A stretch of 41,648 nt of DNA from an uncultured Fibrobacteraceae bacterium. GTDB taxonomy: Bacteria > Krumholzibacteriota > Krumholzibacteriia > LZORAL124-64-63. Under the pieces are notes generated by a model. The model did not search any database, was not told where the DNA came from, and was given only the letters and a program-made list of their open reading frames with translations. Shown here in pieces: positions 1 to 41,648 of this stretch; position 1 is the stretch's first letter; each line of letters opens with the position of its first letter. The stretch spans positions 1 to 41,648 of the forward strand of contig CAZAHC010000002.1 in assembly GCA_964484595.1 (NCBI GenBank), in the 5' to 3' direction. A program made the translations under genes and the position numbers.

Positions 1-1
1 A

Positions 2-643
2 CGGCCCTGCGATTCAGCGCGATTCTCGCTCATCGCCACGGGCTCGACCGCTCGGTGGCTGGGCTTGCCGGACGAGGAGTCGTTCCACGGCAAGGGCCTG
101 TCCGCCTGCGCCACCTGCGACGGCTTCTTCTTCGGTGACCAGGAGATCGCGGTGGTCGGCGGCGGCGACACCGCCCTCGAGGAGGCCACCTATCTGACCA
201 ACTTCGCCCGGAAGGTAACCATCATCCACCGCCGGGACGAGCTCCGCGGCTCGCAGATCATGCAGCGGCGGGCCTTCGACAATCCCAAGGTGGAGATCGC
301 CTGGAACCGGGTCATCAAGGCCTACGAGGCGGACCCGGACGGCAACCTGGTCGGCCTCACCCTCACCGACACCCAGGACGGCTCCGAGCACCACCTGCCG
401 GTGACCGGTTGCTTCATCGCCATCGGGCACACCCCCAACACCGACTTTCTCGCGGGTCAGATCGACCTGGACGAGAACGGCTACATCATCACGAAGCCGG
501 ACACCACCGAGACCAGCGTGGAGGGCGTCTGGGCCTGCGGCGACGTACAGGACCACGTCTACCGCCAGGCCATCACCGCCGCCGGCAGCGGGTGCATGGC
601 GGCCATCGAGACCGAAAGGTGGCTCACCGCGCAGGGGCTTTGA
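2..643 (+). CDS. trxB: thioredoxin-disulfide reductase, C-terminal 213 codons (5' end outside window)
   Basis: The frame is open from the window edge. Codons before the ORF-track start read ..FSLIATGSTARWLGLPDEE, and position 65 is an internal TTG. Contains the redox-active CATC motif (SACATCDGFFF) plus GGGDTALEEA and GVWACGDV nucleotide-binding segments typical of TrxB. Stop at 641-643. Confidence 0.9.
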   Translation, partial: RPCDSARFSLIATGSTARWLGLPDEESFHGKGLSACATCDGFFFGDQEIAVVGGGDTALEEATYLTNFARKVTIIHRRDELRGSQIMQRRAFDNPKVEIAWNRVIKAYEADPDGNLVGLTLTDTQDGSEHHLPVTGCFIAIGHTPNTDFLAGQIDLDENGYIITKPDTTETSVEGVWACGDVQDHVYRQAITAAGSGCMAAIETERWLTAQGL

Positions 644-672
644 CCCCAGAAAGCCGGCGAAAGAGTCCCTTG

Positions 673-1221
673 TCAGGTCTTCTCCTGAATGAGGGAAAGG
701 AACTCCCCGCGCGTCTTGGGGTCGTCCTTGAAAGCGCCGAGCATCTCGCTCGTCACCGCGAAGCTGTTCTGCTTCTCGACTCCCCGCATCATCATGCAGA
801 GATGCTGGGCGTGCAGGACAACCGCCACCCCGTCGGCGCCGAGGTTCTCGGCCAGGCACCTGGCAATCTGGGTGGTCATGCGCTCCTGGACCTGCAAGCG
901 GCGGGCGAAGACCTCCACCACCCGGGCGATCTTCGAGAGGCCGACGATCCGACCGTTGGGGATGTAAGCGACGTGGGCCTTGCCGAAGAACGGCAACAGG
1001 TGGTGCTCGCACAGGCTGTAGAAGTCGATATCGTTGACCAGGATCATTTCCTTGCCGTCGGCCGGAAAGAGAGCCTCGCGCACGAGGGCGTCGGCGTCGA
1101 CCTCGTAGCCGCTCGTCAGCTCGCGGTAGGCGCGGGCGACGCGTTCGGGGGTCCGGCGCAACCCTTCGCGCCGGGGGTCTTCACCCAGGCCCTGCAACAG
1201 ATCCCGGATCAGGTCTTCCAT
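673..1221 (-). CDS. folE: GTP cyclohydrolase I
   Basis: Core motif block [50 protein letters not shown]. The ORF track starts at 1326, but the first 35 codons are R/P/G-rich. The ATG at 1219-1221 (MEDLIRDLL) is preceded by GGGAG and gives a typical 182 aa. Confidence 0.9.
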
Positions 1222-1250
1222 GGTGTCACTCCCGTTGGCAAATCGCAGCG

Positions 1251-1272
1251 GCCCCGCCCGACCGGGCGGGGC
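1251..1272 (-). promoter_or_regulatory. G+C hairpin in the putative folE 5' leader
   Basis: The minus-strand RNA would read GCCCCGCCC-GGUC-GGGCGGGGC (perfect 9-bp stem, 4-nt loop). It lies between the putative -10 element and the folE ribosome-binding site. Function unknown (leader stabiliser or attenuator). Confidence 0.3.
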
Positions 1273-1278
1273 AGGCAC

Positions 1279-1307
1279 ACGATAGGGTCCCGGGCGAAAG
1301 CGGTCAA
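1279..1307 (-). promoter_or_regulatory. sigma-70-like promoter pattern upstream of folE
   Basis: The minus strand reads TTGACC - 17 nt - TATCGT (-35 at 1302-1307, -10 at 1279-1284), about 55 nt upstream of the folE ATG. Pattern match only. Confidence 0.4.
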
Positions 1308-1588
1308 GCCGCCGGTCCCGGCCCACCAGCGTGACGATCCTCCTCCGGCGGGCACACGCCTTGCTGGTTTAACCCCGGCGGACTTGAAAAACCTGCATTT
1401 TGCAGCCCAGGCAAAGGGCCAACCCAGCGACATGAGGCGTGTAAGCGCCAGCGATCGGACGGGAACGTTCCCCCCGGCCCGCCCTTCGCTTCTCGCGTGA
1501 GGTTTGGCCCTTTTCCGTGCCCTGAATCCAGCTCGCGGACCGGATCCCGCGAATTGCCTCTCCAGCCCCGCCTCCCCTGCCAAAGTTC

Positions 1589-1616
1589 TTGCGTCCGATC
1601 CCGGAGGCCATAATTT
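1589..1616 (+). promoter_or_regulatory. weak sigma-70-like promoter pattern upstream of nfnA
   Basis: TTGCGT - 16 nt - TAATTT, about 75 nt upstream of the GTG start at 1690. Pattern match only, and the -35 is weak. Confidence 0.2.
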
Positions 1617-1689
1617 TCCAACCGTCTAGCCACCTATTCGCTCCCCATCCGGCTTTCCTGTCGGGTGCCAACAGCAAGGAGCCACGGCC

Positions 1690-2568
1690 GTGGGCAACAA
1701 GATCGTAGCCGCCAGGGAACTGGCCCCCCAGACGATGCTTTTCGAGATCGAGGCCGAGCACATCGCCCAGCGTGGCCGGGCGGGGCAGTTCGTCATCCTC
1801 AGGGTGTGCGAGGAAGGCGAGCGGATCCCGTTGACCATCGCCAACCGGGACGTCGCCCGCGGCGTCATCACAATCGTTGCCCAGGAGGTAGGCAAGACTA
1901 CCTGTCTGCTGAACCGGATGCAGGTCGGCGACGAGATCCTGGATCTGGCCGGCCCCCTGGGCCAGCCCACGAACATCCCCGCGGGCGAACGGACCGTCGT
2001 CTGCGTGGGCGGCGGCATCGGCAACGCCGTGGTCTGGCCCCAGGTGGCGGCGCTCAAGGAAGCCGGCAACGAGGTCATCAGCATCCTGGGAGCCCGCACC
2101 AAGGAGCTGCTGATCCTCGAGGACGAGATAACCGCCCTGAGCGACCGGGCGATCGTCACCACCGACGACGGTTCCTACGGCCAGAAGGGAATGGTGACCC
2201 ACGCCCTGCAGGATCTCATCGACAGCGGCCAGAAGATCGACGAGGTCATCTGCATCGGTCCGATCGTGATGATGAAGTTCGTCTGCAAGACCACCGAACC
2301 GCACGGCATCCCCACCCAGGCCTCCCTCAACCCCATCATGGTGGACGGCACCGGCATGTGCGGCGCCTGCCGCGTGACCGTCGGCGGCGAGACGCGCTTC
2401 GCCTGCGTCGAGGGCCCCGAGTTCGACGGACACCAGGTGGATTTCGACGAGCTGATCAAGCGCCTATCCTACTACCAGCCCGAGGAGAGGCTGGCCTACG
2501 AGCAGGTTCACCGGTGCCGGCTGGACGCCCAGCTTGACGAACCGGATTCCGCCCGGGAAACGAACTAG
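1690..2568 (+). CDS. nfnA: PyrK/SudB-like FAD/NAD(P)-binding, [2Fe-2S] subunit (NfnA-type ferredoxin:NADP oxidoreductase small subunit)
   Basis: GTG start preceded by AGGAG. Flavodoxin-reductase-like N-terminus (GQFVILRVCEEGERIPLTIA), VCVGGGIGNA nucleotide-binding loop, and C-terminal cluster motif MVDGTGMCGACRVTVGGETRFACVEGPEFDGH. It is paired with a GltD-like gene immediately downstream, the characteristic NfnAB/SudAB arrangement. Confidence 0.8.
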   Translation: MGNKIVAARELAPQTMLFEIEAEHIAQRGRAGQFVILRVCEEGERIPLTIANRDVARGVITIVAQEVGKTTCLLNRMQVGDEILDLAGPLGQPTNIPAGERTVVCVGGGIGNAVVWPQVAALKEAGNEVISILGARTKELLILEDEITALSDRAIVTTDDGSYGQKGMVTHALQDLIDSGQKIDEVICIGPIVMMKFVCKTTEPHGIPTQASLNPIMVDGTGMCGACRVTVGGETRFACVEGPEFDGHQVDFDELIKRLSYYQPEERLAYEQVHRCRLDAQLDEPDSARETN

Positions 2569-2578
2569 GGAGAACAGC

Positions 2579-4042
2579 ATGGCCGACGCGAACAAGAAGA
2601 AGAAAAAACGGGTCATCAACAAGGCCAAGACCAAGACCCCGATGCGGGAGCGGCCAGCCGCCGAGCGGATCCTCGACTTCGACGAGGTTCCCCTGGGCTA
2701 CAACGAGGAGGAGGCCGTCGCCGAGGCCCAGCGCTGCATCCAGTGCAAGAACATGCCCTGCATTCCCGGCTGCCCGGTGGGCATCGACATCCCGGCCTTC
2801 CTGGACCTGGTGGGCAAGAAGGACTTCGCGGGCGCCCTGCAGAAGATCAAGGAGAAGAACTTCCTGCCGGCCATCTGCGGCAGGGTCTGCCCGCAGGAGG
2901 ACCAGTGCGAGCTGGTGTGCACCCTCAACAAGCCGGACAAGGGCCGCGAACCAGGCGGCGTCGGCCGGGTCGAACGCTTCATCGGGGATTACGCCTTGCA
3001 GCAGGGCCTGGACGCTCTACCCGAGAAGGACCCGCCCACGGGCAAGAAGGTGGCCATCATCGGCTCCGGCCCGGCCGGTCTGACCTGCGCCAGCGACCTG
3101 ATCCAGCGCGGGCACGAGGTGACGGTGTTCGAGGCCCTGCACAAGCCGGGCGGGGTGCTTTTCTACGGCATCCCCGAGTTCCGGCTGCCCAAGAAGATCC
3201 TGATCAAGGAGATCGAGGGCTTGCGGGACATGGGCGTCGAGTTCGTAATGAACTACCCCGTCGGCAAGGCCGAGTCGCTGGCGTCGGTTCGCGAGCGCTT
3301 CGATGTGGTCTTCATCGGCACCGGCGCGGGGCTGCCCTGGTTCCTGAACATCCCCGGCGAGAACCTCAACGGTGTCTACAGCGCCAACGAGTTCCTGACC
3401 CGCGTCAACCTGATGGGCGGCTACCGCTTCCCGGACGGTGCCGATACCCCCGTCAAGAAGATCAAGCGCATCGCCGTGATCGGCGCCGGCAACACCGCCA
3501 TGGACTCGGCCCGCACCGCCAAAAGGCTGCAGCCGGAGATGGTCTACCTGGTCTATCGCCGCAGCCGCCTGGAAATGCCGGCGCGGATCGAGGAGATCCA
3601 TCATGCCGAGGAAGAGGGGATCGAGTTCCACCTGCTGCACTCCCCGGTCGAGATCGTGGACGATGGGACCGGCGCTGTCGGCGCCATCCGCTGCCAGGAG
3701 ATGGAGCTGGGCGAGCCGGACGCCAGTGGCCGGCGCCGGCCGGTGCCGATCGAGGGTCGCACCAAGGAGTTCGCCGTCGACACGGTGGTCATGGCGATCG
3801 GGCAGGGACCGAACCCCGTCCTGCTGGCCGATTGCCCAGACCTCGAGCGCAACCCGAAGCGCGGCACCATCATCGTCGATCCGGAAACGATGCAGACCTC
3901 GTGGCCCGACGTCTTCGCCGGCGGCGACATCGTCACCGGCGGCGCGACCGTGATCCTGGCCATGGGAGCGGGGCGCACTGCCGCCACCGCCATGCATCGC
4001 TTCCTGACGACGGGCCAGGCCAAGGAAGAGCCTGCTAGCTAA
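2579..4042 (+). CDS. nfnB: GltD-family NADPH-dependent oxidoreductase (NfnB-type large subunit; 2x[4Fe-4S] + FAD/NAD(P))
   Basis: Motifs RCIQCKNMPCIPGCPVGIDIPAF and CGRVCPQEDQCE (Fe-S clusters), VAIIGSGPAGLTCASDL, GGVLFYGIPEFRLPK and VAVIGAGNTAMDSART. Start set to the ATG at 2579 (MADANKKKKK), which follows GGGAG and lies after the nfnA stop. The track start at 2534 overlaps nfnA. The ATG at 2642 is an alternative start. Confidence 0.85.
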   Translation: MADANKKKKKRVINKAKTKTPMRERPAAERILDFDEVPLGYNEEEAVAEAQRCIQCKNMPCIPGCPVGIDIPAFLDLVGKKDFAGALQKIKEKNFLPAICGRVCPQEDQCELVCTLNKPDKGREPGGVGRVERFIGDYALQQGLDALPEKDPPTGKKVAIIGSGPAGLTCASDLIQRGHEVTVFEALHKPGGVLFYGIPEFRLPKKILIKEIEGLRDMGVEFVMNYPVGKAESLASVRERFDVVFIGTGAGLPWFLNIPGENLNGVYSANEFLTRVNLMGGYRFPDGADTPVKKIKRIAVIGAGNTAMDSARTAKRLQPEMVYLVYRRSRLEMPARIEEIHHAEEEGIEFHLLHSPVEIVDDGTGAVGAIRCQEMELGEPDASGRRRPVPIEGRTKEFAVDTVVMAIGQGPNPVLLADCPDLERNPKRGTIIVDPETMQTSWPDVFAGGDIVTGGATVILAMGAGRTAATAMHRFLTTGQAKEEPAS

Positions 4043-4063
4043 CCGCTGAACAGCACCCCTGGC

Positions 4064-4112
4064 CCCTTCCTGGCTGTTTCCGGGGACGCGCCCCGGAAAC
4101 AGCCAGGAAGGG
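4064..4112. terminator. bidirectional hairpin between the convergent genes nfnB and purN
   Basis: Perfect 22-bp inverted repeat: cccttcctggctgtttccgggg (4064-4085), loop acgcg, ccccggaaacagccaggaaggg (4091-4112). It begins 22 nt after the nfnB stop. No clean U-run follows on either strand. Confidence 0.55.
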
Positions 4113-4221
4113 ATCAAGGGTGCCGCCCCGCCATCAGTAAGTCAGTCGTAATCAATTCGATTTCAATGGGTTAACTGTTTGGATTAATGTTGAATGTTGG
4201 GTTTCGGGGGCCCGCCGGCCC

Positions 4222-4821
4222 TCATTCCCGATCCATCTCCGCGACCAAGCGGTTGATCACTTCCGGGTACAGCTCGCACTCGGCGGCGAACACCCGGTCG
4301 GCCAGAGTGTGCAGGTCGTCGTCCGGCAGGACCGGAACGCGCTTCTGCTGGAGAATCTGGCCGTGGTCGTAGATCTCGTCGACCAGGTGGACGGTGCAGC
4401 CGCTCTCGGTATCACCCGCCGCCAGCACCGCGGCGTGTACCCGGTCGCCATAGAAACCCTTGCCGCCGTACTTCGGCAGCAGGGCGGGATGGATGTTCAG
4501 GATCGGGCCGGTGAACCAGTCCGGCCGGATGTAGTAGCATAGGTAGCCGGCCAGCAGGATCAGTCGCGGGGCGAACGGGGCGAGCCATTGGTTGATCGCC
4601 TTGTTGTGTTCCGCCACCGTCTGGAAATCCCGACGGCGGAAGACCTCGCAGGGCCGGCCGGCGGCGCGCGCGATCTCCACCCCCCGGACGGCGGGCCGGC
4701 TGGATACCACCGCCGCCACCTGGATCGCCAGGGTGCCAGCTTCGATCCTGGCCAGGAAGTTCTCGAGCGTCCGCCCGCTGCCCGACAGGAGCACGGCGAC
4801 GGGATTCGGTGGCCGGGTCAC
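4222..4821 (-). CDS. purN: phosphoribosylglycinamide formyltransferase
   Basis: N-terminal VAVLLSGSGRTLENFL and the LNIHPALLPKYGGKGFYG signature; 199 aa. The GTG start overlaps the upstream stop (GTGA at 4818-4821). Confidence 0.9.
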   Translation of the reverse strand: MTRPPNPVAVLLSGSGRTLENFLARIEAGTLAIQVAAVVSSRPAVRGVEIARAAGRPCEVFRRRDFQTVAEHNKAINQWLAPFAPRLILLAGYLCYYIRPDWFTGPILNIHPALLPKYGGKGFYGDRVHAAVLAAGDTESGCTVHLVDEIYDHGQILQQKRVPVLPDDDLHTLADRVFAAECELYPEVINRLVAEMDRE

Positions 4822-5342
4822 TGTTCTTTCTCCCCTTGTTCGGCGCGCACAGCGGCCAGCACCTTGACATGGACCGCGAAGGCGATCTCGCCGGGCAGAT
4901 CGTCCAGCGGGAAGAACCCGACCTGGGCCGCGTCGTCACCGGCTCTCGGCTCGCCGCCCACCTCCACCGCCCGGTAGATCACCAGCAGGACGGGGAAGTT
5001 GGGCGGCAGAATCCCCGTGTGAACGGCGAACAGGCCGTCGAGCCGGACGTCAAGGTTGGTCTCCTCCTTGACCTCCCGCACCGCTGTTGCTTCGATATCC
5101 TCGTCGAACTCCACGAAACCGGCCGGCAGGCTCCACTTCCCCTGCCGGGGCGGGTACTTGCGCTTGACCAGGCAGATCCGATCTTCCCGCAGCAGGACCA
5201 CCCCCGCCGCCGGCGCCGGGTTCAGGTACTGGATATAGCCGCAGGCGGGACACCGCGGCCGCTGCCTGCCAGCGTCGGCGGCCCAGGTCATGGTCGCGGC
5301 GCAGCGCGGGCAGAACTTGTAGGCGTGCTCGGCAGGATCCAT
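4818..5342 (-). CDS. NUDIX hydrolase with N-terminal zinc-ribbon
   Basis: CPRC..17 aa..CPAC zinc ribbon, then the Nudix box GKWSLPAGFVEFDEDIEATAVREVKEETNL. Start moved to the ATG at 5342 (MDPAEHAYKF); the upstream 77 codons of the track ORF are R/G/P-rich and overlap lnt. Confidence 0.8.
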   Translation of the reverse strand: MDPAEHAYKFCPRCAATMTWAADAGRQRPRCPACGYIQYLNPAPAAGVVLLREDRICLVKRKYPPRQGKWSLPAGFVEFDEDIEATAVREVKEETNLDVRLDGLFAVHTGILPPNFPVLLVIYRAVEVGGEPRAGDDAAQVGFFPLDDLPGEIAFAVHVKVLAAVRAEQGEKEQ

Positions 5343-6970
5343 CACTGCTTCTCCGAACGGATCAGGACGAGGGCCAGAACCGACCACAGGACCAGAAAGA
5401 GCGCCAGGGGCCGCCCCCCCGCCCGGACGAAGAGGGTATCGCCCGGACCGGGCTGGACCTCGGCGAGCACCACCGCTCGCTGCCCGAGATCCGCCATCTT
5501 CACGACCTCGCCGGTGGCCGCGACGACGAAGCTCACCCCGTTGTTGGCGCACCGCACCAGCGGCACGCCGCACTCGGCGGCACGCAGCCTCGCCAGGGCG
5601 GCATGCTGCCGGGGTCCGGCTGTCTGGCCGAACCAGCCGTCGTTGGTAATGTTGACCAGCACCTGCGCACCGGCCCGGACGGCCTGCCGGGCCAGGCCGC
5701 TGAAGATGGACTCGAAGCAGATCAAGCCGGCAAAGCTGAACTCGCCGGCCGCCGCCGGAACCACCACCGGGCCGGGCGGCTCACCGGGTTCCCATTCCGC
5801 CTGCCCCATGTCGATCCTGGCCAGAAACGGCAAGAACCGCGAAAACGGCATCCGCTCGCCCACCGGCAGCAGGTGGTGCTTGGCGTACCGGTCGATCAGG
5901 AACCCCTGGGGGTCGAACAGGCCGCTCGAGTTGAACTTGAGCAGGGTACCGTCCGGGGTGAGTTCCGCATCGGGAAAGCCCGTGAACAGGAAAAGGCGGT
6001 TCTGGGCCGCCAACTTTCTGACCCAGGCGAGCAGCTCGGGCTCGTTGTACCGCACGTAGGCGGGAATGGCGGTCTCGGCCCAGACGACCAGCTCGGCGCC
6101 GGCGCGGGCGGCCTGTTCGGTGAGGTAGGTGTACGGAACGATCGTCGAGTCAATCCTGGCCGGCTGCCACTTGTCGGCCAGGGCGACGTTGGCCTGGATC
6201 GCCGCGACCTTCACCGGTTCCCGCGGCCCGGCGGCCAGATCGGTGGAGTCAGTCACCGGGGGCGGATCGTACTTGCTGGGCAGGGCGGTCCCCACGGCCA
6301 GCCCTCCCCACAACAAGACCACGGCCCCGATCAGGGCCAGCCGCCAGCCGCCGCCGGGGGCGAGGACCCGGTGGCGACCGCCTCGCTGGAAAACGGCGAC
6401 CAGGGCCACCGCCACAAAGGCGGTGCCGGCGCTCAGGCCTATCTCCCCGCTCGCCGCCGCCAGCCGCAGCAGGGGCGTATGCACCCAGGCCGCCCCGGCC
6501 AGGCACCAGGGAAACCCGAGCTCGCCGGCGGCCCGCAGGGCCTCCATCCCGGTCCACAGGACCGGCGCCGTCAGGAGGGCGGTGGTCGGGCCGAGACGAT
6601 CGCGGACCAGGCGAAAGACCACTCCGAACAGGAAGTAGAAGATCGACACGTACAGGATGGCCAGGATCGCCTGCACCGGCACCAGCCAGCGGGTGGGAAT
6701 GCTGGCCGAGGGCTCCAGGAAAAACAACCAGTACAGCAGGGAGGTCTGGTGGGCGAGCCCGAAGAGCCAGGCCGAACGGGCGGGCAGCGGCGCGGTCAAC
6801 AGGACCCGCAGCAGCAGCGCCAGCGCCACCGGCACCAAGGGGCCGGTACCGCGGAAGGGCGGCAAGCCGGTCGTCGCCATCAGCCCCGCCAGCAGGGCCA
6901 GGTTGTCCGTCAAGGGCAACAGCCACCCCTGGTGGCGCTGCCGGGCGAGATCGCTGGGCACTCCGGTCAT
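5342..6970 (-). CDS. lnt: apolipoprotein N-acyltransferase
   Basis: Multi-TM N-terminal half, then a nitrilase-fold C-terminal half with VVWAETA, RYAKHHLLPVGERMPF and GLICFESIF (catalytic E/K/C context). Start set to the ATG at 6970 (MTGVPSDL). The track ORF extends to 7969 only as R/P/G-rich alternative-frame sequence over the neighbouring gene. Confidence 0.85.
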   Translation of the reverse strand: MTGVPSDLARQRHQGWLLPLTDNLALLAGLMATTGLPPFRGTGPLVPVALALLLRVLLTAPLPARSAWLFGLAHQTSLLYWLFFLEPSASIPTRWLVPVQAILAILYVSIFYFLFGVVFRLVRDRLGPTTALLTAPVLWTGMEALRAAGELGFPWCLAGAAWVHTPLLRLAAASGEIGLSAGTAFVAVALVAVFQRGGRHRVLAPGGGWRLALIGAVVLLWGGLAVGTALPSKYDPPPVTDSTDLAAGPREPVKVAAIQANVALADKWQPARIDSTIVPYTYLTEQAARAGAELVVWAETAIPAYVRYNEPELLAWVRKLAAQNRLFLFTGFPDAELTPDGTLLKFNSSGLFDPQGFLIDRYAKHHLLPVGERMPFSRFLPFLARIDMGQAEWEPGEPPGPVVVPAAAGEFSFAGLICFESIFSGLARQAVRAGAQVLVNITNDGWFGQTAGPRQHAALARLRAAECGVPLVRCANNGVSFVVAATGEVVKMADLGQRAVVLAEVQPGPGDTLFVRAGGRPLALFLVLWSVLALVLIRSEKQ

Positions 6971-7038
6971 GCCGTGCAAAATAGCGGCTCGCCCGGAGGC
7001 TGTCGAGGTGCATCTCCGACCCTCTCCCCGCCCCCCGG

Positions 7039-8658
<1,620 letters not shown>

Positions 8659-8991
8659 TCCGGTCTCCTTTCCGGGCTCGGTCTCCCTGCGGGCGCTCCC
8701 GGCAGCAGGATCCAGGCCGCGACCGCGGCCGGGCCCTGGCCCCCGGGGCAAAAGCCGGGGAAAACACCAGGCCAGGGACAACCGAGGTCGACCGGCGGCA
8801 ACCCCGGCCGCGCCGGCGGCGGACCGGCGAGGACAGACGGGTGTCCGCACGCCGGGCCACTTCGACCTGGGAACGCCCGACACCCGACCACCGATCGCTC
8901 CGTAGCCCCGAGCGGCAGATCAGGGAATGGGTTGGCTGGCTGTCACGGGAACGTTACAGCAGAAGGGGCAGCCGGCAGGGCGGACACCACC

Positions 8992-10011
8992 CTACCCCGG
9001 CAGGACGAGTTCGATCCGCTGCTTCTTGCCCGGGCGAACCTCACCAATGGGTACAGCCTCGAGGTCTGGCAGCTGGCCGAGATCGATCTCGGGCGGCAGC
9101 ACGACCACCAGGCCGATCCCCATGTTGAAGACGCGGTACATCTCGGCGGGCGAGACCTCGCCCGCCTCGGCGATCAGCCCGAACAGCGGCGGCACCTGCC
9201 AGGCCGCGGCCTCCACATGGGCGCAGAGACCGGCGGGCAGGATGCGAGGCAGGTTGTCGTAGAAGCCGCCGCCGGTTATGTGGGCCAGCCCGCGCACCGA
9301 CTGCCGGCCACAAGCCTCCCAGATCGACCGGACATCGGGCAGGTAGCTGCGGTGAACCGCCAGCAGGGCGTCCGCGAGCGAGCAAGCGAGACCAGGCGGG
9401 GTGTCGGCCAGGGCCAGGCCGGCGTCGGTGAGCAGCACCCGGCGGGCCAGGCTGTAGCCGTTGGTGTGCAGTCCGCTGCTCGGCAGGCCCCACAGCAGGT
9501 CGCCGGGCTGGATGCGGGTGCCGTCGATCAGGTCCTCCTCGGCGACCCGGCCCACGATGCAGCCGGCGAGGTCGAATTCCCCTGCCAAGTAGACGCCGGG
9601 CATCTCCGCGGTCTCTCCACCCAGCAGCGCGCACCCGTTCTCGCGGCAGGCGGCAGCGAACCCGGCGATCACCTGCGGCAGTACTTCCTCCTCGAGCTTG
9701 CTGGCCGCGTAGTAATCGAGGAAGAAGAGCGGTTCGGCCCCCTGGACCAGGATGTCGTCCACGCAGTGATTGACCAGATCCTGGCCCACCGTGTCGTAGC
9801 GGCCGGCGGCGGCGGCCACCTTGACCTTGGTGCCCACCCCGTCCACGCTCGCGACGAGCAGGGGCTCGCCCGGGGCCGGCCGGAACAGACCCCCGAAGGC
9901 CCCCAGCTCGCTGCGCACCCGCTCATCCCAGGTGGAGCGGACCGCATCGGTGGCCCGGGCGAGGGCCCGCTGGGCTGCGTCGATGTTCACACCGCTCTCA
10001 GCGTACTTCAT
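8992..10011 (-). CDS. purM: phosphoribosylformylglycinamidine cyclo-ligase (AIR synthetase)
   Basis: MKYAESGVNIDAAQ.., VASVDGVGTKVKVA, GQDLVNHCVDDILVQGAEPLFFLDYYA and GGETAEMPGVY. The ATG at 10011 is preceded by AGGAG and gives 339 aa. The upstream part of the track ORF is intergenic. Confidence 0.92.
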   Translation of the reverse strand: MKYAESGVNIDAAQRALARATDAVRSTWDERVRSELGAFGGLFRPAPGEPLLVASVDGVGTKVKVAAAAGRYDTVGQDLVNHCVDDILVQGAEPLFFLDYYAASKLEEEVLPQVIAGFAAACRENGCALLGGETAEMPGVYLAGEFDLAGCIVGRVAEEDLIDGTRIQPGDLLWGLPSSGLHTNGYSLARRVLLTDAGLALADTPPGLACSLADALLAVHRSYLPDVRSIWEACGRQSVRGLAHITGGGFYDNLPRILPAGLCAHVEAAAWQVPPLFGLIAEAGEVSPAEMYRVFNMGIGLVVVLPPEIDLGQLPDLEAVPIGEVRPGKKQRIELVLPG

Positions 10012-10332
10012 CTGCTGCTCCTGTCGGCTCAGGAAAACGGCTGTGGCCCGGCAATTGGGTCCGGTATGGGACACTGACAGGTAAGGCCCTTGGCCTGTTC
10101 CAGGGATTCTGGCACGTGGCCAAAACCCCAGGCCCAATTCCCCTTTCCCCACGACATCCTTACGTATTCCTCTTTGGCCTGCCAAGAGACAAATGACCCT
10201 CCCGGAAAAAAGTACCCGTGGCACACACTGAACGACTTGGGGAGCGTCGCCGAAAAAAAGCCAGGAGGGAGCCCGGGGCATTGGCCAGGAATCAAGCCGC
10301 CGTACCCATTTTCCGGGTCACAACCAGTCGGA

Positions 10333-11616
10333 TCAGGCGTGGACCGCCTCCAGAGGCAGCGGCTCGAGAGCCCCGAGGTAATCGAACTCGCCCTGGTGGT
10401 AGAGCTCGAGCACCGCGCCGACCACCCGGTCGTCGAACTGGGTGCCCCGGAAACGAACCAACTCCTCGATGGCCTGCTCGACGGTCATCGCCTTGCGGTA
10501 GGGACGATCGCTGGTCATGGCGTCGAAGGCGTCGCAGACGTTCAGGATGTGACAGCCCAGGCTGATCTCCCCGTCCTGCAAGCCGTGGGGGTAGCCCTTG
10601 CCGTCCGGACGCTCGTGGTGGTGCCGGACCAGGTCCGAGGTGTCGCGCAGGAATTTGATCTGCTCGACGATGTCGGCGCCGATGGTGGGATGGGTCCGCA
10701 CGGTGGCGAACTCCTCTTCCGAAAGCCGGCCCGGCTTGCAGATGATGTCGTTGGTGATGGCGATCTTGCCGATGTCGTGCAGCAGACCGCCGTACTCGAG
10801 GATTTCCAGGTCCTGGTCGCTCAGTTCCAGCTGGCGCCCGATCTTCACCGCGTACCGGCTGACTCGGTAGCTGTGTCCGTGCGTGTACGGTTCGTCCGCC
10901 TCGAGCGCCGTGGTCAAGGCGGCGATGGAGTTGATGTGGGCCTCCTTCATCCCCTGGATCAGCCGGTCGTACTGGAAGAGGACCAGCACCGGGAACAAGG
11001 CCAGCCCCAGCGTCCAGACCCCGGCCTGCTGGAACAGGAGGATGAAGATGGCCGCGAACGGCACGTCGGACAGGTTCCGCGTCTTGGGCAGGGTCAACTT
11101 CTGGCGGTAGATCTGACGCAGGGGAACGGTGGCGTCCAGGCTCAGGATCGCCGCCACCAGCAACCGGTTCAGGATGGTGTGGGTGAGCAGGGCTCCGAGC
11201 AGGGGCACCAGGAACCCGGGGCTGTCGAACCGATCGTGCCAGGGCAGCAGACCGTAAACCAGGCCGGCGCCGCCCGCGGAAACCGCGAGCATGGCGGCGT
11301 TGAACACGGTCTTGCGGGGTTCGGAGCGGCGCAGCAGCAGACCCCGCACCAGGGCCGAGAGCGCCTCGAGACCGGCCGCGGCGGCGGGGCCGAACAGGGC
11401 CAGGACCGCCAGCACGATCGACTTGGAGGACATCACCTTGCCGCCGCCCAGCTGGGCCTCGCTCAGCTTGGTATCCGCCCCCAGCAGAAAGAGGAAAAAA
11501 ACCAGCAGGACCGGCCACTCCATCTCGGCGGGGGGCCGGTGGCGGAAGAGGAAGAAGAGCATCCCCGCCCCGGCGGCCACCGACAGGCCGTACACCAGGT
11601 GGAAAAGCCAGCGCAT
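10333..11616 (-). CDS. membrane-anchored HD-GYP domain phosphodiesterase
   Basis: C-terminal HD-GYP domain: HGHSYRVSRYAV, GGLLHDIGKIAI and HHHERPDGKGYPHGL. The N-terminal half has several hydrophobic helices. The start is uncertain: I use the ATG at 11616 (MRWLFHLVYG), while the track start at 11769 is a GTG. Confidence 0.78.
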   Translation of the reverse strand: MRWLFHLVYGLSVAAGAGMLFFLFRHRPPAEMEWPVLLVFFLFLLGADTKLSEAQLGGGKVMSSKSIVLAVLALFGPAAAAGLEALSALVRGLLLRRSEPRKTVFNAAMLAVSAGGAGLVYGLLPWHDRFDSPGFLVPLLGALLTHTILNRLLVAAILSLDATVPLRQIYRQKLTLPKTRNLSDVPFAAIFILLFQQAGVWTLGLALFPVLVLFQYDRLIQGMKEAHINSIAALTTALEADEPYTHGHSYRVSRYAVKIGRQLELSDQDLEILEYGGLLHDIGKIAITNDIICKPGRLSEEEFATVRTHPTIGADIVEQIKFLRDTSDLVRHHHERPDGKGYPHGLQDGEISLGCHILNVCDAFDAMTSDRPYRKAMTVEQAIEELVRFRGTQFDDRVVGAVLELYHQGEFDYLGALEPLPLEAVHA

Positions 11617-11730
11617 TCGCCGTTGGCGAGGGTTCAACAGGGCATCCTTTCCCTGACGTCCAGCACCACTTCCGTCACGGCGAGGAGAGGGACGAACCGA
11701 TCTCCTGCAAAACCGGGCTGGACGGCGAGA

Positions 11731-11759
11731 ATATAAACGGAACCGGCACCAGGCCTCAA
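11731..11759 (-). promoter_or_regulatory. sigma-70-like promoter pattern upstream of the HD-GYP gene
   Basis: The minus strand reads TTGAGG - 17 nt - TTATAT (-35 at 11754-11759, -10 at 11731-11736). Pattern match only. Confidence 0.3.
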
Positions 11760-11942
11760 GGATTACCACTCAAATTTTGAGAAGAGGCCAAGGAACCAAT
11801 CGAGCATGGCACGCACCTCCTGTTCGTTGGTGTTGCCGTAATCACCGCTCGTACGGCAAAGGCCGCTCTTCTCGGCTGCTCCGCTCGTTCTGGCAATCCC
11901 GGGTGAATGCCGGTTCCGTAACCGTTTCCCGCGGGTCGGTTT

Positions 11943-12698
11943 CTAGTCCGCCACCTCCGGGGATTTGAAGGCCATCAGCGACAGGCGACGGTTCACCGCG
12001 TCCAGGACGGCATAGACGGCGGCCTGCGGGCGGTTGTGAACGGCCGGGCAGCTGCCGAAGAGCCGCTCCGAACGCCGGCCCTCCACAACCTCCACGGCGG
12101 CCAGCACCACCGGCTGTCCCGCCATCTCCGCCAGCCGGATCTCCGAGAGATCGAGCACGACCGGTTCGGCCAGCAGCTGTCCCACCGCCATCAGGGTCGC
12201 CCGGCCGATCAGGTGCAGATCACAATCGGCGTGATTGGAGCCCTCCTCCACGCCGCGCGCCTCCACGGCGCCGGCCTGGAGCTCGACCTCGGCCCGGACG
12301 GACCGGTCCGAGACCATCACCCCGACCCCGTTACAGAGAATCCGCGGCGCCTGGATCTCCTCCAGAATCACCGCGGGCGTGGCCTCGGCATCGTGGCCGG
12401 ATTCACCGGGGGACAGCGCCGCGACCGGCTCGGCGGCCTCCTCGGCGCCCTCCTCGAGCACCTGCACCACCCCGATCTTCTTGTAGAAGACGTTCACGCC
12501 GATCCGGGCCTTCAGCAGGCCCTCGACGTCGCGCACGATGTGGCGGGGTTCTCGTTCCATGCCGGCGACGACGTGGACACCCGTCACCTCACCTTCATGG
12601 TCCAGATCGATCTTGCACTGCAGCACACCGTTGATCTGGCCAATCCAGCGCTCGGCGTCGGCTACCCAGGCATCGCGCTCATCTGGCTCCCATTCCAA
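11943..12698 (-). CDS. hypothetical protein, two-lobed, no family recognised
   Basis: The open frame has normal (not R/P/G-biased) composition. I prefer the TTG start at 12698 because it is preceded by GGAAGGAAGGAG with a 7-nt spacer. The maximal ORF begins at the GTG at 12791. The N-lobe contains GVLQCKIDLDHEGEVTGVHVVAGMEREPRHIVRDVEGLLKARIGVNVFYKKIGVVQV. The C-lobe runs ~RAEVELQ..VLDAVNRRL. Confidence 0.55.
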   Translation of the reverse strand: MEWEPDERDAWVADAERWIGQINGVLQCKIDLDHEGEVTGVHVVAGMEREPRHIVRDVEGLLKARIGVNVFYKKIGVVQVLEEGAEEAAEPVAALSPGESGHDAEATPAVILEEIQAPRILCNGVGVMVSDRSVRAEVELQAGAVEARGVEEGSNHADCDLHLIGRATLMAVGQLLAEPVVLDLSEIRLAEMAGQPVVLAAVEVVEGRRSERLFGSCPAVHNRPQAAVYAVLDAVNRRLSLMAFKSPEVAD

Positions 12699-12823
12699 GC
12701 TGCCGCTCCTTCCTTCCCACAGGTGTCCAGGCCAGAAGCCAATATTTCGGTGGTCCACCCGGTCCTGGCGAACCCCAGGCAAACCCACCACGAGGCCCCC
12801 GTCCGTGGGATCCCCGTTCCTGC

Positions 12824-13732
12824 CTATGGTAGCATCATTGCTTCGAGTTGGGCCAGCCGTTTTTGGTAGGCTTCCGGGGTGCGGGCCAGCAGGCCCTCGA
12901 CGCTGAACGCCTCGGGGCAGAAGCTGGCGGTGGCGGTGCCGTCGAGCATGGCCTGGCGAAAGGGACGGTCAGGGGCGCCGCCGTCAGCGGCGGCGGCGGC
13001 CAGGCTGCCCACGAAACCGCCGGCGAAGGAATCGCCCGCGCCGGTGGGATCGACCACCTCCGGCAGCAGGACCGCGGGCACGGCCAGCACCGAGTCCCGC
13101 CCGAAGAAAATCGCGCCGTGCTCCCCCTTCTTGACCACCACCCGAGTAGGCCCGATGTCCTGGATGGCGGCGGCGGCCCGCAGCAGGTTCCGCTCGCCGG
13201 TGAGCAGGGCCGCCTCGCTGTCGTTCACCAGCAGCACGTCAACCCGCCGCAGGACGGCCAGCAACTCCTGCCGGGTCGTCTTGATCCACAGGTTCATGGT
13301 GTCGAGGACCGTCAGCCGAGGGCCCGACATCGCTTCCAGAACGTGCAACTGCAAAGCGGGATGGATGTTGGCGAGGAAGAGATACGGGGTGGATCGCCAC
13401 TGCTCGTCGATCTCGGGCGCGAAGTCGGCGAACACCCCCAGCTCGGTGGCAAGGGTGTCCCGCTCGATGAGGTCGGCGTGGTAACGGCCAGACCAGTGGA
13501 AGGTCTTGCCCGGCGCGCGCTGGATGCCCGCCACGTCGGCGCCGTTGGCCGCCAGCAGCTCCAGGTCTTCCGGCCGGAAATCGTCCCCGATCACGCCCAC
13601 CGCCCGCACCGGGGCGAAGGGACCCGCGGCCAGGGCGAAGAAGCAAGCGCTGCCCCCGAGCTGCCGCTCGCGACGGGCGTCGGGAGTTTCCACCGTGTCG
13701 TAGGCGACCGACCCGACCACGAGAATGGACAT
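12824..13732 (-). CDS. PfkB-family carbohydrate/nucleoside kinase
   Basis: N-terminal ILVVGSVAYDTV..LGGSA and C-terminal DPTGAGDSFAGGFVGSL signatures of ribokinase/PfkB kinases. The ATG at 13732 is preceded by AAGGAG. Substrate not assignable. Confidence 0.85.
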   Translation of the reverse strand: MSILVVGSVAYDTVETPDARRERQLGGSACFFALAAGPFAPVRAVGVIGDDFRPEDLELLAANGADVAGIQRAPGKTFHWSGRYHADLIERDTLATELGVFADFAPEIDEQWRSTPYLFLANIHPALQLHVLEAMSGPRLTVLDTMNLWIKTTRQELLAVLRRVDVLLVNDSEAALLTGERNLLRAAAAIQDIGPTRVVVKKGEHGAIFFGRDSVLAVPAVLLPEVVDPTGAGDSFAGGFVGSLAAAAADGGAPDRPFRQAMLDGTATASFCPEAFSVEGLLARTPEAYQKRLAQLEAMMLP

Positions 13733-13733
13733 G

Positions 13734-15473
13734 TCACTCCTTGTCCGCCATCCGCTCCGGCGCCTCGATTCCGATCAGATCCAGCACCAGGGCGAGCACC
13801 CGCCGCGTGATCAGGCAGAGCTGCAAGCGGGCCCGGGTGGTGACCTCGTCAGGCCCCAGGATGACGCACTGGTGGTAGAACTGGTGGAACAGGCCGGCCA
13901 CCTCGTGGATGTAGCCGGTCAGGCGGTGAGGCTCGCGCGCCTCGGCGGAGGCCAGGATGACCTGTGGCAGCTGGACCAGCTGGCCCACCAGCGCCCACTC
14001 GCCCGGCTCGGCCAGGTGCAGCAGGGTTCCGGCGTCCGGCTCCCCCGGCTCCGCGCCGGCCGCGCTCGCCTTGCGCAGGACCGAGCAGATCCGCGCGTGG
14101 GCGTACTTGACGTAGTATACGGGATTCTCGCTGGACTGCTCCCGCGCCAGGTCGAGATCGAAATCGAGATGCGAGCCTGGCCGGCGGGTCAGGAAGATGT
14201 ACTTGGCCACGTCGGCGCCCACCTCGTCGCACAGCGCGTCCATGGTGATGAACTGGCCCCGGCGCTTGGACATGTCGAGCTGCCGGCCGTGCTCCAGGAA
14301 GTTCACCTGCTGGAGGATCTGGATCTCCAGCCAGTCGGCGGGAACGCCCAGGGCGACCATCGCCCCCTGCATCCGGGCGATGTAGCCGTGGTGGTCCGGA
14401 CCCCAGAAATCGATGGCGTGCTCGAAGCCGCGCTTGTGCTTGTGGTAGTGGTAGGCCACGTCGGCCAGGAAATAGGTCGGCTGGCCGTCCGAGCGCAGCA
14501 CCACCCGGTCCTTCTCGTCCCCGAAGTCGGTCGAGCGGAACCAGAGGGCGTCACCCTCCTCGTAGACGGCGCCGCTCTTGCGCAGCTGCTCCAGCACCCG
14601 CTCGATACGCTTGGTCTCGTGCAGCTCCGACTCGAAGTACCAGGTGTCGAAGCGCAGCCCGAACCGGCGACAGGTCTCGCGCTGCCAGCTGAGGATCTTC
14701 ATCAGGGCGTACTTGGCGAAGCTGCGAACCGATTTCTCCTCCGGCAGCTGGCACCAGTCGTCGGCGTTCCCGGCCGGCGCGGACACTCGCTGGAAGCTCT
14801 CGTCGTCGAAGGCGGAGGCGGCGGCCTCGATGGCGGCGCTGTCGAGGTCAAGCAGCTCCGCAGCCATGATCTCGAGGTAGCGCCCGAGATACCCTTCCTC
14901 GGGCAGCTCCACGCTTCGGCCCCGCAGCTGCAGGAACCGCGCCCGCAGGGATTGCCCCAGGAGATTGATCTGGCGCCCGGCGTCGTTGACGTAGTACTCG
15001 CTGTGGGCGTCGTAGCCGATGGCCCGCAGCAGGCGCACCAGGGTCGAGCCGAAGGCGCCCGCCCGGGCGGAAACCACGTTCAGGGGGCCGGTGGGATTGG
15101 AGCTGATGTACTCGACGTTGATCCGCTTGCCGGCGCCGGTCTTGATATCCTGCAGCGCGCCCTCATCCCGCCACAGATCGAGCAACTGGGCGATCCGGTA
15201 GGGCCGCGCCAGGCGGAAGTTGATGAAACCGGGCCCGGCGATCTCGACCGACTCGACGAGATCCTTGTCGAGCAGCAGGCCGGCGGCCAGCTCGCCGGCG
15301 AGCTCGCGAGGCTTGCGTTCAAGCCGCTTGGCCAGGCTCAGGGCGAGGTTGGTGCTCAGATCGCCGTGACTCCGCTCACGCGGCTTCTCCAGCTCGATCT
15401 GGACATCCTCCTCGAAGAGACCGAACCTCTCGAGAGTGCCCAGCAGAGCAGCCCGGATGATTTCTTCGACCAT
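13734..15473 (-). CDS. argS: arginine--tRNA ligase
   Basis: N-terminal PRERSHGDLSTNLALSLAK, class-I HIGH-region context (VEYISSNPTGPLNVVSARAG) and C-terminal anticodon-binding region. The ATG at 15473 (MVEEIIRAAL) overlaps the rsfS stop by 1 nt (TGATG). The upstream 68 codons of the track ORF are R/G-rich. Confidence 0.92.
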   Translation of the reverse strand: MVEEIIRAALLGTLERFGLFEEDVQIELEKPRERSHGDLSTNLALSLAKRLERKPRELAGELAAGLLLDKDLVESVEIAGPGFINFRLARPYRIAQLLDLWRDEGALQDIKTGAGKRINVEYISSNPTGPLNVVSARAGAFGSTLVRLLRAIGYDAHSEYYVNDAGRQINLLGQSLRARFLQLRGRSVELPEEGYLGRYLEIMAAELLDLDSAAIEAAASAFDDESFQRVSAPAGNADDWCQLPEEKSVRSFAKYALMKILSWQRETCRRFGLRFDTWYFESELHETKRIERVLEQLRKSGAVYEEGDALWFRSTDFGDEKDRVVLRSDGQPTYFLADVAYHYHKHKRGFEHAIDFWGPDHHGYIARMQGAMVALGVPADWLEIQILQQVNFLEHGRQLDMSKRRGQFITMDALCDEVGADVAKYIFLTRRPGSHLDFDLDLAREQSSENPVYYVKYAHARICSVLRKASAAGAEPGEPDAGTLLHLAEPGEWALVGQLVQLPQVILASAEAREPHRLTGYIHEVAGLFHQFYHQCVILGPDEVTTRARLQLCLITRRVLALVLDLIGIEAPERMADKE

Positions 15474-15943
15474 CAAACTTCCGGTTCGTTGGCCTCCGAG
15501 GGCGAGGCGAGGGCCGGCAAGTCGGGATGCCGCCGCCGCACCGCTTCGGTGGCAAAGTAAGCGTCGGCGATCTCCAGCGCCGGCGCGTCGCTCCAGAGTC
15601 TCTCCAGCAGATAATACTGCCGGGTCGCCGGCTGGAAAACGTGAATCACGAGGTCGACGTAATCCAGCAGGGCCCACTTCGCCCCGCTGAGCCCCTCGGT
15701 GTGCAGCGAGGTTAAACCGCCGCGGGCGAGCCCGTCACGCACCGCCCGGGCGATGGCCTTGACCTGGACGTCGGCCTGGCCGGTGCAGATCAAGAAAAAA
15801 TCGCAGACGTCGGATTTCCCCCGCAGGTCGAGCAGCAGAACGTCCTGGCCCCGCTTGGTGAGGATCCAGTAGGCAGCCTCCTCGGCGAGTAAGAAAGAGG
15901 GAGAGGTTTCCGCAAGGTGCCAGGACGGATGCTCAGGATTCAT
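15473..15943 (-). CDS. rsfS: ribosome silencing factor
   Basis: DFFLICTGQADVQVKAIARAV..WALLDYVDLVIHVFQPATRQYYLLERLW is the RsfS/iojap core. It has a C-terminal extension of about 30 aa. Confidence 0.85.
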   Translation of the reverse strand: MNPEHPSWHLAETSPSFLLAEEAAYWILTKRGQDVLLLDLRGKSDVCDFFLICTGQADVQVKAIARAVRDGLARGGLTSLHTEGLSGAKWALLDYVDLVIHVFQPATRQYYLLERLWSDAPALEIADAYFATEAVRRRHPDLPALASPSEANEPEV

Positions 15944-15970
15944 GGCCTAGCCCGGCCCGCGGGGACCGGT

Positions 15971-16975
15971 TCAGTTGAGGCGATTGATGACGTACTCGAC
16001 CGCGATGGCCAGCAGGTCCTTCTGCGGGCCGGCAGCGATCGGTTGCAGGGCGGCCTTGGCTTCCTCGCCACATTCGCGAGCCAGCCCGAAGGCGTATTCG
16101 ACTCCACCAAAATCGGTAACGAACTGCTTCACTTCCGGCCAGCACGCCGATCTCCCCGCCGGGTCCTGCACCGCCGCGAGGACATTCAGTCGTTCCCGCG
16201 CGGCGGCCGGGGCCTTCCGGAGGGAAGCGATCAGCGGCAGGGTGATCCGGCCCTCCTCCCAGTCCTGACCGGTCGGCTTGCCGAGCCGGCGCTCGTCGCC
16301 GAGGTAATCAAAAATATCGTCGGTGATCTGGAAGACCAGCCCGATCTTGCGGCCGAAGCGAGCGAAGGATTCCACCCGATCCCGGCCGACGGGGTTGAAG
16401 TGGGCCCCGATCCGGCAGGAGGTTTCCATCAGCGAGGCTGTCTTCTGGTAGATGATCTGCAGGTACTGCTCCTCGGTGATGTCGAGGTCGTACTTCAGCT
16501 CGAGCTGCAGCATCTCGGCCTCGCTCATCAGGCGGGTCGAGCGGGCCAGCAGCTTCACGGCGAACTCCTGGCCGTTCTCGCACAGGATGTCGATGGCGGT
16601 GCTGTAAAGAAAATCGCCCATGATCAGGGCCGCCGAGCCGCCCCAGGCCTCGTTCACAGAGGGCAGGCCGCGGCGGGTCAGGGCGGCGTCGATGAAATCG
16701 TCGTGGACCAGGGTGGCCGTGTGCACCAGCTCGATGCAGGCGGCCGCCGTGATCGCTCCCGGGTCGATCTCGCCGTGATTCTGGGCGCTCAGCAGCAGCA
16801 GGGTGGGGCGAAAGCGCTTGCTCTTGCCCTTCAGGATGTGGGCGCAGATCTCCTTGGTCAGCGGCGTGTTCCCGTCGGTCACCCGGGCGAACTCCTCCTC
16901 GAACCTCGCCAGGGCCGGCTTGACCATCTGTTGCACCGAAACCAGGGTGATGCGCTCGGGGTCGGAATGGGACAT
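15971..16975 (-). CDS. trans-polyprenyl diphosphate synthase (IspB-like, chain length not assignable)
   Basis: First DDxxD motif LVHTATLVHDDFIDAALTRRG and second FQITDDIFDY; 334 aa, ATG start. Confidence 0.85.
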   Translation of the reverse strand: MSHSDPERITLVSVQQMVKPALARFEEEFARVTDGNTPLTKEICAHILKGKSKRFRPTLLLLSAQNHGEIDPGAITAAACIELVHTATLVHDDFIDAALTRRGLPSVNEAWGGSAALIMGDFLYSTAIDILCENGQEFAVKLLARSTRLMSEAEMLQLELKYDLDITEEQYLQIIYQKTASLMETSCRIGAHFNPVGRDRVESFARFGRKIGLVFQITDDIFDYLGDERRLGKPTGQDWEEGRITLPLIASLRKAPAAARERLNVLAAVQDPAGRSACWPEVKQFVTDFGGVEYAFGLARECGEEAKAALQPIAAGPQKDLLAIAVEYVINRLN

Positions 16976-17039
16976 GCAGTTCCGTTTCGCAAGAGGGTGA
17001 CCGGGTTCCCGGACAATAACCGGCCGGGCGCCGGCCCTG

Positions 17040-17873
17040 TCAATCCTCTTCTTCCGGCTCGTCGGCCGGGCGCCCGGTCGCTTGCCGGCGGCGCCTGGTC
17101 ACCACAATTGCCACCAGGACCGACAGGAGGTAGAGCAGGGTCACCGGCACCGCCATCATGAGCTGGGAGAAGACGTCCGGCGGAGTGAGGACCGCCGCAA
17201 AAACGACGATCAACAGCACCGCGTACCGCCAGGCCTTCAGGAGCAGGCGTGGGTTGACGACCCCGATCAGGCTCAAGAAAAGCACCACCAGGGGCAGCTC
17301 GAAGATCAGGCCGAAGGCGAGGCAAAGGCGCGCCACGAAAGAAAAGTAGGGCCCGATCCCGATCAGCGGCTGCATGACCTCGGTGCCGAAGCCCAGCATG
17401 AAGGCGACCACCTGGGGAATGACCACCAGATAGGCAAAAACCACTCCCAGGTAGAAGAGAGCGGTCGAGGAGACGAGCAGCGGGGTGATGACCTTCCTCT
17501 CGCGCTGGTAAAGTCCCGGAATGATGAAGGAATAAATCTTGAAGAGTACGAAGGGAACGACCAGGAACAGCCCGCAGACCGCGGAGATCTTCAGGCGGGT
17601 CATGAAGGCCTCGATCGGTGCGTGGAAATAGATGCCGTCGGACGCGGTGAGCACCGGCTTGACGAGGAAGTCGAGCAACGAGGCCGACCAGAACCAGCAG
17701 AGGATCGTGGCCAGCAGGGCCGCCACCAGGGTGGAGACCAGGGTGCCGCGCAGCTCCTCCAGGTGGTCGAGCATCGACATGGAGCCACCAGGCGGAAGAT
17801 CCCCCGCGGGGGGAGCGGTAGGATCGTCACCCGGCAGCGCGCGGCTGGTTTCGTCGCGGCCGTTGTCGGTCAC
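17040..17873 (-). CDS. tatC: twin-arginine translocase subunit TatC
   Basis: MSMLDHLEELRGTLV motif followed by six hydrophobic helices. The GTG start at 17873 overlaps the nrdR stop (GTGA). A later in-frame ATG (MSMLDHLEEL) is an alternative start. Confidence 0.85.
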   Translation of the reverse strand: MTDNGRDETSRALPGDDPTAPPAGDLPPGGSMSMLDHLEELRGTLVSTLVAALLATILCWFWSASLLDFLVKPVLTASDGIYFHAPIEAFMTRLKISAVCGLFLVVPFVLFKIYSFIIPGLYQRERKVITPLLVSSTALFYLGVVFAYLVVIPQVVAFMLGFGTEVMQPLIGIGPYFSFVARLCLAFGLIFELPLVVLFLSLIGVVNPRLLLKAWRYAVLLIVVFAAVLTPPDVFSQLMMAVPVTLLYLLSVLVAIVVTRRRRQATGRPADEPEEED

Positions 17874-18337
17874 GGAGGACCATCCCTTCCCGCCCGGAGG
17901 TCACGTAGCACCGCCAGGAACTCGTCCAGGTTGGCGAACGACCGGTAGACCGAGGCGTACCTCACGTAGGCCACCTCGTCGAACTCTCGCAAACGCGCCA
18001 TGACCTGCTGGCCGATGGCGAACGAGGGAACCTCCCGGGCGAAGCGCTCGACCAGGTCCCGTTCGATCTCCTCGACGATGGTTTCGATTCCCTCGGCGGA
18101 GACCGGCCGCTTGACGCAGGCCTTGGCGATGCCGTCACGAATCTTGGACCGATCGTAGGGAACCCGCTGCCCGTCCTTCTTGACCACCAGGACCGGCTGG
18201 TCCGCGACGGTTTCGTACGTGGTGAACCGGCCGCCGCAGGACAGGCACTGCCGCCGGCGCCGCACGCTGCGGCCCTCGCGAACCACCCGGGAATCGACCA
18301 CCCGGTCGTTGTCCTCTCCGCAGCGGGGGCATCTCAT
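17870..18337 (-). CDS. nrdR: transcriptional repressor NrdR
   Basis: Zinc ribbon MRCPRCG..CLSCGGRFTTYE followed by an ATP-cone (VVKKDGQRVPYDRSKI..). 155 aa, ATG preceded by AGGAGG. Confidence 0.92.
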   Translation of the reverse strand: MRCPRCGEDNDRVVDSRVVREGRSVRRRRQCLSCGGRFTTYETVADQPVLVVKKDGQRVPYDRSKIRDGIAKACVKRPVSAEGIETIVEEIERDLVERFAREVPSFAIGQQVMARLREFDEVAYVRYASVYRSFANLDEFLAVLRDLRAGRDGPP

Positions 18338-18408
18338 GACGTGCCTCCTGACAACCGCCCCGGCCCCACACCCGCCGGACCGCTGCTGGGTCCGGGAGTG
18401 CGGTCAGA

Positions 18409-19662
18409 TCATCCGGCGGGGAGGTCGGCGTAGAGGGGGAACGCCTCGCACAGCTCGAGGCTCTGGGTCTGCAACTGCTGCAGGGCCGCCTCGTCATCCC
18501 GGTTCGCGACCGCGCCGGCCATCAGGTCGGCGATTTTTCGCATCTCCGCCGTACCCATGCCGCGGGAGGTCAGGGCCGGCGTGCCGACCCGGATGCCGCT
18601 GGTGATGAAGGGACTCTCGGTGTCGAAGGGCACTGCGTTCTTGTTCACGGTGATGCCGACCTGGTCGAGCAGTTCCTCCATGTCCTTGCCGGTCAACCCC
18701 TGGCTGGCCACGTTTACCAGCAGCAGGTGGTTGTCGGTCCCCCCGCTGACCAGATGGAAGCCGTGCTCCAGCAGCCTCTCGGCCAGCGCCTGCGCGTTGT
18801 CCACCACCTGCCGGGCGTACTGCTTGAACTCCGGCCTGGCCGCCTCGGCGAAGCACACCGCCTTGGCGGCGATCATGTGCATCAACGGTCCCCCCTGGAT
18901 GCCCGGGAAGTTCATCTTCTGGATGGGCTTGAAGAAATCCTTCTTGCAGAGGATGAGCCCGCCGCGCGGACCACGCAGGGTCTTGTGGGTCGTCGAGGTG
19001 ACCACGTCCGAGAAAGGAACCGGATTGGGATGGACCCCGCCGGCGACGAGCCCGGCGATGTGGGCCATGTCGAAGATGAGGACCGCCTCGACCTCGTCGG
19101 CGATCTCCCGCAGCTTCTCGAAGTCCCAGAAGCGGGGGTAGGCGCTGGCGCCGCCCACGATGACCTGGGGTCGCTCCGCCCGGGCCTGATCGCGTAACCG
19201 ATCGTAGTCGATGGTCTCGGTCTCCCGATCGACCTCGTAGTGGAGGGCCTGGAACATCAGGCCGGAGAAGTTCACGGGGTGGCCGTGGGTGAGATGGCCA
19301 CCGCAGGAGAGGGAAAGCCCCAGCAGCTTGTCCCCCGGCTTCATGAAGGCCAGGTAGGCCGACATGTTGGCGGTCGAGCCGGAATGGGGCTGCACGTTGG
19401 CCCGCTCGGCCTCGAAAAGCGCGCAGGCCCGCTTCTTGGCCAGCGTCTCCGCGGTATCGACGTGCTCGCAGCCGCCGTAGTATCGCTTCTTGGGATACCC
19501 CTCCGCGTACTTGTTCGTCAGCACGCTGCCCATGGTCTGCAGGACGGCGGGGCTGGTGAAGTTCTCGCTGGCGATCATCTCCAGCTGGTCTCGCTGGCGC
19601 TGCAACTCGTTCTCGAGCACGAGCGCGATTTCAGGGTCGGTTTGCCGTACCGCGTCGATCAT
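18409..19662 (-). CDS. glyA: serine hydroxymethyltransferase
   Basis: [37 protein letters not shown] and the [12 protein letters not shown] (PLP-lysine) motifs. The ATG at 19662 sits 8 nt after AAGGAG and gives 417 aa. The track start at 19668 is a GTG too close to the SD. Confidence 0.93.
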
Positions 19663-19714
19663 GATCACGTCTCCTTTGGCCCCGACGGCGGCTGGCCCGC
19701 CGTCCCGGGCCGCA

Positions 19715-20167
19715 TCAAGAATCGAGGTGCTGCTGCTCGTAGGCGCGGATCTTCTCGACCCGCCGGCCGTGGCGGCCGCCCGCGAACTCGGCCGCCAGCC
19801 CCGCCGCGATGATCACCGCCGCGGCCACGAGAGGGGTCCTATCCGCGGCCAGGCAGAGCACGTTGCTGTCGTTGTGCTGGACGGTTTGCCGCGCGGCCTC
19901 GTCGTCCAGACAGAGAGAGGCCCGGATCCCGGCTACCTTGTTGGCCGCGATGCTCATGCCGATCCCGGAACCGCAGATCAAGATGCCGCGCCGGCAGCGG
20001 CCGTCGGCCACCGCCTCGGCCACGCCGAAGGCCGCATCCGGGTAATCGGCCGCTTCCGGGCCCGGACAGCCGCAGTCCAGCACCTCGTGCCCCTGCGCCT
20101 GCAGGTCCCTGGCGAGGTCCACCTTGTGCGAGAAACCACGATGATCGCTGCCGATCGCTATCTTCAC
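19715..20167 (-). CDS. rpiB: ribose-5-phosphate isomerase B
   Basis: [11 protein letters not shown].., [22 protein letters not shown] and HNDSNVLCL motifs. The GTG at 20167 is preceded by AGGAGGA and overlaps the upstream stop (GTGA). The rest of the 334-aa track ORF is alternative-frame sequence. Confidence 0.88.
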
Positions 20168-20664
20168 GTTTCCTCCTGGTCCGGCGACGAATCCGGCCAG
20201 AAAACCGGACGCCAGCCTTCGAGTAACCTCTGCAGAGCGGCGGCCATCGCCCGGTACGTCTCGAGCGAGCCGCCGAAGGGATCGCCCACCTCCTCGCCGC
20301 CGGGGGCGGCGTCGCTGGCGCTCAGGTCGACGCCCGGCCGGCCGATCAGGCCCGTCCGGCCGGCGAAATCGGGAAACCGGCGGCGGAACGAATCCACCTG
20401 ATGCCAGGTCATGCCGATGACCCAGTCCGCCCCGGCCACCAGGTCGTCGTCCAGGGGGCGGGAACTGAAACTGGCCAGGGACACGCCCAGCTCCTCGGCC
20501 GCCGACTGCGAGCCAACCGAGGCCGGCATACCGGCCACCGCGTGGAGTCCCGCCGACAGGAACTGGACCCCCTGACCGCGGTCCAGTTTCCGGGCCAGGG
20601 CCTCGGCCAGGGGGCTGCGACAGGTATTCCCCTGGCAAAAAAAGAGAACGTTCCTTGGTTTCAC
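20164..20664 (-). CDS. low-molecular-weight protein (tyrosine/arginine) phosphatase family
   Basis: P-loop signature VLFFCQGNTCRSPLAEAL (CX5R-S). Start uncertain: I use the GTG at 20664 (VKPRNVLFFC), downstream of GGAGGAGG. The track start at 20712 is a TTG. Confidence 0.8.
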   Translation of the reverse strand: MKPRNVLFFCQGNTCRSPLAEALARKLDRGQGVQFLSAGLHAVAGMPASVGSQSAAEELGVSLASFSSRPLDDDLVAGADWVIGMTWHQVDSFRRRFPDFAGRTGLIGRPGVDLSASDAAPGGEEVGDPFGGSLETYRAMAAALQRLLEGWRPVFWPDSSPDQEET

Positions 20665-20761
20665 GCGTGCAGCCTCGCCTCCTCCCGGCAAAAGTAGAGG
20701 GCCCGGGAGCAACCGTCAAGCGGTCGCCCCACCCCTAACCCCCTGTCACAACAATCACCTA

Positions 20762-20789
20762 ACCCGGATTATTCATGAATAATCCGGGT
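20762..20789 (-). terminator. perfect 28-nt palindrome at the tsaC stop codon (terminator-like hairpin)
   Basis: acccggattattcatgaataatccgggt equals its own reverse complement. It shares 1 nt (20789) with the tsaC-like stop codon (20789-20791). On the minus strand it is followed by TTAGGTGATTGTTGTG (U-rich but interrupted). Confidence 0.4.
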
Positions 20790-21421
20790 CAAGCCGGGGG
20801 GCCGAGATCGTCCCAGGCCGGCGGCGGCTCAGGGCCCTCCCGCAGCAGCCCGGGTGGCCAGCGGCAAAGGTCGACCAGGGCCGAAGCCCGTCCGGGCTGG
20901 TCCGTCGACGGCGCACCGGTCCGCGGTCCGGAAACGATAAGCAGGCCGTCGATGGCCGGGCCGAACAAGGCCCCCGCCTCCGCGAGATCGGCCAGCGGCT
21001 CCAATCCCGGCAGGTTGGCGCTGGTGGAGACCAGCGGGAAGCCCGCCTTCGCCACCAGTTCCGTCAAGCCGACCATCCGGGGCACGCGCACGGCGATGGT
21101 CCCGGTGCCGGCGGTCACGACGGGAGGGGCGGCGGGGCCGGCCGGGAGAACGAAGGTGAAGGGGCCGGGCCAGCAGCGCTGGAGGTAGGCAACGGCTTGC
21201 GGAGCCGGGTCGGCCGCGAGCTGCAGCGCCTCGGCAACCGAACTGCAGAGCACGAGGAACGGCTTGGTGGCGGGACGCCTCTTGATCGTCGCCAGGCGTT
21301 CGACCGCGGCCTGGCAGTCGGCCCGGCAATGCAGCCCCGGCAGGGTGTCGGTGACCAGCAGCACGATCCCGCCGGCGGCCAGCACCTCGGCGGCCGCGTC
21401 CATGTCCGGCAGGGTCCGCAC
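20789..21421 (-). CDS. tsaC: L-threonylcarbamoyladenylate synthase (YrdC/Sua5/TsaC family)
   Basis: GGIVLLVTDTLPGLHC, KRRPATKPFLVLCSS, GPFTFVL and PLVSTSANLPG motifs of the YrdC domain. The GTG at 21421 follows GGAGG; the ATG at 21403 is an alternative start. Confidence 0.8.
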   Translation of the reverse strand: MRTLPDMDAAAEVLAAGGIVLLVTDTLPGLHCRADCQAAVERLATIKRRPATKPFLVLCSSVAEALQLAADPAPQAVAYLQRCWPGPFTFVLPAGPAAPPVVTAGTGTIAVRVPRMVGLTELVAKAGFPLVSTSANLPGLEPLADLAEAGALFGPAIDGLLIVSGPRTGAPSTDQPGRASALVDLCRWPPGLLREGPEPPPAWDDLGPPA

Positions 21422-21426
21422 CGGGC

Positions 21427-21927
21427 CTACCTCCGCCCCCGGGCCATTTCCTTGCGGTAAGCCTCGAGCCGAGCGGCGATGTCCGGATCGGCCAGGGCCA
21501 GGATCCGGGCCGCGAGAACGGCGGCGTTCTTGGCGCCGGCGCTGCCCACCGCAACGGTGGCGACCGGCACCCCGGGAGGCATCTGGACGATGGAGAGCAG
21601 GGCGTCCACGCCCGCCAGCGGCCCACTGGCGACCGGCACTCCGATGACCGGTTTACCGGTCAAGGAGGCCACGACGCCGGGCAGGTGAGCCGCCATGCCG
21701 GCGACTGCCACAAAAACCTGCGCGCCCTCGGCCTCGCTCCGGGCGACCAGCCGCCGCAGCTTGTCGGGTTGCCGGTGGGCGGAGGCGACCTCGACCCGGT
21801 AGGGAATCCCGAAGCGCTCCAGCAGAGGAGGCAGGCCCTCGATCACGGGCCCGTCCGACGGGCTACCCATCACCACTACCACCCGGGCGGGCTCGCCGGC
21901 GGCCGGCTTCCGCTTGTTTTCAGCCAT
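21427..21927 (-). CDS. purE: N5-carboxyaminoimidazole ribonucleotide mutase
   Basis: VVVVMGSPSDGPV, VEVASAHRQPDKL and AGMAAHLPGVVASLTGKPVIGVPV motifs. The ATG at 21927 overlaps the purD end by 8 nt (ATGGCTGA). Confidence 0.9.
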   Translation of the reverse strand: MAENKRKPAAGEPARVVVVMGSPSDGPVIEGLPPLLERFGIPYRVEVASAHRQPDKLRRLVARSEAEGAQVFVAVAGMAAHLPGVVASLTGKPVIGVPVASGPLAGVDALLSIVQMPPGVPVATVAVGSAGAKNAAVLAARILALADPDIAARLEAYRKEMARGRR

Positions 21928-23260
21928 CGACAGATCCTCCGGCCGTGAGAGCCCTGGCGGCGATGTCCCGCCGGAAATACAGATCGGCACCGGAAACCCG
22001 GCCCAGCAGATCGTAGGCCCGCTCCCGGGCGATGACCAGGTCCGGTCCAGATCCCACCGCGCCGAGTACCCTGCCGCCCGCGGTGACGAGCCCCTGATCT
22101 GTCTTCCCGGTTCCCGCCTGGATGATCCAGGCGGCATCCCCCTCGTCGGCCGGCAGGACCAGCGGTTCCCCCCTGGCATAGGATCCGGGGTAGCCCGGAG
22201 CGGCGCCGACCACGACGATGCAGTGCCGGCTCCAGTCGGTCAAGCCGGCGCCCGGCCAGGCGACCGGAGGCGAGCCGGCGGCGGCGGAAGCCCGGGCCAG
22301 GAAATCCCCCAGCTCGCCGTCGGCGGCGGCCTCGATCAGCGCCAGGAAATTGCCGGCCAGCAGCGGCAGGACCACCTGGGTCTCCGGGTCGCCGAAACGG
22401 CAGTTGAACTCCAGGACCTGCGGCCCGTCGGCCGTCAGCATCAAGCCGGCGTACAGTACCCCGCGGTAGGGAATGCCGCGCCGGCGAAGTTCGGCCAGCA
22501 CGGGCCGGATGATCTCCTCCTCGATCCGCCCGTAAAGATCGCGATCCAGGCTCACGGGCGCGAAGGCCCCCATGCCGCCGGTGTTAGGGCCGGTGTCCCC
22601 CTCGCCGACCCGCTTGTGGTCACGGCTGGGAGCGAGCAGTACGTAGTCCTCGCCGTCGGTGACGGCCAGCACCGACAGCTCGGGTCCAACCAAGCATTCC
22701 TCGACCAGGAGCCGCGCGCCGGCGTCGCCGAACCGCCGCTCGGTGAGGCACAGGTCAACGTGGGCGACCGCGGCAGCGAGGTCCGAGCAGACGGCCACGC
22801 CCTTGCCCTGAGCCGCTCCGCAGGCCTTGATCACCACTGGAAAGGTCGCGTCTTGCAGGTACTGCAGGACGCGGTCGCAATCGTCGAATCCCCGGAAACG
22901 AGCGGTGGGAACCGAGGCCGAGGCCAGGATCTCCTTGGCGAATTCCTTGTCTCCCTCCAGCCGGGATCCGGCCGCCCCGGGACCGAAAACCCGGATACCC
23001 GCTTCGCGCAGGTGATCGGCCAGCCCGGCAATCAGGGGATCCTCCGGGCCTATCACGACCAGGTCTATCCCCCGCTCCCGGCAGGCAGGAACCAGAGCTT
23101 CCGCAGTCGGGGCAACCTCAGGCAGGTTCTCCGCCAGGGACGCGGTACCGGGGTTACCCGGCGCTACGAAGAGGGCCGGCTTCCGGGGAGAACGGGCCAG
23201 GGCCCGCACCAGGGCGTGCTCCCGGCCGCCGGAACCAACGACGAGCACGTTCGGTGGCAT
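21920..23260 (-). CDS. purD: phosphoribosylamine--glycine ligase
   Basis: VLVVGSGGREHALV N-terminus and an ATP-grasp core (VVIKACGAAQGKGV, VLYAGLMLTADGPQVLEFNCRFGDPETQ). Start at the ATG at 23260 (MPPNVLVV). Confidence 0.92.
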   Translation of the reverse strand: MPPNVLVVGSGGREHALVRALARSPRKPALFVAPGNPGTASLAENLPEVAPTAEALVPACRERGIDLVVIGPEDPLIAGLADHLREAGIRVFGPGAAGSRLEGDKEFAKEILASASVPTARFRGFDDCDRVLQYLQDATFPVVIKACGAAQGKGVAVCSDLAAAVAHVDLCLTERRFGDAGARLLVEECLVGPELSVLAVTDGEDYVLLAPSRDHKRVGEGDTGPNTGGMGAFAPVSLDRDLYGRIEEEIIRPVLAELRRRGIPYRGVLYAGLMLTADGPQVLEFNCRFGDPETQVVLPLLAGNFLALIEAAADGELGDFLARASAAAGSPPVAWPGAGLTDWSRHCIVVVGAAPGYPGSYARGEPLVLPADEGDAAWIIQAGTGKTDQGLVTAGGRVLGAVGSGPDLVIARERAYDLLGRVSGADLYFRRDIAARALTAGGSVDG

Positions 23261-23284
23261 GACGTCTTCCTTTCGCCAGAACCC

Positions 23285-23313
23285 ACGATAGCGCACCGAT
23301 TTGGCCGGAACAA
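23285..23313 (-). promoter_or_regulatory. sigma-70-like promoter pattern upstream of purD-purE
   Basis: The minus strand reads TTGTTC - 17 nt - TATCGT (-35 at 23308-23313, -10 at 23285-23290), about 25 nt upstream of the purD ATG. The -10 hexamer is the same as at folE. Pattern match only. Confidence 0.35.
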
Positions 23314-23344
23314 TGGAAAGGTTGGGGCCGGGATGCAGGGAGGA

Positions 23345-24325
23345 TCAGCTGCCGGCCGGCACGATCCGGGTACCGGCCCGGCCGGCGATGGCGTCCAGGA
23401 TGGAATCGGGGTCGGTGATGATCACCTCGCGGCCGCCACCGGCCAGGAAGGAGAGGGTGGACTCGATCTTGGGCCCCATGCTGCCGCTGGGAAACTCGCC
23501 CGCGGCGAGCAGGCGGGAAGCTGCCTCGCTGTCGAGCAGGGGTAGAGCTTGCTGGTCCGGTTGGCCGAAAGCGCGGTAGACCCGATCGACCGACGTGATC
23601 AGGACCAGGGTGTCGGCCTCGATCAGGCGGCCCAGCAGGGCAGACGCCCGGTCCTTGTCGATCACGGCGGCGACGCCGCGGAGTTCTCCGTCCGGATCCC
23701 GCACGACCGGCACCCCTCCCCCACCCGCGGCGATGGTGATCACCCCGGCCTGGCTGAGCGCCTTGATGGCCTCCCACTCGACCACCTCGCGCGGCTGCGG
23801 GCTGGGCACAACTCGCCGCCAGCCGCGGTTGGCATCCTCGATCACGACCCAGCCGTGTTCCCGCTCCAGCTCCTGGGCCTTGCTGGCCGAGTAGAAGGGC
23901 CCGATCGGCTTGGTGGGGGCGGCGAAGGCGGGATCATCGGGATCCACTCTCACCTGCGTCACCACCGAGGCCACGGGTCGTTGCAGCATTTTTGCCCGCA
24001 GGGAGTTCTGCAGGGCCTGCTGGATCATGAAGCCGAGGCCCCCCTGGGAGTCGGCGCCACAGACGTACATCGGCATGCGCGGGATGCCGTGCAGCTCCAG
24101 ACCGGCATCGTTGCGCAGGACGATGTTGCCGACGACCGGCCCGTTCCCGTGGGTGAGAACCAGCCGGTGTCCGGCGCCGGCCAGCTCCGTCACCTGATCC
24201 ATGGTCCGCCGCGTCAGCACCACCTGCTCGTCGTACGTCCCCCGCCGCCCGGCGGGAATGATCGCGTTGCCGCCCAGGGCGATCACGAAGCAGCGGCTGG
24301 CCGTTTTTTCGGCTCGGCGGGGCAT
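23345..24325 (-). CDS. arcC: carbamate kinase
   Basis: VIALGGNAI, LTHGNGPVVGNIVL, SQGGLGFMIQQAL and AAGGGGVPVV are carbamate-kinase-type amino-acid-kinase motifs. 326 aa; the ATG is preceded by GGAGAG. Confidence 0.82.
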   Translation of the reverse strand: MPRRAEKTASRCFVIALGGNAIIPAGRRGTYDEQVVLTRRTMDQVTELAGAGHRLVLTHGNGPVVGNIVLRNDAGLELHGIPRMPMYVCGADSQGGLGFMIQQALQNSLRAKMLQRPVASVVTQVRVDPDDPAFAAPTKPIGPFYSASKAQELEREHGWVVIEDANRGWRRVVPSPQPREVVEWEAIKALSQAGVITIAAGGGGVPVVRDPDGELRGVAAVIDKDRASALLGRLIEADTLVLITSVDRVYRAFGQPDQQALPLLDSEAASRLLAAGEFPSGSMGPKIESTLSFLAGGGREVIITDPDSILDAIAGRAGTRIVPAGS

Positions 24326-24340
24326 GGCGACTCTCCAACC

Positions 24341-24373
24341 GGAAAAGGGATGCCGGCCCGCCTGCGGGCCGGC
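24341..24373 (-). terminator. intrinsic terminator after the aminotransferase gene
   Basis: The minus strand reads GCCGGCCCG-CAGG-CGGGCCGGC (perfect 9-bp stem, 24352-24373) followed by AUCCCUUUUCC. It lies 20 nt after the stop at 24394. Confidence 0.55.
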
Positions 24374-24393
24374 ACCAAGGGACCAGCGACCGG

Positions 24394-25557
24394 CTAGCGC
24401 AAGCTGGCCGCGAAATCGGCAACCCTGGCGAGGGCCTTGCGGATGTTCTCCTGGCTGTTGGCGTAACTGAACCGCAGGTATCCCTCACCGAACTCCCCGA
24501 ACGAGGTCCCGGCCAGGGCGGCCACCCCGAACTCGTTCAGCAGCTTCGTCTCGGCTTCCTTGCTGCACAGACCCAGGCCCTTGATGTTCGGGAAGACGTA
24601 GAAGGCCCCGTTCGGTCGCAGGCAGGTGATACCCTCGATCGCGTTCAACCCGTCGACCAGCAGGTCGCGCCGGGTCTTGAACTCGGCGACCATCGCCTGC
24701 GCGGCGTCCTGGGGACCGGTCAACGCCTCGGCGCCGGCGATCTGGGTGAACGAGGCGGTGCAGCTGGCGCAGTTTGTCTGCAGCTTCGCCACCTGCTCCG
24801 CCAGATCGGCCGGCATGACCCCGAAACCCAGGCGCCAGCCGGTCATGGCGTAGGTCTTCGAGTGGCCGTCCAGGATGATCGTCCTGGCCAGCATCCCCGG
24901 CCGGGTCGAGATGGATTCGTGCTGCCCCTGGTAGATGATCTTGCTGTAGATCTCGTCCGAAAGAACCCAGAAATCGTGCTTGACGGCCAGCTCGGCGATG
25001 GCGTCCAGGTCGGCCGCCGAGAGCACGCCGCCGGTGGGATTCTGTGGCGAGTTGATGATCAGGAGCTTCGTCTTGTCGCTGACCAAGGCGGCCAGATCGT
25101 CGATGGAAAAGGAGAATTCCTTCTCCTCGGTGAGCCGCAGAGGGAGGGCCTTGGCCCCGAGGAAGTTGATGACCGACTCGTAGATGGGGAAACCGGGATT
25201 GGGATAGATGACCTCGTCTCCGGGGTCCACCAGGGCGAGCAAGGGATAGAAGATGATCGGCTTCCCGCCGGGGGTGATCACGATGTTCTGCGGCCCGACC
25301 TCGATGCCGCGGTCGGCGGCAATGTACTCGGCGAAGGTCCGCCGAACTTCCGGCAGCCCGGCGGACGGCCCGTAGTGCGTGTAGCCGCTGCGCAGCGCCT
25401 CGACGGCCTTGTCGATGATGTTGGCGGGCGTGTCGAAATCGGGCTCGCCGATCTCGAGGTGGACCATGTCCTTCCCGGCCGCCTCGAGCTCCTTGGCGCG
25501 AGCCAGGACCTCGAAGGCGGTCTCGGTGCCCAGTCTTCCCATTCTCTTGGCCAGCAT
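24394..25557 (-). CDS. class I/II pyridoxal-phosphate aminotransferase (aspartate aminotransferase-like)
   Basis: VHLEIGEPDFDTP, INSPQNPTGGV and the PLP-lysine context GHSKTYAMTGWRLGF. Start at the ATG at 25557 (MLAKRMGRLG), giving 387 aa. Confidence 0.88.
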   Translation of the reverse strand: MLAKRMGRLGTETAFEVLARAKELEAAGKDMVHLEIGEPDFDTPANIIDKAVEALRSGYTHYGPSAGLPEVRRTFAEYIAADRGIEVGPQNIVITPGGKPIIFYPLLALVDPGDEVIYPNPGFPIYESVINFLGAKALPLRLTEEKEFSFSIDDLAALVSDKTKLLIINSPQNPTGGVLSAADLDAIAELAVKHDFWVLSDEIYSKIIYQGQHESISTRPGMLARTIILDGHSKTYAMTGWRLGFGVMPADLAEQVAKLQTNCASCTASFTQIAGAEALTGPQDAAQAMVAEFKTRRDLLVDGLNAIEGITCLRPNGAFYVFPNIKGLGLCSKEAETKLLNEFGVAALAGTSFGEFGEGYLRFSYANSQENIRKALARVADFAASLR

Positions 25558-25629
25558 TGCCTTCCCCCAGGAAAAAGTACCAAACCAGCCCGGCTTTGGC
25601 CCCGCGGCGGGTATCCAGCAGAAGGTGCA

Positions 25630-25658
25630 AACGTAAGGTAGGAATCTCGCCAAGTCAA
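25630..25658 (-). promoter_or_regulatory. sigma-70-like promoter pattern upstream of the aminotransferase gene
   Basis: The minus strand reads TTGACT - 17 nt - TACGTT (-35 at 25653-25658, -10 at 25630-25635), about 70 nt upstream of the ATG. Pattern match only. Confidence 0.35.
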
Positions 25659-25698
25659 GGAACGAGAAAGAGTTTCGGGATCGCTGTCCGTCTCCAGA

Positions 25699-27351
25699 CT
25701 ACTGGGAAATGGACCGCAGGTAACTCTTGATCTCCTTGACGACCTCGTCCCGGAAGGTGGTCTTGTCGCGAGCCAGGCGCTGCAGATCGACCCGCGAGAC
25801 GTACTTGACGTGAATGAACTTCCGCAGGGTCTTGACCGGGATGTTGCAGGGGCTGGAGAGCAGGGCCAGCGGCACTTCCTGGTTGGCGTAGCCGCAGTAA
25901 AGGTCGCGAGTGGTGGCGACCATCTCCAGCACGTTCACGCTGCGACACCGGGTGACCACCGACGCCACCAGGCCCGGGATTCCGACGATCTTGGGATTGC
26001 GCAGGAACCCGACCAGAACCGAAACCGAACCGATGTTGTTCAGGACCAGGCGCTTGACCGCCAGCGCCTCCATGGCTTCCCGCTCGTTCGCCGGGACCTC
26101 GGCCAGCAGCAGATCCAGGACCTCCTGGTCTGACTCGGCCGGCAGGGGCAGATCGTCCCGCCAGACCCGGTCGCCCAGACTCACCGGCGGCAAGCGCAGA
26201 ACCAGCCGGCCCTTTTCGACCGCAAACCCGGTCAGCGGCCAGGCCGCCAGGCCGTCACCTTCGGCCGGCGCGGCCAGGATCGCGGCGACCGTCTCGCGCA
26301 GGGCCTCATCCAGGGCCAGGCTCAGCTCGCCGTTGCGCTCGTTGAGCTGGATGATCCGGATCGCGGTCAGCAGGTCCAGCTCCGTCTGGCGGGCCCCCTC
26401 GGACTTCAGGTGATGCGCCAGGGCCATCAGTCGCGCTGCGCTGACGGCCAGCTGAGGAACGGGGATGGCGTTCCGCAGCAGACCGTCCTGCAGCTCGGCC
26501 AGGGGCGCCAGCTGCCCGGTCTCGAACAGGACCCGGGCCAGGGCGCTGCGCTCCTTCTCCTCCAGAACCTCGTGCGAGCGCGGCACCCGCTCGTGGAACG
26601 CCTTCTCGACCTGGCCGGCCTCGAGCCAGCTGATGAACTCCCGCAGGTCCCGGATCTCGGCATCGGCCCGGCTCAGGAGCGGCAAAACCTTCACCACCGC
26701 CGACACCCGGAAGGGGTCGATCTCGCCGGCCAGCTGGGAAATGCGCTCCTGGTAGGCGTCCACCTCCAGACGGGCCAGGTCGGCCAGGAGGCTGTTGTCC
26801 GCCGGTGGTAAGCTACCCTGGCGATAGAGGGTGGCCACGAAGTGCCTCAGGCACCTACGCATCAACGGATACGGCGACTCGCTGCCGGGACGCCCACTGG
26901 GGGTCGCCCTGGCCCCGGGGATCTCGTCCTCCCGGCCCAGGCACTGCGCCTCGAGATCCCGCAGGTGCTGCACCCAGGTCCGCAGCGCGCCGGCCGCCTC
27001 CTCCCCTTCTCCCATCCTGATCCGGACCCGGCGCGTGCTCGATAAGGAATGGATGCGGGGAATGAGCCTGGCCCCGGGCGTGTTGGCGTCGAGGAAGGCC
27101 GCCAGCAGGCGGGCCCCGGCCGGCTCGAACTGTCGCACCAGCTCCTGCAGGCCATGCAGGTACGAGACCAGCCGCGGCTGACCGATCATCTTGCGCAGCT
27201 GTCCGTAGAGAGTCCGCGACCGGTCGGGCAGGGAATCGGTGGCGAAGGCGAGCTGGATCAGGTCCTGGCAAACCGCGGGGTCGGGAGAGGCGCCGGGACT
27301 TTCCTGGCCAGATTCGGTAAGCAGCAGATCGGTGCACAAGCTCTGGGCCAT
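25699..27351 (-). CDS. hypothetical protein (about 550 aa, probably cytoplasmic, largely helical), no family recognised
   Basis: Long open frame with balanced composition, no signal peptide and no hydrophobic helices. The ATG at 27351 (MAQSLCTDLL) is preceded by GAAGGGA; the track start at 27378 is a GTG. The C-terminal 120 aa (LRNPKIVGIPGLVASVVTRCRSVNVLEMVATTRDLYCGYANQEVPLALLSSPCNIPVKTLRKFIHV) look like helical repeats. Confidence 0.6.
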   Translation of the reverse strand: MAQSLCTDLLLTESGQESPGASPDPAVCQDLIQLAFATDSLPDRSRTLYGQLRKMIGQPRLVSYLHGLQELVRQFEPAGARLLAAFLDANTPGARLIPRIHSLSSTRRVRIRMGEGEEAAGALRTWVQHLRDLEAQCLGREDEIPGARATPSGRPGSESPYPLMRRCLRHFVATLYRQGSLPPADNSLLADLARLEVDAYQERISQLAGEIDPFRVSAVVKVLPLLSRADAEIRDLREFISWLEAGQVEKAFHERVPRSHEVLEEKERSALARVLFETGQLAPLAELQDGLLRNAIPVPQLAVSAARLMALAHHLKSEGARQTELDLLTAIRIIQLNERNGELSLALDEALRETVAAILAAPAEGDGLAAWPLTGFAVEKGRLVLRLPPVSLGDRVWRDDLPLPAESDQEVLDLLLAEVPANEREAMEALAVKRLVLNNIGSVSVLVGFLRNPKIVGIPGLVASVVTRCRSVNVLEMVATTRDLYCGYANQEVPLALLSSPCNIPVKTLRKFIHVKYVSRVDLQRLARDKTTFRDEVVKEIKSYLRSISQ

Positions 27352-27486
27352 GACACGAAGGTCCCTTCTCGCTAGCACAGGCAGGGGACGGGATCCTGGT
27401 TACCCTCTTGCCATCGGCTGGAACCAAGGGGAGTTTACCGGGATGATTGGGACGGGGGCCAGGCCCGGCTCACCGCCCGGGCAATA

Positions 27487-29205
27487 TCACCAGGACCACC
27501 TCACGCCACCCAGCCATTCCAGGCTCGGTGGCCGGGAATCCTGCCGGGCGGGATTGCGGACCACCAGGCCGAACTGACAGGCCAGGGGACCGGCTTGCTT
27601 CTCGATCCCCCCGCTGACCTCCCCGGACCAGCTGCCCCAGTGCCGGGGCAAGACCACCCCCGCCAGGGGATTGGCCACACTCACCAGGTCGATGCCCTCC
27701 CCCCAGGCCCAGGCCCAGCCCGCGCGCAACCGCCAGCCGGGCCGCCAGAGCCAGACACCCCGCCAGGCCAGGAGACTGCGCCGCTCGGTCTGGGCGACCG
27801 TACCCGCCGGGGCCGGGTCGCGTCGCTGCGCCAGCATCCTTATCTCGGCCCGCCAGTCCAGATCCCGGCTGCCACCCCGCACCAGGATCACCGTCTGGCT
27901 CCGCAACCTGCTCGCCAGCTGCAAGGCCGGCAGCCAGGGCAGGCGGTCCGCCCAGCCGCGGTCGACATCCTGGCTCGCCCGGTGCCGCACCTCGCAACGG
28001 ATCCCGGGGGTCGGGCGCCACTCACCACCCAGTTCCCAGATCACGGTGGTTTCGGTCTCGGGACCCGCGGTGTCGTTCTGGCGGCCCCGGTTGCGGGCCC
28101 ACAAACCCAGCACCCGGGTCCGGTCTCCGAACCGCAGGTAGCCTCTGACCGCCCAGCCCCACCCGTTCCAGCTCCCCAGGCAGGCCGGACGCCGGGCCAG
28201 CAGGACTGCCTGCCTTTCCGCCACCGCCAGCTGGGCCTCCAGCCGCCAGCGATCGTCCCGCAGACAGCCCGCCGCCGCCCAGGCCCTCGCCGGGCTTTGA
28301 TCCCCGTCCGGCAGCCAGAAGGCGGCCTCCGCCCTGACCGCACCCCAGGCCGGCTGCGCCGCCACGGCGAGGCTGGCTCCGGTGTCGCCGCCCTGCCGGC
28401 CGGCCAGACAGCTCAGCTCGACCCCGCGATCTCTTCCGGCGGCCGCCCGCAACAGACGGACCTCCGATCGCGGACGGGAACGAGGAGGATCCTGATTCCG
28501 GCCCACGAGACAGGCCAGTCTGCCGGGGCCGGCGTTCACCTCCGTCAGCAGCCCCCAGACGGCGCAGCGGTCGGCTGCGCCCGCGAACCCCTTGCCGCCC
28601 TGCCCTCCGGAAAGCAAGGGCATCGCCGCGGAGAGACTGCGCCAGCGGCCCGGCCCGGCACAGAAGAGACCCAGGCCATGGTGCAGACCGACGCCCCCGC
28701 CGGCGGCCTTCCAGACTCCCTGCCTCGCCTCGACCGTGCCGCCCAGCTCCTGTTCGCCGTCCGCGCCGACCCGCCAGCGAAGCGCGCCGGCCACTTGCCG
28801 CCAGCGGCAACGCAACCTGGTTATCCGGGAACCGATCCCCACCTGGGGAGAACGGCCCTGCCAGGTCACCTGGCCGGACCAGCCCGCCTCGATCGCCGAG
28901 ATTTCCGGGAGTTCGCCAGTCATGAGGGAAGGGCTCAATCCCAGCCGCTCCCAGTCGGCGGTGGTCAACGGCAAGCCGCCTTCCTGGATCTCGGCCAGGA
29001 GACGGGCAGTTTCCAGGGGATCTTCCCACCGGTACTGTTCGAAAAGGTCGGCGGCGAGACTGTCGGTTCCGGCGGGGGCGGCCGCCAACGCACCGGTGGC
29101 GCCTGTCACCACGACCAGCAGCAGGGCGGCCACCTCCCACCGGAACCGACAGCCAGCCCCGTCCCGCTTTGGCCGGACGCACCGACAACCACCCTTGCCC
29201 CTCAC
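27487..29205 (-). CDS. predicted outer-membrane beta-barrel-like protein (572 aa), family unknown
   Basis: I set the start to the GTG at 29205, which overlaps the upstream stop (GTGA). This gives a basic n-region plus hydrophobic core and an Ala-rich cleavage region (..RFRWEVAALLLVVVTGATGALAAAPAG). The remainder is W/R/G-rich with alternating strand-like segments and ends ..GGVRWSW (aromatic C-terminus). Third-position G+C is high in this frame. The track ORF extension to 29727 overlaps the upstream gene in another frame. Confidence 0.55.
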   Translation of the reverse strand: MRGKGGCRCVRPKRDGAGCRFRWEVAALLLVVVTGATGALAAAPAGTDSLAADLFEQYRWEDPLETARLLAEIQEGGLPLTTADWERLGLSPSLMTGELPEISAIEAGWSGQVTWQGRSPQVGIGSRITRLRCRWRQVAGALRWRVGADGEQELGGTVEARQGVWKAAGGGVGLHHGLGLFCAGPGRWRSLSAAMPLLSGGQGGKGFAGAADRCAVWGLLTEVNAGPGRLACLVGRNQDPPRSRPRSEVRLLRAAAGRDRGVELSCLAGRQGGDTGASLAVAAQPAWGAVRAEAAFWLPDGDQSPARAWAAAGCLRDDRWRLEAQLAVAERQAVLLARRPACLGSWNGWGWAVRGYLRFGDRTRVLGLWARNRGRQNDTAGPETETTVIWELGGEWRPTPGIRCEVRHRASQDVDRGWADRLPWLPALQLASRLRSQTVILVRGGSRDLDWRAEIRMLAQRRDPAPAGTVAQTERRSLLAWRGVWLWRPGWRLRAGWAWAWGEGIDLVSVANPLAGVVLPRHWGSWSGEVSGGIEKQAGPLACQFGLVVRNPARQDSRPPSLEWLGGVRWSW

Positions 29206-30035
29206 CAGGCCCCTCCCAGCTTGCCCCAGGTCAGGCTCCAGCGGTGGGTGAGACCGAGGTCGGGATGAACGAGGTGCGAGCTGCGAACCAGCCAGGCAGA
29301 TCCGGAGACGGCGGTTGTGATCCCGAGGCTCCCAGTGGCAGGATCGCCCCGCAACCCCAGGCCCACTCCTCTCCTCACCCGGACCACGAACGCCATCTGC
29401 AGGCTGGGCTCTCCGGTTCCGCTCCGGTCCACCGCCGCGGCCCACCAGCCGCCGCGAAACCGGCCGGCCGCCAGCAGCCACCGCCGCTGGCTCCGGCGGC
29501 CGTGCCAGGTGGGCGGCGGGAGCAGGGACCAGCTGATCCGCACCACCCACGGGCGCAGGGTCGGACCGACGAGCCCGACCGCGGCCGCCGGTTCGGGGCG
29601 ACTCGCTTCCCCGCCCAGCCGGACCCGGTCCCAGCCACCGTCGGCCAGCAGACGCCAGCCGCCGCCCCACCCGACCTTCAGGCGAACACGATCCTCCCTG
29701 AACAGATCGCCGCCGAGCCTCTGCCACGAACCCTCCACCTGGAACCCACGGCCGGACCTGCCCGCGGCGATCCGGTACAGCGGCAGTTCCGGCATGCCGA
29801 ACAGGCGGGCCTGTCCGCTGGAGAACCAGCTCCCCTCGGCGGCGAGGCGGGGCCGGCGGTCGGGGTCGTTCCCCCCGATCAACCTGGCCAGATGAGGCAG
29901 CGGGATCAGCCAGCCGTCTTCCATTTCCCGCAGGCCGCCGGCCGGGGCCGGGACCGTGCCGGCCAGGAGCACCACCAGGACCACGGCGAGTTCCAGCCCG
30001 GCCAGCCGGCCGCGAGGCCGATCGCCGCGGCTCAC
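29202..30035 (-). CDS. predicted small outer-membrane beta-barrel-like protein (277 aa), family unknown
   Basis: The GTG start at 30035 overlaps the upstream stop (GTGA). Signal-peptide-like N-terminus MSRGDRPRGRLAGLELAVVLVVLLAGTVPAPAG. Alternating segments (RVRLKVGW, WVVRISWSL, LQMAFVVRV, LTHRWSLTW). Ends ..GKLGGAW. Confidence 0.5.
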   Translation of the reverse strand: MSRGDRPRGRLAGLELAVVLVVLLAGTVPAPAGGLREMEDGWLIPLPHLARLIGGNDPDRRPRLAAEGSWFSSGQARLFGMPELPLYRIAAGRSGRGFQVEGSWQRLGGDLFREDRVRLKVGWGGGWRLLADGGWDRVRLGGEASRPEPAAAVGLVGPTLRPWVVRISWSLLPPPTWHGRRSQRRWLLAAGRFRGGWWAAAVDRSGTGEPSLQMAFVVRVRRGVGLGLRGDPATGSLGITTAVSGSAWLVRSSHLVHPDLGLTHRWSLTWGKLGGAW

Positions 30036-31822
30036 GGCTGCCCCCCGTTGCCGATCACGGCCAGCTTCTTGCGCCGACTCACGGGCCGGTCCTCGGCCCC
30101 GAACGTGCGCAGCAGGATCACGTACCCACCCGGGGGAGCGATCTCTCCCTGATCGTCCTTACCGTCCCACAGGACGTCCCGGGGTCCCGGCCCGAGACCG
30201 TCCCCGCCCAGGTCGCGTACCTGTTTTCCCCAGAGGTCGAACACCCTCGCTTCCCACCCGCTCTCCGGGCTGGCAAGCGTGAACAGGAGGTGCAGGACCG
30301 CCTCGCCCGGACCGCCGCCGGGATAGAAGGGGTTCGGGTGCAAGGTCAAAGGACCGCTGACCGGCTCGGTCAGTGAAAGGCCGTTCGGGCAACCCGGGCT
30401 GCTGCCGAGCTGGGAAGTGGCCGCCGCCCAGTTGCGCGCCGGATCGCCCGTGGGAACGATCGCCACCCTTTCGAGGGTGCGGCCGGTCTGAACCTCGCTC
30501 TGACCGCCGCCGAGCTCCACGTGGTCGAGGACCGTGCCCGTGCCGTCACCCAGGTAGACCCGGTCGGCGAAAGATCGGTCCGCCGGGGGACTGTTGTTCA
30601 ACGAAGGCCACGAACCAGGCAGCGCCATCGCCGCCAGGACCGGATCCTGGCTGCAGGCCGGCCTGGCCCCGGCCAGGAGCATCTGCTCCCACCAGGCGGC
30701 AAAACCGGCGGGGTCCTGGACCAGGATCGCGAACCGGTCCGGCGCGAGGAAGGCGGCGGGCAAGGGGCGCCAGTCGCCGTCCTCGTCTCGCACCACCAGG
30801 TCGGCCAGGGAAAGGTCGCCGGAGCCCGCGTTGCCGACCTCGATCCACTCGCCGGCACCCGTGACCGGGGCCGCCATCACTTCGCTGAGATAGGCGCCGG
30901 TCTGCCCAACCTGGTACGCCGGCAGCCGCAGGATCAGATCGGAGAAGTCGCCGCCGGCCGGAACCACCAGCCGGAGCGGAAAGCGTCCGGGAGAGTCCGG
31001 CTGCCAGGAAAAAGCGAGCAGCCGGCTCTGTTCCGGCGGCAGGGTTTCCAGCCAGCCGGCCAGGTGCTGGTCCTCGGCTTCCAGCCGGACCGGAACCGGG
31101 CCGAGTCCGGCCAGGCCGGTGTTGGTCAGGCAGACCGTCAGCTCCACCGGCCCGCCGGGTATCGCCAGCGACGGCGGTTCACACTCGACCAGCTCCGCCA
31201 CTGCGGCCTGGAGCGCGAAGTTCGGTCCGCCCGGCGTTGGTTCAGCCAGCGCCCACCAGTCGGCCGCGTTGTCGTCCGTGTCCTTGCCGTCCGGCTTCCG
31301 CCCGAGCGACTGACCGGAGGCGACGTCCGGGGCCGGCGTCCCCTCGCTGAAGGCGGGGTCGGTCAGATCACCGTACCCCAGCCGGTCGGTGGTGCCGTCG
31401 GTCAGGACCAGCCGCACCGCATCCGGGCCGTTCTGCAAGGCGAGGCCGACCTCCACCTGGCCTGCCGGCTCCCCGGACCACCCCCTGTCGACAATGAGGA
31501 AAAAACCGCCGGCGGCCAGGCTGTCCGGCAAACCGCCGGTCCAGCGCACCTGCCAGTCCGGGGCGGTCGCCCCGTTGGCGAACTCGAGCCTAACTCCTGT
31601 CAGAGAAATCGATTGCGGTCCGGGGTTGAATAACTCCACGAACTCGGCGCCGGCGTCGGTTCCGGCCGGATCGTAGCAGACCTCGTTCAGGACCGGGTCC
31701 TGCCCGGCGACGGGCCCGGTCACCAGGAGCAGCGGCCACAGCAGCGATCCCACGGCCGGCCGCGCCGTCCGGCCCGGGTCGGACCGGCCCAGGGAACGGG
31801 ACTCTGGCAAAGTGGGGACCAT
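30032..31822 (-). CDS. secreted protein with two lamin-tail-like (LTD) domains, a CARDB/Ig-like middle domain and a FlgD-Ig / T9SS-sorting-type C-terminal domain
   Basis: The ATG at 31822 gives a signal peptide (..AVGSLLWPLLLVTGPVAGQDP). LTD-like 1: VLNEVCYDPAGTDAGAEFVELFNPGPQSISLTGVRLEF. LTD-like 2: YLSEVMAAPVTGAGEWIEVGNAGSGDLSLADLVVRDEDGDW. C-terminal domain: LTLHPNPF..ARVFDLWGKQVRDL..VLWDGKDDQGEIAPPGGYVILL. Confidence 0.75.
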   Translation of the reverse strand: MVPTLPESRSLGRSDPGRTARPAVGSLLWPLLLVTGPVAGQDPVLNEVCYDPAGTDAGAEFVELFNPGPQSISLTGVRLEFANGATAPDWQVRWTGGLPDSLAAGGFFLIVDRGWSGEPAGQVEVGLALQNGPDAVRLVLTDGTTDRLGYGDLTDPAFSEGTPAPDVASGQSLGRKPDGKDTDDNAADWWALAEPTPGGPNFALQAAVAELVECEPPSLAIPGGPVELTVCLTNTGLAGLGPVPVRLEAEDQHLAGWLETLPPEQSRLLAFSWQPDSPGRFPLRLVVPAGGDFSDLILRLPAYQVGQTGAYLSEVMAAPVTGAGEWIEVGNAGSGDLSLADLVVRDEDGDWRPLPAAFLAPDRFAILVQDPAGFAAWWEQMLLAGARPACSQDPVLAAMALPGSWPSLNNSPPADRSFADRVYLGDGTGTVLDHVELGGGQSEVQTGRTLERVAIVPTGDPARNWAAATSQLGSSPGCPNGLSLTEPVSGPLTLHPNPFYPGGGPGEAVLHLLFTLASPESGWEARVFDLWGKQVRDLGGDGLGPGPRDVLWDGKDDQGEIAPPGGYVILLRTFGAEDRPVSRRKKLAVIGNGGQP

Positions 31823-31880
31823 CGCGGTCGACTTCCCGGGGAGGTCGGTCCAGGAAACGCAGGGAGGGGAGGAAAGCGGT

Positions 31881-34214
31881 TCAGAGCAACCCGTGCCGCC
31901 GGCGCAGGTACCATTCAAGGCCGAGCAGGATCACGACCAGACCCAGCAGGGGCCAGCCGGCCCAGATATCCTGTTGCCGGCGCGTGGTCTGGGTATCACC
32001 GGTCAGGTTCACCTCCGCCAGGGCCGCGGCGAGCCGGTCCCGCGCGCCCTCGGTTTCGGCGGCCAGGTAAGAACCTCCGAGACTGGCGGCGAGCTGGCGC
32101 AGGCGCCGGCGATCCTGCCGGACCTGGGTCGCTTCGAGCGAATGAGGGCTGACCACCAGGAAGTGTTCTCGCCCCGGCGTCGATTCCCCGCCGCCGGCCT
32201 GAGGCCGTACGCTGTAACGCCCCGCCGGCAGGGGCGGCAACACGACCGAGGCACAGCCGGGTTTCTCCGGCACGGCGGTCATGGAGAAGGTCCGGGCCGT
32301 CAGCCCGGTTCCCTCGTCCAGCGGCTGCAACCGCAGAACCACCGGGCGTTCGGTCACGGGGTCGCCGCGCAGATCCCGCCACTTGGCCTCTAGTCGTACC
32401 CTCTCACCTTCCTGATAGACGGTCCGATGGCCGGTCAGCGCCAGGCCCGTCCCCTCGGTCCCGGCAGCGCACCAGACTAGCAAGTTCCGCAGCAGGCGCC
32501 GCCCCGGCTGTTCCGGCCGGTCGGCCAGATCGCCGGGAGCTTCCCAGAACACGATCTCCCACAGCCGGCGTCCGCCGAACCAGCCCACGCGGCCTGAGCC
32601 ACGGTGGCAGATAGCCAGCAGGGGAAGCCGCTCCGGGCCGCCGCCGGGCAGGCGCGGGCGCGCAAAGAGGAGCGGGACACTGCCGGGTCGCGGTCGGGCC
32701 TCGACAACCTGGACGAGCGGCGGCAGCTTCTCCACCGCCGGCGCCACCGTTGCCAGCTCCGGCTGGACAACCTCCGCGAGCACCGGATGCCGGCTGCCGA
32801 GGGCGTCCGGTTCCACCACCCAGTCACCAGGTTGCCAGCGAGAATCTTGCAGCTCCACTGGCAACAAGGCGGCCAGCTCCGCCGGCGGCGGGGCGACCGC
32901 CCCGGCGGAACCCCGGTCCCCGGCCAGGGCCAGCAAGCCGAGACCGCCGTGGACCGCCGCGGCCAGGCTGGACCAGTGAATCGCGTGCCTGACATCGTCC
33001 CAACCGGTCAGGATGACCCCGTCCCACCGGAGCCACTGCTCCGATCGGTCGGGAGTGGACCAGCCCTCGAGACTATCCGCAAAAACCAGGCCGGCCGGGC
33101 CCTGGTATACCATCTCCAGCTCGAGGCGCTCCTCGCTCCGGGCCGCCCCGGCCAGGAAACGACTGTCCCAGCCAGGCTGACCGGCCAGCAGCAGCAAGCG
33201 GGCGCGCTCCTTGCGAACGTTAATGCCCAGGGTCACCTTGTTGTTGCCGAGGAAACGCTCGTTGGCGAGGGGCTCGATCTCGAGCTCGAACACCCGCAGG
33301 CCCGCTCGGGTGGGCTCACAGGACAGCTCCAGCCGGTATACGCCGCTGCCGGCCGCGGCGGCCGTGGTCGCTTCCGCCACCACCCGGTCCCCGCTGCGCA
33401 ACCTGACGGTGATCCCCTCGGGAGGGCGGTTCTCGAGGTTTCGCCCGGCAACCGCGACCTCGACCACGATCTCGTCGTCCTGGAAGGCAACGTCGGGGTA
33501 GCGCAGGTCCTGGACCGCCAGATCGGGCGGGCCGGCCGGATCCCCCACCCCGACCGCCATGAACGCCGCGGAACCGAGCGAGGCCTCCGCGTATCCGTCC
33601 GCTGCGCCCGCCACCGTGTCGTGCCCGTCACCGAGAACCATCACCAGCCGCAAGGGGAGCTCGGCCCAGCGATTTCCCACTTCCCTGGTCAGGGCCGCCA
33701 GATCGGTGCCGACCGCCACGGGCGCCGTCAGCTCCGGTCCGGCGCCCGGGACAACGCGGGCCGGCTCGAGGCCGTTCCCGCGCAGGCGGGTGATCCGCAC
33801 CGGTTCCGACCGGCTCTGCAGCAGGCTCTCGGCGGCTGCCACCAGCTGCCAGGAACGATCCCAGCGGCGGGGTACGAGGGCGGTCCCGGCCGAGTCGCGG
33901 CCGGGGCCCGGGGCGGAGGGACCGGGAGACTCCTCCCGCCCGGCCGCCAGCGTCATGCTGGCGGAATCCTCGACCACGACAACCACCTCGGCCGAGCGCG
34001 TCGTGGTCTGAATGCGAAAAACGGAGGGACCGGCCAGGGCCAGCAGGAGCAGGATCACCGAAGTGCTGCGCAGGAAGATCAGCCGGCGAGCCACGGCAGG
34101 AGGCGGTGCTGGTTCGCTGGCACCGTACTGGCGAACGGTCCAGCCGATGGCGGTCACCGCCGCCATCAGCAGCAAGGGCCAGCCCCAGATCGGGATCGCC
34201 CACTCGATAAACAC
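31881..34214 (-). CDS. large membrane protein with an N-terminal double-TM anchor and a C-terminal TM helix (BatA/vWA-like architecture)
   Basis: The GTG start at 34214 is 5 nt after AGGAGG. TM1 is IPIWGWPLLLMAAVTAIGWTV, TM2 is LIFLRSTSVILLLLALAGPSVF, followed by VVVVVEDSASM (a degenerate MIDAS-like strand). There is a long extracytoplasmic region with Ig-like and amidotransferase-like stretches (RLLLLAGQPGWDSRFL, WDGVILTGW). The C-terminal TM is WAGWPLLGLVVILLGLEWYLRRR. Family placement is by architecture only. Confidence 0.7.
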   Translation of the reverse strand: MFIEWAIPIWGWPLLLMAAVTAIGWTVRQYGASEPAPPPAVARRLIFLRSTSVILLLLALAGPSVFRIQTTTRSAEVVVVVEDSASMTLAAGREESPGPSAPGPGRDSAGTALVPRRWDRSWQLVAAAESLLQSRSEPVRITRLRGNGLEPARVVPGAGPELTAPVAVGTDLAALTREVGNRWAELPLRLVMVLGDGHDTVAGAADGYAEASLGSAAFMAVGVGDPAGPPDLAVQDLRYPDVAFQDDEIVVEVAVAGRNLENRPPEGITVRLRSGDRVVAEATTAAAAGSGVYRLELSCEPTRAGLRVFELEIEPLANERFLGNNKVTLGINVRKERARLLLLAGQPGWDSRFLAGAARSEERLELEMVYQGPAGLVFADSLEGWSTPDRSEQWLRWDGVILTGWDDVRHAIHWSSLAAAVHGGLGLLALAGDRGSAGAVAPPPAELAALLPVELQDSRWQPGDWVVEPDALGSRHPVLAEVVQPELATVAPAVEKLPPLVQVVEARPRPGSVPLLFARPRLPGGGPERLPLLAICHRGSGRVGWFGGRRLWEIVFWEAPGDLADRPEQPGRRLLRNLLVWCAAGTEGTGLALTGHRTVYQEGERVRLEAKWRDLRGDPVTERPVVLRLQPLDEGTGLTARTFSMTAVPEKPGCASVVLPPLPAGRYSVRPQAGGGESTPGREHFLVVSPHSLEATQVRQDRRRLRQLAASLGGSYLAAETEGARDRLAAALAEVNLTGDTQTTRRQQDIWAGWPLLGLVVILLGLEWYLRRRHGLL

Positions 34215-34261
34215 CCCGGCCTCCTAAAATCCCGGGTTAATCCGGGGCTCATGCCGGAGAA

Positions 34262-34783
34262 TCAGCCGGAGTCGCGGTCGCGGTCCTGCCCTTCCGGCCG
34301 GGCCAACTCGTCCACCTTTTGCAGACCCTCCAGAAGAAACAGGTCCAGGCTCACATCGAGCAGGATGTCCTCGTCCTCCGGAAGCCGGCCCAGGTAAAAG
34401 CGAAACCGGCCGCGGGGCCAGGCGACCATTTTCGCCACCACGGCCCGGATCTGGTCGGTGATCACCTTGGTCAGGGTCTCCTGGTCTACCGACCCCGCCT
34501 CGAGAAAGATCTGGCCGATGCGCTTCTTCTCGGTGGCGAGACCCGCCCTCAGGTTCGCGCCGATGAGCTGGGATTCGCTGATGTACCCCAGACGCAGCAG
34601 ACGTTCGCCCAGCCTTTCGGACGGTCCCCGCCGGCGCGCGTAGATCAGCTCCCCCTGGTGGAAGTAGGCCCAGGCCTGGTCGTCTTCCCCGTCGAGAACC
34701 AGCTTGCCGGTGCTCCGGGTGTGGCTCAGGAACTGCATCACATCCGGCACCGAGAAGGGGCCGATCGTGCCACTGAGAACCAT
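34262..34783 (-). CDS. DUF4388 (PATAN-like) domain protein
   Basis: GTIGPFSVPDVMQFLSHTRSTGKLVLDGEDDQAWAYFHQGELIYA, then LGERLLRLGYISESQL..IGQIFLEAGSVDQETL and WPRGRFRF, which match my memory of the DUF4388 pattern. The ATG at 34783 sits 8 nt after GAGG; the track start at 34789 is a TTG. Confidence 0.7.
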   Translation of the reverse strand: MVLSGTIGPFSVPDVMQFLSHTRSTGKLVLDGEDDQAWAYFHQGELIYARRRGPSERLGERLLRLGYISESQLIGANLRAGLATEKKRIGQIFLEAGSVDQETLTKVITDQIRAVVAKMVAWPRGRFRFYLGRLPEDEDILLDVSLDLFLLEGLQKVDELARPEGQDRDRDSG

Positions 34784-34841
34784 GGCCAAGACCTCGTCTA
34801 CACCGGGGCGAGAACCCTGCGCGCCGGGGGCGCCGACCCGC

Positions 34842-37520
<2,679 letters not shown>

Positions 37521-37631
37521 GATCCCTCCTGGTTCGGTTCAAGGATTCTCGGACAGGGCCTAGCCCCAGAAAGAAGCGGTTCCCGCCGCGGGTATGCTGC
37601 GGAGGACGAAGTCCCCGCCAAATACACGGTC

Positions 37632-37660
37632 AGTATAGGTTCTGGCCGGAAGAATGTCCC
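37632..37660 (-). promoter_or_regulatory. sigma-70-like promoter pattern upstream of ppdK
   Basis: The minus strand reads GGGACA - 17 nt - TATACT (-35 at 37655-37660, -10 at 37632-37637), about 110 nt upstream of the ppdK ATG. Good -10, partial -35. Confidence 0.3.
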
Positions 37661-37693
37661 TGGCAATCCGGAATCGAGGCAACTCCCTTGGTC

Positions 37694-40087
37694 TCAGCGG
37701 ATAATGACCAGCTTGCCGTAGAAGTCGTCTCGCCCGGGAATCTCGGTCTTCCAGATGTAGACGCCGGAGGCCAGCACCTCGCCGCTCTGGTTGGCCGTGT
37801 CCCAGTAGAGATTGGCGCGATCCTCTGGGTTGTCGTGGGCCAGGTCGGCCACGACGTCCCCGTCGAGGGTGAAGACCTTGATGCGGATCTCGCCCGTGTC
37901 CGGAGGATCGGGCAGGTTGGTGAACATCACGTACCGGCCGCCCCGGAAACCGGTTCCCTGCCGCAGGGGATTGGGGATGACTATGACCTCGTCGGTCCCC
38001 TCGCCCCCGGCGAGGGGCTGGCCGTGAACGTTGGCGGTGAATTTGATCAGGTTCCCGGGGCCGGTGAAGGGCGAGTTATCGTCGCCGTCGAACCGGGGCG
38101 AGAACAGCATCTCCTGCGCCAGCGAAGGTGGTTCCACACCAGCGGTGCTACCGTAGTCGAAGGTGGTCACGGCATAGAAATAGGTGAACCCGTTGAAGAC
38201 GTCGTCGTCGAAGAACTCGACCCAGCCCTCTGGGATGCCCAGTCGCTCGGTACATCCAGGATCCATCTTGTTGGGGCAGAAGCAGGCGGCCCGGCGTTCA
38301 CTGAAGCAGTTCGGGTTGATGTTGTAGTTCTGATCCGCGCAGTTCCCCTCGATGCAGGATTCGGGGTTCGTCTTGTCATAGAGGCCGATCAGCTGCATGG
38401 TGGCCGAAGCGACGTCGACGCAGCGCCAGATCGCGTACCCCTGGAAATCCTGGCCGAGGACGCTGAAGGTGGCGCCGGAGTCGACAGGGCCGGCGGCAAA
38501 GGACACCATCATGCCGGTATCGGCGATCGGCAGCAGGGTGCCCGCCTCGTAGATCCCCCCGAAGAGACTGGCCAGGAAGAGATCGCCTTGGCCGGGCCCC
38601 GGCCCCGCCAGCGAGGGGAGGAAGGCGTTGCCGGAGGCGTTAGGCACCGTATCCTCGAACCAGGCCCAGGAAAAACCGCCGTCGCCGCTGGTCAGCAGGT
38701 GGTTGGTGGTGGCGCCGAAAATGGTGCCCGGCAGCAGGGGATCGTAGAAGAGGCTGTGCACGGGTTCCGTGCTTGAAACCTCCTGCGGCAGGATTTCCTC
38801 GGCGACCCGCACCCAGTGAGCACCGCCGTCGGTCGTGCGCCAGATGCCCTTCTTCTCCGTCCCGACCAAAACCTCTTGCGGGTCGGCCGGATTGACGAGG
38901 ACGCTGAGCCCGTTGTGCTTCCAGCCCTCCTCGCCCACGGTGATCCAGTCACCGGTCATGGCTTCCCAGGTCTCGCCGGTGTCGGAAGAGTGAAAGAGAG
39001 CGTTATTATCAACGGCGACGAGCAGGTGATCGGGATTGCTGGGATCGACGACAACCAGGTTCACCTGGGGGAAAACGGTCACCGGCTGTTCGTTCTGGAT
39101 GTCCGGCACCAGCAGGTTTTCCAGATGAACGAAGCTCTGGCCGCCGTCGTGGGAGACGAAGAGGCCGAAGGCCGCCACCGCGACGAAGAGATCCCCGCCG
39201 GGCGTCCAGCTCAGGGCCGTGACCTTGAAGTTGGCCGGGTACGGCAGCCCGGGCGCCAGTTCGGTGGTCCACTGCTGGAAGGAGGCGCCGCCGTCGAAGG
39301 TGATGAAGAGCCCGTCGGCGTTGGTCCCCACGGCAAAAGTGGCGTCATCATCCGGAGCAAAGACCACCTGTCGGGCCAGGAAACCGTCGGGGAAGACGTC
39401 GCTGGCGATCCTGCTCCAAGAACCCTCCGCACTGCCGGTCCTCTCCCACAGACCCTGCGTCCGGCCGGTGGGCTGGGGATCGCCCGCCGAACCCAGCAGG
39501 AGCAGGAAGTGCTCCGGGTCCTGGGGCGACTGGGCGAGCGCGAGGATGTCGGTGTAACGCAAGTGCTGCGGCAGACCGGCGTTCATCTGCGTCCAGGTGT
39601 CGGTCGAACGCTGATAGCGCAGAACGCCCCCGTTGTTGCCGAGCAGGAAGGTCCCGCCGACCGATTCCTCGCCCTCCGGCACGGGGAACCGATCCCCCCA
39701 GTCCACCATGGACATGGTTGCCCAGGTCGTCCCGCCGACCTCGCCGGCGCGGCTGAAGAAAAACTCGACTTCCCGGTCGAAGTCGCTCCGGTATTCACAG
39801 GCCAGATCGAGAGTGACCAGAACCGATTCGGAGTCGATGATGGCCGCGCAGGTGGCGACGCTGTCGGCAAGGTCACGCCAGCGGACGATGGCGCCGAAAC
39901 GTTCGCCGGGGGCGGAAAGCCTCACGCTCAGATCGTCGCCGTCAGGGGATACCAGCGGCAGGAACCCCGCCCCGCAACTCAGTGAATCGGGAACCGTCTG
40001 CGCGAGGTTGAGCCCAGTCCAGGATAGTACAACGACCACCCCGGTGCAGAAGAAAAGCCCGAGCTTCTTCACGCCACCCTGTCTCAT
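37694..40087 (-). CDS. secreted BNR/Asp-box repeat beta-propeller protein with a FlgD-Ig / T9SS-sorting-type C-terminal domain
   Basis: Signal peptide (..KKLGLFFCTGVVVVLSWTGLNLAQT). At least five Asp-box-like repeats (TFDGGASF, SHDGGQSF, SSDTGETW, TTDGGAHW, TSGDGGFSW). C-terminal VIVIPNPL..IKVFTLDGDVVADL..LYWDTANQSGEVLASGVYIWK..GKLVIIR. The alternative GTG start at 40072 gives MKKLGLFF. Confidence 0.75.
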   Translation of the reverse strand: MRQGGVKKLGLFFCTGVVVVLSWTGLNLAQTVPDSLSCGAGFLPLVSPDGDDLSVRLSAPGERFGAIVRWRDLADSVATCAAIIDSESVLVTLDLACEYRSDFDREVEFFFSRAGEVGGTTWATMSMVDWGDRFPVPEGEESVGGTFLLGNNGGVLRYQRSTDTWTQMNAGLPQHLRYTDILALAQSPQDPEHFLLLLGSAGDPQPTGRTQGLWERTGSAEGSWSRIASDVFPDGFLARQVVFAPDDDATFAVGTNADGLFITFDGGASFQQWTTELAPGLPYPANFKVTALSWTPGGDLFVAVAAFGLFVSHDGGQSFVHLENLLVPDIQNEQPVTVFPQVNLVVVDPSNPDHLLVAVDNNALFHSSDTGETWEAMTGDWITVGEEGWKHNGLSVLVNPADPQEVLVGTEKKGIWRTTDGGAHWVRVAEEILPQEVSSTEPVHSLFYDPLLPGTIFGATTNHLLTSGDGGFSWAWFEDTVPNASGNAFLPSLAGPGPGQGDLFLASLFGGIYEAGTLLPIADTGMMVSFAAGPVDSGATFSVLGQDFQGYAIWRCVDVASATMQLIGLYDKTNPESCIEGNCADQNYNINPNCFSERRAACFCPNKMDPGCTERLGIPEGWVEFFDDDVFNGFTYFYAVTTFDYGSTAGVEPPSLAQEMLFSPRFDGDDNSPFTGPGNLIKFTANVHGQPLAGGEGTDEVIVIPNPLRQGTGFRGGRYVMFTNLPDPPDTGEIRIKVFTLDGDVVADLAHDNPEDRANLYWDTANQSGEVLASGVYIWKTEIPGRDDFYGKLVIIR

Positions 40088-40114
40088 TCTACCGGCCTAC
40101 CTTTCCAGCTGCAA
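40086..40114 (-). promoter_or_regulatory. sigma-70-like promoter pattern overlapping the annotated ATG of the BNR gene
   Basis: The minus strand reads TTGCAG - 17 nt - TAGAAT (-35 at 40109-40114, -10 at 40086-40091). The -10 shares two bases with the ATG at 40085-40087. Confidence 0.3.
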
Positions 40115-40134
40115 AGCCTCTCGGAAACGAATCC

Positions 40135-40178
40135 CCCTGCACGGCCTCGGCCCGTTCGACCGAGGCGTAGGTGCAGGG
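40135..40178 (-). terminator. two-tier hairpin downstream of the truncated gene (terminator-like)
   Basis: Outer stem ccctgcac/gtgcaggg (40135-40142 with 40171-40178) and inner stem gcctcgg/ccgaggc (40144-40150 with 40160-40166). On the minus strand it is followed by GGAUUCGUUUCC. It lies about 40 nt after the stop at 40220. Confidence 0.4.
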
Positions 40179-40219
40179 AGACCAGAAATGAAACCCGGTT
40201 GAGCACTGCCAGAGCCGGG

Positions 40220-41648
40220 CTAGTACAAGTCGAGCCCGAAATGTTCACCCAGGATCCAGTAGATCGCCTGCCTGATCTCGGAATGGTCGAAGCGATAGGG
40301 GTCGAACCCCCAGACCACGTCACCCACCTGGCGCGGCTTGGTCGCCTCGAGCTTGTGGGTTATGAAACCGACAATCTGACCGGTCGTCCGGGTACGCCCG
40401 GTACCAGTATCGAGCGCGTGGCGCCCGCAGGCGATCAGCAGATCCTCGCCGGCGAGCATGGGTCGGGGCCAGGCGTTGTCACCGCTGGCGACGTGCAGGT
40501 CCTTGATCCAGTCGAACCGGCTGTAGGCCCGGAACATGGGATCGACGCAGGGCACTCCCTCGCAGAACTGCACGGTCCAGGGAGTCGCGCGCGTCGAGAT
40601 GTTCCCGTCGTAGAACTCATCCGTTCCCCAGTCGAAGGGCTTCAGGCTGTCGCGGTAGGCGGCGGCGAGGTCCTTCCAGTCGATGGTGGGTTCGGTGAAG
40701 ATCGTGTCGGGGAAGACACCTCCCTGGGGGGTGTAGTTCGCCTTGAACTCCGAGTCCACCAGCAGCCCTTTCAGCCCCACGCAGGATGAAGCGCGGGCGC
40801 TGTTGCCGACGCTGCCCTGTCCGGTCTGGCCATAGACGTTGTACTTGGGGGAGAAGTGATCGATCATCGCGAGGCCCAGCCCGCTGTAGGGATAGCGCTC
40901 GCGGCCCAGGAGCTGGGTCGTTCCGTCGGGCAGGGCTCGGGTGCCGAAGCCAAGGTGGAAGATGTTGCCGCCGAACTCGGAGGTGAATTCATTGGTGTCG
41001 AAGATGATCGGCAACATCCAGTTGCGACCTGCGTCCTCGATGAACTCGTTGGCCACTCGCGTGCCCGCGAGGAAGAGATTCCCCACGTCCCGCTGGAAAG
41101 CGGTCATCCAGTTGAAGGGGCTGCTTCCGTCCCGGCGCGGCTTGAGGGTATTCCAGATGTAGTTCTGTACCGCGTACCGGGTGGTGAACAGCATGGCCTT
41201 GTACCTGACCGCATCCCGGTAGGTCATCTGCTCGAACTCCACGTCGATGACGTCCTCTTCCGCGGACCAATCGACAACGCCGCTGGACGTGCTCTCCAGG
41301 AGGTCGATCCAGAATTCATCGCGATAGGCATCTTGATCAAGGGGGGTGACCTCGTCCACGCCCAGCCAGGCCCCGCTCTCGAAATCGAGCACGTTGTCGA
41401 CAAGAAGGAGCTGCCGGGGTCTGGGTTCGGGGACGGGGACCACCTCCAGGACGATGGTCGCCCGCGTCTCCTGGTCGGAATTGTCCCAGGCCTGGACCGT
41501 GAGAGTATGGCTACCGGCGGGGAAGGACCGCACCGGCGCCCGGCGATGCTGGGGCGAGTCGCCTTTCAGGACCGCCCACCCCGGGTCGTCATCGTCCTCG
41601 GGATCAGCGATGTCCTGAGGATCCAAGGGCAGGAGGGTCTGAACCACG
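40220..41648 (-). CDS. hypothetical secreted/surface protein, C-terminal 475 aa (5' end beyond the right window edge)
   Basis: The frame is open to the window edge with balanced composition. An Ig/PKD-like segment (FPAGSHTLTVQAWDNSDQETRATIVLEVV) is followed by about 400 aa that I cannot place (QLLLVDNVLDFESGAWLG..NWMLPIIFDTNEF..FCEGVPCVDPMF..VVWGFDPYRF). Ends ..GEHFGLDLY. Confidence 0.6.
   Translation of the reverse strand, partial: VVQTLLPLDPQDIADPEDDDDPGWAVLKGDSPQHRRAPVRSFPAGSHTLTVQAWDNSDQETRATIVLEVVPVPEPRPRQLLLVDNVLDFESGAWLGVDEVTPLDQDAYRDEFWIDLLESTSSGVVDWSAEEDVIDVEFEQMTYRDAVRYKAMLFTTRYAVQNYIWNTLKPRRDGSSPFNWMTAFQRDVGNLFLAGTRVANEFIEDAGRNWMLPIIFDTNEFTSEFGGNIFHLGFGTRALPDGTTQLLGRERYPYSGLGLAMIDHFSPKYNVYGQTGQGSVGNSARASSCVGLKGLLVDSEFKANYTPQGGVFPDTIFTEPTIDWKDLAAAYRDSLKPFDWGTDEFYDGNISTRATPWTVQFCEGVPCVDPMFRAYSRFDWIKDLHVASGDNAWPRPMLAGEDLLIACGRHALDTGTGRTRTTGQIVGFITHKLEATKPRQVGDVVWGFDPYRFDHSEIRQAIYWILGEHFGLDLY

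What the first reader, a model, noticed from the sequence alone, without database searches (positions are those of the whole stretch)
27487..34783. Envelope gene cluster built almost entirely from poorly characterised parts (best candidate for an undescribed surface or secretion module)
Five consecutive minus-strand genes sit between ppdK and ordinary metabolic genes. In order: a DUF4388-like cytoplasmic protein (34262-34783), then a 777-aa protein with an N-terminal two-TM hairpin, a large external region and a C-terminal TM anchor (31881-34214). Next comes a 596-aa secreted protein with two lamin-tail-like domains and a FlgD-Ig/T9SS-type C-terminal domain (30032-31822). It is followed by 277-aa and 572-aa signal-peptide proteins with beta-barrel-like sequence (29202-30035 and 27487-29205). 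The last three are joined by GTGA stop/start overlaps, so they are almost certainly co-expressed. A 550-aa protein of no recognisable family follows after a 135-nt gap. No catalytic domain is recognisable in any of these products. The combination (inner-membrane anchor protein, exported cargo with a sorting-type CTD, two dedicated barrels, cytoplasmic DUF4388) reads like a cell-envelope assembly or display system rather than random neighbours.
Basis: partly seen in the sequence, partly recalled or inferred. Interest (0 to 1): 0.7.

Follow-up and report, generated by a model that had tools for sequence, protein, structure and literature searches.

The report
Conserved envelope module with new barrels
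Four adjacent genes, kept in the same order in every available Krumholzibacteriota genome, encode an inner-membrane anchor, an exported Ig-like protein and two outer-membrane barrels of undescribed families; they most likely place that protein on the cell surface, but the function is untested.

Summary
In detail: coordinates, GTGA overlaps, signal peptides, membrane anchors and domain calls all check out.

- **Synteny.** The core is four genes: a 777-aa protein, the LTD protein, a 277-aa barrel and a 572-aa barrel. They keep this order in all 61 species-level genomes, 18 metagenome contigs and 3 further contigs examined, all Krumholzibacteriota-type. The stop/start overlaps of the last three genes are conserved.
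- **777-aa protein.** It is an inner-membrane protein anchored at both ends. Its periplasmic part contains a BatB-like vWA domain with all metal-site (MIDAS) positions kept, and a GATase1-like domain.
- **LTD protein.** Its layout is LTD–CARDB–LTD followed by a FlgD-Ig-type C-terminal domain.
- **Barrels.** AlphaFold2 models the 277-aa protein as a 14-strand barrel (pLDDT 90) and the 572-aa protein as a 24-strand barrel (pLDDT 80). Neither matches any Pfam, NCBIfam or PDB sequence. Both were found only at this locus.
- **Not core.** DUF4388 is present in only 7 other loci. The 559-aa protein is absent from 6.
- **Caveat.** The flanking housekeeping genes are syntenic too, so gene order alone does not prove a shared function.
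- **Best reading (about 0.45).** A dedicated surface-display or secretion device. The closest analogue is the pairing of T9SS type-B cargo with a PorP/SprF barrel, but family membership is not met.

The parts
31881..34214 (-). A777: inner-membrane protein, 777 aa. It has an N-terminal two-TM hairpin, a large periplasmic region and a C-terminal TM anchor. The periplasmic region runs vWA with MIDAS, Ig-like, GATase1-like, Ig/MG2-like.
   Evidence: TM segments lie at 6-23, 44-69 and 749-770. The Arg-rich loop 28-49 and the RRRHGLL tail place the large region in the periplasm (positive-inside rule; inference). A family profile hits the BatB vWA domain 3ibs (residues 72-211, 1.9e-4) and the GATase1-like protein 3rht (residues 377-565, 1.5e-7). 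E/D82, S84, S86, T/S170 and D196 are kept in 30 of 30 sequences. About 70 orthologue clusters share 39-55% identity; distant relatives carry PF07090.
30032..31822 (-). LTD protein: exported, 596 aa. Layout: signal peptide, LTD, CARDB-like, LTD, FlgD-Ig-type C-terminal domain (candidate sorting or anchoring domain).
   Evidence: Pfam on 33 orthologues: LTD in 33, FlgD_ig in 31, CARDB in 10, CHU_C (type-B T9SS signal) weakly in 6, best E 0.0077. The family profile hits FlgD Ig domains (7e-6) and CARDB structures (2e-4) in the PDB. Two Cys are conserved, C390 and C478. The C-terminal domain is homologous to that of the neighbouring BNR protein (hhalign 94.8%, E 5e-8).
29202..30035 (-). B277: 14-strand outer-membrane beta-barrel of an undescribed family, 277 aa. 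It has a signal peptide, a conserved N-terminal RDLxDGWL segment and an invariant SHxxHPxLGxTHR hairpin.
   Evidence: AlphaFold2 with 86 sequences: pLDDT 90.5, pTM 0.84, 14 strands between residues 68 and 271. Foldseek finds only generic 14-strand barrels (Omp33, OmpG, chain F of the T9SS complex 8gl6) with TM about 0.5 and identity of 11% or less. No Pfam hit in 45 members and no PDB sequence hit. There are 147 representatives among 1.84 billion; nearly all are single-domain and at most about 300 aa, apart from a few fragments and two weak longer hits (374 and 2284 aa) that were not examined. The GTGA overlap with the LTD stop is read.
27487..29205 (-). B572: 24-strand outer-membrane beta-barrel of an undescribed family, 572 aa. 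It has a signal peptide and an acidic helical N-terminal (periplasmic) extension. Four conserved long loops fall after odd-numbered strands.
   Evidence: AlphaFold2 with 31 sequences: pLDDT 80.3, pTM 0.78, barrel 109-571. I count 24 strands plus a hairpin at 508-522. The best Foldseek matches are the 24-strand ushers FimD and PapC and 22-strand TonB-dependent transporters, with TM 0.4-0.5 and identity of 12% or less. No Pfam hit in 38 members and no meaningful PDB sequence hit. The N-terminal extension is 21% D/E and 5% K/R, against 8% and 13% in the barrel. The GTGA overlap with the B277 stop is read.
34262..34783 (-). DUF4388 (PATAN) cytoplasmic protein with MshEN-like c-di-GMP motifs. It is a lineage-specific insertion and not a core part.
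   Evidence: Pfam 2.7e-27. NCBIfam c-di-GMP_motif 1.1e-8, below the cut-off. Present only in the window and 7 other loci.
25699..27378 (-). C559: cytoplasmic protein of unknown family. It is usually downstream of the module but is not a core part.
   Evidence: No hydrophobic segment. No Pfam or PDB hit in 26 members. Present in most loci but absent in L031, L032, L033, L036, L063 and L085. It lies 108 nt (GTG start) or 135 nt (ATG start) after B572.

Best explanation
The four genes A777, LTD, B277 and B572 form a co-expressed envelope module specific to Krumholzibacteriota. Its most likely job is to move the LTD protein to the cell surface and hold it there.

Proposed steps:
1. All four products are exported or inserted by Sec. 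This is shown only as signal peptides and TM segments.
2. B277 and B572 insert in the outer membrane as 14- and 24-strand barrels. This rests on confident structure models.
3. The LTD protein is a chain of four Ig-like domains ending in a FlgD-Ig/T9SS-like C-terminal domain. It is handed to its cognate barrels. B277, made by translational coupling directly after the cargo, acts as shuttle or anchor, in the way PorP/SprF barrels hold type-B T9SS cargo. B572 has a lumen of the same size class as usher pores and is either the conduit or the platform. This step is inferred.
4. A777 is anchored in the inner membrane at both ends. It reaches into the periplasm and uses its intact vWA metal site (MIDAS) to bind an acidic ligand. 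The conserved acidic N-terminal extension of B572 is the obvious candidate, and this would tie the outer-membrane parts to the inner membrane. This step is inferred.

DUF4388 and C559 are not core parts.
For: **Synteny.** The order A777-LTD-B277-B572 is identical in every locus long enough to show it: 61 species-level genomes, 18 metagenome contigs, 3 further contigs, and the two most divergent B277 relatives. B277 and B572 were found nowhere else.

**Co-expression.** LTD-to-B277 stop/start overlaps occur in 43 of 46 loci. B277-to-B572 4-nt overlaps occur in 33 of 42 loci. Public gene calls use exactly these overlapping starts in 17 of 28 sequences tested.

**Envelope location.** Hydrophobic segments, barrel models and two conserved Cys in LTD.

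**Sorting-type C-terminal domain.** FlgD_ig in 31 of 33 orthologues and CHU_C weakly in 6 of 33. The domain is homologous to the C-terminal domain of the neighbouring BNR protein, which in turn resembles the PorZ and PorU C-termini.

**Conserved surface of the barrels.** Conserved motifs lie in the loops after odd-numbered strands: B277 L1, L2, L5, L6 and L7; B572 L3, L7, L9 and L11. In outer-membrane barrels these are the extracellular loops. The strand positions come and the conserved positions; the sidedness is inferred. This fits binding of an external partner.

**Periplasmic link.** All MIDAS positions are conserved, and the B572 extension is acidic.

**Precedent.** Type-B CTD cargo is genetically linked to, and bound by, cognate PorP/SprF barrels (PMC9143113, PMC12618676).
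Against: - No result shows that LTD reaches the surface, or that the four proteins interact.
- The whole neighbourhood, including ppdK, a carbamate-kinase-like gene, purD and glyA, is equally syntenic. Stop/start overlaps also occur between other gene pairs there. Linkage therefore shows co-expression, not a shared function.
- B277 has no detectable similarity to PorP/SprF or PorV. It also lacks conserved Cys, which SprF uses (PMC12635249).
- In the window protein the C-terminal domain matches FlgD_ig only below Pfam's cut-off.
- B572 lacks the plug and periplasmic domains of ushers. Its 40-residue loop L3 could close the lumen.
- Universal single-copy presence in a housekeeping region fits a structural role as well as a display role.
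- I could not test whether these genomes also encode a canonical T9SS.
Confidence: 0.45

Rival explanations
1. The module is a structural trans-envelope complex and does not secrete anything. A777, the two barrels and the LTD protein would form a housekeeping tether or scaffold. It would link inner and outer membrane, or organise the outer membrane or surface layer of this phylum.
For: - The module is universal, single-copy and embedded among housekeeping genes in every genome.
- A777 is anchored at both ends and has a large periplasmic region with a vWA adhesion site.
- The B572 extension is acidic and periplasmic.
- Both barrels have very short periplasmic turns. B277 has a compact, low-profile surface.
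- No ATPase or other energy source is encoded in the cluster.
Against: - A 24-strand barrel is larger than an anchor needs to be.
- The LTD protein carries a sorting-type C-terminal domain.
- The conserved residues of both barrels map to the predicted external loops rather than the periplasmic turns.
Confidence: 0.25
2. The module is an uptake device. The LTD protein would be a surface-exposed binding protein, for a polymer such as DNA or a glycan. B572 would be the import channel and B277 an auxiliary porin or anchor, loosely like SusC/SusD.
For: - B572 resembles 22-strand TonB-dependent transporters about as well as it resembles ushers.
- LTD and CARDB are binding-type Ig folds.
- From my own knowledge, not tested here: bacterial LTDs often accompany extracellular nucleases.
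Against: - B572 has no plug domain, TonB box or TonB-dependent-receptor Pfam hit.
- No TonB/ExbBD genes, inner-membrane transporter or hydrolase lie in the block.
- Nothing in this reading explains the vWA/GATase1-like protein A777.
Confidence: 0.12
3. The genes are functionally unrelated neighbours, frozen in a block that rarely rearranges in this phylum. They would be co-transcribed only for convenience.
For: The flanking metabolic genes are just as syntenic. Because there is no variation in gene content, phylogenetic profiles cannot separate the genes.
Against: - Four consecutive envelope proteins sit in an otherwise cytoplasmic housekeeping region.
- Two phylum-specific barrel families occur only here and only together.
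- The stop/start overlaps linking cargo, B277 and B572 are conserved across the phylum.
Confidence: 0.08

Closest known systems
T9SS type-B CTD cargo with its cognate PorP/SprF outer-membrane barrel (for example SprB-SprF and PG1035-PorP; PMC9143113, PMC12618676)
   Same: - An exported cargo with an Ig-like C-terminal sorting domain is encoded directly upstream of a roughly 270-300 aa outer-membrane barrel.
- 6 of 33 LTD orthologues weakly hit the type-B signal model CHU_C.
- The B277 model aligns as well with a chain of the T9SS translocon complex 8gl6 (TMq 0.53) as with any other barrel.
   Different: - B277 shows no sequence similarity to PorP/SprF or PorV.
- B277 has no conserved cysteines, unlike the twin-Cys tail of SprF (PMC12635249).
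- A second, 24-strand barrel and a vWA inner-membrane protein are coupled to the pair. No PorE-like partner is present.
- The phylum is outside Bacteroidota. Whether it has a T9SS core is unknown.
BatA/BatB aerotolerance-type vWA membrane proteins and the PF07090 GATase1-like membrane protein family (PDB 3ibs, 4jdu, 3rht)
   Same: - A777 has the N-terminal double-TM layout.
- Its vWA domain matches BatB (1.9e-4) and its GATase1-like domain matches 3rht (1.5e-7).
- Distant homologues carry PF07090.
   Different: - No MoxR ATPase, DUF58 or DUF4159 partner lies in the block. Distant relatives do sit next to DUF4159, or next to MoxR plus an S8 peptidase.
- The window protein itself is below detection for the Pfam and NCBIfam models.
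- The partner genes here (LTD, B277, B572) are unique to this phylum.
Chaperone-usher pore (FimD, PapC)
   Same: B572 is modelled with 24 strands, the strand number of usher translocation domains. These are its best Foldseek matches (1e-8, TMq 0.44-0.48).
   Different: - No plug, N-terminal or C-terminal usher domains: B572 is 572 aa, against about 800 aa for ushers.
- No Usher Pfam hit.
- No PapD-like chaperone or pilin genes.
- Identity is 10% or less, so the resemblance is in barrel size only.

Membership tests
T9SS type-B cargo / PorP-SprF pair | The cargo ends in a type-B CTD (Pfam CHU_C PF13585 / TIGR04131). | tested here: inconclusive
   CHU_C is hit by 6 of 33 orthologues, best E 0.0077. 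FlgD_ig is hit by 31 of 33, best 1.8e-8. The window protein hits only FlgD_ig, at 4.7e-4.
T9SS type-B cargo / PorP-SprF pair | The adjacent gene encodes a PorP/SprF-family barrel (PF11751). | tested here: not met
   No Pfam hit of any kind in 45 B277 members at E up to 10. The window protein has no NCBIfam hit. Only the general architecture fits: a 14-strand barrel encoded next to the cargo.
T9SS type-B cargo / PorP-SprF pair | Conserved cysteines in the barrel's tail for a disulfide link to the GldK/PorK track (PMC12635249). | tested here: not met
   No Cys is conserved in 80% or more of 86 B277 sequences.
T9SS type-B cargo / PorP-SprF pair | The genome encodes the T9SS core (SprA/Sov, PorK/L/M/N, PorV, PorU). 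| not testable with these tools
   Only about 20-kb stretches around the locus could be fetched. No such genes lie in the window. No paper links the phylum to the T9SS.
BatA/BatB-type vWA membrane proteins | A vWA domain with a MIDAS site. | tested here: met
   The profile hits BatB 3ibs (1.9e-4) and 4jdu (6e-4). E/D82-x-S84-x-S86, T/S170 and D196 are kept in 30 of 30 sequences.
BatA/BatB-type vWA membrane proteins | An N-terminal double-TM domain (PF07584 / TIGR02226). | tested here: inconclusive
   Two N-terminal hydrophobic segments are present, but neither model is hit at E up to 0.1.
BatA/BatB-type vWA membrane proteins | Operon partners MoxR AAA+ ATPase and DUF58. | tested here: not met
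   Neither is in the window or in the called genes of L001 and L068. A MoxR neighbour is seen only for a distant homologue in another lineage.
PF07090 GATase1-like family | A GATase1-like domain detectable by sequence. | tested here: met
   The family profile hits 3rht at 1.5e-7 over residues 377-565. Homologues at 23-28% identity carry PF07090. No Cys is conserved, so no amidotransferase nucleophile is present.
Chaperone-usher pore | A 24-strand barrel with plug, NTD and CTD domains, plus chaperone and pilin genes. | tested here: not met
   Only the strand number matches. There is no Usher Pfam hit, the protein is too short, and no PapD-like or pilin genes lie in the block.
TonB-dependent transporter | A 22-strand barrel with an N-terminal plug and a TonB box. 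| tested here: not met
   No Plug or TonB_dep_Rec Pfam hit. The N-terminal region is a roughly 60-80 aa acidic helical stretch modelled with low confidence.

The most novel reading that the evidence does not exclude
B572 (24 strands) and B277 (14 strands) form a compact, self-contained outer-membrane device that translocates and anchors proteins carrying the FlgD-Ig-type C-terminal domain. It would work independently of the canonical T9SS and be tied to the inner membrane by the MIDAS-bearing protein A777. That would be a new protein display or secretion pathway confined to Krumholzibacteriota. It might also serve other CTD proteins, such as the neighbouring BNR protein.
Probability: 0.2. Interest if true: 0.85.

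Novelty: new variant of a known kind. Interest (0 to 1): 0.55.

Why it matters
Krumholzibacteriota has no cultured representative that I know of, and I found no paper describing its envelope.

This module is a universal, phylum-defining set of envelope genes. It contains two outer-membrane barrel families with no relatives in Pfam, NCBIfam or the PDB.

If it displays or secretes the LTD protein, it would show how the 'cargo plus cognate barrel' logic of type-B T9SS substrates can exist outside Bacteroidota with different parts. It would also add a second kind of 24-strand protein-handling barrel beside the ushers.

Whatever its function, the two barrels could serve as marker genes for the phylum. 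They are also concrete targets for structural and heterologous-expression work.

Tried and rejected
- I fused the B277 and B572 alignments into one query (A4) to recover both families in the last word-indexed protein search. It returned only the window protein, probably because words from the Arg/Gly-rich sequences swamped the candidate list. That search was wasted.
I got round this with hits from the representative search and with exact look-ups of guessed gene products.
An alignment of the C-terminal region worked.

**Searches that found nothing**
- Profile searches of B277, B572 and C559 against PDB sequences and Pfam. The antibody light-chain hits for B572 (E 0.007 or weaker) are noise.
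- B277 and B572 are not paralogues of each other (hhalign probability 0.3%).
- Promoter and terminator scans gave nothing above background. Rfam gave no match.
- Literature searches on the phylum plus T9SS, and on PF07090/TIGR02226, found nothing relevant.

**Ideas considered and rejected**
- Chaperone-usher, TonB-dependent transporter and Bat operon membership: see the membership tests.
- DUF4388 and C559 as core parts.

The geometry of the three invariant His residues of B277 and the openness of the B572 lumen could not be examined.


Full report
**The observation**

The five minus-strand ORFs are at the coordinates given. Third-position GC is 0.84-0.86 in each claimed frame, like ppdK at 0.90, so they are coding. 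The two GTGA junctions can be read directly. '...CAG CCG TGA' ends the LTD gene while GTG starts the 277-aa gene. '...GCC TGG TGA' ends the 277-aa gene while GTG starts the 572-aa gene.

Pfam gives DUF4388 (2.7e-27) for the first product. For the 596-aa product it gives LTD in two stretches (1.3e-17) plus a weak FlgD_ig match (4.7e-4). The 777-aa product gets only an insignificant MG2 hit (E 0.07, below cut-off). The 277-, 572- and 559-aa products get nothing.

A hydropathy scan finds TM-like segments at 6-23, 44-69 and 749-770 of the 777-aa protein. It finds one N-terminal segment in each of the LTD, 277-aa and 572-aa proteins, and none in DUF4388 or the 559-aa protein. The rest of the window is housekeeping: GTP cyclohydrolase I, purN, purM, argS, rsfS, ispA, tatC, nrdR, glyA, purD, a carbamate-kinase-like gene and an aminotransferase.

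**Where the window comes from, and how widely the cluster occurs**

About 70 clusters of full-length homologues of the 777-aa protein (A777) share 39-55% identity with it. The few that carry a name are called Candidatus Krumholzibacteriota or Krumholzibacteriia.

A scan of one genome per species with the A777 family alignment returned 61 loci. All are MAGs; those with an informative label are mostly Krumholzibacteriota. I mapped ten gene families from the window onto these loci with iterated local HMMs.

The order found is BNR/sortilin protein, ppdK, A777, LTD, B277, B572, then usually the 559-aa protein (C559), then in about half the loci the aminotransferase, then the carbamate-kinase-like gene. 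This order is the same in every locus long enough to show it. No locus lacks any of the four core genes unless the contig ends.

The 572-aa family had only three hits in the word-indexed search, and all three sit in the same context. A metagenome scan with the conserved C-terminal motif of B572 gave 18 more loci, again all in this context. An exhaustive HMMER search with B277 found 147 representatives among 1.84 billion. Nearly all are single-domain and at most about 300 aa, apart from a few fragments and two weak longer hits (374 and 2284 aa) that I did not examine. The two most divergent full-length ones I looked up lie in the same block.

**What is not core**

- DUF4388 lies between ppdK and A777 only in the window and 7 other loci. 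Elsewhere ppdK abuts A777, with no room for another gene.
- C559 is missing in L031, L032, L033, L036, L063 and L085.

**Co-expression**

The LTD stop overlaps the B277 start by 4 nt in 37 of 46 loci and by 1 nt in 6 more. The B277 stop overlaps a valid B572 start by 4 nt in 33 of 42 loci. Products predicted from those overlapping starts are present, residue for residue, in the public protein collection for 17 of 28 tested. Independent gene callers therefore chose the same starts. With these starts every B572 orthologue has a clear signal peptide.

A777 is separated from LTD by a short untranslated gap, 58 nt in the window.

Two caveats apply. Overlaps also occur between other neighbouring genes of this block, for example the aminotransferase and the carbamate-kinase-like gene in L068. 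And the flanking housekeeping genes are equally syntenic. So these data show stable co-transcription and translational coupling; they do not by themselves show a common function.

**The parts**

*A777.* A profile of 30 orthologues hits the vWA domains of BatB (3ibs, 1.9e-4) and of an 'aerotolerance-related membrane protein' (4jdu) over residues 72-211. It hits the GATase1-like protein 3rht (1.5e-7) over residues 377-565. Weaker Ig/MG2-type signals lie between and after these domains.

All MIDAS positions are kept in 30 of 30 sequences: E/D82-D83-S84-x-S86, G169-T/S170 and D196-G197. No Cys is conserved, so an amidotransferase nucleophile is absent. The Arg-rich loop between the first two TM segments and the C-terminal RRRHGLL tail place the 680-residue middle part in the periplasm (positive-inside rule; inference).

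Distant relatives in other lineages carry PF07090. They sit next to DUF4159, or next to MoxR plus an S8 peptidase with a Por_Secre_tail. They do not sit next to LTD, B277 or B572.

*LTD protein.* The layout is signal peptide, LTD, CARDB-like, LTD, FlgD-Ig-type C-terminal domain. Two Cys are conserved. The C-terminal domain is homologous to that of the conserved BNR/sortilin neighbour (hhalign 94.8%, E 5e-8). That neighbour's own C-terminus matches the C-termini of PorZ and PorU in NCBIfam. Six of 33 orthologues weakly hit CHU_C, the type-B T9SS signal.

*B277.* AlphaFold2 with 86 sequences gives pLDDT 90.5 and pTM 0.84. The model has 14 strands between residues 68 and 271, preceded by short helices. 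Foldseek finds only generic barrels: Omp33, OmpG and a chain of the T9SS translocon complex 8gl6, with TM about 0.5 and identity of 11% or less. Invariant residues include W42, G108, G238, H254, H257, L260, G261 and R265, with H264 in 98%.

*B572.* AlphaFold2 with 31 sequences gives pLDDT 80.3 and pTM 0.78. The barrel spans 109-571, and I count 24 strands plus a hairpin at 508-522. The first 106 residues are modelled with low confidence and contain short helices.

Gaps after odd-numbered strands are long (5, 5, 40, 10, 2, 7, 18, 6, 10, 7, 23 and 8 residues). Gaps after even-numbered strands are 2-5 residues. This is the usual pattern of extracellular loops and periplasmic turns. The four conserved motifs fall in loops L3, L7, L9 and L11:
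- L3: GxGxxHGxGLLxxxPGR
- L7: RPAVLPGWxGxGWAxR
- L9: PWLPP
- L11: AWGDPVDLVSAxxPxxGxVLPRHWGxW

The conserved motifs of B277 likewise fall at the hairpins after odd-numbered strands. Best Foldseek matches for B572 are the 24-strand ushers FimD and PapC and the 22-strand TonB-dependent transporters, with TM 0.4-0.5 and identity of 12% or less. The N-terminal extension is acidic in all 32 orthologues examined: 21% D/E and 5% K/R, against 8% and 13% in the barrel.

B277 and B572 are not related to each other. Neither family has any Pfam hit in any member or a meaningful PDB sequence hit. The named public homologues are all 'hypothetical protein'.

**Most likely mechanism**

The following are shown:
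- Four envelope proteins are encoded together, and the last three are translationally coupled, across a whole phylum.
- Two are outer-membrane barrels of 14 and 24 strands.
- One is an inner-membrane protein with a periplasmic vWA/MIDAS domain.
- One is an exported chain of Ig-like domains ending in a sorting-type domain.

The following are inferred:
- The LTD protein is the cargo.
- B277, made immediately after it, is its cognate shuttle or anchor.
- B572 is the conduit or platform. Its conserved external loops and usher-class size fit a protein-handling role.
- A777 links the outer-membrane parts to the inner membrane through its MIDAS site, possibly by binding the acidic B572 extension.

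I put about 0.85 on 'a real, co-expressed envelope module' and about 0.45 on 'dedicated display or secretion of the LTD protein'.

Rivals:
- A purely structural trans-envelope complex (0.25). This is favoured by universal single-copy presence among housekeeping genes and by the absence of any energy source.
- An uptake device (0.12).
- Unrelated neighbours in a frozen block (0.08).

**Comparison with known systems**

The closest functional analogue is the type-B CTD cargo with its PorP/SprF barrel in the Bacteroidota T9SS. There the cargo genes are linked to cognate barrel genes, and the barrel binds the cargo at the surface (PMC9143113, PMC12618676).

Membership is not met:
- B277 has no PorP/SprF or PorV signal.
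- B277 has no conserved Cys, unlike SprF (PMC12635249).
- The CTD is of FlgD-Ig type, with only weak CHU_C hits.
- I could not test whether a T9SS core is present.

A777 is a distant member of the BatB-vWA / PF07090 superfamily but lacks the MoxR, DUF58 or DUF4159 partners. B572 shares only strand number with ushers.

**Novelty and verdict**

The parts belong to known structural classes. But the two barrel families are undescribed, the gene combination is undescribed, and both are confined to one candidate phylum. I rate this a new variant of a known kind (cargo plus cognate barrel), with interest 0.55.

The most novel reading not excluded is a compact, T9SS-independent translocation and anchoring device for FlgD-Ig-CTD proteins. 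I give it probability about 0.2; it would be of high interest if true.

Noticed in passing
window 34262-34783 (-): The DUF4388/PATAN protein contains two tandem 24-residue motifs resembling the MshEN c-di-GMP-binding motif: RLGERLLRLGYISESQLIGANLRA, then 7 residues, then RIGQIFLEAGSVDQETLTKVITDQ. NCBIfam NF053729 scores 1.1e-8 and 34.7 bits, just below the 38-bit cut-off. It may be a c-di-GMP receptor inserted next to the envelope module in one subclade only.
   Followed up: partly
window 37694-40087 (-): A 797-aa BNR/sortilin-type propeller protein has a signal peptide. Its C-terminal domain is homologous to the LTD protein's CTD and to the PorZ and PorU C-termini. It is conserved upstream of ppdK in all loci. 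It could be a second cargo of the same pathway.
   Followed up: partly
window 25699-27378 (-): A 559-aa cytoplasmic protein has no Pfam or PDB relative in 26 orthologues. Its C-terminal roughly 120 residues are very strongly conserved (...LGFLRNPKVVAIPGLVA...KFIHVKYVSKVDLKRMA...). It is present in most loci but not all. Function unknown.
   Followed up: partly
window 23345-41648 and loci L001, L068: Gene order is conserved over long range across the phylum. It includes unrelated housekeeping genes: ppdK, a carbamate-kinase-like gene, purD, purE, a Sua5-family gene, rpiB, glyA, nrdR, tatC and ispA. This degree of synteny is unusual for genomes whose orthologues share only 40-70% identity.
   Followed up: no
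window 10333-11769 (-): A membrane protein with MASE9 and HD_5 (HD-GYP-type) domains. It is a possible c-di-GMP phosphodiesterase on the same contig as the MshEN-like DUF4388 protein.
   Followed up: no
window 40220-41647 (-): A partial ORF (475 aa, running off the window) with no Pfam hit. The corresponding upstream gene in L068 is 818 aa and also has no Pfam hit.
   Followed up: no
window 29202-30035 (-), residues 253-265 of the product: Three His (H254 and H257 invariant, H264 in 98%) plus R265 (invariant) and S253 (87%) lie in the last hairpin of the 14-strand barrel. This could be a metal-binding or catalytic site at the predicted external rim.
   Followed up: partly
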